64,000 nucleotides of DNA from positions 32,001 to 96,000 of IMG/VR virus record IMGVR_UViG_3300042564_002458; one strand, written 5' to 3'. The notes beneath the pieces are model-generated. The model made no database searches. It saw only the letters and a list, made by a program, of their open reading frames with translations, and was not told the origin of the DNA. Numbering within the stretch: position 1 is the first letter of the stretch; each line of letters opens with the position of its first letter. The position numbers and the translations under genes were made by a program. The stretch is from a virus. Positions 1 to 64,000 of the stretch are shown here, piece by piece.

Positions 1-99
1 AGGACGTTAAGGCGTAATATAGTATCATATTATGTATTAGTGGAAACGAGTAAGTATTTGTGTATAAAAACAGTTTATACTTACACACAGGACACTAAT

Positions 100-267
100 A
101 TGAAAACACTATACACAATTTTTGAAAAACTTACAAACATGATTCCAAAACAAGATTATGGACATCGTTTGAATCGCTATGTAAAATTAAATAGACCAAC
201 CAATCCCTCTGAAGTAGAATACTTGATTAAAAGTTTTGAACGTAGAGAATTTAGAGGATTTCATTAA
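100..267 (+). CDS. hypothetical phage protein
   Basis: ATG at 100 after CAGGA; ORF track extends upstream to a GTG at 40. Confidence 0.6.
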   Translation: MKTLYTIFEKLTNMIPKQDYGHRLNRYVKLNRPTNPSEVEYLIKSFERREFRGFH

Positions 268-368
268 TGAAAACAATTATAACAGCCATAATTAATTATA
301 TGCAACGATATGAAGAATATCGTATGAAACAATTTGATCGTGTATTGCGTATAAGAGGGTGGGAATAA
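267..368 (+). CDS. small hypothetical protein (33 aa)
   Basis: TAATG overlap with upstream stop; MKTIITAIINYMQRYEEYR...; below ORF-track cutoff. Confidence 0.45.
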   Translation: MKTIITAIINYMQRYEEYRMKQFDRVLRIRGWE

Positions 369-496
369 TGATGAAAATTTTAAAATCAATTTGGGCCAGT
401 TTAGAATATATTGGTCGTGTCAGAGCGGCTGGTGTATTAGCTCGTCAGGGAAATACTAAAGGCGCAATTGAGTTAATGGATAAAAAGTTCATTTAA
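368..496 (+). CDS. small hypothetical protein (42 aa)
   Basis: TAATG coupling; MMKILKSIWASLEYIGRVRAAGVLARQG... Confidence 0.5.
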   Translation: MMKILKSIWASLEYIGRVRAAGVLARQGNTKGAIELMDKKFI

Positions 497-579
497 CCAA
501 ATCACTTGATTTTTGTATAAATATCAAGTACACTAGTACTACAGTAGAAATACTGTTTTGACACACACAGGAGATTATT

Positions 580-849
580 ATGTCATTTGAAACACCAAAA
601 CTACCAGAAGTTAAATTCAACAAGAACGGCTATGAGATTCGTACAGAAATCTTAGATATGGCCAAGAGCATGGTTAGTGAAGAATTTCACGCCAAGTTTC
701 TAGGATGGGAAATGTCTACCGCCAAAGATGAAAAAACAGGCAAATTGGTTACCACAGTTGGTATGCCAGAATTTCCAGGACTTGATAAAGTTCTTGAAAC
801 TGCAGAAAAAATGTATGCCTTTGTAAACGCCTCATCTTCAAAGAAGTAA
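580..849 (+). CDS. conserved-looking phage hypothetical protein
   Basis: strong SD AGGAG; TATAAATA late-type motif ~516-523; NKNGYEIRTEIL motif. Confidence 0.75.
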   Translation: MSFETPKLPEVKFNKNGYEIRTEILDMAKSMVSEEFHAKFLGWEMSTAKDEKTGKLVTTVGMPEFPGLDKVLETAEKMYAFVNASSSKK

Positions 850-852
850 TCA

Positions 853-1143
853 ATGACCGAAATTCTATTCAATGTATTTGAATGGATACGCCAAGATTTT
901 CGTAGCAACAGTATTCGTTGTGTATTGGAAATCTTGGCGTGGTTTCTTAGTATCTCATGTAGTGTTGTTATGATGCTAACAGTACCAAATCCACCATTTC
1001 TAATCTTATATCCATTGTTCATCGCTCAATGTGTAATATTTGCATGGGCATCATATTCTAGACGTTCATTTGGCATGTTAGCCAATTATATTTTACTTAG
1101 TTCCATTGACGGAATAGCGTTAGTTAGACTGATTCTAATGTAA
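853..1143 (+). CDS. small membrane protein
   Basis: three hydrophobic segments. Confidence 0.7.
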   Translation: MTEILFNVFEWIRQDFRSNSIRCVLEILAWFLSISCSVVMMLTVPNPPFLILYPLFIAQCVIFAWASYSRRSFGMLANYILLSSIDGIALVRLILM

Positions 1144-1149
1144 ATTTAG

Positions 1150-1203
1150 TGTTGTTTTTATACAACAATAATTATTGACAATAAATCTATTATAGTTTAT
1201 AAT
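1150..1203 (+). promoter_or_regulatory. palindrome + sigma70 early promoter cassette 1
   Basis: TGTTGT-N6-ACAACA 1150-1167, TTGACA 1175-1180, 17 nt, TATAAT 1198-1203. Confidence 0.85.
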
Positions 1204-1226
1204 AGTTGTACAGTAAATAAAACGGA

Positions 1227-1418
1227 ATGAAAATGTCAGATAAAATTGATCGTAATGAATACGATATGTTATTTCCCTTAGAACAAGAATTCAAAACTTG
1301 GGTCAAACATCAAGAAGTTCGAGCCGAACTCAAAAAACGCTTAATGACTAGTTTGAGTGAAAACACTCGTAAATCTTCTAAAGAAGATTTTAGTCCATTT
1401 AATACTGTTAATAGTTAA
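1227..1418 (+). CDS. hypothetical early protein
   Basis: ORF directly downstream of consensus promoter. Confidence 0.65.
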   Translation: MKMSDKIDRNEYDMLFPLEQEFKTWVKHQEVRAELKKRLMTSLSENTRKSSKEDFSPFNTVNS

Positions 1419-1420
1419 TT

Positions 1421-1474
1421 TGTTGTTTTTATACAACAATAATTATTGACAATAAATCCATTTTGTGCTATAAT
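1421..1474 (+). promoter_or_regulatory. palindrome + sigma70 early promoter cassette 2
   Basis: palindrome 1421-1438, TTGACA 1446-1451, 17 nt, TATAAT 1469-1474. Confidence 0.85.
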
Positions 1475-1509
1475 ATATACATACAATTGAATAATACAAG
1501 GATCTACAA

Positions 1510-1851
1510 ATGGAATACACTCAAACACAAATTAATGTAATCGTTGCAGAATCTCAACAAGCCGCTCAAAAAGCCGCAATTAAATTTTTCAATGAGAAAC
1601 TGGGTGGTCGCGATCAGTTTGCCTGTGGTTTTGCATGGGTTGAGATTTTTGGTGTAAAAGGAAATACTAAGTTGGGCAAGATGTTGAAGGCGGCAGGCGT
1701 GAGTCAGAATTATAATAAAACTTTTGAAATTTGGAATCCCAGTGGTGTTAACTGTCAAAACATTGACACCAAAGAAGAGGGTGCACGAGCCGCGGCAGAA
1801 GTGTTCACTCGATATGGATTTAAAGCCTATGCTGGCTCACGATTAGATTAA
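1510..1851 (+). CDS. phage hypothetical protein (CGFAWV motif)
   Basis: SD AAGGA; ACGFAWV...AYAGSRLD pattern typical of phage early proteins. Confidence 0.8.
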   Translation: MEYTQTQINVIVAESQQAAQKAAIKFFNEKLGGRDQFACGFAWVEIFGVKGNTKLGKMLKAAGVSQNYNKTFEIWNPSGVNCQNIDTKEEGARAAAEVFTRYGFKAYAGSRLD

Positions 1852-1863
1852 TATAGTATTGTG

Positions 1864-1917
1864 TGTTGTAAAAATACAACAGTATTAATTGACAACAAAT
1901 CCATATTCCTGTATAAT
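1864..1917 (+). promoter_or_regulatory. palindrome + sigma70 early promoter cassette 3
   Basis: palindrome 1864-1881, TTGACA 1889-1894, 17 nt, TATAAT 1912-1917. Confidence 0.85.
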
Positions 1918-1949
1918 ATACACATACACTGATAAAAAGGAAGTAAAAA

Positions 1950-2186
1950 ATGAATCCAAATTTTCTCAAAGCCCTGACTGAGCCTACGGTTTTTGTCGTA
2001 AGTATGAAATATACATTAGACGGTCAGGATATTGATGATGTTGATGCCGATCAAGTGGCAGAAATGGTTCGTGGCGTTTTCTCTACTGAGAAAGCCGCAT
2101 TGGATTTTGTCAAGACTAAGAATAAAGAATATAAGGGACAAGATGATGTTCATTTCACCGTTCGTATGCACTTTATTCAAGACTAA
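1950..2186 (+). CDS. hypothetical early protein
   Basis: SD AAGGA, own promoter. Confidence 0.75.
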   Translation: MNPNFLKALTEPTVFVVSMKYTLDGQDIDDVDADQVAEMVRGVFSTEKAALDFVKTKNKEYKGQDDVHFTVRMHFIQD

Positions 2187-2188
2187 TT

Positions 2189-2242
2189 TGTTGTTTAAAT
2201 ACAACAGTATTAATTGACAACAAATCCATATTCCTGTATAAT
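2189..2242 (+). promoter_or_regulatory. palindrome + sigma70 early promoter cassette 4
   Basis: palindrome 2189-2206, TTGACA 2214-2219, 17 nt, TATAAT 2237-2242; near-identical to cassette 3. Confidence 0.85.
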
Positions 2243-2273
2243 ATACACATACACTGATGAAAAGGAAGTAAAT

Positions 2274-2543
2274 ATGAAAGTTGATTTAAGCCCACAATCT
2301 AATCGTTTTGTTGAGTCAATTCTAGTTGCCTGTCCGGCTGGTTTACGTGAACGTGCCACATATAAAAATATTCCCATTGAATATTTGCCACAAGTCCGTG
2401 CCTATTTCAAATCACTGGGTAAAAAAATTCATGTTCGTTTTCGCGGCCCACGTAATAACCCACTTGACCGCCGTTATCGTAATCAACGAATGCAAGATTG
2501 TGTCAAACAATTCGCTAATCGTTTCACGATTTATTTTAAATAA
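2274..2543 (+). CDS. basic hypothetical early protein
   Basis: start moved to ATG 2274 after SD AAGGA (track start at 2214 is the -35 box). Confidence 0.75.
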   Translation: MKVDLSPQSNRFVESILVACPAGLRERATYKNIPIEYLPQVRAYFKSLGKKIHVRFRGPRNNPLDRRYRNQRMQDCVKQFANRFTIYFK

Positions 2544-2558
2544 TTTTAAGGATAAAAC

Positions 2559-2747
2559 ATGACTAACGAAGAACTCGCACGAAAAATTCGTTGTAACTGG
2601 TTTGCTGATCGTGACTCACTTGACGAGGCATTTGAATACGCCCACATGGTGATGAAGGGTGACCCAGCGACAATGACTGCCATGTACGTGATTTTGAATA
2701 CTGTGGCTAAAGAACTTCTCAAATTAGAACAAAAGGAAACTGTATAA
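2559..2747 (+). CDS. hypothetical protein
   Basis: SD AAGGA, coupled to next gene. Confidence 0.7.
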   Translation: MTNEELARKIRCNWFADRDSLDEAFEYAHMVMKGDPATMTAMYVILNTVAKELLKLEQKETV

Positions 2748-3178
2748 TGGCAACTCGCTCAACAATCGCCGTAATTCATGAAGACGGAACTGTATCACAA
2801 ATTTATTGTCATTATGATGGTTATGTATCACATAATGGTCAACTATTAGTAACAAATTATAATAGTCTTTTAGCTGCCGAATTTTTGGTAAGTAAAGGCG
2901 ACCTCAGTACATTGGGTGAACGTGTTACTGCTCAAGGTGAACATTCATTTTCAAATCCTGAAGATGGTGTATGCGTTTATTATGGTCGTGATCGTGGCGA
3001 AACTGGGGTTGAACCTCGTGTATTTGCCAGTGTTCATGATTATCGTCTTTATGCCAAACTTCAAGAAGTAAATTACTTGTTTATCAATGGCGAATGGTTA
3101 TATCAATATGAAGTCAATGATCCCACTATGAAATCTGTGGCAGAAGAATTGAAATTTTGCACTCCAATTGAAGATTGA
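2747..3178 (+). CDS. phage hypothetical protein (MATRS..IYCHYDGY family)
   Basis: motifs TRSTI, YCHYDGY, YGRDRGE. Confidence 0.8.
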   Translation: MATRSTIAVIHEDGTVSQIYCHYDGYVSHNGQLLVTNYNSLLAAEFLVSKGDLSTLGERVTAQGEHSFSNPEDGVCVYYGRDRGETGVEPRVFASVHDYRLYAKLQEVNYLFINGEWLYQYEVNDPTMKSVAEELKFCTPIED

Positions 3179-3182
3179 AGAA

Positions 3183-3533
3183 ATGAAATTTCTTAAAGAA
3201 CTTACGGAATGGTCAGATAATACTCCCAATCATACTTATCTAGTAGTAGATAGTAAAGATAAGATGTTGGGATATATTCGGTCGGATTCTAAGAAATTAG
3301 AAATGTTCAAGCAGCCCTTGCCATTTGATGCTCGCCGCCGCAAGTTTACAGAAGTTGCCAATACTTTTGGTTATGTAGAACCAAAATTGGTAAATACTGC
3401 TAATAGTTGGCAGGTGAAATCGTCAAGTGGATCAGTATATACACTAGAACGAAATGATGGACGTATCTCATGTAGTTGTAGCGGGTTTAAATTTAGAGGG
3501 AAATGTAAACATGTTGAGGCTGAGACTGTATGA
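3183..3533 (+). CDS. SWIM-type zinc finger protein
   Basis: C-terminal CSCSGFKFRGKCKH (CxC-x-CxH). Confidence 0.75.
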   Translation: MKFLKELTEWSDNTPNHTYLVVDSKDKMLGYIRSDSKKLEMFKQPLPFDARRRKFTEVANTFGYVEPKLVNTANSWQVKSSSGSVYTLERNDGRISCSCSGFKFRGKCKHVEAETV

Positions 3534-3691
3534 AAAACAGTAATTTCAGAAAATGGGTAGAAGACATTTGGAAAGAGAATTGTGAAGAATGTCGTGAATG
3601 GCGAGAAACCCCTTTAACACTAAATTTATATTGGAACAAATATAAATGGTGGTTAAAACGAGAATTCAAATATCGTAATTTGGACAAATAA
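3530..3691 (+). CDS. Trp-rich small hypothetical protein (53 aa)
   Basis: ATGA overlap; MKNSNFRKWVEDIWKENCEE...KYKWWLKREF. Confidence 0.6.
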   Translation: MKNSNFRKWVEDIWKENCEECREWRETPLTLNLYWNKYKWWLKREFKYRNLDK

Positions 3692-3743
3692 TCTATTGTA
3701 GTTAATATCAATAAATGTTATAATTAGTTATATAGGAAATAAA

Positions 3744-3869
3744 ATGAAATTTTTAGCTGGTGTTGTAGTTGGTGTTGTTCTCTCTGTTATTGGAGTGGAT
3801 GGTGCTGTTCGTGTACTTACCAATGCCGTAGATTCTATCAAAACATATTCACAAGGTTTGTCCAAATAA
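3744..3869 (+). CDS. small membrane protein (41 aa)
   Basis: SD AGGA; MKFLAGVVVGVVLSVIG. Confidence 0.6.
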   Translation: MKFLAGVVVGVVLSVIGVDGAVRVLTNAVDSIKTYSQGLSK

Positions 3870-4132
3870 TGTTTAACTTTTTAAAATCATCAAAATCTGA
3901 TTATATTGTTCCGTCTGAAACTGTTCCGTCTGAAATTCCATATTCTATTCCAGAGAAAAAACAAGCTAACGGTGGATATACTGTTGGGATCAATAGTATG
4001 GGTTTTACTACATTGACATTAATTGATGGTAATTCTAGTATTACTATGACCATGTCTGACACTGGGATCAATAAACTTATCAGTCTATTACAGGCTGCTT
4101 TGCCAGAAGAACATGATGGAGTTGAAGAATGA
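3869..4132 (+). CDS. hypothetical protein
   Basis: coupled ORF; ends HDGVEE. Confidence 0.7.
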   Translation: MFNFLKSSKSDYIVPSETVPSEIPYSIPEKKQANGGYTVGINSMGFTTLTLIDGNSSITMTMSDTGINKLISLLQAALPEEHDGVEE

Positions 4133-4332
4133 AATACGATAGATTTGATTTAGAACAACAAATACTAGATTGTTGGAAAATCACAGATGATATTCCCATG
4201 ATGGAACAACAAGACGCAAATACCGCGGACATGACTAGTTTGGCATGTGTGTATGAATACAAGTTCAAAAAACTTTGGGATACATTTACACATCTAGTTG
4301 AAACTAAACAATTTAAATGGAATGATGAATGA
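4129..4332 (+). CDS. hypothetical protein
   Basis: ATGA overlap; DRFDLEQQILDCW motif. Confidence 0.75.
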   Translation: MKYDRFDLEQQILDCWKITDDIPMMEQQDANTADMTSLACVYEYKFKKLWDTFTHLVETKQFKWNDE

Positions 4333-4529
4333 AAGTTAATTTTTATTATGTAGTTAAAGTACATCAACCTGGAACTGATAGTATAGATCGTTCGGCTGAT
4401 GCAGAATATGTGGCTGGCCCATTTAGAACAGATGGCGAAGGTCGCGATTATATCAAAGATAATTTTATTCTTCAAAGTGATCGTATGATTCATACAGTTG
4501 TACATATTAATACAAAAGTGACTCTATAA
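4329..4529 (+). CDS. hypothetical protein
   Basis: ATGA overlap chain. Confidence 0.65.
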   Translation: MKVNFYYVVKVHQPGTDSIDRSADAEYVAGPFRTDGEGRDYIKDNFILQSDRMIHTVVHINTKVTL

Positions 4530-4816
4530 TGAACTATAAATGGATTGGTTCTATTTCAGAAAAAGATCATTATTTGATTTGGGGTATTATTGAACTTGAT
4601 CGTGCAGGTTTTGATCCAGTTGCCAATGATAATGTCAATACATATAGAATGTTTAGTGGTCGTTCAGATAAAAAATTAACTACTAAAAATTTTATTGATA
4701 CTGAAGGTAGTATCATTGAATTAATCAAACGTAAACAACTTAAAGGATATACACTTCTTTCAGAACAAAAATTCTTAGAGTTAATTCCAAACGTGAAAAG
4801 CACATTGACAGTATGA
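4529..4816 (+). CDS. hypothetical protein, possibly WGR-like
   Basis: FSGR...KRKQLKGY resembles WGR C-terminus; weak. Confidence 0.55.
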   Translation: MNYKWIGSISEKDHYLIWGIIELDRAGFDPVANDNVNTYRMFSGRSDKKLTTKNFIDTEGSIIELIKRKQLKGYTLLSEQKFLELIPNVKSTLTV

Positions 4817-5019
4817 TTGATCTTGATGAACAACCATTGACATTTGGTAAATATATCGGATATAGTTCTGATAAAATCGCCAAAACTGATCCAGAATATT
4901 TGATTTGGCTATATGATAATAGCGAAGTAAAACCATGTACTAAACATCTACGTGATTTATGTGAGATGGATATTCACGAAGAACAAGAATGGTTTAATGA
5001 TAATGACATGGAATGTTAA
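4813..5019 (+). CDS. small FGKY-motif protein (DUF3820/ExoX C-terminal-like)
   Basis: LTFGKYIG...DPEYLIWL. Confidence 0.65.
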   Translation: MIDLDEQPLTFGKYIGYSSDKIAKTDPEYLIWLYDNSEVKPCTKHLRDLCEMDIHEEQEWFNDNDMEC

Positions 5020-5028
5020 AGGCATAAT

Positions 5029-6357
5029 ATGAGTTCAAATTGGATTAGAAAATTAAACGAATCAAATAGTAAACTTCATAAAGAGGATGTTTATAAACAA
5101 GCATTGTCTTTTGCAACATTAGGTGATAATAACAGTCATCGTTTTCTCACGTTGGTTCATTATTGTTATAATCCAATGATAACATTTGGAGTAAAACAAG
5201 TTCCAGAAACTGTTGGAATCACTAACGCAGAAAACCCATGGACAGAATTTCAAAGTTTATTAGATTCTTTAAGTCGTAGAGAATTAACTGGTAATGCAGC
5301 TCGTGATGCTATTGATGCAATGAGTCTACGTTTTGATACAGACGAATGGAATGAATTTTGTGCGGCGGTATTACGAAAAGATTTACGAACCAATTGTAGT
5401 GAAAAGACAATTAATAAAGTTTGTAAAAAAACTGATTATGAGATTCCAATTTTCAGTTGTCAATTGGCAACCAGTTGTGAAGATCGACCACAAATGAAAG
5501 GTGAAATGCGACTTGAACCAAAATTGGATGGGGTTCGAGTTCTCATGTGGTGCGCATATGATGAATTAAATGATGCTGTGGCAGTAGTTCCATATAGTCG
5601 TAATGGAAAAGTATTTGATAATTTTGGTCATATTGAAAGTCAAATTTCAAATCAATTAAAACATATTTGTAAAATTACAGGATATAATTCATTCTTTCTG
5701 GATGGTGAAGTAGTAGGTAAATCATTTAATGAGTTGATGAGAGTGGCTCGTAAAAAAGATGGTGTCGCGGCTACTGATAGTGTATTTCATATATTTGATT
5801 TTATACCTCATGTTAATTTTAAAGAAGGTTATTGGAATTCTCAACTATATAAGCGACTATCTGTCTTAGATAAAATGAAACGTTTTATTAACAAAATGTC
5901 AAGTGTAGAATATCCAGATCATTTGATTGTTAATTTAGATACAAGTCAGGGTCGTAATCAAATGGAACGTTATGCCAAAGATTGTGTCAATGATGGTTAT
6001 GAAGGTATTATGATTAAATCCATGGAAGCCCCATATGAATGTAGACGTAGCACATTCTGGATGAAATGGAAACCTGTAATTACAGTTGACTTACAAATTG
6101 TTGAAGTAGAACAGGGTACTGGTAAAAATAGTAAACGAATGGGTGCTTTTGTTTGTGAGGGTACAGATGATGGTAAATTCATTAGTGTGAATGTTGGTAG
6201 CGGAGTGTCGGATTCTGAACGAGAATCATATTGGGAAAATCGTGATCAATTAATTGGTCGTACAGTTGAAATTTTATGTGATAGTGTAAGTCAGAATCAG
6301 GATGAAACCTATTCTTTACGCTTTCCACGCTTTGTTCGTTTTAGAGATGATAAGTAA
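5029..6357 (+). CDS. lig: ATP-dependent DNA ligase
   Basis: motif I EPKLDGVR, III FLDGEV, IIIa FHIFD, IV YEGIMIK, V WMKWK, VI SLRFPRFVRFRDDK. Confidence 0.95.
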   Translation: MSSNWIRKLNESNSKLHKEDVYKQALSFATLGDNNSHRFLTLVHYCYNPMITFGVKQVPETVGITNAENPWTEFQSLLDSLSRRELTGNAARDAIDAMSLRFDTDEWNEFCAAVLRKDLRTNCSEKTINKVCKKTDYEIPIFSCQLATSCEDRPQMKGEMRLEPKLDGVRVLMWCAYDELNDAVAVVPYSRNGKVFDNFGHIESQISNQLKHICKITGYNSFFLDGEVVGKSFNELMRVARKKDGVAATDSVFHIFDFIPHVNFKEGYWNSQLYKRLSVLDKMKRFINKMSSVEYPDHLIVNLDTSQGRNQMERYAKDCVNDGYEGIMIKSMEAPYECRRSTFWMKWKPVITVDLQIVEVEQGTGKNSKRMGAFVCEGTDDGKFISVNVGSGVSDSERESYWENRDQLIGRTVEILCDSVSQNQDETYSLRFPRFVRFRDDK

Positions 6358-6371
6358 TTAAGGAGATTATC

Positions 6372-7412
6372 ATGGTAACAATTGTTAAAAGTGAATGGCA
6401 TCAGGTAGAAAAACGTTATAATTTTGATTTTGACGAATCTATCTTATCTGAAATTTATCCTGATTTAGAAGAGGATGATATTAAAACACTACTAGTTAGA
6501 ATTCAAAATGGTGAGATTGATATTGAAGAATTAGTCAATAATGCCTGGGAAAATAGTGTTGATATTGATTGGGATTGGATGGATAAGGATGATTGGTGGA
6601 CTGATCGTAAAGGTGGATATGAAGTTACATACAGTGTGTCAGACGAATCAACAGAGATCAATCTTCCGTATTCAGTCGCCTGGCCATTTCCGGCTAGTAG
6701 TATAGTTCCCGAAACTGATGAAGTTGAAGATAAAGAAATATTAAACATGTTAGCTGAATTAACTGGTGCCTATGAAAAAAAACTTGAAAATTCAGAAATA
6801 AAAGAATTTACTATCAAACTTTATGGTCGTGGAACTGATCGTGGTATTGGTACTATTACCAAGGAACAATATGAATATTGGAATGAACATAGTGATGATC
6901 TAGGTGATGCACTTAATGATCAATATGATTATGAAGAAAATGAAACACCAGAAGATGCCAAACTTCCATATGAATATTATAATGAATATGAAGATATTGC
7001 CTTTGAAACTGGAATAGATGAAGATTCATGTTATATTTCAATCACTGATTCAGATGGTAATGAATTATATGATGATGAATTGTTTTCGTTCTTGACCACA
7101 GTTCATGGTGATTCTGACTCATGTGATGAGGCTACTGAAGAAAAAGACGAAGTATATTTTAATACTGCCTGTATGTCAGAGGGATATTATGTATATTGGC
7201 AACAGGGTGGTAAAGGAACATATTTTGAAGGAACAATTGAAATTGATAAAGATTCAGAATTTAATCCAAAATTATTAAAGTTTAACACTGTTGATTTTGA
7301 TGGTAATAGTATGGTTACCAATGTATTATATGATGATGAAGACATTGAAAATAGTGGTGGAGAATGGTCTGGTAAATGGGACGATTATCAAGTTATTAAA
7401 TTGGGATTATAA
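6372..7412 (+). CDS. highly acidic hypothetical protein
   Basis: SD AAGGAG; D/E-rich; internal AWPFP motif. Confidence 0.8.
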   Translation: MVTIVKSEWHQVEKRYNFDFDESILSEIYPDLEEDDIKTLLVRIQNGEIDIEELVNNAWENSVDIDWDWMDKDDWWTDRKGGYEVTYSVSDESTEINLPYSVAWPFPASSIVPETDEVEDKEILNMLAELTGAYEKKLENSEIKEFTIKLYGRGTDRGIGTITKEQYEYWNEHSDDLGDALNDQYDYEENETPEDAKLPYEYYNEYEDIAFETGIDEDSCYISITDSDGNELYDDELFSFLTTVHGDSDSCDEATEEKDEVYFNTACMSEGYYVYWQQGGKGTYFEGTIEIDKDSEFNPKLLKFNTVDFDGNSMVTNVLYDDEDIENSGGEWSGKWDDYQVIKLGL

Positions 7413-7633
7413 TGTCTAGTGACATAGAACAATTTATTGGAAAAATATATGAGTTTGATGATGGTAGATCAATTAAGATTATTGATGTAACCTTACGAGA
7501 TACTGGCGAAGTTCAATACTATGTTAACTATGAAGTTAAGTATTCTAAAACTAGTATACCAAAAAGAATGTTAATGACTGAAAAAGAATTTATAAGTAAC
7601 TTCAATCATTTATTCTTTGATAAGGGTTTTTAG
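7412..7633 (+). CDS. hypothetical protein
   Basis: coupled ORF. Confidence 0.65.
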   Translation: MSSDIEQFIGKIYEFDDGRSIKIIDVTLRDTGEVQYYVNYEVKYSKTSIPKRMLMTEKEFISNFNHLFFDKGF

Positions 7634-7657
7634 AAACAACTTTATGATAAATACTAC

Positions 7658-9589
7658 ATGCTATTAACTTATCTTATGTTATCAGTGGCTCTGTGTCTCA
7701 GCGCAGTAGCCGCTTTTTATTCTATAGTTGGTCTTACAGCGATATTTGCCGCGGCTGTAATTCCAGTTATCATCATGGGATCAATATTAGAAATAGCCAA
7801 ACTGGTAATTACAGTTTGGTTACATGAGTTTTGGACACAAGTCAAACTCACAATGAAAATATATTTGATTCCTGCCGTGATCACACTGATGTTCATTACT
7901 AGTATGGGTATCTTTGGATTCTTATCCAAAGCACATATTGAACAAGTGGGGGTTGGTCAAGAAAACGCAGCACAATTACAACGAATAACTGTAGAGATAC
8001 AGCGTCAGACAGACATTGTAAAAGCGGCCGAAGTCAGAGCAAAGACATTAGAAACTACTGGTACCGGAGCAGATGCCAACGTACAGAGTCAAATCAATCA
8101 AGAACAACAACGAATTGATAGTTCTTATACTAGAATTCAACCAGCAATAGAAGATCAACAAAAAATCATTGACGCTCAAACAAAGATTTATCAAGATCAG
8201 ATAACAAAAATAGATGAACAACTTGCTCAATTACAAAAGTACATGGACTCAAAAGAAGTTGAACGAGTACAGACCTTGGTTGGAGTAAAACCGGATGGAG
8301 ATTGGGGTCCGGGAACAGCCAGAGCAATAATTATATGGAAGAATCTACGAGTCAATGAACGATCAGCGGCAGTATCTAAATTAGAAGAGGCTAATACAAA
8401 TCCTACTATAAAATCAGCCAGAGATGAGATATTGCGTATAAGAAAAACGGTAGAAACTCAAATATCAGAGAGTAACAAACTTATTGATCGTTTACGAAAT
8501 CAATTGGGCAAGGGTGATACTGCCAGTGTAGAAACATTGGTTACAGAACAACAGGAAAAAATCAAAACTTCTAATTTAGAAATAGAAAAGTTAACACAAA
8601 AGAAATATGAACTAGAGGCTGAATATAGAAAATTAGAAGTAGAAGTTGGACCAATCAAGTATATTGCCGAATTAGTATATGGTGATAGTACTGATAAGAA
8701 TATGTTAGAGCATGCAGTTCGTTGGGTAATTATATTGATCGTGGCAGTGTTTGATCCTCTGGCAGTTATGATGTTGTTGGCTGCATCAGAAAGTATAGTA
8801 TGGATTCGTCAACGATTACCTAAACCTAAGACTGTAGTTACGGAACCAAATTTAGAAAAATCACATCATAATTCTCAATTGATAGAAGAACTAAACAGTA
8901 TGGTGTATAAATTTCAAGAAGAGAATACTTCTTTATATGATCAATTGGATGAGCGTGAACATCAATTAACAAAAGTTCAAAGTGAACGTGATAAATTATT
9001 CACTGCTCATGGTTATGAAATGGAACGAGCTGACACATTGGCAGTTAAATTGAGCGAAGTGAAAAGTAGCAAGCGTAAAAGTCTTACTGAATTACTGACA
9101 GAAACTCCTGAAAATATTGAGATTATCAAACCAGTGATCGAACCAGAAACTGTCACTGAACAAATTATAGAAATTCCAGTAGAAATACAGACTGAAGGAG
9201 TAACTACTCAAACTGTCATGTATCATCCGTCTGAGGGATATGTTACATTTGATGGAAAGTTAATAAGTATTGATGCATTGAAATCACTACGCCCAGACTT
9301 GGTACTATCAAACAATAATCACGCTACACAAATAATGTTTGGAAATAAATTCCCACAATATGCCAAGATGGGTGACATCTATATCAGAACTGATGTTGTT
9401 CCACATATTGTATTTAAATTCAATGGTCAAAAATGGATTGAAATTGATAAACAATTAAATCATTCATATTTACAGTACATTCCGTACATTCAATATTTGA
9501 TTCAAAAGATAGAAAGTGGTGAATATGATGCTGAATTATTAACCGAAGATGAGCGTGAAGAAATCGCCACTCATCTTCAACAAAAATAA
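7658..9589 (+). CDS. membrane-anchored coiled-coil protein with peptidoglycan-binding-like motif
   Basis: 3 N-terminal TMs, long coiled coil, VQTLVGVKPDGDWGPGT, further TM IVAVFDPLAV. Confidence 0.75.
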   Translation: MLLTYLMLSVALCLSAVAAFYSIVGLTAIFAAAVIPVIIMGSILEIAKLVITVWLHEFWTQVKLTMKIYLIPAVITLMFITSMGIFGFLSKAHIEQVGVGQENAAQLQRITVEIQRQTDIVKAAEVRAKTLETTGTGADANVQSQINQEQQRIDSSYTRIQPAIEDQQKIIDAQTKIYQDQITKIDEQLAQLQKYMDSKEVERVQTLVGVKPDGDWGPGTARAIIIWKNLRVNERSAAVSKLEEANTNPTIKSARDEILRIRKTVETQISESNKLIDRLRNQLGKGDTASVETLVTEQQEKIKTSNLEIEKLTQKKYELEAEYRKLEVEVGPIKYIAELVYGDSTDKNMLEHAVRWVIILIVAVFDPLAVMMLLAASESIVWIRQRLPKPKTVVTEPNLEKSHHNSQLIEELNSMVYKFQEENTSLYDQLDEREHQLTKVQSERDKLFTAHGYEMERADTLAVKLSEVKSSKRKSLTELLTETPENIEIIKPVIEPETVTEQIIEIPVEIQTEGVTTQTVMYHPSEGYVTFDGKLISIDALKSLRPDLVLSNNNHATQIMFGNKFPQYAKMGDIYIRTDVVPHIVFKFNGQKWIEIDKQLNHSYLQYIPYIQYLIQKIESGEYDAELLTEDEREEIATHLQQK

Positions 9590-11152
9590 TTAGAAAGTTA
9601 AACTCAGTCCGGGCGTTATATAAAATGCACCGCTAACTGACAATGTAGTTGTTGCTGAAACACTATATGGTTGATAGGCAAATAAATTTGCACCACCGTG
9701 AAGACTCTCAGCATTACTATAATCAGTAGACAATCCAGTACTATATAGTGCATCTGAAGTTCCAACATCTAATATTTCTTGTTTAATTTGAGCAGGAGTA
9801 TAACTTGGATATTTTTGAGCCATTTGTACTGCCACTCCGGCTACATTAGGACTTGCCATACTGGTGCCACTAATACTCATTATCTTATAATTAGAATCAA
9901 ATGGATAATCAGTAGTTGCCCCGAAATCATTTACTGTACTAGTAGTACTAACAATATTTGTTCCGGGTGCCCAAATATCTACTCTGGGTCCAGACTCACT
10001 AGATCCGGCTTTACGCTCTGGACTATCATATCCTGTGCTTACATTACCTACACAAATTACGCCGGGTGCGGATGGAGGACTTCCTCCCTGCATGTAATAT
10101 CGCGAACTTACACCATCAGTAAAATAATTATCATAATCTAATCCACCAGGAACATCAATAGTTTGATAATAGTTACCGGCTGCTCCACATAATATTACTC
10201 CAGCACTTAGTAGTTCATCAACATCAACATCAACAGTTCCTACTCTGATTCCGAAGCGTTCACCTGATCCACCAATCATTCCATAATTAGGTTGTTTTGT
10301 TGTTCCTGTCCATGAAGTACCACGATATACTCCACCTTGAATATTAGTAAATGTATTAACATAACTCCAACTCATATTAACTACGGTTGGTCTTTTATAT
10401 CCAGTAACAGGATCGATTGGCTTATTTAAATGCCATCCTTTTATAACATCAAATACATCACTAACTGGTAATCCTTGAGTTCCTCCCCCATTAAGTCCCT
10501 CAACCATGACTGAGTATATTCTAGCATTTTTAGCTCGGCCATATGTTAAACCAGCAGCAATTCCGGTACAGTGTGTTCCGTGACCATCAGTATCAGTATA
10601 AAAAAGATTATCGGCTGGTTGAGTACCTGCCAATCCACTGGCTGTATACCAATTTATTTTTTGAACTCTAGTTACCCCCAATGAATCATTAAATTCTGGA
10701 TGATCACACTGTAGACCACTATCTTGAATAACAAAATCGACACCAGTACCATCTAAAATATAATCATAGTCTAATGTACCACTAGAGCCTGGAGTATTAT
10801 TAGTAGTACTGTTTAGTCTAAATAACCCCCAATTAATTCCCATGTTATTAGCGGGATTTGTACCAGGAGATTTATAATATAATCCAGTTTGAGTAGTACT
10901 AGGCATTATCATAATGTCTGTACGTTGATCTGGTGGAATTTCTACACAATATACTCTGGGATCATTTCGTAATAAGGCAGCCTCTTCATCTGATAATTCA
11001 TATGTACAGGTTCGTAAACTCAAGTCACGATTGTTGACAATTTCTACTCTACGACTTGGTACAAAACCATCCTCACTAGATAGATTTTCAATTTCATTCC
11101 AGAATTGATTATAATCAATATCTTTGTTTAAACTTACAGAATATTCTCTCAT
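9590..11152 (-). CDS. subtilisin-like S8 serine protease (probably virion-associated)
   Basis: catalytic triad motifs IQDSG, HGTHCTG, GTSMASPNVAG; oxyanion AAGN. Confidence 0.9.
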   Translation of the reverse strand: MREYSVSLNKDIDYNQFWNEIENLSSEDGFVPSRRVEIVNNRDLSLRTCTYELSDEEAALLRNDPRVYCVEIPPDQRTDIMIMPSTTQTGLYYKSPGTNPANNMGINWGLFRLNSTTNNTPGSSGTLDYDYILDGTGVDFVIQDSGLQCDHPEFNDSLGVTRVQKINWYTASGLAGTQPADNLFYTDTDGHGTHCTGIAAGLTYGRAKNARIYSVMVEGLNGGGTQGLPVSDVFDVIKGWHLNKPIDPVTGYKRPTVVNMSWSYVNTFTNIQGGVYRGTSWTGTTKQPNYGMIGGSGERFGIRVGTVDVDVDELLSAGVILCGAAGNYYQTIDVPGGLDYDNYFTDGVSSRYYMQGGSPPSAPGVICVGNVSTGYDSPERKAGSSESGPRVDIWAPGTNIVSTTSTVNDFGATTDYPFDSNYKIMSISGTSMASPNVAGVAVQMAQKYPSYTPAQIKQEILDVGTSDALYSTGLSTDYSNAESLHGGANLFAYQPYSVSATTTLSVSGAFYITPGLSLTF

Positions 11153-11154
11153 GA

Positions 11155-14100
11155 TTAAATTAAATTAGCCCAAGCACCGTTTTCATAACCCTGAAATTTG
11201 TTAAGATCAGTATCATATAATATGTCACCATTGACGGCGGCAAGAGTATTTTTTTGTACTGTACTTAATTTTGGTAGTCTGAATACAGCCCCACCCGTAA
11301 CATTAACAACTGTGGTACCCTGTAGAGTAATACTAGTAGTAGATACGAATGTTGGTGTTCCAACTGTATTACTAACAATATTACCACTAATATTAACATT
11401 ACCAGCACTAATATTACCAGTTACATCCAGACTACTTAATGTACCAACTGATGTAATATTTGGTTGAGCATTTGTCGTAATAGTTCCAGAATAATAATTA
11501 GCAGTTACTAAATTACCTAAATTTGCATTTGAACCATTAACATTTCCATTTGATTGAATTGTGTTGGCAATTACTATATTGGGAATTAATAAATTACCAG
11601 TACTTCCAAAAGTAAATGTACTTAGTGCATTTGCAGTTGAAATTGTTATAATACTATATTCGGTTGGAAGATATGCACCACTGGATTGAGGTAATCCAAT
11701 TGCCGTCATTTCTGTTCTTCCACCAAAACTCCATCCAGAAATAGAATCAATCGTTGTCAGTCCATTTCCAGTATATCCGTAATAAGTTTGTTTATAAATA
11801 TCATCATTGATCTGAACAATATTAATATTACCGGAGTCTGTTCCTCTGGCTCTTGCTGTTCTTGTACTATATTGATTTGCTATATTACTATATGCGGCTT
11901 GATTAATTTGTCCAGGAACTGTTAAGAGACCAGTATCATCCAATTTCAAATCATATTCAAGACCAGCATTATTAGTAGAATATATTTTTACTATAGACGG
12001 AATATATGAAGAACCACTACTAGCAGATCCATTAGCGATAACATTAATACCACCACCTTCTTGGTATTGATTATATGAAGTGTAACCTAAACTTTGTATG
12101 TCCAGCATTACATCATTTGTTTGAATCTGCAATGGAGAAGTACTAGTTCCACGAGATTTTTTCATTTCAATACCAAATAAATTAGCATCATTTGATGATG
12201 TACTAATTGTTATTCCATTTGATTGAATTGTGTTGGCAATTACTGTATTGGGAATTAATAAATTACCAGTACTTCCAAAAGTAAATGTATTTAAGGCATT
12301 TGCAGTTGAAATTGTTGTAACAAGATATTCAGTTGGAAGATATGCACCACTGGATTGAGGTAATCCAATCACTTGCATTTCTGTTCTTCCACCAAAACTC
12401 CATCCAGAAATAGAATCAATCGTTGTCAGTCCATTTCCAGTATATCCGTAATAAGTTTGTTTATAAATATCATCATTTACTTGAACAATATTAATATTAC
12501 CGGGATCTGTTCCTCTGGCTCTCGATGTTCTTGTACTATATTGAGTTGCTATATTACTGTATGCGGCTTGATTAATTTGTCCAGGAATTGTTAAGAGAGC
12601 AGTATCATCCAAGATCAAATCATATTCAAGACCAGCATTATTAGTAGAATATATTTTTACTATAGATGGGATGTATGAAGACCCGCCACTGGCAGATCCA
12701 TTAGCAATAATATTAATACCACCACCTTCCTGGTATTGGTTATATGAAGTGTAACCTAAACTTTGTATATTTAATAGTGTATCATTTGTTTGAATCTGCA
12801 ATGGAGAAGTACTAGTTCCACGAGATTTTTTCATTTCAATACCAAATAAATTAGCGTCATTTGATGATGTACTAATTGTTATTCCATTTGATTGAATAGT
12901 ATTGGAAATTACTGTATTGGCAATTACTGTATTGGGAATTAATAAATTACCAGTACTTCCAAAGGTAAATGTATTTAACGCATTTGCAGTTGAAATTGTT
13001 GTAATAAGATATTCGGTTGGAAGATATGCACCACTGGATTGAGGTAATCCAATTATCTGCATTTCTGTTCTTCCACCAAAACTCCATCCAGAAATAGAAT
13101 CAATTGTCGTCAATCCATTTCCGGTATATCCGTAATAAGTTTGCTTATAAATATCATCATTGATCTGAACAATATTAATATTACCGGAGTCTGTTCCTCT
13201 GGCTCTCGATGTTCTTGCACTATATTGTGTTGATACATTACTATATGCTATTTGATTAATTTGTCCAGGAACTGTTAAGAGAGCAGTATTGTCCAAGATC
13301 AAATCATATTCAAGGCCAGTATTATTAGTAGAATATATTTTTACTATAGATGGAATATATGAAGACCCATTACTAGCAGATCCATTAGCGATAATATTAA
13401 TACCACCACCTTCCTGGTATTGGTTATATGAAGTATAACCTAAACTTTGTAAATTTAATAGTGTATCATTTGTTTGAATCTGTAATGGAGAAGCATTGGT
13501 ACCACGAGATTTTTTCATTTCAATACCAAATAAATTAGCGTCATTTGATGATGTACTAATTTTTATTCCGGTATTACTATTTGGTGTAGTAACATTAATA
13601 CTATTAATATTTCCAATATTTGCGGTAATTTGATTTACTGTAACATTACTTGGTAAATCAACTGTTATATTTCCACTAGTGATGATAGGACTTCCTGTGA
13701 TTGTGAGATTATTACTTAATACTCCAACTCTAGTTACAGTCCCTCCCCCATTGCCACCACCGCCAGTCGCGCTTATAGTAACGGCACCATTTGATTGATT
13801 TATAGATACTCCACTACCGGCAACAATACTAGTTACTCCAGTATTGGTTATCGCTATTGTTCCGCTGGTTGTAATTGGACTTCCGCTTACTGATAACCCA
13901 GTTCCACCTGTTACGGCAATACTAGTAACAGTTCCACTACCGCTACCACTTGATGCACTAATTATTCTACCAAATTGATCTACTACTATATTAGCACTAG
14001 AATATGACCCTGATACTGATGGACTAATAGTGGGTAAATTAACATTAATATTTCCACTACTGATTATTGGACTATTAGTCACTGATAAAGTATTACTAGT

Positions 14101-14439
14101 AACACCAACACTATTTACCGAACCTCCGCCATTACCTGTTCCAGTACTATTAATTACTAATGTACCGTTACTACTTGGCGCGCCCCCGAGTGTCGTAATT
14201 GTTACATTTTCACCTGCTATTAGATTAGTTACACCAATATTAGTAATAACAAACGTTGAAGAATCACTATTACTAATAGCGATTCCATTACCTGGTAACA
14301 ATGTCTGAACTTGACCGGCGGTTTCGAATAATTCAGTAAAATTGTTTTGTATAGTGTTAAACGCTGTATACAAACTATCTGAGTTTGCTGAGTCGTTTGG
14401 TTGACCAATATTGATTAGTTGTTGACCTGGTATTGTCAT
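11155..14439 (-). CDS. tail fibre / baseplate-associated structural protein with 3 internal repeats
   Basis: N-terminal INIG..ND...DSL..AF..IN.NF.EL (T4 gp9/gp10-like), G/S/T/N-rich, C-terminal GDILYDTDLNKFQGY. Confidence 0.8.
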   Translation of the reverse strand: MTIPGQQLINIGQPNDSANSDSLYTAFNTIQNNFTELFETAGQVQTLLPGNGIAISNSDSSTFVITNIGVTNLIAGENVTITTLGGAPSSNGTLVINSTGTGNGGGSVNSVGVTSNTLSVTNSPIISSGNINVNLPTISPSVSGSYSSANIVVDQFGRIISASSGSGSGTVTSIAVTGGTGLSVSGSPITTSGTIAITNTGVTSIVAGSGVSINQSNGAVTISATGGGGNGGGTVTRVGVLSNNLTITGSPIITSGNITVDLPSNVTVNQITANIGNINSINVTTPNSNTGIKISTSSNDANLFGIEMKKSRGTNASPLQIQTNDTLLNLQSLGYTSYNQYQEGGGINIIANGSASNGSSYIPSIVKIYSTNNTGLEYDLILDNTALLTVPGQINQIAYSNVSTQYSARTSRARGTDSGNINIVQINDDIYKQTYYGYTGNGLTTIDSISGWSFGGRTEMQIIGLPQSSGAYLPTEYLITTISTANALNTFTFGSTGNLLIPNTVIANTVISNTIQSNGITISTSSNDANLFGIEMKKSRGTSTSPLQIQTNDTLLNIQSLGYTSYNQYQEGGGINIIANGSASGGSSYIPSIVKIYSTNNAGLEYDLILDDTALLTIPGQINQAAYSNIATQYSTRTSRARGTDPGNINIVQVNDDIYKQTYYGYTGNGLTTIDSISGWSFGGRTEMQVIGLPQSSGAYLPTEYLVTTISTANALNTFTFGSTGNLLIPNTVIANTIQSNGITISTSSNDANLFGIEMKKSRGTSTSPLQIQTNDVMLDIQSLGYTSYNQYQEGGGINVIANGSASSGSSYIPSIVKIYSTNNAGLEYDLKLDDTGLLTVPGQINQAAYSNIANQYSTRTARARGTDSGNINIVQINDDIYKQTYYGYTGNGLTTIDSISGWSFGGRTEMTAIGLPQSSGAYLPTEYSIITISTANALSTFTFGSTGNLLIPNIVIANTIQSNGNVNGSNANLGNLVTANYYSGTITTNAQPNITSVGTLSSLDVTGNISAGNVNISGNIVSNTVGTPTFVSTTSITLQGTTVVNVTGGAVFRLPKLSTVQKNTLAAVNGDILYDTDLNKFQGYENGAWANLI
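11546..13560 (-). repeat. three tandem ~670-bp intragenic repeats
   Basis: ISTSSNDANLFGIEMKKSRGT...NTIQSNG x3; periods 684 and 669 nt. Confidence 0.95.
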
Positions 14440-14494
14440 TGTTATTTTCCTCTATCTTATATTTATCTAATTTGATAGAGAAAATCAATGACAA

Positions 14495-14821
14495 TCAATA
14501 GGGATTAAATGAACTTCCGCATCCACATGTGGTTTGAGCATTGGGATTAGATATAACAAAATTACTACCCATATCGTCTTCACAAAAATCTATAGACGCT
14601 CCTTGAAGATATTGCATACTGGCACTATCTACTAATAAATTGATATCATCTGATTTAATTATAAAATCATCATCACTAATATCTTCATCTATTGTGAATC
14701 CATATGACATACCGCTACATCCACCACCTTTAACAAATACTCTGAGTTTAGCATTTGAGTTATTTTCATCAATTATGATGTCTTTAATACGATTGGTGGC
14801 TGATTCTGTTATTGTTATCAT
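14495..14821 (-). CDS. erpA: A-type Fe-S carrier ErpA/IscA (HesB family)
   Basis: GGGCSG, LLVDSASMQYL, NPNAQTTCGCGSSF. Confidence 0.9.
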   Translation of the reverse strand: MITITESATNRIKDIIIDENNSNAKLRVFVKGGGCSGMSYGFTIDEDISDDDFIIKSDDINLLVDSASMQYLQGASIDFCEDDMGSNFVISNPNAQTTCGCGSSFNPY

Positions 14822-14837
14822 TTATTTTGTCCATAAT

Positions 14838-14858
14838 AAAAGGGCATAACGCCCTTTG
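14838..14858. terminator. stem-loop after infA
   Basis: AAAGGGC-ATAAC-GCCCTTT; U-tract on minus strand. Confidence 0.6.
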
Positions 14859-14864
14859 ATGTAT

Positions 14865-15080
14865 TTATCTACGTCTTGTTATTCTACCTCTTGTTAGATC
14901 GTAGGGTGAGAATTCCACCTCAACTGTATCTCCCAAGAGTATTTTAATGCCATTCTGACGCATTTTGCCAGAAATCACACCAATTATAATTTTTTCGTTT
15001 GGTAGTTTAACTCTAAACATAGCATTTGGAAGTAATTCCAGTACTATGCCATCTATCTTAATTCCGTCTTCTTTGGCCAT
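14865..15080 (-). CDS. infA: translation initiation factor IF-1
   Basis: [42 protein letters not shown]. Confidence 0.95.
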
Positions 15081-15095
15081 ATAGTTTATTTAGTG

Positions 15096-15488
15096 CTACC
15101 CTCTCCGCATTTTAGAAATATCTACTGCTTCCTCATCTGAGAAAACAGGTACAGCATTACTCTTATGTAATACACCAATTCCAATCATTTTGTCACCTGT
15201 ATATATTGGAATATCTGTCTTAACTGCAGTTCCAACACCAGTACTTAATGATGGAAGATCAAGTAAACTTTGACCACGAAATACTCGTTTAGTTATTGTC
15301 AATGGTTTGACAATAAGTCCAGATTTTCGTTTCTTTTCATCCAATTCCGCACCATAAGATTTCTTTAGTACTTGCCAATCTTGTTCCAATTGTTCTGCCT
15401 GTCGTTTATGTTCAGCCGAAGCATACTTGAATTTGGCTCGTTTTTTGCCAGTAGTAGTAAATGCCGGACTCATCATGTGCATTGTCAT
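15096..15488 (-). CDS. conserved T4-like hypothetical protein
   Basis: YTGDKMIGIGVLHKSNAVPVFS...ISKMRR; sigma70 promoter 15518-15546. Confidence 0.75.
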   Translation of the reverse strand: MTMHMMSPAFTTTGKKRAKFKYASAEHKRQAEQLEQDWQVLKKSYGAELDEKKRKSGLIVKPLTITKRVFRGQSLLDLPSLSTGVGTAVKTDIPIYTGDKMIGIGVLHKSNAVPVFSDEEAVDISKMRRG

Positions 15489-15551
15489 ATAGTTACCATT
15501 ATAGTAGATTATAGTACATTATATCACAAATCAGATTTATTGTCAAGTTTA

Positions 15552-15938
15552 TTATCGTTTAAGAATACGTATTATTTCTTCTTTTTCCAAAATATCTTTC
15601 TCTAATTTCAGATATTGGCGTCTAAGTTCTCTTAATGTTTCCCAGCGTTCTTCTAATTCTGTATTTGGTTTAAAAATTGACAATTTATCTTTTATTTCTT
15701 CTAATAAATCTTTTATACTTTCGCCCTGTATTTTTAGATCACCCTCTATGATTACGTCACCCTCTATGATTACGTCACCAGTAGCATGAATAGAACTATG
15801 TTTATTATTGGATGGGAACGTATTTGATGATGAGATTGTTCCAGTTTGCCAACTTTGATCAGATGCGGTCAACGTAATAGTTTGAATAGTTTCATCATCT
15901 GATGATAGTGATACTGTAGAAATTGATTGATCAGACAT
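15552..15938 (-). CDS. hypothetical protein
   Basis: GDVIIE tandem duplication; coiled C-terminus. Confidence 0.7.
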   Translation of the reverse strand: MSDQSISTVSLSSDDETIQTITLTASDQSWQTGTISSSNTFPSNNKHSSIHATGDVIIEGDVIIEGDLKIQGESIKDLLEEIKDKLSIFKPNTELEERWETLRELRRQYLKLEKDILEKEEIIRILKR

Positions 15939-16117
15939 TATGATCTTTTCATTATAATGATACGACCATCTTCATCTTGATTAAAATCAAAGTTATCACC
16001 CTCTTTCCAACCCATTTGAGTCATAAGTTCTGGTGGTAATGGTATTAACAATTCTCCAGTTTCTGGATCTTCTTGTACAATTACTTCATACATAGTGGAA
16101 TCAATGTTTTTTGTCAT
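15938..16117 (-). CDS. AbrB/MazE-like DNA-binding protein
   Basis: GELLIPLPPELMTQMGWKEGD. Confidence 0.65.
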   Translation of the reverse strand: MTKNIDSTMYEVIVQEDPETGELLIPLPPELMTQMGWKEGDNFDFNQDEDGRIIIMKRS

Positions 16118-16170
16118 AATATTATTATAACACAATGATTAAAAATGTCAATAAATTTGGATACATTTTA

Positions 16171-16881
16171 TTATAGAGGATTTAACTCTGGATTCCAACC
16201 AGTATTAATTTTAATCTTATCATTTTTCTTACTACGAGATTCTAACTCTTTATATATTTCAATTGCTTGTTTTTTACTAATTGTTGGCAATTCTTCCCAT
16301 GATCTGATTTTAAATCCTAATTCTATCAATCCTTTGGTCAAATTACAAGAATCAGTTTTTGTAAAAAATCTCGGAGCATCTGAATCATTAATAGTTAATC
16401 CACTTCCATTTTTCAATCCAGTTCCACCATTAGTAATGTCGGACTTTGCCTCAGTAACAAACGGATTAGCAATTATAGCTTGTTCTATTGTTACAGAATC
16501 TTCTTTTTCAAAATCAAATAAATTTTTAATTATTTCTTTCGATCTCCATACTTCAATTACATCTACACTATTGTTGAAAGGATTATTAATTTTAATTCTC
16601 CATACAATATTTCCCAGATGTCCTTGATTAATAATCAATGCGTTATGTGGAATCCAATACTTTTCTAAATTGACAGAAGATTTTCTAACATTAGATTTTA
16701 TTCCATCATGATTAGAATGATAATTCTCTAAAAAATTATCATCTTGATCTTTTTTTATCCATAGATATCTAATTGCCCATGGACCCAATTCATCAGGAAT
16801 AAACAACGGTATAGATTCTTCCAATATATCAGGCAATAATCCATTATATCCCGATACTGATTTTTTATCTTTATTAAACAT
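16171..16881 (-). CDS. hypothetical protein
   Basis: 236-aa ORF after late-type motif. Confidence 0.65.
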   Translation of the reverse strand: MFNKDKKSVSGYNGLLPDILEESIPLFIPDELGPWAIRYLWIKKDQDDNFLENYHSNHDGIKSNVRKSSVNLEKYWIPHNALIINQGHLGNIVWRIKINNPFNNSVDVIEVWRSKEIIKNLFDFEKEDSVTIEQAIIANPFVTEAKSDITNGGTGLKNGSGLTINDSDAPRFFTKTDSCNLTKGLIELGFKIRSWEELPTISKKQAIEIYKELESRSKKNDKIKINTGWNPELNPL

Positions 16882-16935
16882 GAATATATTTATTCAGAAT
16901 GATTAATGAAAATATTAATCACATTTGGATAACAA

Positions 16936-19026
16936 TTATCTGAAATTCTGTGCAACGTCAATTGGTACGTCTGGAATTGATTGACTACGTTGAGATGTGA
17001 CATTAGCAAGTTCTTGATCATCCGCTCTCTGTAACAAAAAGTCCTGACGAGGTATTCCCTGTGAAGTAGCCCATTGTCTAGCTTTTTCCATAGCATCTCT
17101 CACATCTGTGGCTGAGAATCTATACGCCACATTGCCCGCGCCGACCACACCCGCTCGTCTGCGCATTATATATTCTTGTGAACTTGCATTGTTTCCTCTA
17201 ACGGGTTCAGAGACAGGTTGTTCTTCATAGGGTCTTATTGGGCGAGCAATCATACCACGTTGATCTCTTATCCCCCATTCAAGTGCGGCTTTATTTTTGG
17301 CTTCTGGTTCACCAGTAGCTACTAATTCCATACTGTGGTTTCCAAGTGTTACATTCCACCACATTTTTTTATCAACATATTTGTTTTTTTCAACTTCTCT
17401 CTTGAATTGAACCTGTTTTAAATAATCTTTAAGTGTGGATACTGGCATTACTCCAGAGGAATATTGACTGAATAGTTGAATAATAGTTTGATCTTCTGGC
17501 ATAGCATCAGCAAATAATTTGTACAACTTTTTGGCATATTCTTCGCGTTCTAATTTTGGATTGCTGGCAATTGTAGTGGCATAAGCATATCTCAATAAAG
17601 TATTTTGTATTTTACTCATGTCTTCAAAATAATTCATACCACCAGCAGAACGAAATTCTATATATTTTTCTTTAGGATTAATACTTGTATATTTTCCAAA
17701 CCCACTAGGTTTAGCTAAACTATTACTTGCCAGTTGTGACAAATGATTACGCATTTGATTAAATGATGCCGTAATATCTATACCTTTGGCAGAACTTTTA
17801 ATCTTACTAATGGCACTTTTACAATAAGTATTAGCTGCACGATCAAATGATTGTAATACATATTCATCGCCCAAGAACAATGCAAGTTTAGTGAAATCAA
17901 TATTATCTGATGCATGATCAGGAAGACTTACTGACATATGAAACCCAGTTGATTCATTGGCATAAGCACCGTTATCTTCAGCCCACTTAAAAAACTTTGG
18001 TAACATTTCTATTGTTTCTGGTAATGGCATTGGTGGGCTAACAATTTCTACTGGCATATCTTCATCTTGATTTGCAGTCAAACTAGAATCAGGTTCAAAA
18101 ATCCATGTTGTATCATCTCTTCTAGCACTATGATAACCACTACTGACTATTGTATCAACATCTAAATCTTGTTCTAATGAGGAGGCTAAACTTTCAGCAT
18201 AGTCTTTATTAAACTCGCCATCACCGCTAAGACCTTCATTCTGATCATACATATGAGGCCATATAAGATCATAACGACCTTCTACATCTTGAGCAGAGTT
18301 AATACCTTGAGAACGTAACCATTCAGTTTCATCATAATCGGATTCCTCATTAGCCGTATCTAAAAAATTTTCGTATGCACTATCCCAATCATCATTATGA
18401 TCATTTATTGCTTCTTCTACACGATGATCTAATTGATCAGTGATTCCATCACTAGCGTTAATATAGTTATCAAAGTTTTTATTTTTTTTTCTAATTTCTG
18501 CTTGTTGTTTACTACTTTCTATTTTTCTTGACCACATTTGTCCAGCAGTCAGTGCGCTCTCAACTTCCCTATCACTGAGCTCCATTTCATCTCTCAAATA
18601 TTCTTCAATCTTAGAATCAAAATCCCAATCATCACCTTCAATCCAATCTTTTATTAATTCTTCTGCCTTATCAATAAAATCACTCATTAATTGTTCATCA
18701 CGCCATTCAAGATATTCGTTTAACATTTCTTCACGTATACGTTCTGATTGTCTTGGACCAAGATCAGAAAAATCACCACCTTGATAAAAATTTATGATAT
18801 CATCAATGTTATCAACACGTTCATCCGCATCATAATTATAATCATATTCTGGTTCATAATCATCACGAGATTCATTTCCTCCACTAAAGATTAATTCAGA
18901 TTCAAAACCGGCTTTCATACTTTGAGCTAATGGACTTTTAAGAAATTTTTGAAGATCACTAGAACCCATTCTTACTTCATCAAGTTCTTGATTTTCTAAT
19001 AATGATTTTATTTCTTGATATCTCAT
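16936..19026 (-). CDS. putative COOH-NH2 amidoligase-domain protein
   Basis: GFESE, EPDSSL, EIVSP, NESTGFHMSV, KYTSIN, IEFRSAGG. Confidence 0.75.
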   Translation of the reverse strand: MRYQEIKSLLENQELDEVRMGSSDLQKFLKSPLAQSMKAGFESELIFSGGNESRDDYEPEYDYNYDADERVDNIDDIINFYQGGDFSDLGPRQSERIREEMLNEYLEWRDEQLMSDFIDKAEELIKDWIEGDDWDFDSKIEEYLRDEMELSDREVESALTAGQMWSRKIESSKQQAEIRKKNKNFDNYINASDGITDQLDHRVEEAINDHNDDWDSAYENFLDTANEESDYDETEWLRSQGINSAQDVEGRYDLIWPHMYDQNEGLSGDGEFNKDYAESLASSLEQDLDVDTIVSSGYHSARRDDTTWIFEPDSSLTANQDEDMPVEIVSPPMPLPETIEMLPKFFKWAEDNGAYANESTGFHMSVSLPDHASDNIDFTKLALFLGDEYVLQSFDRAANTYCKSAISKIKSSAKGIDITASFNQMRNHLSQLASNSLAKPSGFGKYTSINPKEKYIEFRSAGGMNYFEDMSKIQNTLLRYAYATTIASNPKLEREEYAKKLYKLFADAMPEDQTIIQLFSQYSSGVMPVSTLKDYLKQVQFKREVEKNKYVDKKMWWNVTLGNHSMELVATGEPEAKNKAALEWGIRDQRGMIARPIRPYEEQPVSEPVRGNNASSQEYIMRRRAGVVGAGNVAYRFSATDVRDAMEKARQWATSQGIPRQDFLLQRADDQELANVTSQRSQSIPDVPIDVAQNFR

Positions 19027-19030
19027 GATA

Positions 19031-19351
19031 TTATTTTGTTGATCTTTGTCTTTTTACTTCAGTAACAGTTTCTAATATTGCCAATTTTACTTCTTGTTCA
19101 TGTAATTTATCGTGAATGTCGTTGACTGTACTTTCTATTTTATTTAATCTTTCTTCTAATATATCAGTTTTCTGTTGAATATGTTCTAACATATTGGTCT
19201 GATTATCATGTTGTAATAACGCCTGATCTAATCCACTTGTAACTTTAGCAAACCAATGTTTACCTTGCCACCAGGCTCCACCCATGCCGAATACAAACAC
19301 AAGTATAATCCAGTCTTCTTGAATAGTTTTAATAATATCTAATAAATTCAT
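19031..19351 (-). CDS. membrane-anchored coiled-coil protein
   Basis: single TM then heptad repeats. Confidence 0.65.
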   Translation of the reverse strand: MNLLDIIKTIQEDWIILVFVFGMGGAWWQGKHWFAKVTSGLDQALLQHDNQTNMLEHIQQKTDILEERLNKIESTVNDIHDKLHEQEVKLAILETVTEVKRQRSTK

Positions 19352-19752
19352 CTTTCGTATCCTTTGAAACCTTGTATTGGACTATTAGTATCTACTTCAG
19401 ACATTTCTTCACTTTTTTTAGTACTAATCAACTTTTTGTCTGAAGATTTAAGACCAACGATATTAAGAGCATAGTCTATGATATCAGTATCTAAATCATA
19501 AGCTATAATAATTTCATTTTCACCCCATGCACTAGATGGAGCCATAGATGCGCCGCCAGAATCTGATAGTCTTTGTTCTGCGCTACGTGCACCCGCAATG
19601 GCTACTCCAAATCTATATTGTTTGTAGAAATCACTGTTTGGTAATGCGGGAATTGAATATGTGGATGGTAATGATCTTGAAACACTACTACTCAATCTAG
19701 TGTCACTGACTGGCATAGTACTGTTCTCAATTATGAATTCTTTTGCTCTCAT
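19348..19752 (-). CDS. hypothetical protein, paralogue of 19749-20132
   Basis: MRAKEF...SEEMSEV..SPIQGFKGYER. Confidence 0.8.
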   Translation of the reverse strand: MRAKEFIIENSTMPVSDTRLSSSVSRSLPSTYSIPALPNSDFYKQYRFGVAIAGARSAEQRLSDSGGASMAPSSAWGENEIIIAYDLDTDIIDYALNIVGLKSSDKKLISTKKSEEMSEVDTNSPIQGFKGYER

Positions 19753-20132
19753 CTTTCATATCCTTTGAAACTTTGAACTGGACTAACTCTATTGACTTCT
19801 GGCATTTCTTCGCTGTTCATGTCACCACTATTTAAATCTTTATATTGTAATCCGGCAGCTTTATATGCCAATTTAAGCATATTCTCTTCTTCTTTAGTGT
19901 AAGCATGTGCAGTATTATGTTTGCCAACCCAACTTTCAGCATCCATTTCTATTGGGTTTATACCATCACTAGATGCAACTGCCATCATTAAACGATTTAA
20001 ATCATATAGTTTATCGTAAGCGTCTATTTTCTTTGTAAAAATATGTAATCCACGAGTTGATTGCTGATTTCCGGGAGAAATTTTGGAAGCCGCTTCGATT
20101 ATCGTAGTAGGAACGAATTCTTTTGCTCTCAT
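19749..20132 (-). CDS. hypothetical protein, paralogue of 19348-19752
   Basis: MRAKEF...SEEMPEV..SPVQSFKGYER. Confidence 0.8.
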   Translation of the reverse strand: MRAKEFVPTTIIEAASKISPGNQQSTRGLHIFTKKIDAYDKLYDLNRLMMAVASSDGINPIEMDAESWVGKHNTAHAYTKEEENMLKLAYKAAGLQYKDLNSGDMNSEEMPEVNRVSPVQSFKGYER

Positions 20133-20134
20133 TA

Positions 20135-20344
20135 TTATTTTTCCAATTTACTAATACGGGGTTTAAATAATTTTTGATCACCTTTAGTAGTTTTTAACAC
20201 TGGTTGATTATGATCATCAGTACTGAATCCAGTTACTTCTGTCTTACGATTCTTGAATTTACCAACTTTAATCTCATCACCAACATTGATAGTAGGTGGT
20301 GTATATGTCTTGGAACTTTCTTGTATGATTTCGTTAATGTTCAT
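20135..20344 (-). CDS. small KOW/SH3-like protein
   Basis: start MNINEII via TAATG coupling; INVGDEIKVGKFKN. Confidence 0.7.
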   Translation of the reverse strand: MNINEIIQESSKTYTPPTINVGDEIKVGKFKNRKTEVTGFSTDDHNQPVLKTTKGDQKLFKPRISKLEK

Positions 20345-22233
20345 TAGCAGTTCCATTTACGTAGTGCTAATGCTTTACGAGTAGGTTTACCATCTTTTTT
20401 CATTGGTCCCTTGACCCCTGACATTCTGGCACAAAAACTCTTACGTCTTTTAGCAGCCTTACTTCCAGGCTTTAATTTACTTGGTTTAGTAGTCACTGCA
20501 GTTTGCAGTTTACTACCAGGATGTTCACGACGATAACTGTTAACACCCTTTTGATTGAGCCCACCAGTCTTGTTCTTACCTGATTTTTTCTGCCATGCAG
20601 CTACTTCATCTAACTTGTTTAATTCTTCTTGTAACCAATTTGATTCGTCTACTTGTGGATCAATACCTTGCTCTTCTTGACTTTTTAAATAATCCCATGA
20701 AGAAACAATCATACCTTCTACATTAGCAATTTTCTCTTGTACCCATTCTGGTAAATTTTCATTGTCATCAATAGTATCTAATAAACCTTCGGCTGCACGT
20801 ATAATAGTATGTAAATTAGTATGAGCCATGCCTGATTCATCATCATACTCAGCGTTATTTTCCATAATTCCAGCTGAACTAACACCTACCGCAACGCTCG
20901 CCAATCCAGTTTTAATGGCATCTGACCAACTCATACCGTGTAGTTTTGCGGCCAGTGTTGGTATTACTGAATTCATTGAACCTTGAAGTATCATGTTAAA
21001 TTGTTGTGGTGACAGACCCATGCTACCAAAATGTTTGATAACTGCACCTGATACTATACTACCAACGATAGTTATAATAACACCTTGTAGATAGGGATTT
21101 TTTGATCCTGCTTTCAACATTGTTAATACTTTGGCACGTTGTTTTCCTGTGGCTTGTGATAATAATTCTTTTGCTTTAGAATTATAATTCTCAACTTTTC
21201 CTGGTTTACTTTGTGACAATTGAGTTTTGTAGAAGTCAGTAATGACACTAGTGACATTTGATTTAGATTCACTACTGCCTTCCGCCACACCTTCTTTTGG
21301 CACACAGTTAGGAACTTTCTTACCGTTTTTCTTCTTCATGCCAACTTGCTTATAGTTATCCCAACATGGGTCTGAGTCTTCCGACACCGCTTGCTCTGCC
21401 AAATCACTATCATCATAATATTGTAGCGCATCCGATACACGATTAATAAGTTCTCTTTCAAGTTTTTGCATGAGAGCATCCGATGCTTTGATTTTTAACT
21501 TTTTAAGAGCGTCCAAAATGTCGTCATCTATATCCCAATGAACATTATTAGATAAAAGTATTCTCTCTACTGCGCTATACACTTGTTCAAACTTAGAGTT
21601 GGCAGATGGTTTCGCAACATCAGCAGCATTTTTAGTGATATTGTTCATCATGCTACCGTATGCTGTATCAGCACGTTGATCGGCTGCGGCACCTTTGTAT
21701 CTAGCACCTTTAACTATCTTTCCCATCATTGAATCAAATGATGTGTCGCCAGTTGTCTCCGCCACACCTTGCTGACCTTTAAGTGCTTGTAATAACGCTC
21801 TAGCAACTACACGATCTTTTTCTTGTTCTTCATCAGGCAATTGAGCATACCCAATGTTCATCAACTTTTCTCGTTGTTGAAGTTTTGCTTCTAATTTTCC
21901 AGCCGCTTTTAACTTTTCTGTATCATCAAATTGATCAGGATTTTGTACAAATGCTTTAGCCGTTACATTCCAACCTTTATGAATAGCATCACTGATTGCT
22001 TCAATATCAGTAATACCTTTATCAATCATTTGTTTAGCATATGCAGCTGATTTTAAATTTGCTTGCCATCCAAATGTATTACCAGGAGAACTACGACCAT
22101 AATGATATGCATTATCTAATGCTTCGTCACTGATAGTGGCCAGTTGTTGTACGCTTAATTGTTTTTGATCACCTTCCGCCACACCTTGAGCGTTCAAGAT
22201 AGTATTTTCTGAGAGAATTTGAGTTATTTTCAT
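20344..22233 (-). CDS. multi-module protein, putative processed internal head polyprotein
   Basis: modules separated by GVAE/AVSE; RyR-like module, PCWDNYKQVGMKKK..PNCV module, basic C-terminal AWQKKSGKN..RRKSFCARM module. Confidence 0.75.
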   Translation of the reverse strand: MKITQILSENTILNAQGVAEGDQKQLSVQQLATISDEALDNAYHYGRSSPGNTFGWQANLKSAAYAKQMIDKGITDIEAISDAIHKGWNVTAKAFVQNPDQFDDTEKLKAAGKLEAKLQQREKLMNIGYAQLPDEEQEKDRVVARALLQALKGQQGVAETTGDTSFDSMMGKIVKGARYKGAAADQRADTAYGSMMNNITKNAADVAKPSANSKFEQVYSAVERILLSNNVHWDIDDDILDALKKLKIKASDALMQKLERELINRVSDALQYYDDSDLAEQAVSEDSDPCWDNYKQVGMKKKNGKKVPNCVPKEGVAEGSSESKSNVTSVITDFYKTQLSQSKPGKVENYNSKAKELLSQATGKQRAKVLTMLKAGSKNPYLQGVIITIVGSIVSGAVIKHFGSMGLSPQQFNMILQGSMNSVIPTLAAKLHGMSWSDAIKTGLASVAVGVSSAGIMENNAEYDDESGMAHTNLHTIIRAAEGLLDTIDDNENLPEWVQEKIANVEGMIVSSWDYLKSQEEQGIDPQVDESNWLQEELNKLDEVAAWQKKSGKNKTGGLNQKGVNSYRREHPGSKLQTAVTTKPSKLKPGSKAAKRRKSFCARMSGVKGPMKKDGKPTRKALALRKWNC

Positions 22234-22322
22234 GTTATGTAACCAATATTACTTGTATTTATCAATAACAAATTATATTATAAATTCAAAATGTTACTTT
22301 ATTTTTATATCATATTCAATCT

Positions 22323-22390
22323 GATAAATAAATGTTACAGATGCCGATTGGGTCTGTAAATTTAACTTGCTTAATTAAGGAGATAATATC
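22323..22390 (+). promoter_or_regulatory. late promoter + ROSE-like leader of dnaK
   Basis: GATAAATA 22323-22330; hairpin 22335-22359; CTTGCTT-AATT-AAGGAG SD-sequestering stem. Confidence 0.65.
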
Positions 22391-24253
22391 ATGAGCAAAA
22401 ATGTTGTCATAGGCGTAGATTTGGGCACCACTAATAGTTGTGTATCCATTGTTGAAAACGGAAAATACAAAATCATTGAAAATAGCGAGGGTGGAAGAAC
22501 AACACCTAGTATTGTAGCATATTCGAACGATGAAATTCTAGTTGGCGCATCAGCCAAGAGACAATCCGTAACTAATCCCATAAATACAATTTATGCTGCC
22601 AAACGACTAATTGGTCGTAAATTCAAAGAACAGGCGGTTCAGAAAGACATTGACTTGATGCCATATAAAATCATTGAGTCAAAGAATGGCGATGCATGGG
22701 TATATGCCGCAGATAAAGAATTAGCACCACCTCAAATTAGTGCAGAAGTTCTTCGTAAAATGAAGAAGACTGCCGAAGATTATCTTGGTCATGAAGTCAC
22801 TCAGGCAGTTATAACAGTACCAGCCTACTTTAATGATAGTCAACGTCAAGCAACTAAAGATGCTGGTAAAATAGCTGGGCTTGAAGTTCTTCGTATTATC
22901 AATGAACCAACTGCTGCAGCGTTAGCATACGGTGTTGATAAACAAGATAAAAAAGATCGTAAAATTGCAGTATATGACTTGGGTGGTGGAACGTTTGATG
23001 TTTCAATTATAGAAATAGCCAATGTTGATGGAGATAAGCAAATTGAAGTTTTATCGACCAACGGAGATACATTCTTGGGCGGTGAAGATTTTGATCAACG
23101 ATTGATGGATTATTTAGTAGACGAATTCAAAAAAGATAGTGGAGTTGATCTTAAAAATGATATGTTGGCACTACAGAGATTAAAAGATTCTGCAGAACGA
23201 GCAAAGATTGAATTGTCAAGTTCACAACAAACTGCGGTTAATTTACCATATATTACCGCTGATAGTTCTGGCCCACGACACATGAATATTATTATTACTC
23301 GTTCTAAGTTGGAATCATTAGTAGAAGACTTAATCAAGCGTAGTATTGAACCATGTAAAATTGCTCTAAAAGATGCGGGAATGTCAACAAGTGACATAGA
23401 CGAGATAATTCTTGTTGGGGGGCAAACTCGTATGCCAAAAGTACAAGAGGCCGTAGAGAAATTATTTGGTAAAATTCCACGAAAAGATATTAATCCAGAT
23501 GAGGCTGTAGCCGCGGGCGCCGCAATTCAGGGTGCAGTATTATCAGGTGATCGCAATGATGTTCTATTACTTGATGTGACTCCACTATCACTTGGTATTG
23601 AAACAATGGGTGGTGTAATGACTAAATTAGTTCAAAAGAATACAACTATTCCAACCAAGGCAAGTCAAATATTCTCTACAGCAGAAGATAATCAATCGGC
23701 CGTTACTGTAAAAGTATTTCAGGGTGAACGTGAATTAGTTCAATACAATAAGTCATTAGGTGAGTTTAATTTGGAAGGAATTCCACCATCTCGTCGAGGT
23801 ATTCCACAAATTGAAGTTACATTTGATATTGACGCAAACGGAATCATGCATATCAAAGCTAGCGACAAAGGTACTGGTAAAGAAAATAAAATTACCATTA
23901 AATCAAATAGTGGATTGAGCGAAAGTGAAATTCAACAAATGGTTCAAGAAGCAGAAGACAATGCCGATTCTGATAAAAAGATGAAAGATTTAATTCTTAC
24001 AAGAAATCATGCTGAGTCAGTAATTCATGAATGTACAACAGATTTAAAAGATTTCGGAAATCAATTAAGTCAAGAAGAAAAAACTTCAATTGAATCTGTC
24101 ATTGAATCTATTAAAACTGTCATGACAGGTGAAGATAGTGAGTTGATTACTAGTGAAATAACAAAACTATATGAAGTTTCCAAACCGCTTAATGAGAAGA
24201 AAATGAAAAAACAGTCATCAGATGAATTAGATGATACTGTGGTAGATGTCTAA
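22391..24253 (+). CDS. dnaK: chaperone DnaK (Hsp70)
   Basis: [49 protein letters not shown]. Confidence 0.98.
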
Positions 24254-24273
24254 TTTACAGAATCTAAGTAAAT

Positions 24274-24309
24274 AAAAATATCCACGATTAATCGTGGATA
24301 TTTTTTATT
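24274..24309. terminator. bidirectional intrinsic terminator
   Basis: AAAAATATCCACGAT-TA-ATCGTGGATATTTTT between convergent dnaK and yccA. Confidence 0.85.
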
Positions 24310-24321
24310 GATAATTATTAA

Positions 24322-24993
24322 TCAGTCTTTCTTAATACCAAATAATTGTAATAGATTTAAGAATAAGTTAATAAAGTCCAAATATAATCTAAGTGCCCCA
24401 ACCACCTCGGCGTTACCATCAGTACTTATACTTAATTGTTCACGAATATTTTGTGTATCATAAGCAGTTAATCCCAAAAAGATTATAATGGCAATTGCAG
24501 AAATAACCATGGTCATTACTGTACTTCCAATAAAGATATTGATAATACTAGCAATAACAATAGCAATCAATCCAATAAACATAAATTGACCCATGGTTTC
24601 AAGACTTCGTTTTGTAAAATAACCATAAAAACTCATAGTACCAAACAAAACAGCAGCACCCATAAATGCCGATGTAATACTACCAATAGTATAAATTACA
24701 AAGATTGTGGCAAAACTCAATCCCATTAAGGCAGCAAATACATGTAACATCAATGTGGCAGCTACTTTTCCAACTTTATCAATAGTAAATGAAACTAGTA
24801 ATACAACAACCAATGGTGCAAAAATTACAACCCATTTAAGTGGCGTTCCAAAAATAGTTGCCATTAACTGGGTATTGGTACTAACAAGATAACCAACAAT
24901 CATTGAGTTTAATACAGCTAAACACATATGATTGTAAACACGAATCATACTATCATTCAATTCACTAACACTACGGTAAGATAAACTACTCAT
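24322..24993 (-). CDS. Bax inhibitor-1/YccA family membrane protein
   Basis: 7 TMs, AYDTQ, LYLDFINLFL. Confidence 0.92.
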   Translation of the reverse strand: MSSLSYRSVSELNDSMIRVYNHMCLAVLNSMIVGYLVSTNTQLMATIFGTPLKWVVIFAPLVVVLLVSFTIDKVGKVAATLMLHVFAALMGLSFATIFVIYTIGSITSAFMGAAVLFGTMSFYGYFTKRSLETMGQFMFIGLIAIVIASIINIFIGSTVMTMVISAIAIIIFLGLTAYDTQNIREQLSISTDGNAEVVGALRLYLDFINLFLNLLQLFGIKKD

Positions 24994-25011
24994 TTAAGTC
25001 TCCTATTTAAA

Positions 25012-25305
25012 TTAAATCCACTTTAGTGAAAACGCAATTGATTCAGAATCATCACGTAAATAAATTCGTGTACAATATGAATCATTTTGCCAACACCATC
25101 GTGAGTTACTACAACTAACATCATCAAACAAATCATGATTATCATAAGAATTCACTTCTTTACTGGGACCCCAATGAGCCCAACACCATTCACTCATTTT
25201 ACAAAAGTTAATTCTATCGTTTTTGTTATTAACCGATAACTGAACATAATATTTCCAATAAGAATATCCAACATTACGTTTGTCTAATTTTTTAATTTTG
25301 ATCAT
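25012..25305 (-). CDS. small KW-terminal family protein (outlier)
   Basis: EWCWAHWG...RW...ESIAFSLKWI. Confidence 0.75.
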   Translation of the reverse strand: MIKIKKLDKRNVGYSYWKYYVQLSVNNKNDRINFCKMSEWCWAHWGPSKEVNSYDNHDLFDDVSCSNSRWCWQNDSYCTRIYLRDDSESIAFSLKWI

Positions 25306-25309
25306 AATA

Positions 25310-25516
25310 TTACATCCATCTTAGATTAAACATTACAAAATCTTTTTCACTATGAAATACAAAACTCCAACTATCCACATAATATGAATGTGGAGGATCG
25401 GTAAAATACCAATTTTCAGTACAATTCTTTTCACACCAATCAAGAATATTGGTCAATGATCCATGTTTAACAGAGATTGTAACTCTACAAGTATTATCCT
25501 TGATATTTTGTAACAT
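25310..25516 (-). CDS. small KW-terminal family protein (outlier)
   Basis: DWCEKNC..W...FVFHSEKDFVMFNLRWM. Confidence 0.75.
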   Translation of the reverse strand: MLQNIKDNTCRVTISVKHGSLTNILDWCEKNCTENWYFTDPPHSYYVDSWSFVFHSEKDFVMFNLRWM

Positions 25517-25982
25517 TCACTCCACTTTTAGTTAAGAACTCTAGTCCCAATTCATTCTTATATGTATCATGATAATATACAGTAAATATTCCAGCCTGAT
25601 AGATCATTTTTGCACAATCTATACAGGGAGCATGTGTACAAAATAATGTTGCTCCTTCACTAGATATAGTACTCTTGGCAATTTTCATCAAAGCATTAGC
25701 TTCGCTATGAAGCACCTCTGGTTTAGTTTTAAGTTTAATCCAATTGCTATTATCAGTTTGAGTGTATCCTAAGGATACCATATCAGTACCCATAACTTCT
25801 TCATTGATAACAAAAACAGTATCTTCACAGTTGTTGTCCCAACCACTGGGTGTTCCATTGTATCCAAATGTCACTACATTGTCTTTGACAATTACAGTAC
25901 CAACTTTTAATCTGACTGCACTACTCAATTGACTTACTGATTGAGCCATGTTCATATATAAATCAATGAATTTCTGTTTCAT
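25494..25982 (-). CDS. dCMP deaminase
   Basis: GYNGTPSG, HSEANA, PCIDCAK zinc motifs. Confidence 0.92.
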   Translation of the reverse strand: MKQKFIDLYMNMAQSVSQLSSAVRLKVGTVIVKDNVVTFGYNGTPSGWDNNCEDTVFVINEEVMGTDMVSLGYTQTDNSNWIKLKTKPEVLHSEANALMKIAKSTISSEGATLFCTHAPCIDCAKMIYQAGIFTVYYHDTYKNELGLEFLTKSGVNVTKYQG

Positions 25983-26241
25983 TTTTTACCAAATAGTTGT
26001 CACAAATCCAACGATCACAAATTTCATGTGATTTAAAATAGTATAATGGACTACCGTTGGGTATATTAAATCTATCACAAAATGCCTGACCATAACGTTT
26101 ACCCTTCAGTACATCAATTACATAATAGTGTTTGAATTCTGTATATTGTTCTTGAGTTATAGTGTGATATATATCATCTTTAAAAGAGATAGGAATCATA
26201 TTTAAATCATGATAATGTTGTACGTCTTGCAAGTTGATCAT
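25963..26241 (-). CDS. hypothetical protein
   Basis: RYGQAFC motif; coupled. Confidence 0.7.
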   Translation of the reverse strand: MINLQDVQHYHDLNMIPISFKDDIYHTITQEQYTEFKHYYVIDVLKGKRYGQAFCDRFNIPNGSPLYYFKSHEICDRWICDNYLVKNETEIH

Positions 26242-26567
26242 TATTCTTCAACTCGTTCAATTTTACCATCAATAATAAAGAACGGTACATTTAATGGAGT
26301 TTCTTTAACATGACCAATATATCCAGCATAATTCAAACTATAGTTTTTAGCTGTTTCTTCTAATGTATTACCTTGACTGGCAAATGAATCATCTTCCATA
26401 AAATATAGATAATGTTGATCCTCTACAATCTCATGTTTTAGAAATTCAATTTGATCAGTAATCATATTGGACAATTCTTTGATCATTTTGTCATAACAAT
26501 ATTGATAACCTACATATCCACCAACTGAAAGACCAATTATAAATGATAATGGGATTAACATATCCAT
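26241..26567 (-). CDS. membrane-anchored hypothetical protein
   Basis: N-terminal TM; FASQGNTLEE. Confidence 0.7.
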   Translation of the reverse strand: MDMLIPLSFIIGLSVGGYVGYQYCYDKMIKELSNMITDQIEFLKHEIVEDQHYLYFMEDDSFASQGNTLEETAKNYSLNYAGYIGHVKETPLNVPFFIIDGKIERVEE

Positions 26568-26569
26568 AA

Positions 26570-26848
26570 TTATTCCATATTCTTTAGATTAAGAGTGCTC
26601 CATTGACTAAGTTTTTTAAACTTACGTTGTTTGGCTTCTAATAATCTTTCTAATGATATTTCACCTTGATTAGTTAAGATATCAATCATTGCCAATACAT
26701 CTCCAATCTCTTGTTCTAGACGATCTAGATTAGATTGTTGTAAATACATACCATGTAATCCAAATCTAAAACATTTACTTGTGGCTTGTACAACTTCGGC
26801 ACATTCTTCTTGTAATATTAGCAATGCTTCTTTGGTAGATTCTTTCAT
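26570..26848 (-). CDS. MazG-like nucleotide pyrophosphohydrolase
   Basis: LQEECAEV...LEQEIGDVLAM. Confidence 0.8.
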   Translation of the reverse strand: MKESTKEALLILQEECAEVVQATSKCFRFGLHGMYLQQSNLDRLEQEIGDVLAMIDILTNQGEISLERLLEAKQRKFKKLSQWSTLNLKNME

Positions 26849-26949
26849 AATAGTATATTTGAAATTAGTAAGAGACTTTTGTATAGTGTCTCTCAAACTA
26901 TTTAATTATATTAATATTGTGTCGGGAATTTCACCCGATACTAATATAA

Positions 26950-27210
26950 TTACGCTACTAAACCAGCAGCCAAAGCACGATAACCAGCCGAGATAACTTT
27001 ACGTGTTGGTGTACCGATACGATAACGAGTTACTGATTGACCCTTGCTGTTTTTACGTGAGTTAGCATAAACAGCATAGCCAGCGAAACGAATATCGCTA
27101 ACAGTTGCAGTTGGGTTCTTGATGTCAAAACGAGCTGCAATTTGAGCTGCAGTAAGTTGTTCACCATTCAAGAGTGCTTCGGTAAGTTTAGATTGTTTAG
27201 TTACTTGCAT
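26950..27210 (-). CDS. small winged-HTH DNA-binding protein
   Basis: GEQLTAAQIAARFDIKNPTATVSDIR; own sigma70 promoter ~27260-27288; high-expression codon usage. Confidence 0.75.
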   Translation of the reverse strand: MQVTKQSKLTEALLNGEQLTAAQIAARFDIKNPTATVSDIRFAGYAVYANSRKNSKGQSVTRYRIGTPTRKVISAGYRALAAGLVA

Positions 27211-27291
27211 TTTATTTCCTTTTTAAGTTGTCACTGCAACAATGTTACAGCGTGATACTATTATAACATGACTTGTAATAATAGTCAATGT

Positions 27292-27316
27292 AAAATGGAC
27301 ACATAGTGTCCATTTT
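27292..27316. terminator. stem-loop terminator
   Basis: AAAATGGACAC-ATA-GTGTCCATTTT. Confidence 0.7.
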
Positions 27317-27318
27317 AA

Positions 27319-28167
27319 TTATACTTCAATGATCTTTGGATAGTATGGATCAGTTTCCTGTGAACCACGTTCATAACCAACATAACCACGTGGGTGGGCC
27401 ATGATTCGTGTTTCACCAATCATATAATCAAATTCATCATGTGTATGTCCATGAACCCAAACTTTGATTTGTGGACGATCCAAAATAAACTCAGATAAAT
27501 CAGTACTATAAGCACCATTCATATAACGATCATCAGCATAACGTGGATGTGTACTAAGTTTACTTGGTGCATGATGACCGATTACAAAGAACTTTTCATC
27601 TGACTTTTCGGCTGTTACATGACGAATATAATCCAATGTCTTATAGTGACGAACAATGGTATCGGCTGGACGTAAACGTCTAAATTCATCCTGTTCAACA
27701 CGAATAATACGAAAATCATTCATACTTGAATCAATAACTTTAAGCGTTAATGGATCAGATTTATTGCAATCAGTCCATAATGTTCCACCGATAAATGTTA
27801 CATCATCAAGTTTAAATACATCATTTTCCATAAAATGAACATTATGAAATTTTTTACATTCATCTTTTAATATATCTAAAGTTTGTACCCATTTACCATT
27901 ATAAAACTCATGATTGCCAGCAACATATAATACATGAGGAAACTCTGTACTACAACGCTTTAAAAAGTCCCGAAATTTCTGTGATTGTTGATAACGACCA
28001 GGCAAATTATTAACCCACTCTGGTTTCATAACATCTTCTGGAAAGTCATGCATATCAGCGGCAACCATAATATCACCAGCCAATATCAATACATCCGAGT
28101 TTTCTGTATTTTTAATATTCAAATCACCAAATTCTAGATGAAGATCACTACAAAGCGCCGCTTTCAT
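27319..28167 (-). CDS. calcineurin-like metallophosphoesterase
   Basis: SDLHLE, LAGD, AGNHE, HHAP, HGHTH. Confidence 0.92.
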   Translation of the reverse strand: MKAALCSDLHLEFGDLNIKNTENSDVLILAGDIMVAADMHDFPEDVMKPEWVNNLPGRYQQSQKFRDFLKRCSTEFPHVLYVAGNHEFYNGKWVQTLDILKDECKKFHNVHFMENDVFKLDDVTFIGGTLWTDCNKSDPLTLKVIDSSMNDFRIIRVEQDEFRRLRPADTIVRHYKTLDYIRHVTAEKSDEKFFVIGHHAPSKLSTHPRYADDRYMNGAYSTDLSEFILDRPQIKVWVHGHTHDEFDYMIGETRIMAHPRGYVGYERGSQETDPYYPKIIEV

Positions 28168-28169
28168 AA

Positions 28170-28583
28170 TTATTCCTTAACTCTATTTTCTCTTTCATTT
28201 TGATGTTCATCACATAATGTGATAATCCACCCTGATTGATTACTCTTTCCTGGTCTGCCGCACTGTTCGCAGATACGACCACTCATTGACTCAGCAAACC
28301 AAATCATACCATCTATCAGTCTGTCACCACCACTAGTGTAAAAACGTAGTGTGCCAAACTTTTCTTTGACCTGATCTGCCACTACCTGTGGAATAACTCT
28401 AGTCTCTGAACTGTTGTTGTCAATGTAGCTTTGAATATTCCAACATAATGTATCAATTAAATCATACCAACCATCACCAACGGATAAACCCCAATACATG
28501 CATGATTGAGTCATATCTTTGTCAACATTAACAAAAATCTTGGGATATTTCTTACATAGTTTAGATTCTAATTCTGGACTCAT
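28170..28583 (-). CDS. conserved phage hypothetical protein
   Basis: GDGW, QVKEKFGTLRFY, CEQCG...LCDEH. Confidence 0.8.
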   Translation of the reverse strand: MSPELESKLCKKYPKIFVNVDKDMTQSCMYWGLSVGDGWYDLIDTLCWNIQSYIDNNSSETRVIPQVVADQVKEKFGTLRFYTSGGDRLIDGMIWFAESMSGRICEQCGRPGKSNQSGWIITLCDEHQNERENRVKE

Positions 28584-28584
28584 A

Positions 28585-28911
28585 TTATTCTCCCATAAAA
28601 TTTGATTCAAGATTAATGATCTTAATTGATCCTTTATCTCCTAAATCGTTAACAAAACCGTTAAAAATACTTGAAGTATATCCACTCATACCAATATTAT
28701 GTTTACCACAATTGTAAATACTTCCGCTTGCATTATGAATTTCATAATGATTATCATGTTCTACAATGTTAGTGATACCTGAACTTAATTTCCAACGATC
28801 ACTACCTAAATAACCACCATACCAACTGGCTAATACTTTACGAGTACTTTCTTCATCTTCATTAAATTTTAGTTCTACAATTACCCAACTATCAGGTGTA
28901 TATGTGCTCAT
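28585..28911 (-). CDS. conserved phage hypothetical protein
   Basis: PDSWV..KVLASWYGGYLGSDRWKLSSG..SGSIY.C. Confidence 0.8.
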   Translation of the reverse strand: MSTYTPDSWVIVELKFNEDEESTRKVLASWYGGYLGSDRWKLSSGITNIVEHDNHYEIHNASGSIYNCGKHNIGMSGYTSSIFNGFVNDLGDKGSIKIINLESNFMGE

Positions 28912-28931
28912 TTTTAATCCTAAAGTTATTG

Positions 28932-29732
28932 TTAAATATCATCATATTGTATAATTTGTCTAGTATCCATATTAATAATTACTCCATCATAATTTAGATA
29001 TTTTTTAAACAAATAGTTATAAGTATTATACTCTGAATCGTTTACTAAAATAACATCATATATTTCATATTTATATTTTGATAAATGATCACTGAATGGT
29101 TCAGTCAATATATGTTTTTGAAATAAAGATGGGCATTTTTTTATTTTAATAAAATCATTATCATGGTCAATAGGCAGATAAAATAGATTTTTTATTTTTG
29201 GTAATGGATATCTACCCCACCAATATGAATATAAACCCCAAAACTCTGCATGAAATCTATAAGTCGGACTTAATTTCATTGGATCAATCAATTGTTTGAC
29301 ATATTCTGATTTGAACCAAAAGAAATTTCCCTTAAAATGCCAATGAAATAATGATCCAACAAAATCTGAACCACAATCTAAATGATAACGACATAGATCA
29401 CTATGATCAACTACACCATACATCATTAATGTAGACCAGTTTAAGCTATTGTGATATTCTGAACCATTCGGTCTACTAGCACCCTTACAATGAAGATATA
29501 ATCCATAAAAATCTAAAGTAGATGAATCTTTCCAAAGTTTCTGAAGAGCAGGATATTCATATGATGTTGCATCCAATCCGGTATCAAAATATTCAATATC
29601 TAAATTACTATTAGTTAAAAAATCATATTTTCCCCAGTTAAGAGAATGTACAATAATTATTTTTTCATATTTCAAATTACTATTTTGTATACTATTAATA
29701 ATATGTAATAAACTAGATTTAGTATTAATCAT
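28932..29732 (-). CDS. hypothetical protein, possibly glycosyltransferase-associated
   Basis: YEYPAL, LYLHCKG, HFKGNFFW, AEFW motifs; start uncertain. Confidence 0.6.
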   Translation of the reverse strand: MINTKSSLLHIINSIQNSNLKYEKIIIVHSLNWGKYDFLTNSNLDIEYFDTGLDATSYEYPALQKLWKDSSTLDFYGLYLHCKGASRPNGSEYHNSLNWSTLMMYGVVDHSDLCRYHLDCGSDFVGSLFHWHFKGNFFWFKSEYVKQLIDPMKLSPTYRFHAEFWGLYSYWWGRYPLPKIKNLFYLPIDHDNDFIKIKKCPSLFQKHILTEPFSDHLSKYKYEIYDVILVNDSEYNTYNYLFKKYLNYDGVIINMDTRQIIQYDDI

Positions 29733-29770
29733 TTCAATTACTGAAATATAAATTCGTACTGGTTTCACGT

Positions 29771-30472
29771 TTAATCCCAAAGACCTTGATAATATTTACC
29801 AAACAAACGAAAACCATTCTGAATACGATCTTGTACTAGTTTCATACCATCATAATCACATTCATATGTATGATTCGGGCCATCTGCCATCTGATAAAGT
29901 TTGGCATCTTCTTCTGGTACTGGGTTGCCATCTCGATCAACCGGTAACCAAACAGTATCAAAGTTTCCTGAACGGAACGCATCTTCCCACGAATCGTCTA
30001 GCTCACATTCAAATGCAAAGATCATTTCATCTATGACCCAATCCCAGCGTTTAAAATGATTATCATCTGTATCATATTCATTTTCTTTTGGTGATGCTTC
30101 TGTACTACGCAGATTCATGTTCTCCGGTACATCTTCGTCATCAACAAATGGAGCACCGTGCTTAGTTTCTTTCAATTGTTTAAGCATTGGAAGAATGATA
30201 TATGCCAATGTATGATCCATTGACCACGTATCCCAACGATCAATTTTTACTTTGATTGTACGTTGACGTTTAGATTCAACCCACAAACAAAATTTTTGTA
30301 GTAATGAATCTTTGTCGTCTCCCCCGGATAGCCAAGTACCAAAATTATGAACCCAGTCCGGTTTACGTTTGAATCCATATTCATCTGTTTCTTTTTTAGC
30401 CCAAAAGCATAGCATTTCCGCGATTTGGTAGGGACCAATCCAGTTCTTATACTTTCCAATTTTAACTTTCAT
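29771..30472 (-). CDS. conserved T4-like hypothetical protein
   Basis: DTWSMDHTLA..PMLKQLK..HGAP..GFRLFGKYYQGLWD; promoter 30498-30526. Confidence 0.8.
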   Translation of the reverse strand: MKVKIGKYKNWIGPYQIAEMLCFWAKKETDEYGFKRKPDWVHNFGTWLSGGDDKDSLLQKFCLWVESKRQRTIKVKIDRWDTWSMDHTLAYIILPMLKQLKETKHGAPFVDDEDVPENMNLRSTEASPKENEYDTDDNHFKRWDWVIDEMIFAFECELDDSWEDAFRSGNFDTVWLPVDRDGNPVPEEDAKLYQMADGPNHTYECDYDGMKLVQDRIQNGFRLFGKYYQGLWD

Positions 30473-30529
30473 TTTTATCCTAAATCTATTATACTCTATT
30501 ATACTCTATTAATGAGTTATTGTCAAGAA

Positions 30530-30832
30530 TTATAACCACCGCAAAATGAACAACGCGGCCTGTTTTTCATCATGAAATCCGAATACATCATTCCATCCAT
30601 AATTTATACCATTACCACTCATACGAGAGAATAATTCTTTATTGTTTACGTAATAGAAATCCCATGTAGTCCCAGGTGGTCCAAAATGGTCAATGGCCCA
30701 ATCATAGGCTTGATTATAATCCAGACGTTTTTCTTCATTAAGTATAACTTCATGCTCAAATATTTCGTCTCTAGTAAAGTTAATCAATGCTCTTTTAACT
30801 CTACTATGTTTTGGAATGTATCTTATTCCCAT
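30530..30832 (-). CDS. KW-terminal array protein 11
   Basis: DWAIDHFG..W..FGFHDEKQAALFILRWL. Confidence 0.8.
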   Translation of the reverse strand: MGIRYIPKHSRVKRALINFTRDEIFEHEVILNEEKRLDYNQAYDWAIDHFGPPGTTWDFYYVNNKELFSRMSGNGINYGWNDVFGFHDEKQAALFILRWL

Positions 30833-31077
30833 TTTAATAAAAAAAATGTTAAATCTTCAGGATTTCTAAAATAGTACTTACTATGACCATCTATACTAAC
30901 ACACCATCTACTATCTGGAACACTTCTACGTTGAGCAATACCAAATTTTTTTGTACACCAACGATATATGTCAGCAGCCTCAAGATGATCAATATAATAT
31001 AGATGATTTCTCACTCTACGAGCCGTCATCCAAACTGTACCATTACTATGATAATCTTCTCTAACAACAAATTTCAT
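30823..31077 (-). CDS. KW-terminal array protein 10
   Basis: RWCTKKFG..RW..YYFRNPEDLTFFLLKWE (alternative start 31083). Confidence 0.8.
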   Translation of the reverse strand: MKFVVREDYHSNGTVWMTARRVRNHLYYIDHLEAADIYRWCTKKFGIAQRRSVPDSRWCVSIDGHSKYYFRNPEDLTFFLLKWE

Positions 31078-31283
31078 GACCATTTCAATAAAAATAATGT
31101 GGCATCACTTTCTTTGTTAAATTCCGCCTCAAACTCAAACCATGGATCCGAATCTACACGATCAACAGTCCACTCTAGTTCTATTATACGAAAATTTATA
31201 AAACTTGTACAGTGTTCATTTATCCAATCCACAACTTCCTGTACATCAAAGTCATTGATAATTTTAATCTTGACTACGACCAT
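31074..31283 (-). CDS. KW-terminal array protein 9
   Basis: DWINEHC..EFNKESDATLFLLKWS. Confidence 0.8.
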   Translation of the reverse strand: MVVVKIKIINDFDVQEVVDWINEHCTSFINFRIIELEWTVDRVDSDPWFEFEAEFNKESDATLFLLKWS

Positions 31284-31555
31284 TTTAATATAAATGCAGT
31301 TAATACTAGAGGATCATAAATTTTTAATGACAACCCAACAATATCAACCGAATTAATAATACACCATCTATTTAATTCGTCAAAATTATTATTCCAATAT
31401 GCTACATCGGTTAAAATTATTGAAGTATAATTAACGTCTTCTTCCAAATATTCTTCTGGAACCAAATAGAATTTATGTCCTTTCATTTCTGTCAATACAT
31501 CAATATGATCTTTTAACCAATGGTTACGTTGTGATTGATATTCGTCTGAATTCAT
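31274..31555 (-). CDS. KW-terminal array protein 8
   Basis: RWCIIN..DPLVLTAFILKWS. Confidence 0.8.
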   Translation of the reverse strand: MNSDEYQSQRNHWLKDHIDVLTEMKGHKFYLVPEEYLEEDVNYTSIILTDVAYWNNNFDELNRWCIINSVDIVGLSLKIYDPLVLTAFILKWS

Positions 31556-31761
31556 AATATCCACTTTAATGTAAATATCAAAGCATCTTTGCTCTGAGTA
31601 AATGTAAATGTTCCATCAAACAAATCAAGACACCATTGACCGTCAATCCATCTGTCACCGGCCATAATACATGATCCAAAATTATCTGTGCACCAATCTT
31701 TCATTTCATATATTTTTTGAATACTAGAATCATTTTCAAATGATATTGGAATTTTTGTCAT
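31552..31761 (-). CDS. KW-terminal array protein 7
   Basis: DWCTDNFG..RW..FTFTQSKDALIFTLKWIL. Confidence 0.8.
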   Translation of the reverse strand: MTKIPISFENDSSIQKIYEMKDWCTDNFGSCIMAGDRWIDGQWCLDLFDGTFTFTQSKDALIFTLKWIL

Positions 31762-32003
31762 GACCATCTCAATAAAAATAAAAGTGCTGATTTCTCATCT
31801 GGTATACTCACAGTAACATGTAAGGTCGTTCCGACACTATTTGTTCTAGTTCCATGACCTCTCCATATATAGTCAATATTGTGTTCTTTCAACCAGTTAC
31901 ATATCTGATTCATAAAGATAGATGCATCACCATACTTACTACGATCTCCGTATACTGTACGGTCTGTATCAGGTCTCTGTAACTCACCAACATAATAAGT
32001 CAT
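31758..32003 (-). CDS. KW-terminal array protein 6
   Basis: NWLKEH..IPDEKSALLFLLRWS. Confidence 0.8.
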   Translation of the reverse strand: MTYYVGELQRPDTDRTVYGDRSKYGDASIFMNQICNWLKEHNIDYIWRGHGTRTNSVGTTLHVTVSIPDEKSALLFLLRWS

Positions 32004-32004
32004 A

Positions 32005-32217
32005 CTATGACCACTTTAACATAAAAAGTAATTGTGTTTCTTCATCTACATGTTCAGTTAACTCAATGATATAAGTATTCATATAAGTATTACAACGAAT
32101 ACACCAACCAATACCATTGATATTACTACCAGAATTTGGTAATCTCTCACCTACTTTTTCAATGAGCCAATTTAAAACTTTGGCAGTGTCTTCAACATTT
32201 GTTTTTTCTATTTTCAT
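32005..32217 (-). CDS. KW-terminal array protein 5
   Basis: NWLIEKVG..GIGW..DEETQLLFMLKWS. Confidence 0.8.
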   Translation of the reverse strand: MKIEKTNVEDTAKVLNWLIEKVGERLPNSGSNINGIGWCIRCNTYMNTYIIELTEHVDEETQLLFMLKWS

Positions 32218-32468
32218 GACCATTTCAATGTAAATAATAATGCATCCTGCTCATGATCAAATGAGAATATGTATGTGACCTGTTCACGACCTCTGCCATC
32301 ATACACACATTGCCACGTTCCATCACGCCCAAAGTTTGGCCGATCAACAATACTAAATCTCATACCAAACTGTTTGTGACACCATGTACACATTCTTTCA
32401 ATCTCAACGTTGGATTTAGCGTGTATCATAACATTATGAGTTAATCGTTCTTTTTTGCCAACTATCAT
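32214..32468 (-). CDS. KW-terminal array protein 4
   Basis: TWCHKQFG..W..FSFDHEQDALLFTLKWS. Confidence 0.8.
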   Translation of the reverse strand: MIVGKKERLTHNVMIHAKSNVEIERMCTWCHKQFGMRFSIVDRPNFGRDGTWQCVYDGRGREQVTYIFSFDHEQDALLFTLKWS

Positions 32469-32707
32469 GACCATTTCAGTGAAAACATTAATGCGTGTTT
32501 TGCATCTTTAAAAGCCCAACGATCATATAATGATCTTCTTGATCTTGCCAATATTGGATTATATAATGCTATAAAATCCTCTTCCCACTTCAACTTTTGA
32601 TTATTACAAAGCCAACGATATTTTATCCATTGATCTGATTCAGTTTCAGATACACATTGTACTACATGTGGATATTCTCGTAATACATCGTCTACATATG
32701 GAAACAT
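32465..32707 (-). CDS. KW-terminal array protein 3
   Basis: RWLCN..WAFKDAKHALMFSLKWS. Confidence 0.8.
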   Translation of the reverse strand: MFPYVDDVLREYPHVVQCVSETESDQWIKYRWLCNNQKLKWEEDFIALYNPILARSRRSLYDRWAFKDAKHALMFSLKWS

Positions 32708-32922
32708 TATAGATACTTAATAGCAAACCAACTGGCAATAGATTCTTGATAAAATGTAAATACAACTGATTTTGGAATTTTTATTCCTCCATGATAATCA
32801 TTTTCACATGGAATATAAGCAAAGTCAAAATCTTTATGACTAACCAAATCACGTTTTTTTAAATCATGAACCATATCAAAAATCTCATGTATATCTTTAT
32901 CAAATAATTTAATCTCTATCAT
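32707..32922 (-). CDS. KW-terminal array protein 2
   Basis: FTFYQESIASWFAIKYL. Confidence 0.75.
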   Translation of the reverse strand: MIEIKLFDKDIHEIFDMVHDLKKRDLVSHKDFDFAYIPCENDYHGGIKIPKSVVFTFYQESIASWFAIKYL

Positions 32923-33176
32923 GACCATTTGATTGAAAACAATAACGCTGCTTCTTCTGTCTCAAACCATATTTTAGTTCCAGTCCAAACATAATGTGAA
33001 TCACCAACTGTCTCTCTACACCATTTATGTATTTCTACGTAAGTATCATTTAACTTTCTTGAAGAGTATTCAACTGAATAATATTCTTGATTTTCCAATA
33101 AATAATTCCAATCAATGATTGTTGGACTATTTTCAAATTTAATATTATCTAAAAATTCTCTTATTGATAGTTTCAT
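32919..33176 (-). CDS. KW-terminal array protein 1
   Basis: start MKLSIRE via ATGA overlap; KWCRETVG..W..WFETEEAALLFSIKWS. Confidence 0.8.
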   Translation of the reverse strand: MKLSIREFLDNIKFENSPTIIDWNYLLENQEYYSVEYSSRKLNDTYVEIHKWCRETVGDSHYVWTGTKIWFETEEAALLFSIKWS

Positions 33177-33538
33177 AACGTCACAAGATAACAAATCATA
33201 CCAATATATGTTACTTGATGTAACAATTGATCTAACCCTAATAACCACCAAAACTGTTCATGAGTAGTTGGTCCCCATGTCATTTTCTTATTAAGTTTCA
33301 TTTTTGCCCAATCAATATGATAATGAATAATCATATCGACAATTGCCAATATAATAGCACTTGATACATCAATAATTATCACACATAAAAATGTTCCAAT
33401 GCCATGTAACATGGCATGTAACAATCCACCTGGGTGTCCATATGTTCCCTTGTTAGACCATTGATATTTGGTCTGTAATGGAAAATCAATAATAAAATGT
33501 TTTACTTGAAGTAATAACATCAATGTAATTAATATCAT
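33173..33538 (-). CDS. DUF3307-like membrane protein
   Basis: KHFIIDFPLQ, LHAMLH, HYHIDW.K, GLDQLLH. Confidence 0.85.
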   Translation of the reverse strand: MILITLMLLLQVKHFIIDFPLQTKYQWSNKGTYGHPGGLLHAMLHGIGTFLCVIIIDVSSAIILAIVDMIIHYHIDWAKMKLNKKMTWGPTTHEQFWWLLGLDQLLHQVTYIGMICYLVTL

Positions 33539-34299
33539 GCAATTTCCTTGTTAAAATCAATCATCCACTCATCACTAGACATATAGTTAAAGTTCAATGA
33601 ATGAGATTTATTCTCCCAAGATCCTTTAATCTTGATTGATTCTGATGTGTCAAACATATGATCCCAAATATACTTAATCTGATTTTTACTATCAACATCA
33701 ATCATAACTAAATTATTGGTTTCAATATCAATCAACCAATATTGATCTACTTTAAGTTGAACTGTATTACGTTTAACTTTCATGATTGGTTTCATGTAAC
33801 GAGAAAAATTTGAATTAATAGAAACATAATTATGATTGTAATATGCATCTTTCATTTTAATTAATAGTTGATCTGTTTCATAATATTCTGGCAAACGATA
33901 AATTAATCCAGGTTTATCACTATCATATGTCATTCTATCACTAGTAATAAATGTTAGAACTGATTTTTGAAATTCAGTAAGATCATCTTTAAGTTGTTTG
34001 ATTAAGATATATTTACTAAAATAATCTGCCACTAATTCTGCATTATCATAATCTATCTGAGTTAAATTAAGAGTATTGGATGCTTCTTTTAAATTAAGAT
34101 AACGTTTTTCCCAATTATCTTTAAAATTTCTCCAAAGATGACAACTAATGGCCAACAAATCCTTATTAACTTTTATCTGTGAGGATGCAGAGCGATTTGA
34201 AAATATACTGCTATGACCATTTATTGGAAATTTCCCAATAGTAATACTTTTAGAACTGATTTTGGGTGATGGATTCCATAAAATTTGAGTATTTGCCAT
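33535..34299 (-). CDS. hypothetical protein
   Basis: SD AGGA; GLIYRLPEYY motif; first gene after promoter 34343-34371. Confidence 0.7.
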   Translation of the reverse strand: MANTQILWNPSPKISSKSITIGKFPINGHSSIFSNRSASSQIKVNKDLLAISCHLWRNFKDNWEKRYLNLKEASNTLNLTQIDYDNAELVADYFSKYILIKQLKDDLTEFQKSVLTFITSDRMTYDSDKPGLIYRLPEYYETDQLLIKMKDAYYNHNYVSINSNFSRYMKPIMKVKRNTVQLKVDQYWLIDIETNNLVMIDVDSKNQIKYIWDHMFDTSESIKIKGSWENKSHSLNFNYMSSDEWMIDFNKEIA

Positions 34300-34315
34300 G
34301 ATTAATTCCTAAAAT

Positions 34316-34371
34316 AATATCAGAATAGATATCTATTCTGATATTATAATTGATAATTGATTTACCGTCAA
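34316..34371 (-). promoter_or_regulatory. sigma70 promoter and stem-loop upstream of the KW-array operon
   Basis: TTGACG (34366-71), 17 nt, TATAAT (34343-48); inverted repeat AATATCAGAATAGAT/ATCTATTCTGATATT. Confidence 0.7.
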
Positions 34372-34392
34372 TGACTTTTGGATGATTGAAAA

Positions 34393-35214
34393 TTATATTA
34401 CTAGTAATTGATCATAGGTATAATTTCTTTCCATATATATGGATGGATGTTTCAGAAACATTGATTCTGCATCACCATCTCTACGTGGTTTTGATACAAC
34501 ATCAAAATTTACCAAATTAACTTCTTTGAACTTATTGATAATTTCAAATACAGTTTTTGGTTCTCCATAGGCAAGATTTTCAATCATCAATGATGATTGA
34601 CTAATTGCCTTAATCAAAGCACGACAAATATCATTGACATGAACATATTCACGTAATGCAGTACCATCTTTGGTGTTATAATCTGTCCCATATAAATCAA
34701 ATGAACCAGTTTTAATGGAATTGATTAAGTTAAACAAAAGTCCATCTGGGTTTGTTGGTGGGAATCCATCTGTTCCAGTTACATTGTAAAAACGAAATAT
34801 TGTTGAATTATCTGGCGCGAATTGTCTGACAACATCTTCTGCGGCACGTTTTGATAGTCCATATGGATTGGTTGGAGTTTCTGCACCACCAGTGGATGCA
34901 AATACAAAATTTTTGAATTCAATATATTTTAGTATGTTGGCAGTACCTAAAATATTAGTATCGTAATATTTTTCTGGATACTGAACTGATTCATTCATAC
35001 GAACCAACGCTGCTAGATGAATGATTGTATCAAACTTCTTATAACTACCAACACTCATAACATCAAGACTATCACAAATATCAATATTGAAATCAACATT
35101 AATGTCACTGATGTCTAAAGTATATACATTGTATTTGTCAGTACTGTTTAACATTTTTACTAAATGTTTGCCAATATATCCCTGAGACCCAGTTACTAAA
35201 ATATCAGATTTCAT
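34393..35214 (-). CDS. NAD-dependent epimerase/dehydratase (GalE-like)
   Basis: TGSQGYIG, IHLAA, YGLSK, FRFYNV, DGTALREYVHV. Confidence 0.9.
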   Translation of the reverse strand: MKSDILVTGSQGYIGKHLVKMLNSTDKYNVYTLDISDINVDFNIDICDSLDVMSVGSYKKFDTIIHLAALVRMNESVQYPEKYYDTNILGTANILKYIEFKNFVFASTGGAETPTNPYGLSKRAAEDVVRQFAPDNSTIFRFYNVTGTDGFPPTNPDGLLFNLINSIKTGSFDLYGTDYNTKDGTALREYVHVNDICRALIKAISQSSLMIENLAYGEPKTVFEIINKFKEVNLVNFDVVSKPRRDGDAESMFLKHPSIYMERNYTYDQLLVI

Positions 35215-35732
35215 TTATCACCTGTTGGAAATGGCCAATTATTGCCATTGACATTTATATTAGAAATATCAAGTATTGATTCCATATAATATTTATTCCA
35301 AATACGATCCAATACTTTCATAACTTCAGCATTGGACATTTCATGATCACTTGTTTCTTCTAATGAGTTAATAGTCCATATATTTTCTACAACATCATGC
35401 CAAGCATATATACAAACTTCATCTGATGGACGATGAATCAAACACCATGGGGTTAGTTCATGTTCGGGGAATTCCCAATCATCCTCTGTTGCTGCATCAC
35501 GATGAATAAAAATAGCATATGATTCCATGTTTTTATCGCCACGTTCCTCGTAAACATATTCACCATTTTCGTCTTCAGTTTCAAGATCACCATGACCATC
35601 GAAAATAATCTTAACATCTGAAATGTCAGAAATGTTTTCTCCAATTTCCAATTCATCTGGATCATACCACATAGTGTCCAATAATCTTTGTATAATTTGT
35701 TCATATCTATTGTAATCATAATCTTCACTCAT
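35211..35732 (-). CDS. acidic hypothetical protein
   Basis: D/E-rich; C-terminal NWPFP. Confidence 0.75.
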   Translation of the reverse strand: MSEDYDYNRYEQIIQRLLDTMWYDPDELEIGENISDISDVKIIFDGHGDLETEDENGEYVYEERGDKNMESYAIFIHRDAATEDDWEFPEHELTPWCLIHRPSDEVCIYAWHDVVENIWTINSLEETSDHEMSNAEVMKVLDRIWNKYYMESILDISNINVNGNNWPFPTGDK

Positions 35733-36076
35733 AAAATTCTCCTATCATCTACTAATGTCAATATCAATTGATATTGTTCCCATGCTTTATTCAATGATTT
35801 ATATCTGGTTCTCAATTCACGTTCTCGTGTTTCTTGACGATACAAAAAACTATCCATATGTGATACCAAACGTGGAAGATTCTCTTTAGGCATAACGATA
35901 TCTATCATTTCTACATCTTCAATCTCATCATATCCTGGAAAAGAAGAAAGATCAGTCATTGCATTATTATTGTACTTGACTCTGCGATAGCGTCTTGACG
36001 AAGTTACAACATTTGCCTCATATTCTTTCTTGAATATTTCAAGAGCTTCGTTATCATTAATCCACATTGAACTCAT
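35729..36076 (-). CDS. hypothetical protein
   Basis: coupled; SLNKAWEQYQLIL. Confidence 0.7.
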   Translation of the reverse strand: MSSMWINDNEALEIFKKEYEANVVTSSRRYRRVKYNNNAMTDLSSFPGYDEIEDVEMIDIVMPKENLPRLVSHMDSFLYRQETRERELRTRYKSLNKAWEQYQLILTLVDDRRIL

Positions 36077-36666
36077 TATTCACCACGTTTTGCAATAATC
36101 TTATCTGCCAAACCATATCCTACGGCTTCAGAAGCACTCATAAAGAAATCACGTTCCATATCTTTTGATAATTCATCATATGTCTTTCCAACTGAGTTAT
36201 GATTAACATAGATTTGAGTTAATTCTCGTTTCATTTTAATAATTTCTTTAACTTGAATTTCCATATCAGTAGCTTGACCACGAGCACCACCACTTGGTTG
36301 ATGAATCATATGTCTGGCATATGGCAGAATCAAACGTTTACCTTGTGTACCAGCTTGTGCCAATAAACTACCCATACTACAGGCTTGACCCATAACAATA
36401 GTACTAACATCACAATTGATAAATTGCATAGTATCATAGATACTCATACCGGCTGTGACACTGCCGCCCGGACTATTGATATAAAAGTGAATGTCTTTCT
36501 CTGATTCACTTTCTAGAAATAGTAGTTGAGCCACAATCACTGAGGCTGAGTGTTCGTTAACATCATCGTGTAACATGATGATACGATCTTTAAGCAAACG
36601 ACTATAAATATCATATGAGCGTTCGCCCTTGCTTGTTTGTTCTACTACCATTGGGATTAAACTCAT
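36076..36666 (-). CDS. clpP: ATP-dependent Clp protease proteolytic subunit
   Basis: [26 protein letters not shown] (Ser), MIHQPSGG (His), ERDFFM. Confidence 0.96.
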
Positions 36667-36753
36667 TTTACTGCTCCTTTTAGAATATCTAGTTCACGTT
36701 CTGTCATGTACAGTTTTGATTCTAACTCACGATTCTTTTCATATAGTTTCATA

Positions 36754-37377
36754 TTATACTTTAGTGGTTGTTCTTTTGCGAGTACTAGGCGGTGGACTAA
36801 CACCTTCTATATAATCGCATAGATTGAGTTTTAATGCGGCATCATGATCTAGCCATACATCCTGTGCGGGTAAGAGTTGTGACATGATTATGTCTTCGTC
36901 TAATCCAGTACATACTTTATAATGATCCAAAATACGCTTATTTGTCAATTCAAATTCTCGCATAGTGGCAAATAATTCATGACTTTTACCTTCACTTCCA
37001 GCACTAAATTGATGACTAAGAATACTGGTATTTGGTGTTAAAAATCTACGACCTTTTTGTCCCGCGATAAAAATCAATAAACCACAACTGGCAATTAAGC
37101 CAAGTCCCACAGTTTTAATTGGTATCTTACTAGATTTCATTGTATCAATCAGTGCAAATGCAGCTGACAAATCCCCACCCTCACTACAAATCATCAATAA
37201 TAGTTCTGGCTTATGAATTTTACTAATATAGTTTTCGTACAAAATCCATTCTATAACGGGTTTTACTGATTCTGCTGTAACGTCATCCATAAACACGTAT
37301 CTGCCAGCATAATTCTGTAAAGCCTCACTGTGCGATAATGGTTGATTATCATTATCATTAGTGTCTTGTTTGGTCAT
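36754..37377 (-). CDS. second, divergent ClpP-family protease
   Basis: ICSEGG, IASCG, ILSHQ, QDVWL; promoter 37407-37435. Confidence 0.85.
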   Translation of the reverse strand: MTKQDTNDNDNQPLSHSEALQNYAGRYVFMDDVTAESVKPVIEWILYENYISKIHKPELLLMICSEGGDLSAAFALIDTMKSSKIPIKTVGLGLIASCGLLIFIAGQKGRRFLTPNTSILSHQFSAGSEGKSHELFATMREFELTNKRILDHYKVCTGLDEDIIMSQLLPAQDVWLDHDAALKLNLCDYIEGVSPPPSTRKRTTTKV

Positions 37378-37471
37378 TTAAAGTCCTTGCTATTTGTCAT
37401 TTAACTAATATAACATAGAAAAAAAGTTCTGTCAATCAAATTGGTCATAAATATTATTTTAGGAGATAAAC

Positions 37472-37837
37472 ATGGATATTATTTTAAGTATTGGTGGTAT
37501 TGTTTTGGCTTATTTTGTAACAAGTTACTTTTGGAAGAAATTATCAAAAGATGAAGTAAAAAAAGAAGCCGAATCAGTCGCACCATATAAAGTTGAACCA
37601 CCAGTGGAAACTGTAGTTGTTCCGGTAGTGGAAGAAGTTAAAACTGTTGCACCTGAATTAAAAGTTGTAACTGGATCTGCTTTAAAACCCAGAACGACAA
37701 AGAGATCAACTAAATCAAAATCAACTCAATCATCTGCCACTAAAACTACAGCCAAAACACCGGCAAAAACTACAGCCAAAACACCGGCAAAAACACCGGC
37801 AAAAACACGTATCAAAAAACCAACGGATAATGCATAG
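37472..37837 (+). CDS. membrane-anchored protein with basic PAKT/TAKT repeats
   Basis: SD AGGAG, N-terminal TM, histone-like tail. Confidence 0.75.
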   Translation: MDIILSIGGIVLAYFVTSYFWKKLSKDEVKKEAESVAPYKVEPPVETVVVPVVEEVKTVAPELKVVTGSALKPRTTKRSTKSKSTQSSATKTTAKTPAKTTAKTPAKTPAKTRIKKPTDNA

Positions 37838-38531
37838 TACATTTTCTGTTGATTTAATCAGTGATTTAAATTTAACTGATACTGATATATTTGAATGGAC
37901 TGGGAAACAAACCAGTTTATTCTGTGTTGTGGCTGGCAATATAAGCAACAATTTGAAAGTTTTAGAAAGAACATTATCTCATCTTGGTGATAATTATCGT
38001 GGTGTATTATTCATAGATGGTAGTCTTGAACATGAAAATCTTCAAGACTACTATTATAGAGTAGAAGAAATTAAAGAAATTTGTAGTAAAATTAATAATG
38101 TGGTTTATCTACATAATCATGTAGTAGTACTAAATGGTATAGCCTTTATTGGCTGTAATGGTTGGTATGGTAATAGAAAAGATTCTAATTGTATTGAAGA
38201 GATTGAATATTTAGAAAAATATAGATCAGAAGATTTGTCATATATCAGTATGAGCATCAAAAAACTTCAACATAGTGAGGATGTTAAAAAAATGGTTATT
38301 GTCAGTAACAGTATACCAAGTGACTATTTGACATTTAACAGTCCAAATGTAAAATTTCCAGAAGAATTAAATTTAAGTTTGAGTTTACTTTTTGATAATA
38401 GTCACAAGATTGATAAATGGCTATTTGGAACTGATGATATGTCTATTGATGTAACATTATCAGATAGACAATATGTTAATAATCCTGTAATATCAGGATT
38501 ATTATATCAACCAAAAAGAATTGATCTTTAA
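37830..38531 (+). CDS. degenerate metallophosphoesterase-fold protein
   Basis: ISDLNL, VAGNI, IDGSLEH, WLFGT, NNP: metal ligands partly lost. Confidence 0.65.
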   Translation: MHSTFSVDLISDLNLTDTDIFEWTGKQTSLFCVVAGNISNNLKVLERTLSHLGDNYRGVLFIDGSLEHENLQDYYYRVEEIKEICSKINNVVYLHNHVVVLNGIAFIGCNGWYGNRKDSNCIEEIEYLEKYRSEDLSYISMSIKKLQHSEDVKKMVIVSNSIPSDYLTFNSPNVKFPEELNLSLSLLFDNSHKIDKWLFGTDDMSIDVTLSDRQYVNNPVISGLLYQPKRIDL

Positions 38532-38830
38532 TCACATTCAATTTTAATTTGTAGTGGATAACCCTGACTACGAGCGGCAATAGTTACTTCAATACCTTTT
38601 TGTTCGGCAATTTCATATGGTAACACAGCTACCACGGCACTACCAGCAGAATGAATATTTTCAGTCAAATCCATGGCTGATGTTTCGCTATAATCAAAAT
38701 ATTCCATCAATGATTCCACCACAAAATTCATAGTGGTAACATCATCATTGATATAAAATACACGATAGAATGGTGGTTCTGAAAGTTTAATATTTGGTTT
38801 AATTTTAGTACCGATTTCAGTTTTAGCCAT
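38528..38830 (-). CDS. clpS: Clp protease adaptor ClpS
   Basis: EPPFYRVFYINDDVTTMNFVV, IHSAG, YEIAEQK, YPL. Confidence 0.9.
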   Translation of the reverse strand: MAKTEIGTKIKPNIKLSEPPFYRVFYINDDVTTMNFVVESLMEYFDYSETSAMDLTENIHSAGSAVVAVLPYEIAEQKGIEVTIAARSQGYPLQIKIECD

Positions 38831-38902
38831 TTTGTTTCCTTGAAAATTAAGAGAGATAGTGAGACAAAATAGCCTCACTATTCGTTACAAGTATTTATTA
38901 TA

Positions 38903-39349
38903 TCACTTAAGATATTTAATGTCAATCGTTTTTGGTCTCATTTCTTCTGGAACTTGACGTTCTAGATAAATGGTTAAAATTCCATTAACATTTGTAGCAT
39001 CAATAATCTTAACATGTTCGGCTAATGTAAATTCACGTTGAAAATCGCGATTACTAATACCGTGAAATAAGTATTCCTCAGTATAAACTTCCTGATTTTC
39101 TTTTCCGCCACTGATGGTTAGTACACGATTATTGAGTTCAATTTTAACCTCACCCTGATTAAAACCAGCCGTGGCCACTTCAATACGAAATTTATCATCA
39201 GTTTCTTTTACAATATTATATGGGGGATAATTGGTTTGATTTGATTGAGAGGATACTCTGAGCATTTCATCCAACATTGAGTCAAATCCAATTCCGAATT
39301 TGTGTATAGATGGAATATCCAAACTTCTTAGACTTAAAGTACGTGTCAT
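38903..39349 (-). CDS. small heat-shock protein Hsp20 (IbpA-like)
   Basis: IGFD, NYPPYNI, AGF, GIS.R.F.REFTLAEHV, NGIL. Confidence 0.95.
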   Translation of the reverse strand: MTRTLSLRSLDIPSIHKFGIGFDSMLDEMLRVSSQSNQTNYPPYNIVKETDDKFRIEVATAGFNQGEVKIELNNRVLTISGGKENQEVYTEEYLFHGISNRDFQREFTLAEHVKIIDATNVNGILTIYLERQVPEEMRPKTIDIKYLK

Positions 39350-39418
39350 TTGTTTTCTCCTTTATTAAGCGATGAATGACTAATATAGACCCCTAAGGCA
39401 TCTACACTAATACTTATT
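39350..39418 (-). promoter_or_regulatory. late promoter + ROSE-like leader of hsp20
   Basis: AATAAGTA, hairpin TGTAGATGCC-TTAG-GGGTCTATA, TCGCTT-AATA-AAGGAG. Confidence 0.65.
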
Positions 39419-39458
39419 ATACAAGATTACGTAAAATAGTACAATATTATTGGATAAA

Positions 39459-39788
39459 TTAAACTGTAAAAGATTCACCACAACCACAACGTGCGGCTTC
39501 TTTTGGGTTGATAAAGTCAAAACCTTCATTCAATCCTTTCTTTACATAATCAATCTCAAGACCATCAATATACACTAAATCTTTCTGTGTGACCCAAACT
39601 TTTGCCCCACTTCCGATATCGTATTCTACCCAATCCCATGTACATGGAACTTGATCTACATATTCAAGTACATACGCTAAACCACTACATCCAGTTGTCT
39701 TGACACCTACTTTGATGCCCTGTCCACTACCACGTTTGGCAATGTTACTAACTATTTTGGCTGCAGCCTTTTCTGTCACTGTAATCAT
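39459..39788 (-). CDS. iscA: Fe-S cluster assembly protein IscA
   Basis: KTTGCSGLAY, GLNEGF.F.NP, CGCGESF. Confidence 0.92.
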   Translation of the reverse strand: MITVTEKAAAKIVSNIAKRGSGQGIKVGVKTTGCSGLAYVLEYVDQVPCTWDWVEYDIGSGAKVWVTQKDLVYIDGLEIDYVKKGLNEGFDFINPKEAARCGCGESFTV

Positions 39789-40279
39789 ATTTTTTTACCC
39801 TTTTTAACTGCCATGTTAAATTTTAAATCACTAACATATTCTTTAAACACTATACCATTTAAATGATCCAATTCATGTAAGAAACATTTGGCATCCATAT
39901 CTTCTAATGTTTCTGTATGATATATACCATTGATATCTTGCCAACGAGCATCTACAGTTTTTGGTCTAGTAATTTCTAAAAATACATTGGGAAAACTTAA
40001 ACAACCTTCTGAATTCTTATACTGTTCTTCACTAATACTAACTATTTCTGGGTTAAACATTAAAGTAGTACCCAATGATCTACTGATATTAATGGCTATT
40101 ACTCTATAAGAAACACCAACTTGATTGGCAGCAATACCATGAGCCTGATAGTGATGTAATGTTTCAAGTAAATCTGTAGAAAGAAATCTATTAAGACCAG
40201 CAGGAGGATTATTAAAGTCCCACTCTTGACAACGAGTACGTAATACTTGTTCAGGCCATTTTTTAATGTCTAATATCAT
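39785..40279 (-). CDS. def: peptide deformylase
   Basis: GIAANQVG, EGCLSFP, HELDHLNG. Confidence 0.93.
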   Translation of the reverse strand: MILDIKKWPEQVLRTRCQEWDFNNPPAGLNRFLSTDLLETLHHYQAHGIAANQVGVSYRVIAINISRSLGTTLMFNPEIVSISEEQYKNSEGCLSFPNVFLEITRPKTVDARWQDINGIYHTETLEDMDAKCFLHELDHLNGIVFKEYVSDLKFNMAVKKGKKI

Positions 40280-40649
40280 GTTTGATTCTGTAATCTGTTA
40301 TTGCGGCTTTGATTGCATCTTCCGCTAAAATTGAACAGTGAATTTTCACAGGAGGTAATGCAAGCTCTTGCGCAATTTCCGTATTTTTAATTGTTCCGGC
40401 CTCATCAAGAGTTTTACCCTTGACCCATTCTGTAACCAATGATGAACTAGCAATTGCACTACCACATCCATACGTCTTAAAACGTGCATCTGTGATAATA
40501 CCATCATTCACCTTTATTTGTAACTTCATCACATCACCACAGGCTGGTGCACCAACCATACCAGTACCAACATCAGTATCATTCTTATCAAATGATCCTA
40601 CATTTCTTGGATTTTCGTAATGATCCAACACTTTATCTGAATATGCCAT
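40263..40649 (-). CDS. iscU: Fe-S scaffold IscU
   Basis: MAYSDKVLDHYENPRN, APACGD, GCGSA, LPPVKIHCS. Confidence 0.97.
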   Translation of the reverse strand: MAYSDKVLDHYENPRNVGSFDKNDTDVGTGMVGAPACGDVMKLQIKVNDGIITDARFKTYGCGSAIASSSLVTEWVKGKTLDEAGTIKNTEIAQELALPPVKIHCSILAEDAIKAAITDYRIKHDIRH

Positions 40650-41227
40650 TATTTTATCTCTTTAAGTTTATCTTTAATAATATTTATAGTAATTGGACTA
40701 AGAACCACTTCATAATGATTAATGTCAACTTCAATTAAATTCATATCTGTACGACATTTCATACTCTTAACCGTTACCACACCATCATTGTCACTGATAA
40801 TCCATGGACTGTTACCACTAGTAGTTACAATGTTTGTCCATGGACGTTTAATATTAATCTTACGAGCACTAGACATTGGTTCACTTAGTGGGCCAATATC
40901 TCTAAGTAATTTACTAAATGGTAGAAAATATTTGGCAAAGTCGGCACTTTCTGCCCCACCGTATGGTGTACTAATAGTACAAGCACCTAATACTTTATCA
41001 TTTAAATATTCACTTAAATGTAAGGCATATATTCCACCAAGACTATGACAAACAAAAAACATATCATTGAAATCTTTCAATTGTTCTTTCATAGATTCTA
41101 AATTATTATGAAATCCATGTTTACTGTCATATTCAATCACATATTCATCTTTGTGTTTAAGATGTTGTCTGATATAATTGAAACTATCACCTGTAGCACT
41201 TGCCCCATGAATATATACTATTTTCAT
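40649..41227 (-). CDS. alpha/beta hydrolase
   Basis: YIHGA, CHSLGG nucleophile elbow, TPYGG, NDGVV, NHYEV. Confidence 0.85.
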   Translation of the reverse strand: MKIVYIHGASATGDSFNYIRQHLKHKDEYVIEYDSKHGFHNNLESMKEQLKDFNDMFFVCHSLGGIYALHLSEYLNDKVLGACTISTPYGGAESADFAKYFLPFSKLLRDIGPLSEPMSSARKINIKRPWTNIVTTSGNSPWIISDNDGVVTVKSMKCRTDMNLIEVDINHYEVVLSPITINIIKDKLKEIK

Positions 41228-41228
41228 G

Positions 41229-41438
41229 TTAGTACATTTTTTTAGGTAATTCTTGACTACGTAATTGTTTCTTCCAACGTGACTTAGCACGTGCTTTGGC
41301 TATCTTTCTTGTGATAGTTGGTTTCTCATAACTTTGACGTTCACGTAATTCATCAAGTAAACCACTATCAATGATTTTCTTTTTAAATTTACGCATTGAC
41401 GATTCAAACGATTGACCATCTCTAATTATTACTTTCAT
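41229..41438 (-). CDS. rpsU: 30S ribosomal protein bS21
   Basis: FESSMRKFKKK, LRERQSYEKPT..RK. Confidence 0.92.
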   Translation of the reverse strand: MKVIIRDGQSFESSMRKFKKKIIDSGLLDELRERQSYEKPTITRKIAKARAKSRWKKQLRSQELPKKMY

Positions 41439-42642
41439 TTGTATTCTCTATTAATATTCTAGGATCATCTACTAAATCTCTAGTGATATTTATCGTCTTG
41501 ATATTGTTCTTTATGTAGAATTGAACATCATACATATGAGGCAATAATACTCGTTCCACTTCACTATGAAGTCCTCTTGCTCCAGTTTTTAATTTAAGAC
41601 AATTTTCCGCTATTTGATCAATAGATTCACTTGTAAATGTCAATGCAATGTCATCAAGTCCTAATAGATATTCATATTGTTGAATATAATTATTCTTAAC
41701 ATCAGTCATGATTCTAATCAATTGTTCTTTGGTTAATTCACTAATATTAACCAAACTTGTAAAACGTCCAGTAAATTCTGGTATCATTCCAAATCTAGTT
41801 AAATCATCTGGAATAATTTTTTCCAAATAATCAATATCTTCTTTTGATTTTAGTTTAGATGAAAATCCAATACTATTTCCATCCATTCTTTTTGATACTA
41901 TTTCATTTAAACCAACATAAGCACCACCAGCAATAAACAAAATATTTGTTGTATCAATTTCTATCATTTCTTGATTTGGGTGTTTACGTTTGCCACTTTG
42001 AGCCACTCTACATACAGTTCCCTCTACTAATTTAAGTAGAGCCTGTTGTACACCCTCACCGCTTACATCACGAGTAATACTAGCACTTTCTGAGCGTCTG
42101 GCAATTTTATCAATCTCATCAATGAAAATAATACCACGTTGAGCACGTTCAATATCACCATCAGCCGCGGCCAATAGTCTACTAATCATACTTTCAACGT
42201 CATCACCAACATAACCAGCCTCTGTTAAACTAGTGGCATCGGCAATAATAAACGGAACATCTAGATATTTGGCTACAGTTTTGGCCAATAAAGTTTTACC
42301 ACTACCAGTGGGTCCAACGATTAAGACATTACTTTTTTGAAGTACAATGTTTTCATCTTTATTGTTGATTCGTTTATAATGATTACTAACAGCTACACTT
42401 AATATTTTCTTGGCACGTTCTTGTCCAATAATATATTGATCCAGAAAATTTTTGATATCATCTGGATATAGTGTAGTTGATTTATCATTTATTGATTGAT
42501 CATCTGTTGATTGATCATTTGTTAATAACTCTGTGCAAAGTTCAATACAATCATTACAGATTGCCGAACTTTCGCCCACGATAAGTTTTTTAACTAAGTT
42601 TTTGTGTTTTCCGCAAAAGGAACAGTGTAGAATGTCGCTCAT
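41422..42642 (-). CDS. clpX: Clp protease ATPase ClpX
   Basis: CSFCGK zinc domain, [32 protein letters not shown] loop. Confidence 0.96.
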
Positions 42643-42683
42643 ATATTATACTTATCTTTTTAAGAATTGATGGCATCATTTTA

Positions 42684-43835
42684 TTAAACAAAAATAGCAT
42701 TGGTGCCCAATAAATTAACATTAGGACAATTTTCTAATGTGGGTGTTAATCTGATATCACTTATTCTACTAATATAGTTTGATACTGATTGACTAGTAAT
42801 ATTTATTGCTATTGTATATTGAAGTTGTTTACGAGCATTAATTATACCAGTATAATTGTAACCAAACGTAACAAGATTAGGTTGTGACTGTGGATTATTA
42901 AATGGGGCGCTAGTACAGGCAAAGTTTGTCCAATTACCAGATTGTTCTCTGACTTGAATTAATAAATTCATAGGAGCTCCCAATCTATTTTGAATAGCAG
43001 AATAACTCATCAGATCAGAGAATTGATAGTATTTGGTTTGATTGGCACCAAAGAAAAATGAATGAGATTCTGTCAAAATCGACACTTGTGCCATTCCGCC
43101 GTCAGTTGGTTTCTGATCAATTGGATTAAGTCTTGGTACTTTACCAACAGTTTTAAATACTTCTTGTAATGAATCTAAATATCCCTGATTCATATTGGCT
43201 ATAAAATCAATTTCAATTCTACCATTTCTATAATTGTCAATCATGGATCTACTGCCATCGATTTTCAAATTAAAGGCTCTACTAGGATAATCCCGCAAAA
43301 CAGAATTTAAAATCTTATCCTCATCCTGTTTACTTTCTTGAAAAGTGGAAATACGATCAATGTGTTTTTCACCATCTAATTGATTAGTTGCACTAGAACT
43401 ACCTAGAGCACGATTGGCAATTTTGTTGGAACTAACAGTAACATCAATTTCCAAAATGAATTCATCATTTCCATTTTTTTCTCTGGAAATGATTTTATGA
43501 TTTTTGACATAACAACTACTATAATTAGTTACGTTATCTCTGGTCAATTGTTGATTATTACTTTCCAATTCACTAGAGATAACACTTCCAAATGCCTTGT
43601 TACAGGCTTCTTTAAATGCCAATTTTGTGGCAAGTTGTTGATCGTTGTCAGTGACACGAATTTTAACCAAGTATTCTGGTACTTGATCACCAATTACTTC
43701 AGCGAAAAACTTAGTAATACTAATCACTGACATAATAGGACTGGCCGGAGCAATAATAGATGAACTAATTCCTTGACCATTAGATATGGAACAAACGCTC
43801 GTTAGTAATAGCGCCGATATCAATTTTAATTTCAT
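42684..43835 (-). CDS. secreted/periplasmic hypothetical protein
   Basis: signal peptide; paired with downstream-of-promoter lipoprotein. Confidence 0.7.
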   Translation of the reverse strand: MKLKLISALLLTSVCSISNGQGISSSIIAPASPIMSVISITKFFAEVIGDQVPEYLVKIRVTDNDQQLATKLAFKEACNKAFGSVISSELESNNQQLTRDNVTNYSSCYVKNHKIISREKNGNDEFILEIDVTVSSNKIANRALGSSSATNQLDGEKHIDRISTFQESKQDEDKILNSVLRDYPSRAFNLKIDGSRSMIDNYRNGRIEIDFIANMNQGYLDSLQEVFKTVGKVPRLNPIDQKPTDGGMAQVSILTESHSFFFGANQTKYYQFSDLMSYSAIQNRLGAPMNLLIQVREQSGNWTNFACTSAPFNNPQSQPNLVTFGYNYTGIINARKQLQYTIAINITSQSVSNYISRISDIRLTPTLENCPNVNLLGTNAIFV

Positions 43836-43837
43836 GA

Positions 43838-44491
43838 TTATCTCATCATTGATTTACGAACATCTAAGATACCAGTTTCATTTTTCTTATCCCAACGAAA
43901 AACTACTTTGACATTACGTCCACCACCTACAACTTCATTATCAATCATACGTAATCCACCCAAGATACCACGGCTACTAGTACGAATATTTTGTTGTAAA
44001 CGACTAGAAATATTCAAGGCATCTTGACGAACTGCCTGATTAATTGAGCCATTAGTTTCTGTGTCAGAGGTAGACACTCCGCCTGTATTATTGGCAATGT
44101 TATTGGTTTTGTTATCAGTAGACTTTTCTAAATTTTTACTGATAATTTCAACACTGGTGGAACTAGTAATACTTTCTTTGTTAATGAAGTCATTGAGTTT
44201 GCGCTTGGCATCCAACTCGGCAACTTTATAACTTGATTCAATGGCGCTGGCACTATTACCCCAAACAGGAGCATAACCAGTTACTTCAATGGCTTCAATT
44301 CCGCCACTGAACATACCATAGATAATTTTAATTCCATCTCGTTTAAAGTCCTCAGTGGCACGTTGTTCACTTATAGCAGTTTGTTGACCAGGATTTACAG
44401 GGCCGCCAGGATTGCTTTGACTTTGATATTTGGGACTGGAACATCCAGCAAGTGCCATTACACTAACTAGAGTAATAAGTTTGAAATTCAT
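43838..44491 (-). CDS. lipoprotein (LPP20-like)
   Basis: lipobox LAGC; AELDAKRKL. Confidence 0.75.
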   Translation of the reverse strand: MNFKLITLVSVMALAGCSSPKYQSQSNPGGPVNPGQQTAISEQRATEDFKRDGIKIIYGMFSGGIEAIEVTGYAPVWGNSASAIESSYKVAELDAKRKLNDFINKESITSSTSVEIISKNLEKSTDNKTNNIANNTGGVSTSDTETNGSINQAVRQDALNISSRLQQNIRTSSRGILGGLRMIDNEVVGGGRNVKVVFRWDKKNETGILDVRKSMMR

Positions 44492-44512
44492 TGAAGACTC
44501 CAGAATAGAGTT

Positions 44513-44541
44513 ACTGACGGCAGAAAATCCACCGTCAGTTT
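44513..44541. terminator. stem-loop
   Basis: ACTGACGG-N11-CCGTCAGT. Confidence 0.55.
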
Positions 44542-44557
44542 ACTAGATCATAACAGA

Positions 44558-45001
44558 TTATTCGACTGTTTGATCAACTGCGGCGAGAACATCCTCAGCG
44601 GAAACTTTACGCTTAGACCGAGCCTTGATACTGTCAAGTGATAATGCCTGTTTCTTGGTGGCTTTAACTTTGACTTCTTTTTTGACACGAGGTGCTTTTG
44701 GTTCACGAGTATCAATTTGATCCTGAATCAATGCCTGATCTGACGGATCTTGAAACTCCGATGCGGCTAGAGCAAACTTAAGTGCTTCTAATCGCAACAT
44801 TGGTTCTGGAAGACTAATAAAGTCTGTACGTTTTTCAATGAGTTTAACACCCTTTGATTTTACATACGACTTTGATTGAGCCGATTTGATACGACTAGTC
44901 AGATCAACACCGCATCGAACCTTTTCAACCACTTTTGAACCATCTGGGGTTTCGTGTTTAGTAATGCCGACACAAGTCCATAGAGTATCACGTTTTGCCA
45001 T
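44558..45001 (-). CDS. basic hypothetical protein (possible nucleic-acid binding)
   Basis: SD AGGAG, Lys-rich. Confidence 0.75.
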   Translation of the reverse strand: MAKRDTLWTCVGITKHETPDGSKVVEKVRCGVDLTSRIKSAQSKSYVKSKGVKLIEKRTDFISLPEPMLRLEALKFALAASEFQDPSDQALIQDQIDTREPKAPRVKKEVKVKATKKQALSLDSIKARSKRKVSAEDVLAAVDQTVE

Positions 45002-45035
45002 TTTTAAAACTCCTAAAATATAATAAAAAATAAAA

Positions 45036-45125
45036 CCCGGAACTTGTGTAAGACATTCGTAAATCCGGGAAGTTTACGAGGTCCCATTGAAACTATAGTA
45101 TATCACTAAACGGATTTAATGTCAA
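45036..45125 (-). promoter_or_regulatory. sigma70 promoter and predicted H-type pseudoknot leader
   Basis: TTGACA-17-TATACT; S1 UCGUAAA/UUUACGA, S2 CCCGGA/UCCGGG. Confidence 0.65.
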
Positions 45126-45319
45126 GCGATTTCATTATCGTCTTTATCCGAATTTGTAATTATTTGTAATTCGGAATTAATGAAATTCAAATTAGATAAA
45201 AATTCAAATTCTTCTAATTCAAACGATGACATTGTATATTCAACTGGAACACTATCATTATAAACTTTAAGTGTTTTAGCATCTATCAATGATTGATATA
45301 ATTCTTTAACTCTACCCAT
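45122..45319 (-). CDS. hypothetical early protein
   Basis: ORF in early operon. Confidence 0.6.
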   Translation of the reverse strand: MGRVKELYQSLIDAKTLKVYNDSVPVEYTMSSFELEEFEFLSNLNFINSELQIITNSDKDDNEIA

Positions 45320-45328
45320 TATGATTCT

Positions 45329-45556
45329 TTAAAATTTTGACAAAAGTTTATTTACACTCACGAAATCTTCCGATTTCATGATACTTGTGGCAGTATCTAT
45401 AAATTCATAGATCATTAATTGACGTAATACAATTACCGTATTTAGATCGGTCTCGTCAAGTTCAGCCATCCAAGTATCTAAATCGTCTTTTGTTTGAATT
45501 GACCACATCTTGTCAAGAAGTTTAACTTGATGTGGTTTGAGATTTTCTATATTCAT
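45329..45556 (-). CDS. hypothetical early protein
   Basis: start MNIENL via ATGA overlap; QVKLLDKMW. Confidence 0.65.
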   Translation of the reverse strand: MNIENLKPHQVKLLDKMWSIQTKDDLDTWMAELDETDLNTVIVLRQLMIYEFIDTATSIMKSEDFVSVNKLLSKF

Positions 45557-45822
45557 AGATCGAATTCGCATCCAACATTTTGAGCTTCATATAAAGCATC
45601 CATAATGTGACAATAAAAAGTATCAGTATCCAATTCCTCATAGGGACTGGTATTAGTAATAGATGGGATATCCAACTCATTATCACCGAAAAAAGCCAAG
45701 TGATAATTTTTGATACAATCATCCTGAACATCGCGATAGATACGATATTCAAAACCGTTAATGGTGAAAATCAAATCACTGCCAGATTTTCCAAATTTAA
45801 TCATTTTATCTCTCATTGACAT
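45553..45822 (-). CDS. hypothetical early protein
   Basis: DDCIKNYH, SPY motifs. Confidence 0.65.
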   Translation of the reverse strand: MSMRDKMIKFGKSGSDLIFTINGFEYRIYRDVQDDCIKNYHLAFFGDNELDIPSITNTSPYEELDTDTFYCHIMDALYEAQNVGCEFDL

Positions 45823-46028
45823 TTATTTAATTGAACATCGAAAGAATGACGTTTCATTTTTTCGTCATACAAAGTAACAGTAGAACCAAAACCATCTGAT
45901 TTACCCATCTGATCAAGAACAAAATACATAGCGGTATTTTGTAGAGAAAAATCAGAGACAACTTGCTTTTTAATAGCGGCACGAGTAGTATAAAAACATA
46001 CGCCGTTTACGATGACTCTAATTTTCAT
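45813..46028 (-). CDS. hypothetical early protein
   Basis: ORF in operon. Confidence 0.65.
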   Translation of the reverse strand: MKIRVIVNGVCFYTTRAAIKKQVVSDFSLQNTAMYFVLDQMGKSDGFGSTVTLYDEKMKRHSFDVQLNKCQ

Positions 46029-46107
46029 AATTATTCCAATTCGGTTGCAGAAGGGACATAAATATAATCGTCCTCATATTCATCAAAAACCCAATAACCA
46101 GTCATAA

Positions 46108-46317
46108 TTATTCCTTTATTTTTACTGAATTTTTATTAAACAACATGCCGAACAGAAAGTTAATACCCCAAGCCTGAAGCCAAGTAATTTCTTTAACACC
46201 CGTAACGGCATCAACCAAACATCCATTCCACAACATCATCACTGGCCACGCCAATAAGACGCTGACTGCAACAAATACTGTCAATGCAAAAATAACTGAT
46301 CCAATATCTTTTTTCAT
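46108..46317 (-). CDS. small membrane protein
   Basis: WPVMMLWN..ITWLQAWG. Confidence 0.7.
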   Translation of the reverse strand: MKKDIGSVIFALTVFVAVSVLLAWPVMMLWNGCLVDAVTGVKEITWLQAWGINFLFGMLFNKNSVKIKE

Positions 46318-46322
46318 TTTTT

Positions 46323-46529
46323 TTAGGCCGTAAAATCGTAAGCGTACTCGCCAAACATCGCGACACTAACTTGGACTCGTTGATTGTAGTCTTTGAACAA
46401 TACCGAAAACACACGGCGAGCATCTTTTTCTTCGGCACGTACAAACAGAGTACCGTTAACAAAATACGCTTGACGATCTTGCTTAAGTACTTTGGCAACT
46501 TTGTCTAAAACAATCTTTTCAAAACCCAT
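46323..46529 (-). CDS. hypothetical early protein
   Basis: SD GGAG; promoter TTGACG-17-TATAAT 46561-46589. Confidence 0.75.
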   Translation of the reverse strand: MGFEKIVLDKVAKVLKQDRQAYFVNGTLFVRAEEKDARRVFSVLFKDYNQRVQVSVAMFGEYAYDFTA

Positions 46530-46756
46530 TTACTTCTCCGTTTTCTCAGTGTATGTGTATATTATATCAGCTTTTGGATTTATCGTCAAGGTCTTTTTTC
46601 TCATCGTTGTAACGACGCAACAACTCTTCCATTGACATTTCTTCGTATTTTACGACACAATCATGTTGTTGAAAAGTAAAGGAATTCTTGAAATTGATCT
46701 GACATTGTTTACATCTAATTTTCATGTTTAATTCCTTTTCTTCAGCGTATATGAAT

Positions 46757-46820
46757 ATTATAACATTAACTGTATTTATTGTCAAATTTGCCATAAAAAA
46801 ACTGTTGTATTTCTACAACA
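46757..46820 (-). promoter_or_regulatory. palindrome + sigma70 early promoter cassette 5
   Basis: TGTTGT-N6-ACAACA 46803-46820, TTGACA 46780-85, 17 nt, TATAAT 46757-62. Confidence 0.8.
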
Positions 46821-46888
46821 GTTTTATGCTCATTTTTTGATCAATTTAAGCAAATATTTCTAATGCTGTCCCACAATGATAATGTGAT

Positions 46889-47257
46889 TTATTTTTTCAA
46901 AAATTGTTCGAGATTTGGGGGCAACCAACCAACTGGTTTTAAAACTTTACCATCTTCACGTTTACGAACCTTACCAGTTTCTTTATCAATCTTGGCAAAA
47001 TTAGTACTCATAACTTCTTTCCATGCACCTTCTGCATCACTACCCATACTGTGAATAGCACCAATAGTAACAACTAAAATGTCAATTAAGGCATCTAATT
47101 GTTCTACACGATCATTGTCAATCAGAGCGGCAGTTAATTCACTTACTTCTTCATCAATCAACGCTAGATACATACCATATTGTTCTTGATTGAATGTGTT
47201 GGTGATTTGACCACACGCCTGCATAAACTTCTCTTGATCACGAAATACATTTGTCAT
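46889..47257 (-). CDS. MazG-like/dUTPase-like NTP pyrophosphohydrolase
   Basis: LIDEEVSE, DALIDILVV, TNFAK, DGKVLKP.GW.PP. Confidence 0.85.
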   Translation of the reverse strand: MTNVFRDQEKFMQACGQITNTFNQEQYGMYLALIDEEVSELTAALIDNDRVEQLDALIDILVVTIGAIHSMGSDAEGAWKEVMSTNFAKIDKETGKVRKREDGKVLKPVGWLPPNLEQFLKK

Positions 47258-48420
47258 TCTTTTTCCTTTATTAAATCAACTAACATTTTTGATGTTGATG
47301 GACTATTAGTCCATCCTAAATGACCATGACCAGTATTATAGTAAACATTGTCGGTTTTAGACTTCTTTACTATAGGCATCATGTTAGGGGTCATTGGTCG
47401 TAAACATGCCCAACTTGAGTAATTACTTGTATCTATTTTTGGAAAGTTAGTATGAACCCAATTCAGTAATGGTTCAATTCTATCTCTAACTATATCATAA
47501 TTTTCGTCATTGAGTTCCGCAGTTCCGGCAACACGAAATCGATTACCTAACGTACTAGAAACAATCTTTGCCTGATCATCTAACAAACTAACACGAGGAA
47601 CATATTTCATATCTTCATCTGATACATCAATTGTGATACTATATCCCTTGACTGGATAGATTGGTATTGAATCACCAAACATCTTACCAATTTCTACAGA
47701 ACCAACACCGGCACAAACAATCAACAATTCAAAATCTTCATTGAATTTCTGATTGAACTTAAACTCAACGTTATATTTCTCAACGAGAATCTTAGATAGT
47801 TCTACACAAAATTTGTGAATATCACCAGTCCAATCACTCTTAGTATATACACCGCCAATAACATCAGTCAAATCATGTAAGGCATGATCTATACTAATAG
47901 TTTTATTAGCCGTCAGAATATCCCATTCACAACCATTATCATTGTAAATATCTTTGGCATTGATTGCACTTTCAAAATACTTTTCATTCTTATAGAAGTG
48001 TAGAATACCACAATAAGTCTGATCAAATTCTAATTTCTCTTCCTCAATAATTTGTTGATAAAGTTTACGAGATTCCAACCCAAGTCTAATTGTTTCGACG
48101 GTATTTTTATAATAGTCACCACAAATAGTGTGCCACATAAATTTTGATAACCATTTTATTTTGGAAATATTTAGAGTTGGACGAATCAGTAGTGGAGCAT
48201 CTTTCTTAAACATCCACTTGATGCCTTTGTAGACATTACTCCATGTGGTCCAAACTTCACTATTACTAACACTGACTTGTCCCCCATTTGCAAAACTAGT
48301 TTGCATTGCTGGAAAGCGTTCTTGATCTATCACTGTTACTTTATAACCTGATTTGGCAAGATAGTAAGCAGTCAATACTCCAGTAATACCTGCACCAACA
48401 ACTGTAACTGATTTACTCAT
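47254..48420 (-). CDS. dadA: D-amino acid dehydrogenase (FAD)
   Basis: VVGAGITG, TSFANGGQ, YPVKGYS, RVAGTAE, WACLRPMTP, NTGHGHLGWT. Confidence 0.92.
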   Translation of the reverse strand: MSKSVTVVGAGITGVLTAYYLAKSGYKVTVIDQERFPAMQTSFANGGQVSVSNSEVWTTWSNVYKGIKWMFKKDAPLLIRPTLNISKIKWLSKFMWHTICGDYYKNTVETIRLGLESRKLYQQIIEEEKLEFDQTYCGILHFYKNEKYFESAINAKDIYNDNGCEWDILTANKTISIDHALHDLTDVIGGVYTKSDWTGDIHKFCVELSKILVEKYNVEFKFNQKFNEDFELLIVCAGVGSVEIGKMFGDSIPIYPVKGYSITIDVSDEDMKYVPRVSLLDDQAKIVSSTLGNRFRVAGTAELNDENYDIVRDRIEPLLNWVHTNFPKIDTSNYSSWACLRPMTPNMMPIVKKSKTDNVYYNTGHGHLGWTNSPSTSKMLVDLIKEKE

Positions 48421-48629
48421 TCTTTCACTCCGAAATGTGTTAGAATATTTCCACCAATCCATTCGCATTTGTTCTCATCAGCAAGATCGGCAACTTTAGC
48501 ACATTTTCTAATAATCATCTCGGCGAACTTTTCGATATCTTCGGGTGTATGCAAGGAAGGCAGATACTCACCATCCTCGCCAGCCATAGGAACAACCTTT
48601 AATAAGATTTGTTTAATTCGTTCGTTCAT
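48417..48629 (-). CDS. MNE/KFAELI/HFGVE family protein
   Basis: MNERIKQ..EKFAEMIIRKC..HFGVKE. Confidence 0.8.
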   Translation of the reverse strand: MNERIKQILLKVVPMAGEDGEYLPSLHTPEDIEKFAEMIIRKCAKVADLADENKCEWIGGNILTHFGVKE

Positions 48630-48795
48630 TCTTCAACTCCGAAAGTTTCAAACTTTGTTCTTGATTGTGCCTTAAACATTCCATAATGGTGTCTAAAGCT
48701 CGGTCAACTCCTAAGCGCCGTGCTGCCTTGCCTCGGTCCGACTCCATATATTCTTTTATATCTTTATCGGTCATATCTTCAATTTGTTTGTTCAT
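48613..48795 (-). CDS. hypothetical protein within MNE/HFGVE array
   Basis: carries the family 3' DNA motif out of frame. Confidence 0.6.
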   Translation of the reverse strand: MNKQIEDMTDKDIKEYMESDRGKAARRLGVDRALDTIMECLRHNQEQSLKLSELKNERTN

Positions 48796-49049
48796 TATTC
48801 AACTTCAAAATGTTCTTTCAAATCAGATACACACTGAGATATACCAGCAGCGGTAAATTCACCTTGCCAACCGCTGGCACAAACAGCAATACATTCCTTA
48901 ACAATCAACTCGGCGAACCTTTCAGCAAAAGTATTGGGAATTTCCACAATACCATGATCATCAATTCTACTGGCAATAACAGATTCTACAGGAGTAGATA
49001 CACATTCCTTTAACGCCTGTCTAACTAATTTAGTAATATGTTGGTTCAT
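48795..49049 (-). CDS. MNE/KFAELI/HFGVE family protein
   Basis: ERFAELIVKECI..KEHFEVE. Confidence 0.8.
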   Translation of the reverse strand: MNQHITKLVRQALKECVSTPVESVIASRIDDHGIVEIPNTFAERFAELIVKECIAVCASGWQGEFTAAGISQCVSDLKEHFEVE

Positions 49050-49255
49050 TATAATTCAATCCCAAAATGTTCACAATAAACGTCTACCATACGTGAATGT
49101 CCAGCCATTGCTAATTCTTTACCGTTTAGTTTAATACATTCTGCCACAATCAACTGAGCGAACTTTTCTAGATTGAGTTCGTTCATTGGCCCATCATTGC
49201 TGTCATAATCAGTATTAGTGGACTGTTTTATAAGTTGTTTAATTAGTTCATTCAT
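49049..49255 (-). CDS. MNE/KFAELI/HFGVE family protein
   Basis: MNELIKQL..EKFAQLIVAECI..HFGIEL. Confidence 0.8.
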   Translation of the reverse strand: MNELIKQLIKQSTNTDYDSNDGPMNELNLEKFAQLIVAECIKLNGKELAMAGHSRMVDVYCEHFGIEL

Positions 49256-49455
49256 TATTCAATTCCGAAATGTATCTTTAACGCACCACCTACTGTTTTG
49301 GATAAGTTTTCTCCGCAATAGTCAATACATTCCTGAACAGTCAGCTCGACGAACTTTTCAATGTCTTGTGAAGTATGTAGTGATGGTAAATATTCACCAT
49401 CTTCTCCCGCCATTGGTACAATCTGTAATAACAGTCTTTTAATCTCAGAGTTCAT
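49255..49455 (-). CDS. MNE/KFAELI/HFGVE family protein
   Basis: MNSEIKRL..EKFVELTVQECI..HFGIE. Confidence 0.8.
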   Translation of the reverse strand: MNSEIKRLLLQIVPMAGEDGEYLPSLHTSQDIEKFVELTVQECIDYCGENLSKTVGGALKIHFGIE

Positions 49456-49466
49456 AGTTTTATTAT

Positions 49467-50060
49467 TTACCAAAGTTGAAGATTATATATAGTTTCATTA
49501 CGTGGAGTTAAATAACCTTTGATTACTGAATAATTTAAAAAGGCATCTGACAGATTTGAATTATTATCGTTATAATAGCAAAAGTTTTTAACGTAGTATT
49601 GTACATCAAATTTCTGAGTTAAATCATTAATATTAAAATTGGATTTATGTATTTCGTATGAATTACCGCCATAATCATCTTGAGCCATATTGTTAGGCCA
49701 ACAAATTATTACCCATTTACATTTGTATAAAAAATAATCAAGATAATCTATGACTTCTGATCTAAACAAATGTTCTAATACATCTCCGAATATTACCACA
49801 TCATATTGAAATTTATATTCGGTTTTAATAAAGTCTTGTATAGAAACTGGAAATACGGTATTGTATATGTTGGATAGATTAAATTCTTTTATATATGATT
49901 CAGTTGGTTCAATTGCATCTAATATTCCGGTATATCCTGAGTTTTTAATTAAATTTCCATTTTTTCCAGAACCTACACCTACATCTAAAATTCTAGAAGG
50001 CTTTAATCTATAAATGTGATCTACTAGAAAATTATCGAACGCTATTGATGAATACGGCAT
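49467..50060 (-). CDS. class I SAM-dependent methyltransferase
   Basis: ILDVGVGSG, YDVVIFGDVLEHL. Confidence 0.85.
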   Translation of the reverse strand: MPYSSIAFDNFLVDHIYRLKPSRILDVGVGSGKNGNLIKNSGYTGILDAIEPTESYIKEFNLSNIYNTVFPVSIQDFIKTEYKFQYDVVIFGDVLEHLFRSEVIDYLDYFLYKCKWVIICWPNNMAQDDYGGNSYEIHKSNFNINDLTQKFDVQYYVKNFCYYNDNNSNLSDAFLNYSVIKGYLTPRNETIYNLQLW

Positions 50061-50155
50061 ATTTGTCCTTTAGTTAAATTGTATTTTACAATCACTATAT
50101 TAACAAATCATTGACTTTAAGTCAATGATTTTGGATAGGTGGTCACACATATATT

Positions 50156-50413
50156 TCATTCTTCAACTCCAAAATGTTCTTTAATATGTTTTGCCATGTT
50201 CACATACTCTGGGCGAATTCCCATTTGACTAGGAGCAAAATCTATCCAATCCGTACCTTTTAATCTTATCTGATCAACACATTCATGAATAATCAACTCA
50301 GCAAACTTTAATGTCCATAAACGTTGTTGTTCTTCATATGATTTATCATAATGTTCATTACCAACATAAAAATCAGCATGTTCGGCATGATCAGTAATAC
50401 GCTGTTCGTTCAT
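50156..50413 (-). CDS. MNE/KFAELI/HFGVE family protein
   Basis: MNEQRI..KFAELIIHECV..KEHFGVEE. Confidence 0.8.
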   Translation of the reverse strand: MNEQRITDHAEHADFYVGNEHYDKSYEEQQRLWTLKFAELIIHECVDQIRLKGTDWIDFAPSQMGIRPEYVNMAKHIKEHFGVEE

Positions 50414-50418
50414 ATTTT

Positions 50419-51171
50419 TTACCAATCTGAACTACTAGAATCTGAACTACTAGAATCTGAACTACTATCCCAACTATCAGAACTAACTCCAAAATCACTA
50501 GATGGTGTATATTCAGGTGTAACATTTTTAGTTGGTTGACTACTATTATTACCATTAATTAAATGATTTGCCAATGCTGCTCCCGCTACAGCTCCAACAC
50601 CTACTGCCGCTCCAGTTGCCAAACTACCCATGATACCACTACCAGATGTTGTACTCCCAGATTGAACTGGCGCTGAAGTAGTATTACTTGGTGAAGGATG
50701 AAATGGTGTAATTGGACGATTAGTATTATTTGGCATATAAGATGGAGGTTGTGATTCTCTTTTTCTAACAATAAGCCAGATGATTAAAATACCACAAATT
50801 ACAATACCACAAAAAATTATAATGTTTTGATTACTAATTGATTCTGATTTGGGTTTGATACCCAATGCGTTACGAACACGAGTTACTGATTCTGGTTTGG
50901 CATAACTAAATTTTGGATCCAATGTTTCTGCTTTGAGAAAAGTTTCTTTCGCTAACCAATTTTTTCCCATGGACAATAGTAATTCTGTTTTAACAAAATA
51001 TGCCTTGGAACTATTAGGATGTTTTTTAATGATATCATCAATCATTGACAATGCTTGTTCTTTATTTGTCTGTGAAGTTTGAAAAATTTCCTTAACCGTA
51101 GGATCAGCCAGAACTACATGACCAAAAAATAATGTCATTGACAATATTAATGTTTGAATAATTTTTTTCAT
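50419..51171 (-). CDS. exported TPR-like membrane protein
   Basis: signal peptide, HPNSSKAYFV..AETLDP, TM, Gly-rich and DSSSSDW tail. Confidence 0.75.
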   Translation of the reverse strand: MKKIIQTLILSMTLFFGHVVLADPTVKEIFQTSQTNKEQALSMIDDIIKKHPNSSKAYFVKTELLLSMGKNWLAKETFLKAETLDPKFSYAKPESVTRVRNALGIKPKSESISNQNIIIFCGIVICGILIIWLIVRKRESQPPSYMPNNTNRPITPFHPSPSNTTSAPVQSGSTTSGSGIMGSLATGAAVGVGAVAGAALANHLINGNNSSQPTKNVTPEYTPSSDFGVSSDSWDSSSDSSSSDSSSSDW

Positions 51172-51172
51172 T

Positions 51173-51328
51173 TTACTCTCCTTGATCTTCACGATCATTA
51201 AATTCTTTAATCAATTGTTCTTTAGTTAGTTCCCATTCCACAGGTGGAATACCATGCCATCCGATACATTGACCAATTGGACTGCGACCACAACCACATT
51301 TTGAAAAACCTTCTACTCTTGGTGTCAT
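51173..51328 (-). CDS. CDGSH-like iron-sulfur small protein
   Basis: CGCGRSPIGQCIGWH resembles CxCx2Sx4CDGSH. Confidence 0.6.
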   Translation of the reverse strand: MTPRVEGFSKCGCGRSPIGQCIGWHGIPPVEWELTKEQLIKEFNDREDQGE

Positions 51329-51741
51329 TTTGTTCTCTCTACAATATCTTTGTAACCAGACCAACTTGGATGAATACCATCTGATTGTAGACCACGAATA
51401 GGTAACACAATATCACCGTTAGAAGCAGCAATCTCTCGTACAAAGTCTTGAATCTTTTCAATTGGTACATTGCTGGCTTTTAAATTGCCGGCGGGAAGAA
51501 TCCAAAACACATTCTTTGCACCAATACGTTGTCTCATCTCAAACAGTTGATCGTAGGACTTAACATACTGATGATCGTTACTACCAAGACTAATAATAAC
51601 AGTATTGGCATAGAAAGAACCAGGATACATTTTGTTAAATTGCCAAGTGTTAATTCCACCTTTACCCTGTAATTCACATTGTGGTGCAAATTGTTTTGTT
51701 CCCACGGCAATACTATCACCAATAATCAAACATTCTAACAT
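51325..51741 (-). CDS. SGNH/GDSL hydrolase
   Basis: IGDSIA, SLGSND, DGIHP. Confidence 0.85.
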   Translation of the reverse strand: MLECLIIGDSIAVGTKQFAPQCELQGKGGINTWQFNKMYPGSFYANTVIISLGSNDHQYVKSYDQLFEMRQRIGAKNVFWILPAGNLKASNVPIEKIQDFVREIAASNGDIVLPIRGLQSDGIHPSWSGYKDIVERTK

Positions 51742-51828
51742 ATAATTACCCAAAAGTTAAGTTAATAATAATATTATACATTAATTGTTAATTATCGTCA
51801 ATTGATTTTGGACAAATAACTGAAAATA

Positions 51829-52482
51829 TTAATGATTTGACATATACATTACTTTTTCATTAGGCGGTCCAACTTCGGAAATATATTCAATTTCGGTATT
51901 ATCATTTACTTTTTGAACATATGATTGTGCTTTTAATCTATTAATATCCCAGAAATCAAAACCTAAAAAATACCAATCTCTGTTGGTATGATTAATAAAT
52001 TCATGTGTTTCTTTTGCAGGATTAAATTGAAACAGTAGTCCTTGAGATACTGAAATTTGAATCCCATCTATTTTAATAGTTACTTGATCATCGTGATGAT
52101 TGCTTATACAAAAAATATATCTTCGTATTTGCTTATGATATTGAAAATCGTCAACATGTGGTAAAAGACAACCTCCAGGAATTATTTTCCATACACACAT
52201 TCTTCCAAATGGTCCAGTTTCATTTGTAAGAATTCCGGTTTCTTGACAAAATTTTAATACATTAGGATAATGAGGATTATATTCATAGTTATTTTTTACA
52301 GCAAAAGACAACATATTTTTAAAATAAAAATAATTTAAATTTCTATTAACAAATCTCATTCGTCCTTGATCAAATATACCTATACCTGATCCCAGCGGCT
52401 CAAACCAACTACTATCATCACTATCAATTTCTTTTTGTAAAGTAGTAGCCCAATCTATTTGATACGATATATGTTTAGCCAT
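51829..52482 (-). CDS. 2OG-Fe(II)/Asp-Asn beta-hydroxylase-like dioxygenase
   Basis: PGGCLLPHVD...HEFIN...W. Confidence 0.7.
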   Translation of the reverse strand: MAKHISYQIDWATTLQKEIDSDDSSWFEPLGSGIGIFDQGRMRFVNRNLNYFYFKNMLSFAVKNNYEYNPHYPNVLKFCQETGILTNETGPFGRMCVWKIIPGGCLLPHVDDFQYHKQIRRYIFCISNHHDDQVTIKIDGIQISVSQGLLFQFNPAKETHEFINHTNRDWYFLGFDFWDINRLKAQSYVQKVNDNTEIEYISEVGPPNEKVMYMSNH

Positions 52483-52491
52483 AAAAATACC

Positions 52492-53082
52492 TTATTCTAT
52501 TGTGTAAGTAATAATATATCTAGAAGATATCAAATCAGTTTTGTCAAGACATACTACACAATGAGGTCTATTAATACTTAATATATAAGCCTCCCCATCA
52601 TTCATAATAAATTCATCTAGATCATCAGACCAAAAATTTTTAATATCATTTTTTTTATTAATATATGTTTTCCATTTATTTGAATTTTTAAATCCAATAT
52701 TTATACATGTATTTCTTGTAATATCTTCGTGTATTTCTACATCTAATCCCGGTATAGTTTTAATAATATTAACTCTTTGTGGTATAATTTTATGATTTAA
52801 AAAATCATCCACTAGCAAGTTTTGAGATTTCATTAATTTAGATTGTAATATTTTTAATTTTTGAGAAATTTCTATACATTGAATTTTGAAATTTTCATAA
52901 AAATTTCTTGCAAAAATTATGTTGGTATTTGGAAATTCTTGCCAATGAGCTTTTTTGGAGGGATCAATATATAATTTATTTTTGTCTATTGGATTATATA
53001 ATACAGGTAAATTTTTAGTTAATAATTCAATATCCCAATCAAATGTAATATTAGAATCTAGTTTATAATATATATTATCCAT
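52492..53082 (-). CDS. cupin/2OG-Fe(II)-like protein
   Basis: IHED, CINI, PHCV, RYII. Confidence 0.6.
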   Translation of the reverse strand: MDNIYYKLDSNITFDWDIELLTKNLPVLYNPIDKNKLYIDPSKKAHWQEFPNTNIIFARNFYENFKIQCIEISQKLKILQSKLMKSQNLLVDDFLNHKIIPQRVNIIKTIPGLDVEIHEDITRNTCINIGFKNSNKWKTYINKKNDIKNFWSDDLDEFIMNDGEAYILSINRPHCVVCLDKTDLISSRYIITYTIE

Positions 53083-53117
53083 TGAAATATTTAGTATTTA
53101 AAATAATTGACAAAATA

Positions 53118-53142
53118 ATAAGGGAGATTAAATCTCCCTTAT
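53118..53142. terminator. intrinsic terminator after ompA
   Basis: ATAAGGGAGAT-TAA-ATCTCCCTTAT. Confidence 0.75.
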
Positions 53143-53165
53143 ATCAATAATAAATTATAATATGA

Positions 53166-53717
53166 TTATTGAATTGTAATAACTACTCTTCTATCTGGTG
53201 ACAAACAAGATTTAAATTTCTCAAAGTTTTTCATACCAGTACAAAGTGCAGTATCAGAAGTTGGCTGTGTAGAACCAACACCACTGACAACAAATTTGGA
53301 TTTAAATCCAGTTTTGGAGTTCAGATAATCAGCAACAGCCTGAGCACGTTGTTGACTTAACTTTTGATTATAAGATGATGTACCAATACGATCAGTATGA
53401 CCAATTATAGTCACGATTGAGGTAGTAGTAATACTTTTAATAATCGGATTCAATACTTCACGACCTTTTACAGTCAATGCAGATGAATCGAATTCAAATA
53501 AAACATCACCGTTCAAAGTCATTGGTGTACGTTTTACTTCAGCAACTGGATCACAACCTTTTACTGCGTTAGTAGGAACATAAGTTCCTGTATGCAGACA
53601 AAGACCACTTCCAGTTTGTACAATCTTACCGCTACTATCCGTTACATAACCCTCTGCTGCCATACCGACAGACCAGATGGTTAAGTAGGATAACATGATT
53701 ACTAATAATGCTTTCAT
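53166..53717 (-). CDS. ompA: OmpA-family protein (betaproteobacterial type)
   Basis: VLFEFD, GHTDRIG..YNQKLS..RA, DRRV; N-terminal GLC..G motif. Confidence 0.88.
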   Translation of the reverse strand: MKALLVIMLSYLTIWSVGMAAEGYVTDSSGKIVQTGSGLCLHTGTYVPTNAVKGCDPVAEVKRTPMTLNGDVLFEFDSSALTVKGREVLNPIIKSITTTSIVTIIGHTDRIGTSSYNQKLSQQRAQAVADYLNSKTGFKSKFVVSGVGSTQPTSDTALCTGMKNFEKFKSCLSPDRRVVITIQ

Positions 53718-53732
53718 TGTTATCCTTTGTGA

Positions 53733-54872
53733 TTAGAATTGATGACGTAGACCAACACCAACTACAGTGCTTTTCGCGGTATCAACAGTAGCATAGTTTA
53801 CACTTTGACCAACATAGGCATACGCATTTGTACGCTTAGTGAAGTCATATGTATAACCCAAGTTGTATGAGCTTTGATTCTGAGCATTGTAAGCATCTTT
53901 CATGTTGGTGTTAGGGGCAATCATTGTCCATGACACTAACACACGCGATACAGCGTTCACAGGAACAGTAGCGCCAACGATGTAGCTGTTGTAGCCAACA
54001 CCGGGTGCGAACACCAAGGCGTTTGTGTTACCGTTAGGTCCAACTGCCAATTGTGCACCAGTACCACCAGCACCTGAACCAGCCCAGAAGCCGTCACGAG
54101 TCTGTCCATAACCTGCCATTAATTTTACTACTTTCAAATCATAAGAAGCACCCAAGCTCCAGTTGTTAACTGACTGACCATTCTGAACTGATGATTCAGA
54201 GGCATAAGCTTTGTCATAAGATACAGCTGCATAAACTGGACCATTGGCGTATTTTAAACCAGCGGTAATTTGGCGTGAGTTGTCGCTTGTAGCAAAACCA
54301 TAGCCAGTTGTACCACCATTAGAAGCCAATCCTGTAGCAAACGAATATCCCAAACCGGCTTGAACACCGCTCATAACAGGTGAACGATACATTAATGTAT
54401 TGTCTAGACGTAGTGTATTACCAGATGTAAAGGCATGACCCATGTTCAATTGACCGAATCCTGCCGAGAATGGATCTAAGTTTCCGACTAGCCAATCACT
54501 TGCCAAGTTTGTCATACGACCTAAGCGAACATCGCCCCAGGCACTATTTTGTAATCCAAACCAAGCTTGACGACCAAACATACGACCACTTTGTTGACTT
54601 GTGCCATTACCAAGATCAAATCCGTTTTCCAATTGGAAAATAGCCGAATTGCCGTTACCCATGTCCTCAACGCCCTTGAGACCGAATCGGTTTCCTGACT
54701 GAACGCCATAAGCACCACCAAAGTTGCTAACGCCCTCGCCATTGGCAAGACTGACTGATTGATAGCGTAGACCACCATCGATGAGACCATATAATGTTAC
54801 AGAACTTTGTGCCTGAGCAGCTGTTCCAACGGCCAATGCAGCAGCCAATACTGATAGTTTATAAAATTTCAA
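53733..54872 (-). CDS. Gram-negative general porin (Burkholderiales/Neisseria type)
   Basis: AQSSVTLYGLIDGG, RFGLKGVEDMG, FGRQAWFGL, KRTNAY, C-terminal GLRHQF; TTG start after AGGAG. Confidence 0.92.
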   Translation of the reverse strand: MKFYKLSVLAAALAVGTAAQAQSSVTLYGLIDGGLRYQSVSLANGEGVSNFGGAYGVQSGNRFGLKGVEDMGNGNSAIFQLENGFDLGNGTSQQSGRMFGRQAWFGLQNSAWGDVRLGRMTNLASDWLVGNLDPFSAGFGQLNMGHAFTSGNTLRLDNTLMYRSPVMSGVQAGLGYSFATGLASNGGTTGYGFATSDNSRQITAGLKYANGPVYAAVSYDKAYASESSVQNGQSVNNWSLGASYDLKVVKLMAGYGQTRDGFWAGSGAGGTGAQLAVGPNGNTNALVFAPGVGYNSYIVGATVPVNAVSRVLVSWTMIAPNTNMKDAYNAQNQSSYNLGYTYDFTKRTNAYAYVGQSVNYATVDTAKSTVVGVGLRHQF

Positions 54873-54984
54873 TTTACTTCTCCTTAATGTTTTCAAAAAC
54901 AATATACATTATCACATATAATGTAATATAATACAAGTTTTTTGGTATAATGACTAGTATTTAGTTATTATAATTGAGATTAAA

Positions 54985-55245
54985 TTATTTTATAGGGACA
55001 ATACTTACTACATTGTTCACTCTAAAACTTCTCCATTCTCGTCTATCTAAACTCCATACGCTAATGACATTTGTATTTGATTCGCGACTTCGTTTATTTT
55101 CGGACAAAGATTTTACGGGTAATGCCTCAGAACGTAAAGTGCATAGCATTACTCGTAATTCTCCGTCCACTTTTTTGAAAGTTACTTCACAATCTGTTTG
55201 ATGTAACATTTCCAAAATCTGTGAGTGTGTCGGGTTTTCTTTCAT
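54985..55245 (-). CDS. WYL-like/SH3 beta-barrel protein (DUF2693-like)
   Basis: VTFKKVDGELRVMLCTL..VWSLDRREWRSFR. Confidence 0.75.
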   Translation of the reverse strand: MKENPTHSQILEMLHQTDCEVTFKKVDGELRVMLCTLRSEALPVKSLSENKRSRESNTNVISVWSLDRREWRSFRVNNVVSIVPIK

Positions 55246-55389
55246 ATACTTATCCTTTAAGTAAAATTTTGTCTATTTACTATGATATTTTAATGGAAAG
55301 CCAACAAATTCCGGCAATAATTAATCCTAATGCTGCAAATCCAACAATTTCAAAAATAAGAATTGCAACAATATGAATTAATATATCCA

Positions 55390-55701
55390 TTATTCGTCAG
55401 TTGGGGGAATTCCGTTACTATGTTTGTTGCGTTTTTGTTCCACATCTTGCATAGCTCGTTTTTCTTGTTGTGTACGTTCATCAAAAAACTTACGTGGATT
55501 TCCACACATGAAACAATTACTATCTCCACATGTCATACCACTTACTTTGTGATAACGATGAGAACTTTCATCTCGTGAATCAACAGGCGTACCATAATCT
55601 GCAAATGAATGAACTTTACGAATATTCATTTGTCGGTTAATATGATTTTCTTTTTGTTGTTGACGTTTACTATGTTTGATTTTATCATATTCTGTACTCA
55701 T
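55390..55701 (-). CDS. basic hypothetical protein
   Basis: CGDSNCFMCGNPRK..TQQE. Confidence 0.75.
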   Translation of the reverse strand: MSTEYDKIKHSKRQQQKENHINRQMNIRKVHSFADYGTPVDSRDESSHRYHKVSGMTCGDSNCFMCGNPRKFFDERTQQEKRAMQDVEQKRNKHSNGIPPTDE

Positions 55702-55709
55702 AACAGATC

Positions 55710-56108
55710 CTATTGTAATAGAGTTGGTGATTTATGACGATTGAATGAATCAAATATCTCTAATTCATCATCATTTTCTTCATAATCTTCTAATTCTTGC
55801 CAACAAATTTCTGATATAATGTCACCATCCTCATTCCAAAGAAATCCATTAGGATAAACTGATATACCATTTAAAAATCCACTACTAAACAATAATTCAA
55901 AATTATTGTATGCTTCCCGTAAACTGTTCCCGCCCATGTGTGTGCACATGATGATACCTTCAGGTTCTCGCCGATCATCTTGTGTTTTTGGAAAAACTTT
56001 CCAAAATGTCAACATAAGCGAGTAATTATCAGATGACCATTGAGTGGCATCTATTGTAACTGCTTCAAACTCAAGTGTATCTAAAACTGGAAATTCTTTA
56101 AAGTCCAT
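55710..56108 (-). CDS. acidic hypothetical protein
   Basis: SD AGGTGG. Confidence 0.65.
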   Translation of the reverse strand: MDFKEFPVLDTLEFEAVTIDATQWSSDNYSLMLTFWKVFPKTQDDRREPEGIIMCTHMGGNSLREAYNNFELLFSSGFLNGISVYPNGFLWNEDGDIISEICWQELEDYEENDDELEIFDSFNRHKSPTLLQ

Positions 56109-56246
56109 ATAACACCACCTTTTAAGTTCTATTTTACTTATTATAGTCTATTTACACTATAACATCAACTATATTGGACAATTTTATTAGTCAACAGATT
56201 ATTGAGTTAAAATAGATAAATACTCACATAATAAGGAGAGACAAAA

Positions 56247-56708
56247 ATGTCCGAGAAATATCAGAGTGCAAGTGAAAAGAAAAAAGAAGATTGGATGAAC
56301 TCAAAGTGGCGTCCAATGATGGGTTGGATGTATATGGCAGTTTGTATGACCGATTTTGTACTATTTCCAGTACTATGGAGTTTAGTACAGGCCGTCCATG
56401 GTGGACAAGTAAGTAGTCAGTGGAGTCCTATTACACTTCAAGGTGCTGGATTGTTTCACATGGCAATGGGTGCTATTTTGGGTATTGCTGCATTTGGCAG
56501 AACACAGGAGAAAATGGCTGGGGTCAATAACGGCGGATTAACAACTTCAAATATCTCATCAGGTAGTGTTCCTTTGAGTGCTAATACAATGAACACAATG
56601 AACACAAGTGGATTCCCATCAACTCAAAATTCCATTTCAAATTCACCAATATTAATAAGCAGTACAGGCAAAACAATGCCACCACCACAAATAGATCAAC
56701 CATTATAA
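56247..56708 (+). CDS. 3TM holin-like protein
   Basis: WRPMMGW, LGIAAFGRTQEK; late motif GATAAATA 56215; heads lysis cassette. Confidence 0.75.
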   Translation: MSEKYQSASEKKKEDWMNSKWRPMMGWMYMAVCMTDFVLFPVLWSLVQAVHGGQVSSQWSPITLQGAGLFHMAMGAILGIAAFGRTQEKMAGVNNGGLTTSNISSGSVPLSANTMNTMNTSGFPSTQNSISNSPILISSTGKTMPPPQIDQPL

Positions 56709-56721
56709 CAAGGATAATAAA

Positions 56722-56943
56722 ATGAAAAAGATTCTAACATCACTATTAATAACATTTATAGGAATATTTTCCTCTATGGTTTATGCAGCTGATGAAGCTC
56801 CAAAAACTAAACAAGTATGCAAAGATGTGCTTGATAAAGATAAAAAACCAGTGTTGAACAAAGATGGAACTACAAAACAAACTTGTAAAACAATTAAGAT
56901 TCACAAAAAAGTCGAGGGTACAGAAATCCCTCCAAAGAAATAA
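56722..56943 (+). CDS. small exported protein
   Basis: signal peptide, two Cys, Lys-rich. Confidence 0.75.
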   Translation: MKKILTSLLITFIGIFSSMVYAADEAPKTKQVCKDVLDKDKKPVLNKDGTTKQTCKTIKIHKKVEGTEIPPKK

Positions 56944-56955
56944 TCGGAGATCACT

Positions 56956-57816
56956 ATGTCAGGATTTACATTTAACTTTACTGAACAACAACTAGCACAA
57001 ATGATACCTGGGAATTCATATGTTTCTCAGTGGTATCAGGCATTGTGTAGAATTCTTCCAGAATATGAAATTAATACTCCACAACGAGTGGCAGCATTCG
57101 TGGCACAATGCGCTCATGAGAGTGGAAACTTTCGCTTACTCAAAGAGAACTTAAACTACAAGGCTGAGAGTTTAATGAGAGTATGGCCTAGTCGTTTCCC
57201 AAACATAGAAATCGCGCGTCAGTATGCTATGCAACCAGAAAAGATTGCCAATAAAGTTTACTGTGATCGAATGGGTAATGGTAGTGAGCAGTCAGGAGAT
57301 GGTTGGAAGTATGCAGGAAAGGGATTGATCCAATTAACCGGAAAAGACAATTATACTTGGTTCGCAGAATCTATTGAAACTCCTCTTGAACAAATTCCGG
57401 AATATCTACAAACATTCGAGGGTGCTGTTCAGTCAGCCTGTTGGTTCTGGGAAGTCAATAATTTAAATCAATGGTCTGATGCAGGTGACATTCTTACACT
57501 AACAAAGAGAATAAATGGTGGGACTATCGGTCTTGAAGATCGTATTAAACATTATCAACATGCGCTTCATGTGTTAGGTGGTGCAGTTAGTGAAACTCAA
57601 CATGTAACAGAATCAAGTGGAATTGATATGTCCACTGTTATTCGTCGAGGTAGTAGAGGATCTACTGTAGCGGCCGTACAGTCTAAACTTGGTCTTACTG
57701 CCGATGGTGACTTTGGTCCAGGTACAGAAAGAGCCTTGATGGGATGGCAGCGCGAGAATGGTCTTGAACCTGATGGTATTGCCGGCCCACTAACGTTGGC
57801 TAAAATTCTCGGATAA
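56956..57816 (+). CDS. GH19 endolysin with C-terminal peptidoglycan-binding domain
   Basis: AQCAHESG, ENLNY, G.GLIQLTGKDNY, INGGTIGLEDR; GDFGPGT..DGIAGPLT. Confidence 0.92.
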   Translation: MSGFTFNFTEQQLAQMIPGNSYVSQWYQALCRILPEYEINTPQRVAAFVAQCAHESGNFRLLKENLNYKAESLMRVWPSRFPNIEIARQYAMQPEKIANKVYCDRMGNGSEQSGDGWKYAGKGLIQLTGKDNYTWFAESIETPLEQIPEYLQTFEGAVQSACWFWEVNNLNQWSDAGDILTLTKRINGGTIGLEDRIKHYQHALHVLGGAVSETQHVTESSGIDMSTVIRRGSRGSTVAAVQSKLGLTADGDFGPGTERALMGWQRENGLEPDGIAGPLTLAKILG

Positions 57817-57818
57817 TT

Positions 57819-58265
57819 ATGTGGCAAATAATGTGGCTATTCTCTCTATTACCAGATTTTGTCTATCATATATTATTGATAGTTGGAATAGTTGCTTTTG
57901 CCGGAAGTTATCTTCTGACGATGATTCCATTCTTTACTCAGAATGCATTTATGATTCGTATTGCCAGTATGATTCTCATTATTTTTTGTGTCTGGATGGA
58001 AGGGGGCATGGCTGTTGAATCTAAGTGGAAAGCTCAAGTTGCAGAACTTGAATTGAAGGTTGCCAAGGCAGAGAAAGAATCGGCAGAAGCAAATGGACGT
58101 ATAGAAACTGTATACGTAGATAGAATTAAAGTAGTAAAAGAAATACAATATGTAGTTCAAGGGCGTATATCTAAAGATGCTGATAAATTAGACAAAACTT
58201 GTAAAATTGATCCAGAAGCAATTGAAATACTCAATCAATTCACACACTCTGGAGCGAAGAAATGA
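57819..58265 (+). CDS. i-spanin (Rz-like)
   Basis: N-terminal TMs, coiled coil, C-terminal Cys; follows endolysin. Confidence 0.7.
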   Translation: MWQIMWLFSLLPDFVYHILLIVGIVAFAGSYLLTMIPFFTQNAFMIRIASMILIIFCVWMEGGMAVESKWKAQVAELELKVAKAEKESAEANGRIETVYVDRIKVVKEIQYVVQGRISKDADKLDKTCKIDPEAIEILNQFTHSGAKK

Positions 58266-58519
58266 AATTAGCCACATTATTATTAACCATTTTGTTAACT
58301 GGGTGTGTTACACCAGTGGCTAGAAATTTTCCATCAATTCCAGAATCATTAAAAACTAAATGTGAGGATTTGACTAAAACTCCTCAAACAGATAAGTTAA
58401 GTGTAGTGTTATCAGTCGTGGTAAAGAATTATGGTCAATATCAAGAATGTAGTGCAAAAGTTGATATATGGATAGAGTGGTACAGTGAACAAAAAAAAAT
58501 ATTTGACTCTGTAAAATAA
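58262..58519 (+). CDS. o-spanin (Rz1-like lipoprotein)
   Basis: lipobox LTGC, FPSIP..C..L, NY..Y.EC. Confidence 0.75.
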   Translation: MKLATLLLTILLTGCVTPVARNFPSIPESLKTKCEDLTKTPQTDKLSVVLSVVVKNYGQYQECSAKVDIWIEWYSEQKKIFDSVK

Positions 58520-58540
58520 TAATAACAAAAGGAGCAGTCA

Positions 58541-58822
58541 ATGAATGAAATATTCAAACTGATATCCGATTTAGGTTTCCCAATTGCAGCTGCAATTGCT
58601 GGTGGCTATTTCGTTTATCTAACAATTAAATTATTACTAGCTGGAGTATTATCAGCAGTTAAAGGTATGGCTGGTATTATCACTGCATTAGATAATCGTG
58701 TTAAAACAATGAATCACGATGTTATACGCATCGATACCGTAGTATCAAACGCGTTGGGATTAAAACCTGATGTTGATCGTGTTGCGCGTGCTGATGGTAA
58801 GAATGATGCTCGGAGAGACTAA
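58541..58822 (+). CDS. small membrane protein (GFPI.AA family)
   Basis: LGFPIAAA, ALDNRVKTMNHD. Confidence 0.75.
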   Translation: MNEIFKLISDLGFPIAAAIAGGYFVYLTIKLLLAGVLSAVKGMAGIITALDNRVKTMNHDVIRIDTVVSNALGLKPDVDRVARADGKNDARRD

Positions 58823-59001
58823 TGCTATACTTTGATTACACATGGAATTTGAGTGACAACGGAATTGTCTTAGACCAAGAACTTGATGCATATAAACTAG
58901 GATGGAAAGAAGGTGACTTGTTTAAGTTTGTAGACATTGACGGCAAGCGACAATTAGTCAAACTGGATCCCGTAGAAAAGTTTATAAAAGGATACGAATA
59001 A
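58822..59001 (+). CDS. small hypothetical protein (59 aa)
   Basis: TAATG couplings both sides; LGWKEGD. Confidence 0.65.
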   Translation: MLYFDYTWNLSDNGIVLDQELDAYKLGWKEGDLFKFVDIDGKRQLVKLDPVEKFIKGYE

Positions 59002-59306
59002 TGGATAACATATCAGATTTAATTAGCAAGTACGGATTTCCTATTGTAGCAGCAGTAGGAATGGGCATGATGATAAAGTATGTGTGGACCTGGGCCACTA
59101 CAGAAATCAAACCTGTCATTAGTGATGCCAACACAGTGCTTATTGCTCTTATTGATCGTATACGTATGTTAGACAACGATCTGATCCGATTGAATCAAAA
59201 GGTCAATACTGTATTGCATCTACGTGGCAAGACCATTGAACACGAACGTGTAGAAGCCGAAGCAGACATCAATCAAAAGACCACCGAAATCAAGGAAAAA
59301 AAATGA
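59001..59306 (+). CDS. small membrane protein, paralogue of 58541-58822
   Basis: YGFPIVAA, ALIDRIRMLDND. Confidence 0.75.
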   Translation: MDNISDLISKYGFPIVAAVGMGMMIKYVWTWATTEIKPVISDANTVLIALIDRIRMLDNDLIRLNQKVNTVLHLRGKTIEHERVEAEADINQKTTEIKEKK

Positions 59307-59644
59307 AACAGTTTCTAGCTGTTGCTGTACTAATAGTGTTAACTGGATGCAGTCTGCTGCCAAGAGCACATGATCCAGTGATGTTTGATCAGTTAATTAC
59401 AGTAGATATTACCATAAAGAAAGTTGATTGTAATAATCCAGATTGGAAAATAGCATTGATTCAAACTCAACACTTATCTCAATATACTACTTGGAGAAAT
59501 GATCCTCAATCGTCCAATCTTAATGGTTTGTATTTACATGTAGAGAAAATGAGTGAAGGTGGATCAAAAACTTTTTGTGAAATAGGTAAAAAAACTGCAG
59601 CTGGTAGAATTTTAGCAACCAAAACGGCCTGGGAGGGTAGATGA
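59303..59644 (+). CDS. lipoprotein
   Basis: lipobox LTGC. Confidence 0.75.
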   Translation: MKQFLAVAVLIVLTGCSLLPRAHDPVMFDQLITVDITIKKVDCNNPDWKIALIQTQHLSQYTTWRNDPQSSNLNGLYLHVEKMSEGGSKTFCEIGKKTAAGRILATKTAWEGR

Positions 59645-59883
59645 TGCAATCAATTGATATACTAGAACAACTTAAAGTAGTAGATCCCATATTCATTGAT
59701 ATTGCTATAGAAATGCAATCAATTGAAGATGCTTATGCTAAGGGTGAATTATCATTAGATGAACGTCTACACTTAATAAATGAAATACGTGATATTCGTG
59801 CAGCACAATGTTGTGCTGGGAATGAAATAGCAATTAGACATCTAGTTCAAGTTTGTAACTTAATAGCCAGTATTATTAAATAA
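59641..59883 (+). CDS. hypothetical protein
   Basis: ATGA overlap. Confidence 0.65.
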   Translation: MMQSIDILEQLKVVDPIFIDIAIEMQSIEDAYAKGELSLDERLHLINEIRDIRAAQCCAGNEIAIRHLVQVCNLIASIIK

Positions 59884-59907
59884 TTGTAAATAATCATAAA
59901 TATTTTT

Positions 59908-60105
59908 ATGATTATTATTGTTGGTTGGAATCAAGTTGATGAAATTAGTCATTGGTGTTCTGAAAACGTGGGGTATTTGATTTGGACTAACAATATCTCA
60001 GATTGGATAGGACATGGATGGTATGTGTCTCGTGTTTCAAACGGATTAAAATTAAGAATTGATAATGAAGAAAAGCGACTATTAGCCGCTTTACTTTGGA
60101 CTTAA
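59908..60105 (+). CDS. KW-terminal family protein (distant outlier)
   Basis: HWCSENVG..GHGW..IDNEEKRLLAALLWT. Confidence 0.7.
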   Translation: MIIIVGWNQVDEISHWCSENVGYLIWTNNISDWIGHGWYVSRVSNGLKLRIDNEEKRLLAALLWT

Positions 60106-62160
60106 TTACTTGCTTGTTGCCCTATATGTTCCGTCCCAATCTCTTGGTAAATTGGACATTTTCATTTCATAACATCTTTTTTTCCAAATAGTATAATATT
60201 CATTCATTTGTCCATCAAATTCACCCATTAAACTATCACATAAAAATATAGCGTGTTCAAATTCTTGTTTACGATATGCAACTAACATTTCTTCATGATC
60301 TTTACGACCAATTTCATATTCACCATGAGCACCTGGATATAATTCTAATACAGTATAAATCGTAACTCCTAATGTCTTACCTTTAACTGCGATACAATCT
60401 AACTCTAATACAAAATAATCATCTTTTACATATTCAGCAGTTTTTGGACCAAGTACGATTTTGACGCCGTACGGTTTACTCTGGCCTTCCAATCTTGAAG
60501 CCAAATTGACGCCATCACCAAGACAAGTATAGTCAAAACGCTGATCACTTCCCATGTTACCAACCACAACGGTGTCAGTATTAATGCCAAGACCCATACC
60601 AAAAGCCGGTACACCTTCTGCTGTAACTTCTTTATTAAATTCATCTAAACTTCCCATCATTTCTAAACCTGTTTTGACAGCTAACTTGGCATGATCCACA
60701 TTGTTAATAGGTGCATTCCAAAATGCCATCTGAGCATCACCAATATATTTGTCTAATGTACCATTGTTTTCTAATATTTTCTTTGTCATAGCAGTCATAT
60801 AACGATTCATAATCTTAGTTAAACCTTGTACATCACGACCATAATGTTCACTAATAGCGGTAAATCCACGAACATCAGTAAACATAATTGTAAGCTCTTG
60901 TTCATCTCCACCTAGTCTTAATAATTCTGGTTGTCTTTGTAATTTGGCTACTAAATCAGGTGATAGATAACTACCAAATTGTTTCTTGATTTGTTGTTTC
61001 TGTAAGAATTCACTTACAAACTTAATTCCATAAGCATGAAGAAGAACCAGAATAAGACCAACAACGATGATAGTGCTATCCAAAAGCCAATGATACATAT
61101 CATACAAATACATGCTACCATAAATAGTACCGCCGAGAAAAATAATGCTAGTGATAATCCCAACATAAATCCACCTTGTTAAAAATAGTAATAATAAACC
61201 TAATATTAATAATACTAAAATCTCTAACCCATCAGCATAATATGGACGTTCAATATTAACTTGATTAACTAATGTACCAATAACTGCAGCTTGTACATAA
61301 TGTGGGAACTGAGCACCAATTGCAGTAGGTACTGGATTACTTATTCCGGCGGCAGTTGGTCCAATAATAACAATAGCATCATCTAATTTTTCTGGTAAAT
61401 TTAATAAATTTACACTTTGTGGAGTTTGACTCCAATCAATCCATATACGTCCAAAATTGTCAGTAGTAATCGGACCAAATTTTGGTATACGCATTTTTTC
61501 TACACCCAATTCATTTAATTTAACTTGAAATGTAGTATCATCTGATGCTACACGTAATACTTCCATGGCTAAACTTGGATATAGTTTATCATCTACTGTA
61601 ATTATCAATGGTAAACGACGATTAACACCATCAATTTCCGGCAAGGTATTAACTGTACCTATACCCGCCGCAGCATTTTCTAATATAGATACATTGGAAA
61701 TAATACCAGAATATTTAATGATACGATCTAAATATTCTGTATTCAATACGGCTGATCCTGGATTTCTTGGTGTGTTTTTAGTTTTTTGTGATGGCACATT
61801 AACCAATACAACTGGGAATTCTGTCAATGTTTTAGATAATTTAGTATCACCATTTTGTCTATCTTTTTCTGACATTAATACATTTAGTACTACTAGACCA
61901 GCGCCACGTTTGTATAAGTCACGTATGATATCTGAGTATATAGCTCGATCAAGTGGCCATTGACCATATTTCTCTAGAGTATCTTCATCAATATTGACTG
62001 TGTAAATGTTTAATGATTTTGTAGGTTGACTGGTGATTAGTTGATCAAAATATCTGAGACGAACTGATTCTACAAATGAATAATCAGCAACACGTATACC
62101 AACAATCAGTGCTAGTGTTAGTAATGCTGTCCATGGTGATAGTATAATACGTTTAATCAT
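60106..62160 (-). CDS. CHASE2-domain class III adenylate/guanylate cyclase
   Basis: IDE..GQWP (CHASE2), DG..RR, 3 TMs, FTDVRGFT, DKYIGDA, GIGIN-like GLGINTD, GD.VNLASRLE, VKGK. Confidence 0.93.
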   Translation of the reverse strand: MIKRIILSPWTALLTLALIVGIRVADYSFVESVRLRYFDQLITSQPTKSLNIYTVNIDEDTLEKYGQWPLDRAIYSDIIRDLYKRGAGLVVLNVLMSEKDRQNGDTKLSKTLTEFPVVLVNVPSQKTKNTPRNPGSAVLNTEYLDRIIKYSGIISNVSILENAAAGIGTVNTLPEIDGVNRRLPLIITVDDKLYPSLAMEVLRVASDDTTFQVKLNELGVEKMRIPKFGPITTDNFGRIWIDWSQTPQSVNLLNLPEKLDDAIVIIGPTAAGISNPVPTAIGAQFPHYVQAAVIGTLVNQVNIERPYYADGLEILVLLILGLLLLFLTRWIYVGIITSIIFLGGTIYGSMYLYDMYHWLLDSTIIVVGLILVLLHAYGIKFVSEFLQKQQIKKQFGSYLSPDLVAKLQRQPELLRLGGDEQELTIMFTDVRGFTAISEHYGRDVQGLTKIMNRYMTAMTKKILENNGTLDKYIGDAQMAFWNAPINNVDHAKLAVKTGLEMMGSLDEFNKEVTAEGVPAFGMGLGINTDTVVVGNMGSDQRFDYTCLGDGVNLASRLEGQSKPYGVKIVLGPKTAEYVKDDYFVLELDCIAVKGKTLGVTIYTVLELYPGAHGEYEIGRKDHEEMLVAYRKQEFEHAIFLCDSLMGEFDGQMNEYYTIWKKRCYEMKMSNLPRDWDGTYRATSK

Positions 62161-62804
62161 TATCTATTTGTTAGTGCCTTTTTGTCAAAAACTGGATCAC
62201 TGAAAACAATCACTTGACCACGCATCATGATATTTTCATCATGAAGATCAGGACGAAATCCTGGTCGCATAACAACTTCATATACAATATCTAATGCAGA
62301 AATAAAATCAGGATATTTCTTGCAGTATTCAATAAAGGGAATAAAGCGTGAACTCCAGTTATCTTCTTTTCTAGCAATAACTTCACTTGGAGATATTCTT
62401 TCAATTGTTGCAATTTCTATTATAGCATTCATTGGTTTCAACATCATGTATGCATCTTCGGAAATACGAGTCAATTTCTCTGTACGAATAGCCACTACGC
62501 CAGGAACAATACGCACGACTCGTGGACTGACAAAATGTGGCATATGTGGATTATCTTTGTGTTGAATAGACGCTTTGATCCATTCAATATAGGCAATATC
62601 TGTATCAGAAAATACTTTTAGTACATATGATAGTTGATAATTATCCCATACCGTACCGAATGATCCAGAACCTAATGGTCTGAATCCATTGTCATACAAC
62701 ACTTTGTGCCATTCTAGACCAAGTGGGTACTCAGCAACTTTACGAGGATTTTGTGGCAAGTTTTTGATTTTATTTTTGATGCCAACTAGTTCTGTAATTT
62801 TCAT
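62160..62804 (-). CDS. protein kinase-like (ePK fold) protein
   Basis: LGSGSFGTVW, VLK, DLHDENIM, FSDP. Confidence 0.8.
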   Translation of the reverse strand: MKITELVGIKNKIKNLPQNPRKVAEYPLGLEWHKVLYDNGFRPLGSGSFGTVWDNYQLSYVLKVFSDTDIAYIEWIKASIQHKDNPHMPHFVSPRVVRIVPGVVAIRTEKLTRISEDAYMMLKPMNAIIEIATIERISPSEVIARKEDNWSSRFIPFIEYCKKYPDFISALDIVYEVVMRPGFRPDLHDENIMMRGQVIVFSDPVFDKKALTNR

Positions 62805-63352
62805 CTTAGTTTAGGATTTCCAAATACTGATTCAGTAATAATATTATCAGGTAATTCTCGTTTATATGTCCCATTATCTATCATATGTAGATTAGGATCA
62901 TTGAATAATTTTTGTAAAAATTGTTGATCTGAAATTGGAGTTAAACCACGCTTTAATAATACATTTCGTAACGAATCAGATGATTCAATCCACCAACCTG
63001 ATTTTGTCAATAATTGTGTTAATTTTTCTAATGATTTATCTTTACTTGCGCGACTACCATCATGTCCTAAACCTTGTATTTTGTATCCAGTCCACGTTTC
63101 ATTTGATCGTGCGGGTCGATAGAATATAGCACAATCTACGTCTGGATCTTTGTCAAAATCAACAATAGCCCAGTCACTGGGTAACAGATTACTGATATTA
63201 TTGACAAAACTTCCCTGTGGGGTATTCTTATAGGCAGTTTGAACAAGAGAAATTAGATCGTCACTTACTTCTGTTTTAGCATCGTTGGAAATATCTAATT
63301 CCCAACGATTTTTGGTAAGTTTGATTTCATATAATAATTCATGTATTTTCAT
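62801..63352 (-). CDS. hypothetical late protein
   Basis: GATAAATA upstream; MKIHELL N-terminus. Confidence 0.7.
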   Translation of the reverse strand: MKIHELLYEIKLTKNRWELDISNDAKTEVSDDLISLVQTAYKNTPQGSFVNNISNLLPSDWAIVDFDKDPDVDCAIFYRPARSNETWTGYKIQGLGHDGSRASKDKSLEKLTQLLTKSGWWIESSDSLRNVLLKRGLTPISDQQFLQKLFNDPNLHMIDNGTYKRELPDNIITESVFGNPKLR

Positions 63353-63413
63353 ACATATATTTATCGTTTTTGCTGGTTACGAGTTCCAGCGTGTACTCTA
63401 TCTTGTACCCGGT

Positions 63414-64000
63414 TTATTTTGCGATTTGTGACCAAACTTTATTACGAATCTGATCAGTTAGTGTGTCAGGAAGTGCTACATAGTCCAATTCTGATGCCAA
63501 GGCCTTACCGTTCTTGAATGACCAATCAAAAAACTTGATGACTTCTGCTGTGGCTTTGGGATCAGCAGGTTTAGCATAGATCAAGATAAAACTGGCACCA
63601 GCAATGGGCCAACTCTTGACACCTGTAGCATCAATAATACTAATACCCATGCCTGGTTTGCTGAACCAGTCGGCATCAGCTGCGGCTGCAGCAAACGATT
63701 CTTCGTTAGGGTTTACATAGTGTCCGTCACGATTTTGCAATTGAAGATGTTTGATATTGTTCTTTTTAGCGTAGGCATATTCCACATAACCGATGGCACC
63801 TTTAACTCGCGTCACATTAGCAGCAACACCTTCGTTGCCTTTACCACCAACTGAACTGGCTGCGGGCCATTTAACAGCATTGCCTTTACCAATCTTGTCT
63901 GCCCAGTCCTTAGATACTGTGGCAAGATAGTCCGTAAAGTGATAAGTTGTTCCGGATCCGTCAGCACGATGTACCACTGTGATGTTTTGATTGGGCAACT
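63414..64000 (-). CDS. pstS: phosphate-binding protein PstS (5'-truncated by window)
   Basis: VHRADGSGTT, GGKGNEGVA, GAIGYVEYAYA, WPI...FIL, LDYVALP. Confidence 0.93.
   Translation of the reverse strand, partial: LPNQNITVVHRADGSGTTYHFTDYLATVSKDWADKIGKGNAVKWPAASSVGGKGNEGVAANVTRVKGAIGYVEYAYAKKNNIKHLQLQNRDGHYVNPNEESFAAAAADADWFSKPGMGISIIDATGVKSWPIAGASFILIYAKPADPKATAEVIKFFDWSFKNGKALASELDYVALPDTLTDQIRNKVWSQIAK

Follow-up and report, generated by a model that had tools for sequence, protein, structure and literature searches.

The closest described systems concern proteins carried in phage heads and exchange at short conserved sequences. In T4, the protease gp21 cleaves after L/I-x-E and removes a capsid-targeting sequence (CTS) of 10 aa (passages in PMC9026906), and the IPs of T-even phages are diverse proteins which have "only a conserved CTS" in common, as stated in a section of PMC3012670. 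In phiKZ-like giant phages, a gp21 homologue cleaves numerous proteins inside the head behind the Glu of S/A/G-x-E (parts of PMC9026906 and PMC5694885). The polyvalent proteins of Iyer et al. 2017, from phages and conjugative elements, join many unrelated domains in a single chain, for which packaging, delivery and processing into units are predicted (excerpts of PMC5512222). Finally, the glycine-rich motifs of T4-type gp38 adhesins and the PeSL cassettes are short conserved sequences which flank hypervariable segments and within or near which exchanges occur (sections of PMC3157838 and PMC2839356).

The modular polyprotein gene described here (629 aa, 20344..22233, minus strand) lies in the window, i.e. 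the whole 64,000-nt stretch of viral DNA that was analysed. With the T4 IPs the polyprotein shares a leader pattern ending in aliphatic-x-Glu (MKTYQEFIAE versus MKITQILSE, and MRAKEFIIE in a neighbouring gene) and the placement of diverse cargo behind a conserved leader, and the capsid and protease genes of its relatives are T4-type. However, the T4 IPs are single small proteins with one cargo per leader, whereas up to six or more cargos follow one leader here and are chained by a repeated internal site conserved as DNA. As in the gp38 and PeSL systems, variable segments are bordered by a short conserved sequence, with which the points of exchange coincide; but the gp38 motifs belong to one folded domain with a fixed order, whereas the polyprotein consists of independent domains in free order and number, and PeSLs are intergenic promoter-terminator cassettes moving whole genes, in contrast to an in-frame 17-nt linker found in about 150 contexts. 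The six segments of the query fall within the 2–15 unrelated domains per polypeptide of the polyvalent proteins, and weak ParB_N modules in some relatives add to this likeness. Polyvalent proteins, in the passages describing them, are processed by an in-built metallopeptidase (MPTase), which was not found in 54 scanned relatives of the polyprotein, and a conserved linker is not mentioned there, the word "linker" being absent from the main text of PMC5512222. The ejection and inner-body proteins of phiKZ-like phages are described, in the sections concerned, as separate gene products with long propeptides and not as chains of shuffled modules, and these sections report no nucleotide-level conservation of the cleavage site. 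Literature searches retrieved no paper with GVAE in a relevant phage sense, none mentioning DUF6321 and, among the listed papers on phage polyproteins and prohead proteases, none describing such a linker. The linker-joined polyprotein represents another form of the motif-mediated shuffling known from T4-type phages.

Architecture of the polyprotein gene

The polyprotein gene was taken from the ORF list and has 748 homologues with mosaic architectures. Its source record comprises 120,921 bases and is 34% complete; in the window the gene is surrounded by DnaK, ClpXP and Hsp20 genes without an adjoining structural gene, and the ClpP-ClpX region shares 68–74% nucleotide identity with the related records G008–G010. 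All features described below lie on the minus strand. Behind a leader of 9 aa, MKITQILSE (22207..22233), which ends in L-S-E and resembles the T4 capsid-targeting sequence, follow linker 1, CAAGGTGTGGCGGAAGG (QGVAEG, aa 16–21, 22172..22188), module 1 (aa 21–159, 21757..22173), linker 2, CAAGGTGTGGCGGAGAC (QGVAET, aa 155–160, 21755..21770), module 2 (aa 160–285, 21379..21756), a degenerate linker, CAAGCGGTGTCGGAAG (QAVSED, 21377..21393), the mini-module 3, PCWDNYKQVGMKKKNGKKVPNCV (aa 286–318, 21280..21378), and linker 3, AAGGTGTGGCGGAAGG (EGVAEG, aa 314–319, 21278..21293). The C-terminal half consists of module 4 (aa 319–455, 20869..21279), module 5 with the sequence LPEWVQEKI (aa 456–540, 20614..20868) and a basic module (20353..20580).

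The initial annotation had described three exact in-frame copies of a 13-mer and a degenerate fourth; a sequence scan recovered the three exact copies and a repeat search all four. The 13-mer AAGGTGTGGCGGA is present on the minus strand at 22175–22187, 21758–21770 and 21281–21293, and no further match was detected with up to two mismatches in the 64,000-nt window or with up to one mismatch in the whole record, for which base composition predicts about 0.0006 copies. The repeat search yielded a 16-nt family of four copies, with 21278–21293 and 22172–22187 identical and 21755–21770 (81%) and the degenerate 21377–21392 (75%) weaker. Each copy keeps the reading frame of the 629-aa ORF, and the four are translated as AQGVAEGD, QQGVAETT, KEGVAEGS and QAVSED.

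The segments between the linkers were said to be mutually unrelated, and this holds, the C-terminal segment alone having a Pfam match. This match, DUF6321 (PF19846), covers aa 552–627 with 71.4 bits (gathering cut-off 28.5), or 76.5 bits when the module is searched alone, and the last 89 aa contain 25 K/R versus 4 D/E. The RyR-like character attributed to module 1 found no counterpart in Pfam, including the RyR domain PF02026 (E up to 5), and persists as weak leads from the PDB (phmmer, RyR1 repeat chimera, E 0.77 over 25 residues) and from ESM-Atlas features (RyR clusters at 0.85 and 0.84, which below 0.9 count as leads only). Module 1 also occurs in free-standing genes of about 147 aa, which possess their own leader ending in L-N-E or I-N-E and stop just where the linker would begin. 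Module 2, described earlier as helical, belongs to no family and gave only sub-threshold Pfam matches. Module 3 matches phrog_9737, 36547 and 22379 as well as, by blastn, cyanomyoviruses and the Methylophilales phage Melnitz. Module 4 contains one strongly hydrophobic segment (aa ~380–404, 21022–21096, Kyte-Doolittle window up to 1.93) and ends in a degenerate junction, AGIME; in other proteins GVAE, not GIME, precedes module 5, which recurs in other polyproteins behind GVAE or GVTE linkers. A Pfam scan of the 54 relatives assigned DUF6321 to 23 and no family to 28, with CTP_transf_like in one, GP88 in one and sub-threshold hits to ParB_N in three, and detected no peptidase. An HD/SpoT-like module was noticed by eye in one polyprotein of record G002.

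Conservation of the linker DNA and probable module exchange

The initial annotation had also called the GTG-GCG codons of the repeat atypical. They are: across 128 ORFs of the record, GTG encodes Val in 9.9% of cases and GCG encodes Ala in 7.9%. The same spelling was traced through 80 related viral loci, which were collected by similarity to the polyprotein gene, so that many sites may share descent. GVAE is encoded by GGT-GTG-GCG at 41 of 47 non-redundant sites in 23 distinct ORFs, although background codon usage predicts a frequency of 0.0068 (about 0.7%); varied synonymous codons, which would have counted against the initial interpretation, are not what the homologues contain. GGT is used at all 47 sites, and the linker variants with D or S in place of G are single-base changes of GGT which keep GTGGCGGAA. 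The 11-mer GGTGTGGCGGA was found in 902 kb in 47 copies, every one inside a long ORF and in its frame 0, and complete relatives have 0–3 copies each, all within polyprotein genes. A Chi-like hotspot, packaging site or promoter was rejected on this basis, the 11-mer never being out of frame, on the opposite strand or intergenic. A known RNA element was likewise discarded after an Rfam scan of 19000–23000 without a match at the linkers, and internal translation starts were dismissed given the different 3′ sequence at nearly every site. The repeat search showed no hairpin, palindrome or inverted repeat at the linker.

The exact 17-mer CAAGGTGTGGCGGAAGG occurs in viral contigs at no fewer than 157 distinct sites in at least 130 loci. 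Among the matches listed, 147 of 157 sites lie in an open QGVAEG frame, the two flanks comprise 150 and 151 distinct 10-mers, and 28 loci have two or more copies. Synonymous versions of the 17-mer, of which two served as control, are far rarer, with 27 and 9 sites (15 and 6 of them in an open frame) and no multi-copy locus. Judged from these counts, the DNA spelling of the linker is conserved at the nucleotide level.

Could this identity be a by-product of the encoded peptide? The linker might act only as protein, as a flexible linker or protease site, with its DNA identity reflecting recent descent and hitch-hiking with the modules and without any role in recombination. Linkers with other codons do exist in some lineages, such as SVAE encoded by TCAGTCGCTGAA and DVAE encoded by GATGTAGCAGAA (L006 and L019), and the second polyprotein of the window's own record has DVTE and SVEE junctions with ordinary codons; selection at the protein level therefore exists on its own. 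Hitch-hiking, however, conflicts with the state of the adjoining modules, since 29 of the 32 four-fold sites that module 1 has at unchanging residues vary among 11 loci while the linker does not, and with the many different flanks joined by one 17-mer at which the homology blocks stop. The 17-mer would not outlast such divergence by common descent unless homogenisation or selection acted on it, and we consider a purely protein-level linker quite unlikely. Translation-level selection for the rare GTG-GCG codons or for Shine-Dalgarno-like AGGTG/GGAGG, which would cause pausing at domain borders in aid of co-translational folding, or internal initiation, could draw on the rarity of both codons and on the AGGTG and GGAAGG contained in the 17-mer. 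But GGT, the commonest Gly codon, is just as fixed, the other rare codons GTC and GCC are not used, the diverse downstream 10-mers (at least 150) leave no conserved start codon, and pausing does not account for homology blocks ending at the linker; this explanation appears highly improbable.

The linkers coincide with the borders of homology, as determined with blastn. At linker 1, the homology of locus L004 stops and that of L006/L007 begins; at linker 2, the blocks of L008, L009, L026 and L070 stop and those of L019–L025 begin. Module 2 is an isolated block common to L019–L025 with 93% nucleotide identity, the end of which lies, together with the start of the L040 block, within 7 nt of the degenerate linker. 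At linker 3, the L004 block begins and the L005 block stops. In four proteins (P0002, P0003, P0004 and P0022), the departure from the query sequence falls precisely on the motif. Moreover, at the edges of both linker 1 and linker 3, lake-metagenome contigs from four sequencing runs split into three different continuations, with loose ends at 22163–22172 and 22188 for linker 1 and at 21275/21276 and 21290/21296 for linker 3. Module composition is far from constant, although constancy would likewise have counted against the initial interpretation: 20 proteins sharing a 311-aa C-terminal block display 17 different module strings, i.e. near-identical C-terminal halves are combined with 17 N-terminal module sets, and 573 segments of 120 homologues fall into 203 clusters.

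The view of the linker as a recombination handle between swappable modules, put forward in the initial annotation, thus gains from codon identity, variable composition and breakpoints alike, and a function as in-frame recombination joint is well supported by these comparisons. We infer it from where homology ends. Between linkers, the stretch of identity measures 15 nt in the median (range 11–25 nt), which is little by the standards of ordinary homologous recombination. Alternatively, the 17-mer might be recognised by a dedicated enzyme, a site-specific recombinase, homing endonuclease or similar, which would shift the modules as cassettes in the manner of integrase at attC sites. Its extreme constancy, in principle independent of frame, its presence in many phages and the wealth of homing endonucleases in T4-type phages fit this idea, as do genes close to the polyprotein gene in two loci, NUMOD3 in L019 and a TnsA-like endonuclease in L013. 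These two are, however, the only such cases among 10 loci with 70 flanking ORFs, so that no enzyme is consistently associated, and the window cluster contains none. The 17-mer is also non-palindromic, lacks an inverted repeat and is never found outside a coding frame, and a dedicated recognition site strikes us as very unlikely. A further idea, that linkers stay pristine at variable junctions and decay at fixed ones, stems solely from the decayed junctions GIME and QGIDPQVDE of the conserved C-terminal block, and the corresponding comparison yielded no usable class of fixed junctions.

Leader and putative packaging and processing

The leader MKITQILSE has the same pattern as the N-terminus MKTYQEFIAE of T4 IPIII and IPII; that of IPI reads MKTFKEFTSTTTPVSTITE. 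It is found exactly in 18 of 120 homologues. A regular expression for T4-CTS-like leaders, composed after the data were seen, fits 9 of the 202 ORFs of the record versus 0.62 in shuffles, and five fitting genes are contiguous with the polyprotein gene. This downstream run (16936..20356, minus strand), delimited by ORFs and the regex test, encodes proteins of 73 aa (MNINEIIQE, counted from the second Met), 127 aa (MRAKEFVPTTIIE), 134 aa (MRAKEFIIE), 106 aa (MNLLDIIKTIQE) and 696 aa (MRYQEIKSLLE), the last an amidoligase (Pfam Amidoligase_2). In the related loci, 104 of 717 ORFs fit; 68 of these leaders are 9-mers of the M-R-A-x-E-F-I-x-E type, and in 63 the next residue is A, S or T. The strict expression fits only 4 of 15 polyprotein ORFs of these loci.

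The junction behind module 1 is variously GVAE, GMAE, ELSE, GVTE, GVEE, GIAE or GLAE in different homologues, with Glu and the aliphatic residue two places before it kept and the residue between them variable. The P3 place is V in the GVAE linker, where the published T4 motif has L or I. Of 10 large related records, 6 encode Peptidase_S77, among them three of the five found via the exact 17-mer, and the Gp23 capsid protein was identified in four of five related records. Peptidase_S77 was not found in the motif-bearing records G002 and G008 (at least 97% complete), nor were Peptidase_S77 and Gp23 found in the 34% of a genome that the window's own record represents. That the linker is a cutting site of the prohead protease is plausible on this circumstantial evidence, and the proposal of a capsid-delivered polyprotein which is cut into putative injected effectors is plausible as well.

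Conversely, the polyprotein might remain unpackaged as an intracellular multi-domain protein, either left intact or processed by a different protease, for instance a phage ClpP or subtilase, and its leader might serve another role. The chaperone and protease genes around it would suit such a function, as would the missing structural neighbour in the window and the lack of an evident late promoter: upstream of the polyprotein gene no exact TATAAATA was detected, and the looser ATAAATA, upstream of 23 of 202 ORFs, is too common to be informative. In related loci the neighbours vary between DNA polymerase, DnaK, capsid and terminase genes, which gives no firm sign of late expression. The polyprotein gene is, however, 2.6 kb from gp23 in L019 and adjoins a T4-type terminase gene in L008. 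In pelagiphage HTVC119P, DUF6321 forms a gene of its own (78 aa), flanked by those for scaffold and capsid, and a DUF6321-bearing ORF of Synechococcus phage Sf-FS3 is annotated as "structural protein" (annotation only); linkers of the present kind are absent from the cyanomyovirus proteins with C-terminal DUF6321 (Sf-FS3, S-SCSM2R). Since the leader and the leader cluster also mirror the T4 CTS, we regard an unpackaged polyprotein as unlikely.

A proposed mechanism and its meaning

We favour, with a probability of roughly 60%, a modular polyprotein whose linker is both a swap joint at the DNA level and a cleavage site at the protein level in the prohead. The host genome would be that of a T4-type freshwater jumbo phage of about 340–370 kb, in which small autonomous modules are chained behind a single short leader akin to the T4 capsid-targeting sequence and separated by linkers (Q/K/E)-G-V-A-E-(G/A/D). 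As the consensus is identical even at synonymous sites, each linker provides a GC-rich island of perfect identity (about 15 nt, 11–25 nt) in AT-rich surroundings that are otherwise unrelated. A crossover or template switch in this island would then exchange, insert or delete a whole module while keeping the reading frame, with alleles, paralogous polyprotein genes or different phages as partners. The leader presumably carries the polyprotein into the prohead, where a T4-type prohead protease might cut at the aliphatic-x-Glu junctions into separate modules; once freed, the modules would stay packaged alongside the DNA and could pass into the host upon infection. The C-terminal half, consisting of the hydrophobic segment, the LPEW module and the basic DUF6321 module, would act as a fixed anchor with decayed internal junctions, and the N-terminal part as a hypervariable cassette region.

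More tentatively, and with rather less than even odds, the 17-nt sequence might be a "standard joint" across aquatic T4-type phages, kept as DNA in hundreds of contexts and many phage lineages, which allows any module to be placed in any capsid-targeted polyprotein and at the same time encodes the cleavage site that frees it. This would amount to a cassette system at the level of domains with a fast combinatorial turnover of delivered proteins, possibly via a dedicated or phage-specific short-homology recombination activity.

If the favoured mechanism is true, these phages turn over the proteins they carry in by swapping whole domains at a frame-keeping joint and not by point mutation, and the T4 capsid-targeting principle, with its single cargo behind each leader, is widened to several cargos in series. 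The linker would also be a clear natural example of selection at synonymous sites which keeps a sequence recombinable. The design could be adopted to load T4-type heads with several foreign proteins, and the hundreds of small autonomous modules with defined borders are candidates for proteins of host take-over or anti-defence.

The linker sequence and its conservation as DNA

An in-frame sequence of about 17 nt, identical at synonymous sites, marks the points at which relatives start and cease to be homologous. In the polyprotein gene, a 629-aa ORF at 20344–22233 (−), the 13-mer AAGGTGTGGCGGA occurs at 22175–22187, 21758–21770 and 21281–21293. The initial annotation had listed these three copies and a degenerate fourth, all in frame, and both the positions and a repeat search agree with it; the latter extended two copies to 16 identical bases and also recovered the degenerate one at 21377–21392. 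The reading frame is kept throughout (QGVAEG, QGVAET, EGVAEG, QAVSED). Further copies with at most one mismatch were not found in the whole 120,921-base record, for whose base composition (33.8% G+C) ca. 0.0006 copies are expected. The codons GTG and GCG, rightly described as atypical, account for 9.9% of Val and 7.9% of Ala, respectively, in 128 ORFs of the record. Only the last segment of the protein belongs to a Pfam family, DUF6321. The first segment (module 1, residues 21–159) gave no Pfam match, and its earlier label as RyR-like is not confirmed, the leads to it being weak.

Conservation was analysed in 80 related viral loci gathered by similarity to the query gene, in which ORFs with at least two motifs contain 68 non-redundant [GDS]V[ATS]E sites. 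The 47 GVAE sites, distributed over 23 distinct ORFs, are encoded by GGTGTGGCGGAA (31) or GGTGTGGCGGAG (10) in 41 cases, all reading GGT-GTG-GCG, a combination for which codon usage in these ORFs predicts 0.68%. DVAE and SVAE sites mostly consist of GAT or AGT followed by GTGGCGGAA, such that the synonymous sites behind stay fixed while the first codon switches the amino acid. The sequence GGTGTGGCGGA has 47 non-redundant copies in 902 kb, every one of them in frame 0 of a long ORF. Recent common origin does not explain this identity, since 29 of 32 four-fold degenerate sites at invariant residues of module 1 vary among 11 distinct loci. When linkers are compared in pairs, perfect identity extends over a median of 15 nt (range 11–25, near-identical loci excepted); the consensus is the 17-mer CAAGGTGTGGCGGAAGG. 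Scanned against 2.9 million viral contigs, this exact 17-mer is present in at least 130 loci, among which at least 157 distinct sites were counted; for at least 147 of these the QGVAEG frame is open. The ten flanking residues comprise at least 150 different sequences downstream and at least 151 upstream, and at least 28 loci have multiple copies. As controls, two synonymous 17-mers composed of the commonest codons yielded 33 and 10 loci with 27 and 9 distinct sites, of which 15 and 6 are in open frames, and no multi-copy locus. The nucleotide-level conservation suspected in the initial annotation is thereby supported.

Probable module exchange at the linker

A homology search with the query returned 748 proteins, among which those sharing a C-terminal half 92–99% identical to it possess quite different N-terminal parts. 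The change points at the protein level lie exactly at the motif, as seen for the query (...NCVPKEGVAE/GSSESKS) versus its homologues P0004 (...NCVPKKGVAE/GFLNEHG) and P0003 (...ESIEQDVAE/DSSESKS). Splitting 120 proteins at the motif produced 573 segments in 203 similarity clusters; module composition is not constant, as 20 proteins with a common 311-aa C-terminal block display 17 different module strings in which modules are re-used in varying order. In blastn comparisons with the query DNA, block edges likewise fall at linkers. The related locus L004 has in common with the query the leader as far as linker 1 (22172–22188) and everything from linker 3 (21278–21293) onwards, L006 and L007 share only module 1 between linkers 1 and 2 (21755–21770), L019–L025 only module 2 between linker 2 and the degenerate copy, and L040 only module 3. 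In other phages, a polyprotein gene that differs from the query in its leader and C-terminal end contains modules 1–3 at 97% identity (P0022, P0023). A second, paralogous gene of this type, encoding 772 residues, is located outside the window at 13550–15868 (+) of the window's own record, with the leader MKKLLDIMNE after an upstream Met and the ordinary-codon junctions SVEE and DVTE; exchange therefore crosses paralogous loci as well.

Contigs from four lake runs, which attest presence rather than frequency, leave the reference at 21275/21276, 21290/21296, 22163–22172 and 22188, i.e. at the borders of linker 3 and of linker 1, with three different continuations each. Chimeric assembly is an unlikely cause, because the tracts of identity probably fall below the word lengths used by assemblers. 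Breakpoints at the linker, as anticipated for module gain and loss, are found in homology blocks, protein change points and lake contigs alike.

The modules are autonomous units. Module 1 exists as many free-standing genes of ca. 147 aa (573 short matches); those inspected have a short leader of their own, e.g. MSTEIFRKYIDLLNES..., and end with ...ARALLQAMQGS exactly where the polyprotein linker starts. In some polyproteins, DUF6321 has an internal or near-N-terminal position. As the 78-aa gp28 of the T7-like Pelagibacter phage HTVC119P (L107, 2381–2617) it is free-standing, and its location there between the scaffolding and capsid genes suggests that this basic domain may act inside the head.

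In L004, the closest related locus, a Bax1-I gene lies directly 5′ of the polyprotein gene, and no amidoligase gene comes after the small leader-bearing genes. As this layout differs from that of the window (16936–24993), DnaK (22391–24253) and the 696-aa amidoligase (16936–19026) represent insertions or deletions between close relatives. The leader running into the dnaK start codon matches the Rfam RNA thermometer ROSE_3 (22335–22396 (+); 38.4 bits, below the gathering score of 43; E = 1.6e-5) and may make the 5′ UTR of this viral chaperone gene heat-responsive. The large related record G002 contains two adjacent polyprotein genes with GVAE linkers, including a tandem GVAEGVAE (L109, 7756–11570); one of the two has a module that by eye resembles an HD/SpoT-type hydrolase (HAGQTRAGGDPYITHPMRVADHI...LHDTVEDT).

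Leaders, putative cleavage sites and phage type

In T4, a 10-residue capsid-targeting sequence (CTS) directs proteins to the prohead; gp21, which cleaves behind L/I-x-E, then removes it (PMC9026906). T4 IPIII and IPII start with MKTYQEFIAE and IPI with MKTFKEFTSTTTPVSTITE; the query starts with MKITQILSE, and the downstream genes with MNINEIIQE (second Met), MRAKEFVPTTIIE, MRAKEFIIE, MNLLDIIKTIQE and MRYQEIKSLLE. A leader regex, composed post hoc from the data, matches 9 of 202 ORFs of the record versus 0.62 for shuffled N-termini, for which 1000 shuffles gave 5 at most. Of the nine, five form a contiguous group at the query locus, and three more (at 16310–19357 of the record, outside the window) adjoin the second polyprotein gene. 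In the related loci (L004–L083) 104 of 717 distinct ORFs, about one in seven, fit the regex, with lengths from 65 to 1129 aa; 68 of these leaders have the 9-residue form M-R-A-x-E-F-I-x-E, and in 63 of them the next residue is A, S or T. Near polyprotein genes the form is M-R/K-A-x-E-F-I/L-x-E, again followed by A, S or T. The leader-bearing ORFs seem to constitute a large family of putatively capsid-targeted proteins. Among 15 polyprotein ORFs in related loci only four fit the strict regex, and the others have looser look-alikes.

The junction after module 1 varies (GVAE, GMAE, DMAE, ELSE, GVTE, GVEE, GIAE, GLAE, GVVE and a few others) around an almost invariant Glu with an aliphatic residue two places before and a free residue between. 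Judged from sequence, this pattern is T4-type with V or M replacing L or I. Capsid proteins of the large related records G001 and G009 carry L-A-E and L-L-E as candidate sites in short N-terminal regions. The polyprotein gene is 2.6 kb from gp23 in L019, adjoins a T4-type terminase gene in L008 and a DNA polymerase gene in L026, L036 and G002. Packaging and cutting of the polyprotein are what we infer from these features.

The large related records sharing the linker are T4-type. Peptidase_S77 (gp21 family) is encoded in three of five reached via protein similarity and three of five reached via the exact 17-mer, and Gp23 in four of five. Neither was found in the window's own record, estimated to be 34% complete and hence derived from a genome of ca. 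350 kb; S77 gave no match in the nearly complete relatives G002 and G008. The record encodes DnaK, two ClpP, ClpX, Hsp20, peptide deformylase, Fe-S assembly proteins, DNA ligase, dCMP deaminase, a Gram-negative porin (Porin_4, 114 bits) with an OmpA-family protein (53166–54902 (−)) and a 684-aa CHASE2-adenylate/guanylate cyclase protein (60106–62160 (−); Pfam 137 and 68.6 bits; phrog_35576, 790 bits). Its subtilase matches exclusively T4-like cyanomyoviruses (42 of 42 records), and its ClpP-ClpX region is 68–74% identical in nucleotides to G008–G010. All 24 sequencing runs listed with the gene are metagenomes of lake water. Single modules are present in marine cyanophages and pelagiphages as well.

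Proposed mechanism and related systems

At the DNA level, a GC-rich identity island within AT-rich unrelated DNA probably guides short-homology crossovers or template switches which would exchange modules with the frame intact. Lineages with drifting linkers would leave the exchange pool, and the decayed junctions GIME and QGIDPQVDE in the fixed C-terminal block look like such drop-outs. A recombinase or endonuclease consistently linked to the polyprotein was not found, such a gene being present in two of ten loci (70 flanking ORFs). At the protein level, the leader would carry the chain into the prohead, a T4-type protease would cleave it behind every aliphatic-x-Glu, and the modules thus released would remain with the DNA, to which the basic DUF6321 end (25 K/R in 89 residues) could bind. 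That the modules act as effectors is a guess.

The closest known systems are the CTS-led internal proteins of T4, conserved-motif recombination in the gp38 and gp37 adhesins of T4-type phages and their PeSL cassettes as recombination places (PMC3157838, PMC2839356), polyvalent proteins (PMC5512222) and protease-cut ejection proteins of phiKZ-like phages (PMC5694885). The word "linker" does not occur in the main text of PMC5512222, and a literature search for such a linker/polyprotein combination found no description. What appears to be new is the combination of a free-order module chain with one universal linker, which is conserved as DNA in at least 150 contexts and probably has a cleavage site built in.

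What the first reader, a model, noticed from the sequence alone, without database searches (positions are those of the whole stretch)
30530..33176. Array of 11 hyper-divergent small paralogues whose conserved C-terminal codons supply the next gene's start
Seen: 11 consecutive minus-strand ORFs of about 65-100 aa with little central similarity but a shared skeleton: W(C/L)xxxxG ... W ... FxFxxExDAxLFxL(K/R)W(S). The DNA at the 3' ends is conserved. TGGTCATGA occurs exactly at the stops at 31074, 31758, 32214, 32465 and 32919, with variants TGGTCGTAG (31274), TGGTCATAG (32005), AAATGGGAATAA (30823) and AAGTGGATATTATGA (31552). AAATGG (K-W) contains an ATG and TCATGA (S-stop) a second in-frame ATG, giving M-V-M, so any cassette placed behind this tail is automatically translationally coupled. 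The array lies downstream of one sigma70 promoter (34343-34371). Inference: an expanding, plug-in library of one small alpha/beta scaffold with a variable surface, for example anti-defence or host-takeover binders, that gains, loses and reorders units by recombination at the conserved tail. I do not recognise a characterised family.
Basis: partly seen in the sequence, partly recalled or inferred. Interest (0 to 1): 0.85.

Follow-up and report, generated by a model that had tools for sequence, protein, structure and literature searches.

The report
Chained small-gene family in lake jumbo phage
An uncultured lake-water giant phage carries 11 back-to-back, very diverged copies of a tiny, widespread but unnamed phage protein; the last codons of each copy also hold the start signal of the next gene, related phages have gained or lost whole copies exactly at these joints, and what the proteins do is untested.

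Summary
Eleven consecutive minus-strand genes (30530-33176) are diverged paralogues. Only 1 of 55 pairs is found by BLASTP. They belong to one small-protein family with 584 representative clusters in metagenomes and no match in Pfam, PHROGs, NCBIfam or PDB.

AlphaFold gives a beta-alpha-beta-beta-alpha domain (pLDDT 89.5). The conserved W/F/L residues, including the F-x-L-(K/R)-W tail, lie on its helices and strands.

In 8 of 10 internal junctions the downstream start lies inside the upstream gene's last three codons. The start comes from an ATGA overlap in six and from the ATG of AAA-TGG in two. The last codon is NNA in 68 of 80 family genes from four arrays, against 35% background. In distant relatives the Arg before Trp is the rare AGG, which gives an SD-like AGGTG.

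Relatives hold 13, at least 21 and about 35 copies at the same locus. Indels between close relatives are bounded by TGGTCATGA, and order is shuffled between distant relatives.

The array lies in an early-type sigma70 operon. The function is inferred only: a panel of host-directed or anti-defence binders.

This scan found the same family earlier on other DNA (e1-5844427, e1-5337254).

The parts
34343..34371 (-). Early-type sigma70-like promoter TTGACG-17-TATAAT that heads the operon
   Evidence: It matches 11 of 12 consensus positions. The window holds 24 sites at >=11/12, against a mean of 5.6 in shuffles.
33535..34299 (-). First gene of the operon, 254 aa, no family match
   Evidence: ORF. 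No Pfam family. An orthologue at 81% identity sits in the same place in L001/L082.
33173..33538 (-). DUF3307 membrane-like protein, 121 aa; its TGA overlaps the ATG of the first array gene (TTATGA)
   Evidence: Pfam PF11750 at E 2.9e-9. Junction GTGACGTTATGA.
32919..33176 (-). W11, first array member, 85 aa, tail AAATGGTCATGA
   Evidence: (E 1.8e-9). Orthologue in L082 at 71% aa identity.
32707..32928 (-). W10, 73 aa (71 aa from the ATGA start), atypical tail ...FAIKYL, followed by a TAATG junction
   Evidence: Marginal against the external profile (E 0.0079). Orthologues are P0003-P0005, P0009 and P0010.
32465..32707 (-). W9, 80 aa, tail AAATGGTCATGA
   Evidence: (E 2.6e-7). Orthologues are P0007, P0012, P0014 and P0018.
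32214..32474 (-). W8, 86 aa, the most typical member and the one modelled
   Evidence: E 8.2e-20. AF2 pLDDT 89.5 with topology beta-alpha-beta-beta-alpha.
32005..32223 (-). W7, 72 aa, tail AAGTGGTCATAG followed by a 1-nt spacer
   Evidence: (E 1.3e-8). 97% identical to its L082 orthologue.
31758..32003 (-). W6, 81 aa, tail AGATGGTCATGA
   Evidence: (E 2.6e-8).
31552..31767 (-). W5, 71 aa, ends W-I-L with a TTATGA overlap
   Evidence: (E 1.4e-19).
31274..31564 (-). W4, 96 aa by the first start codon (93 aa from the ATGA start at 31555); divergent member with an N-terminal extension of about 45 aa; tail AAATGGTCGTAG
   Evidence: Not significant against the external profile (E 0.48). In the AF2 model residues 44-93 form beta-alpha-beta-beta-alpha at pLDDT 84-95.
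31074..31283 (-). W3, 69 aa; its only start is the ATG inside W4's AAA-TGG; absent from relative L082
   Evidence: (E 1.4e-13).
30823..31083 (-). W2, 86 aa, tail AAATGGGAATAA
   Evidence: (E 6e-17).
30530..30832 (-). W1, last member, 100 aa; starts at the ATG inside W2's AAA-TGG; replaced by a different member in L082 while the tail and downstream DNA are kept
   Evidence: (E 1.4e-12).
30498..30526 (-). Perfect TTGACA-17-TATAAT promoter 4 nt after the array, heading the next operon (the conserved 233-aa anchor gene)
   Evidence: 12 of 12 consensus positions.
25012..25516 (-). Two dispersed members of the same family (25012-25305, 97 aa; 25310-25516, 68 aa)
   Evidence: (E 1.6e-6 and 7.8e-9).
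59908..60105 (+). Dispersed single member, 65 aa, tail ...LLAALLWT

Best explanation
What it is (shown). The region is an old, tandemly arranged multigene family inside an early-type sigma70 operon of an uncultured lake-water jumbo phage. The record is 121 kb, and CheckV estimates it at 34% complete. Each gene encodes a 65-100 aa single-domain protein with a beta-alpha-beta-beta-alpha core. The family-wide conserved residues are W in helix 1, G at its end, W in strand 2, F in strand 3, and F, L and W in the last helix. They are hydrophobic and lie on the secondary-structure elements. The N-terminus, the loops and the net charge (pI 4.2-9.3) differ from copy to copy.

How the chain works (shown from DNA, not from experiment). 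The protein ends one residue after the conserved Trp. That last codon is almost always NNA and is followed by TGA. The stop therefore overlaps the next ATG as ATGA, and the codon before TGG gives a second in-frame ATG or GTG. In the relatives G001 and L070 the Arg before Trp is the otherwise rare AGG, which creates an SD-like AGGTG 3 nt before that ATG. The tail thus codes both for part of the fold and for the (re)initiation signal of the next gene. Any unit that ends in this tail hands ribosomes to whatever follows it.

How it evolves (partly shown). Whole units are gained, lost or replaced exactly at the 9-16 nt tail repeat. The most likely route is recombination at this microhomology followed by selection for intact chains.

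What it does (inferred, about 45%). The proteins are a panel of early-made, non-enzymatic binder proteins. Each has a different surface and is aimed at host or defence components. The repertoire turns over between phage lineages.
For: Family and fold:
- 584 representative clusters match at E <= 1e-3.
- AF2 gives pLDDT 89.5 for W8. The same core appears in W4.
- The nearly invariant columns are W31, G37, W54, F72, L83 and W85, with F81 invariant. All fall in the predicted helices or strands.
- No longer, fused forms were found (weak evidence).
- pI ranges from 4.2 to 9.3.

These are real, maintained genes:
- Nine orthologue pairs with L082 have dN/dS 0.20-0.69. Four flanking genes have 0.20-0.67.

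Early operon:
- Promoters bracket the array at 34371-34343 and 30526-30498.
- The window holds 24 near-consensus sigma70 sites against 5.6 in shuffles, and no GATAAATA lies in the region.

Dual-coded tail:
- A family gene's stop lies in an ATGA at 6/11 (window), 9/13 (L082), 27/35 (G001) and 13/21 (L070).
- Among other co-directional pairs of this phage the figure is 26/207. Fisher p = 9e-4 for the 6/10 internal junctions.
- The last codon is NNA in 68/80 against a 0.35 background, p = 4e-20.
- Terminal Ser is TCA in 6/7 (window) and 7/7 (L082), against 18/49 and 20/68 in the gene bodies.
- AGG is used for 16/21 tail Arg in G001 against 13/149 in the bodies, and for 9/10 in L070 against 8/98.
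- The phage's genes show a G-rich SD signal at -11 to -7.

Cassette turnover:
- The same locus, defined by the flanking genes, holds 11, 13, at least 21 and about 35 members.
- Three haplotypes differ by 0, 2 and 3 genes at one junction. W3 is present or absent, and one gene is inserted between W6 and W5. All of these indels are bounded by TGGTCATGA or TGGTTATGA.
- W1 and X4 have different bodies but share the same ttgCGGTGGTTATAA tail and downstream DNA.
- Ten orthologue pairs between L070 and G001 (56-83% identity) are not collinear.
Against: - Function rests on no experiment and no homology. No anti-defence, toxin or enzyme family matches.
- dN/dS is below 1 and similar to the flanks, so no sign of positive selection was obtained. 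Site-wise tests were not run.
- The tail repeat is only 9-16 nt long. Clean gene-boundary indels would also survive if the breakpoints were random and selection removed the broken chains.
- In the window's own lineage the tail (AAATGGTCATGA) has no SD-like element, so the 'RBS in the tail' part holds only for the relatives.
- Between the two close relatives the 9 shared genes are collinear, so reordering is seen only at larger distance.
- Contigs of 4 lake-water runs showed the window's haplotype and no cassette-level joint.
- Three close relatives by the anchor gene (L002, L004, L005; 74-82% identity) carry unrelated small genes in place of the array. Two complete relatives have no member at all (G003 and G004). 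The family is therefore dispensable.
- The W4 model used an alignment dominated by the family, so its agreement is not independent.
Confidence: 0.6

Rival explanations
1. The proteins work inside the phage's own programme. They could be adaptors or modulators of the phage-encoded chaperone and protease set (DnaK in this window; ClpX, ClpP and ClpS according to another reader's note), or timing regulators. The shared C-terminus would be read by one common phage partner.
For: Phage Hsp70 lies at 22391-24253 (E 4.5e-255). The family-wide C-terminus ends one residue after (K/R)W in 127 of 163 proteins. The Clp genes are known only from an earlier unchecked note (e1-6154524).
Against: In the model the tail is the end of a well-packed helix (residues 75-85, block pLDDT 95-97), not a free peptide. 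The last residue varies freely (S, A, L, Q, T, E, I). Copy number runs from 0 to about 35 among relatives that share the neighbouring genes, which is hard to reconcile with a core regulatory role.
Confidence: 0.12
2. The proteins act in phage-against-phage competition or superinfection exclusion rather than in host takeover. Each member would block a different competing element.
For: Early operon position. Lineage-specific repertoires and rapid turnover. The phage occurs in many lake-water runs, with variant strains alongside it.
Against: There is no membrane signal and no nuclease or other effector domain. Nothing separates this reading from the host-directed one with the data in hand.
Confidence: 0.1
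3. The proteins are small nucleic-acid-binding regulators, a ferredoxin-like, RRM- or ACT-like module that tunes transcription or translation of many targets.
For: The best structural neighbours are generic alpha/beta sandwiches that include ACT, RRM and KH domains and translation-factor domains (best Z 6.6). Some members are basic (pI 9.3, 8.6, 8.3).
Against: Z stays under 8, where the tool's own note says only a common arrangement may be shared. Foldseek finds no PDB match at E <= 1e-3. Eight of 13 window members have pI at or below 6.0, down to 4.2. No conserved basic or aromatic surface motif exists beyond the conserved hydrophobic residues.
Confidence: 0.08
4. The cassettes are largely neutral or selfish. 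They persist because the self-coupling tail lets any copy be expressed at little cost, and no member has a specific useful function.
For: The family is dispensable: 0 members in two complete relatives, and other genes stand in its place in L002, L004 and L005. dN/dS is relaxed at up to 0.69.
Against: Individual paralogues are kept as recognisable orthologues (56-97% aa identity) with dN/dS below 1. The paralogues are ancient: 1 of 55 pairs is detectable, and none of the 11 frames is broken. The family fills 584 clusters at 50% identity.
Confidence: 0.1
5. The array is a recent gene accordion, that is, a fresh tandem amplification under acute selection, as described for poxvirus K3L (recalled from memory, not checked here).
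For: Tandem head-to-tail arrangement with a repeated junction.
Against: Paralogues share about 16-28% identity, and 1 of 55 pairs is found by BLASTP. Nine of the 11 have distinct orthologues in L082 in the same order, so the copies predate the split of these phages.
Confidence: 0.02

Closest known systems
Translationally coupled overlapping genes (ATGA and TAATG stop/start overlaps). This is general bacterial and phage knowledge; a statistical survey of overlaps, PMC2174442, was seen only in a search listing.
   Same: The junctions use the same 4-nt ATGA or 1-nt TAATG overlap. In the relatives an SD-like element lies inside the upstream coding sequence.
   Different: Here the device is tied to a conserved protein tail of one family. 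It is repeated 6-27 times per array, and the last residue appears to exist mainly to supply NNA before TGA. The rate is 60% of internal junctions against about 13% of other gene pairs of this phage.
PeSL (promoter-early stem-loop) cassettes and hyperplastic regions of T4-type phages (Arbiol et al. 2010, PMC2839356; abstract read)
   Same: Non-essential small early genes in variable regions. Insertions, deletions and replacements between close relatives are bounded by a short repeated regulatory sequence. Recombination between these repeats is proposed as the shuffling mechanism.
   Different: PeSLs are intergenic sigma70 promoters with terminator stem-loops. Here there is no intergenic DNA. 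The repeat is the coding tail with the start codon, it acts on translation rather than transcription, and the shuffled genes are all paralogues of one family. No mini-circles were looked for.
Lineage-specific expansions in jumbo phages, for example about 35 copies of a zinc ribbon in Bacillus phage G (Iyer et al. 2021, PMC7824862; passage read)
   Same: Tens of copies of one small domain in a single huge phage, with function only guessed.
   Different: A different fold and family with no metal-binding motif. Here the copies are chained, with copy numbers of 0, 11, 13, at least 21 and about 35 among relatives at one locus.
   Same: Tandem, diverged paralogues in variable genome regions, with copy-number differences between strains. 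These families are generally linked to host interaction.
   Different: No sequence or fold relation. The setting is a prokaryotic operon with translational coupling, and the proteins are much smaller.
   Same: A promoter-proximal chain of promoterless cassettes that can be added, lost and reordered.
   Different: No attC-like inverted repeats at the junctions and no integrase next to the array. The cassettes are paralogues, and the junction repeat is only 9-16 nt of coding DNA.

Membership tests
Unnamed phage small-protein family 'WCxxxFG...W...FxFxxExDAxxFxL(K/R)W-x-stop' | Significant match to a profile of family members from other sources | tested here: met
   9 of the 11 array members score E <= 2.6e-7 against a profile of 80 other proteins. 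W10 scores 0.0079 and W4 scores 0.48; the array profile finds 584 representative clusters at E <= 1e-3.
Unnamed phage small-protein family 'WCxxxFG...W...FxFxxExDAxxFxL(K/R)W-x-stop' | Protein ends one residue after the conserved aromatic residue of the last helix | tested here: met
   10 of the 11 window members; W5 has two residues after it; 127 of 163 family proteins.
Unnamed phage small-protein family 'WCxxxFG...W...FxFxxExDAxxFxL(K/R)W-x-stop' | beta-alpha-beta-beta-alpha core | tested here: met
   (W8, pLDDT 89.5). (W4 residues 44-93, pLDDT 84-95, with an alignment that leans towards the family). The other 9 members were not modelled.
Any curated family (Pfam-A, PHROGs v4, NCBIfam 20) | Score above the family threshold, or E <= 0.001 in several members | tested here: not met
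   (window members). (91 members): in Pfam no family is matched by more than 2 of 91, PHROGs matches 0 of 91, and NCBIfam matches 1 of 91 at E 0.0037.
Ferredoxin-like, ACT or RRM alpha/beta sandwich | Clear structural match standing above background | tested here: inconclusive
   best Z 6.6 (a de novo ferredoxin design; ACT domain at 6.4), none at Z >= 8. Foldseek against PDB gives 0 matches at E <= 1e-3. The topology lacks the fourth strand of the classic fold.
PeSL regulatory cassettes of T4-type phages | Intergenic strong sigma70 promoter with a terminator stem-loop between the shuffled genes | tested here: not met
   there is no intergenic DNA inside the array; the only terminator-like site lies inside W5, and inner promoter-like sites reach at most 10/12, with the count no higher than in shuffles.
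Integron cassette array | attC-type imperfect inverted repeat at each cassette end | tested here: not met
   the 5 inverted repeats found are short, and none lies at a gene junction.
Translationally coupled operon (stop/start overlap) | Downstream start codon overlaps or abuts the upstream stop | tested here: met
   of the 10 internal junctions, 6 are ATGA, 1 is TAATG, 2 have an 8-nt overlap from the ATG in AAATGG, and 1 has a 1-nt gap. Actual coupling was not measured.
Recent tandem amplification (gene accordion) | Near-identical copies | tested here: not met
   1 of 55 pairs is detectable by BLASTP, and the best pair shares 36.5% over 63 aa.
Known anti-defence proteins (anti-CRISPR, anti-restriction and the like) | Homology to a tested inhibitor, or a measured inhibition | not testable with these tools
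   No anti-defence library is on hand. Pfam, PHROGs and PDB searches gave nothing.

The most novel reading that the evidence does not exclude
The F-x-L-(K/R)-W-x tail is a self-contained 'plug' that does three jobs. It closes the protein fold. It carries the start, and in some lineages the ribosome-binding site, of whatever gene follows. It also serves as the recombination point at which units are exchanged. Together these would make the family an integrase-free cassette system. Giant lake phages would use it to assemble strain-specific repertoires (0 to about 35 units) of early binder proteins against host defences.
Probability: 0.25. Interest if true: 0.8.

Novelty: new variant of a known kind. 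Interest (0 to 1): 0.55.

Why it matters
The family is large (584 clusters at 50% identity), appears to be virus-only (Atlas rows are 86-100% Viruses), and is absent from Pfam, PHROGs, NCBIfam and the PDB. In one complete 374-kb phage it fills about 10 kb.

It gives a clean natural case in which a conserved protein tail is also the translation signal of the next gene. It is also a locus where gain, loss and shuffling of whole genes can be followed among lake-phage strains.

If the proteins are binders of host or defence factors, the arrays are a ready-made library of small inhibitor scaffolds. If they are not, the family is still one of the larger unexplained gene families of huge phages.

The translation part can be tested directly with reporter fusions. 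The function part can be tested with expression screens.

Tried and rejected
Named family. Pfam, PHROGs and NCBIfam scans of the window members and of 91 family members gave nothing usable. A profile against PDB sequences had a best E of 0.031. Foldseek against PDB gave no hit at E <= 1e-3. VIA-align wide gave only generic alpha/beta sandwiches, with best Z 6.6. BFVD gave only uncharacterised proteins of uncultured phages, with one hit at E <= 1e-3. The ESM Atlas gave only unnamed viral clusters.

Cultured phages. Megablast of the region and tblastn of one typical member (P0046) against 50,697 phage records gave no match. Only one member was tried by tblastn.

Fused or longer forms. None was found. 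The tool itself calls this weak evidence.

More relatives.
- Scans of viral contigs with W9 and with the 254-aa flank each found only one contig.
- The single metagenome scan gave one 2.6-kb contig.
The 235-kb and 59-kb contigs that hold the orthologues P0012 and P0009 could therefore not be read.

Expression. No RNA holder was listed among the 24 runs.

Read and contig layout of 4 lake-water runs.
- The window haplotype is present without differences. The best case is one X6 contig over 30400-32459.
- No contig joins across a missing or added cassette.
- The two joints listed have sides of at most 30 nt and were disregarded.
- Several contigs match only 35-70 nt near gene ends (30825-30859, 32220-32254, 32007-32076). 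These may be tails of other paralogues or relatives and were not used as evidence.

Positive selection. Only whole-gene pairwise dN/dS was computed. No site models were run.

Degron or docking-peptide reading of the tail. This was considered and set aside, because the tail is the end of a confidently packed helix.

Literature. Four full-text searches found no paper describing this family or its chained tail. I read passages of PMC7824862 and PMC9723584 and the abstract of PMC2839356. Supplementary files were not opened and may list such families.

Full report
Source. The window is bases 32001-96000 of a 120,921-bp IMG/VR virus record that CheckV estimates at 34% complete. It encodes an Hsp70 (22391-24253) and an amidoligase-like protein whose nearest cultured relatives are jumbo phages. 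Twenty-four public runs labelled lake water metagenome hold the stretch. I therefore treat it as part of an uncultured freshwater jumbo phage.

Observation. One search lists 11 consecutive minus-strand ORFs from 33176 (or 33251) down to 30530, of 69-100 aa. Only 1 of 55 paralogue pairs is found by BLASTP at E <= 1e-3.

A profile of the 11 recovers all 11 in the phage's own record (a circular test). A profile of 80 proteins from elsewhere, some of them orthologues, scores 9 of the 11 at E <= 2.6e-7. W10 scores 0.0079 and W4 scores 0.48.

TGGTCATGA occurs six times in the window, five of them at the stated stops. The expectation is 0.93, and 0 of 100 shuffles reach six. The variant tails are as stated.

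Three further members lie at 25012-25305(-), 25310-25516(-) and 59908-60105(+). Weaker matches lie outside the window.

The family. A full HMMER search of 1.84 billion representative proteins with the array profile gives 584 proteins at E <= 1e-3. Of the 150 best, all but one repeat protein are 58-141 aa long. Of the 163 short proteins I held at that point, 127 end exactly one residue after the (K/R/T)(W/F/Y) pair.

No curated library knows the family:
- Pfam, PHROGs and NCBIfam on 91 members give nothing shared.
- PDB sequences give nothing below E 0.03.
- The ESM Atlas shows only unnamed viral clusters.
- One typical member finds nothing by tblastn in 50,697 phage records.
- No longer fused form was found (weak evidence).

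Fold. AlphaFold2 on W8 with 91 sequences gives pLDDT 89.5 and pTM 0.77. The elements are strand 13-18, helix 22-36, strands 54-59 and 67-72, and helix 75-85. The invariant or nearly invariant columns (W31, G37, W54, F72, F81, L83, W85) are hydrophobic and sit on these elements. I take them to be the core, but this is an inference because I had no coordinates.

The least typical member, W4, was modelled with a family-dominated alignment. It shows the same order of elements in residues 44-93 at pLDDT 84-95, after a poorly predicted N-terminal extension. This agrees with a single fold but is not independent of the alignment.

Structure searches give only generic two-layer alpha/beta sandwiches. 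The best Z is 6.6, none reaches 8, and Foldseek against PDB has no hit at E <= 1e-3. In BFVD the 33 best rows are uncharacterised proteins of uncultured phages. The pI runs from 4.2 to 9.3 among the 13 window members.

The junction. I read the 10 internal junctions:
- Six are ATGA overlaps (five TCATGA and one TTATGA).
- Two downstream genes (W3 and W1) have no start other than the ATG formed by AAA-TGG of the upstream gene.
- One junction is TAATG.
- One has a single spacer base.

The gene before the array (DUF3307) also ends TTATGA on W11's start.

In this phage a rough ORF tiling gives 26 ATGA overlaps among 207 other co-directional neighbour pairs. The comparison of 6/10 against 26/207 gives Fisher p = 9e-4.

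Across four arrays the last codon is NNA in 68 of 80 genes, against 35% third-position A in long ORFs (p = 4e-20). The terminal Ser is TCA in 6/7 (window) and 7/7 (L082), although TCA makes up 18/49 and 20/68 of the Ser codons in the gene bodies.

Between the window and L082 the last residue changes (S>A, E>T, L>I) but keeps NNA. The residue after Trp is thus free as an amino acid but constrained as DNA.

In the more distant relatives the Arg before Trp is AGG in 16/21 (G001) and 9/10 (L070). In the bodies of the same genes AGG is 13/149 and 8/98 of the Arg codons. AGG-TGG gives AGGTG 3 nt before the ATG. AGGTG is complementary to the CACCU of the 16S 3' end; that is established knowledge and was not tested here.

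In the window's own record (G000), start regions of long ORFs show a G-rich SD signal at -11 to -7. The same tally on 20 starts from the G001 loci, several of them counted twice because the loci overlap, showed no comparable signal. The window's own tails (AAATGGTCATGA) have no such SD-like element. Upstream of the last four codons, synonymous sites differ freely among paralogues. The repeat found by the repeat finder is 60-79% identical over 42-50 nt, with a core of about 16 nt.

Relatives. The gene just downstream of the array (233 aa) has more than 599 matches in IMG/VR, of which 80 loci were kept.

- L001/L082, whose flanking genes are 81% identical, carries 13 members between the same flanks. 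Nine are orthologues of window genes in the same order (56-97% aa identity). Two extra genes lie between W11 and W10, and one lies between W6 and W5. W3 is missing, and W1 is replaced by a different member.
- A 2.6-kb metagenome contig (L083) has a third extra gene at the W11/W10 site.
- Every one of these differences is bounded by TGGTCATGA or TGGTTATGA.
- The W4 tail reads TCGTAG in the window, where W3 follows. It reads TCATGA, like the W3 tail, in L082, where W3 is absent.
- W1 and its replacement share ttgCGGTGGTTATAA and the downstream promoter, although their bodies differ.
- At 58-59% anchor identity, L070 has at least 21 members.
- The complete 374-kb record G001 has about 35 members over 9.6 kb. 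Of these, 32 score E < 0.01 and 3 were called on the tail motif alone. Four other ORFs interrupt the array.
- Ten orthologue pairs between L070 and G001 (56-83% identity) are not collinear.
- L002, L004 and L005 (74-82% anchor identity) have unrelated small genes instead.
- Two complete relatives of 166-169 kb have no member.

The locus is therefore a hypervariable region, and the family is dispensable.

Selection. Pairwise dN/dS for the nine orthologue pairs is 0.20-0.69, with dS 0.05-0.44. Four flanking genes give dN/dS 0.20-0.67. The genes are maintained. The uneven dS between neighbours hints at mosaic history, but the genes are short and the errors are large.

Expression context. TTGACG-17-TATAAT lies at 34371-34343, and a perfect TTGACA-17-TATAAT lies at 30526-30498, four bases after the last stop. 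The window has 24 sites at >=11/12 against 5.6 in shuffles, and ten of them are perfect. The phage clearly uses host-type promoters. By analogy with T4-type phages I take these to be early promoters; this is an inference. There is no intergenic DNA inside the array, and the one terminator-like hairpin in the 6-kb scan lies inside W5, so a single polycistronic message is the simplest reading. No RNA data were available.

Interpretation.
- Shown: one family, one predicted core fold, an old and maintained tandem array, a tail constrained at the DNA level to carry the next start, and whole-gene turnover at the tail.
- Inferred: translational coupling along the chain, recombination at the 9-16 nt repeat, and early expression.
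- Guessed (about 45%): the proteins are a panel of non-enzymatic binders aimed at host or defence factors. The grounds are small size, conserved hydrophobic residues on the core elements with variable loops and charge, early-operon position, dispensability and lineage-specific repertoires.

The rival readings are phage-internal adaptors, inter-phage competition, nucleic-acid binding and near-neutral cassettes. None is excluded. A recent amplification is excluded by the divergence.

Comparison with what is known.
- The coupling device is the ordinary ATGA overlap.
- The turnover resembles PeSL-mediated shuffling in T4-type hyperplastic regions (PMC2839356, abstract read). The PeSL features, an intergenic promoter with a terminator, are absent here.
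- Expansions of about 35 copies of a small domain are on record for phage G (PMC7824862, passage read), but that is a different family.
- There are no attC-like repeats.
- Four literature searches found no description of this family. Supplements were closed.
- Earlier agents of this scan described what appears, from their motif wording, to be the same family. Their accounts include the same dual-coded tail in other giant phages (e1-5844427, e1-5337254) and a related case (e1-5595645). I reached the tail and RBS reading from my own counts before I saw those notes. They are not independent evidence.

Verdict. This is a real and well-defined feature: a new variant of a known kind, namely a tandem multigene family in a phage hyperplastic region with a dual-coded junction. 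Function is open. Interest is 0.55.

Noticed in passing
window, whole (for example 1175-1203, 1446-1474, 1889-1917, 2214-2242 on +; 15546-15518, 38925-38897, 46785-46757 on -): There are 24 sigma70-type promoter matches at >=11/12 (10 of them perfect TTGACA-17/16-TATAAT), against 5.6 in shuffles. Four perfect copies lie within about 1.1 kb at 1175-2242.
   Followed up: partly
window 22391-24253 (+): Full-length phage-encoded Hsp70/DnaK (Pfam HSP70, E 4.5e-255).
   Followed up: no
window 29771-30472 (-): A 233-aa protein with no Pfam family has more than 599 matches in IMG/VR viral contigs (53-82% identity among the 80 kept). It marks a very widespread group of phages and borders a hypervariable region in all the loci inspected.
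   Followed up: partly
window 27319-28167 (-) and 28932-29780 (-): Two ORFs of exactly 282 aa lie 0.8 kb apart on the same strand. The second has no Pfam match, and the first was not scanned. They may be paralogues, but I did not compare them.
   Followed up: no
L005 188-6575 (+): In a relative, the place of the array is taken by another set of small genes. Many of them end in ...HFGVEE, ...FGVKE, ...FGIEE or ...YGIEE. This is a second small family with a shared C-terminal motif, and the same motif was noted by another reader at window 48417-50413.
   Followed up: no
genome-wide, starts of 110 ORFs >=120 aa of G000: There is a clear G-rich Shine-Dalgarno signal at -11 to -7 (45% carry an SD four-mer). 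This would be unusual for a Bacteroidetes host, the host group predicted for the freshwater bS21-encoding huge phages of PMC9723584 (passages read). The host was not determined.
   Followed up: partly
L084 (G001:C1:155500-171500), reversed coordinates 2333-2884 and 2946-3497: Two adjacent 183-aa paralogues that start MKKILA (signal-peptide-like) lie just upstream of the 35-member array in the 374-kb relative.
   Followed up: no
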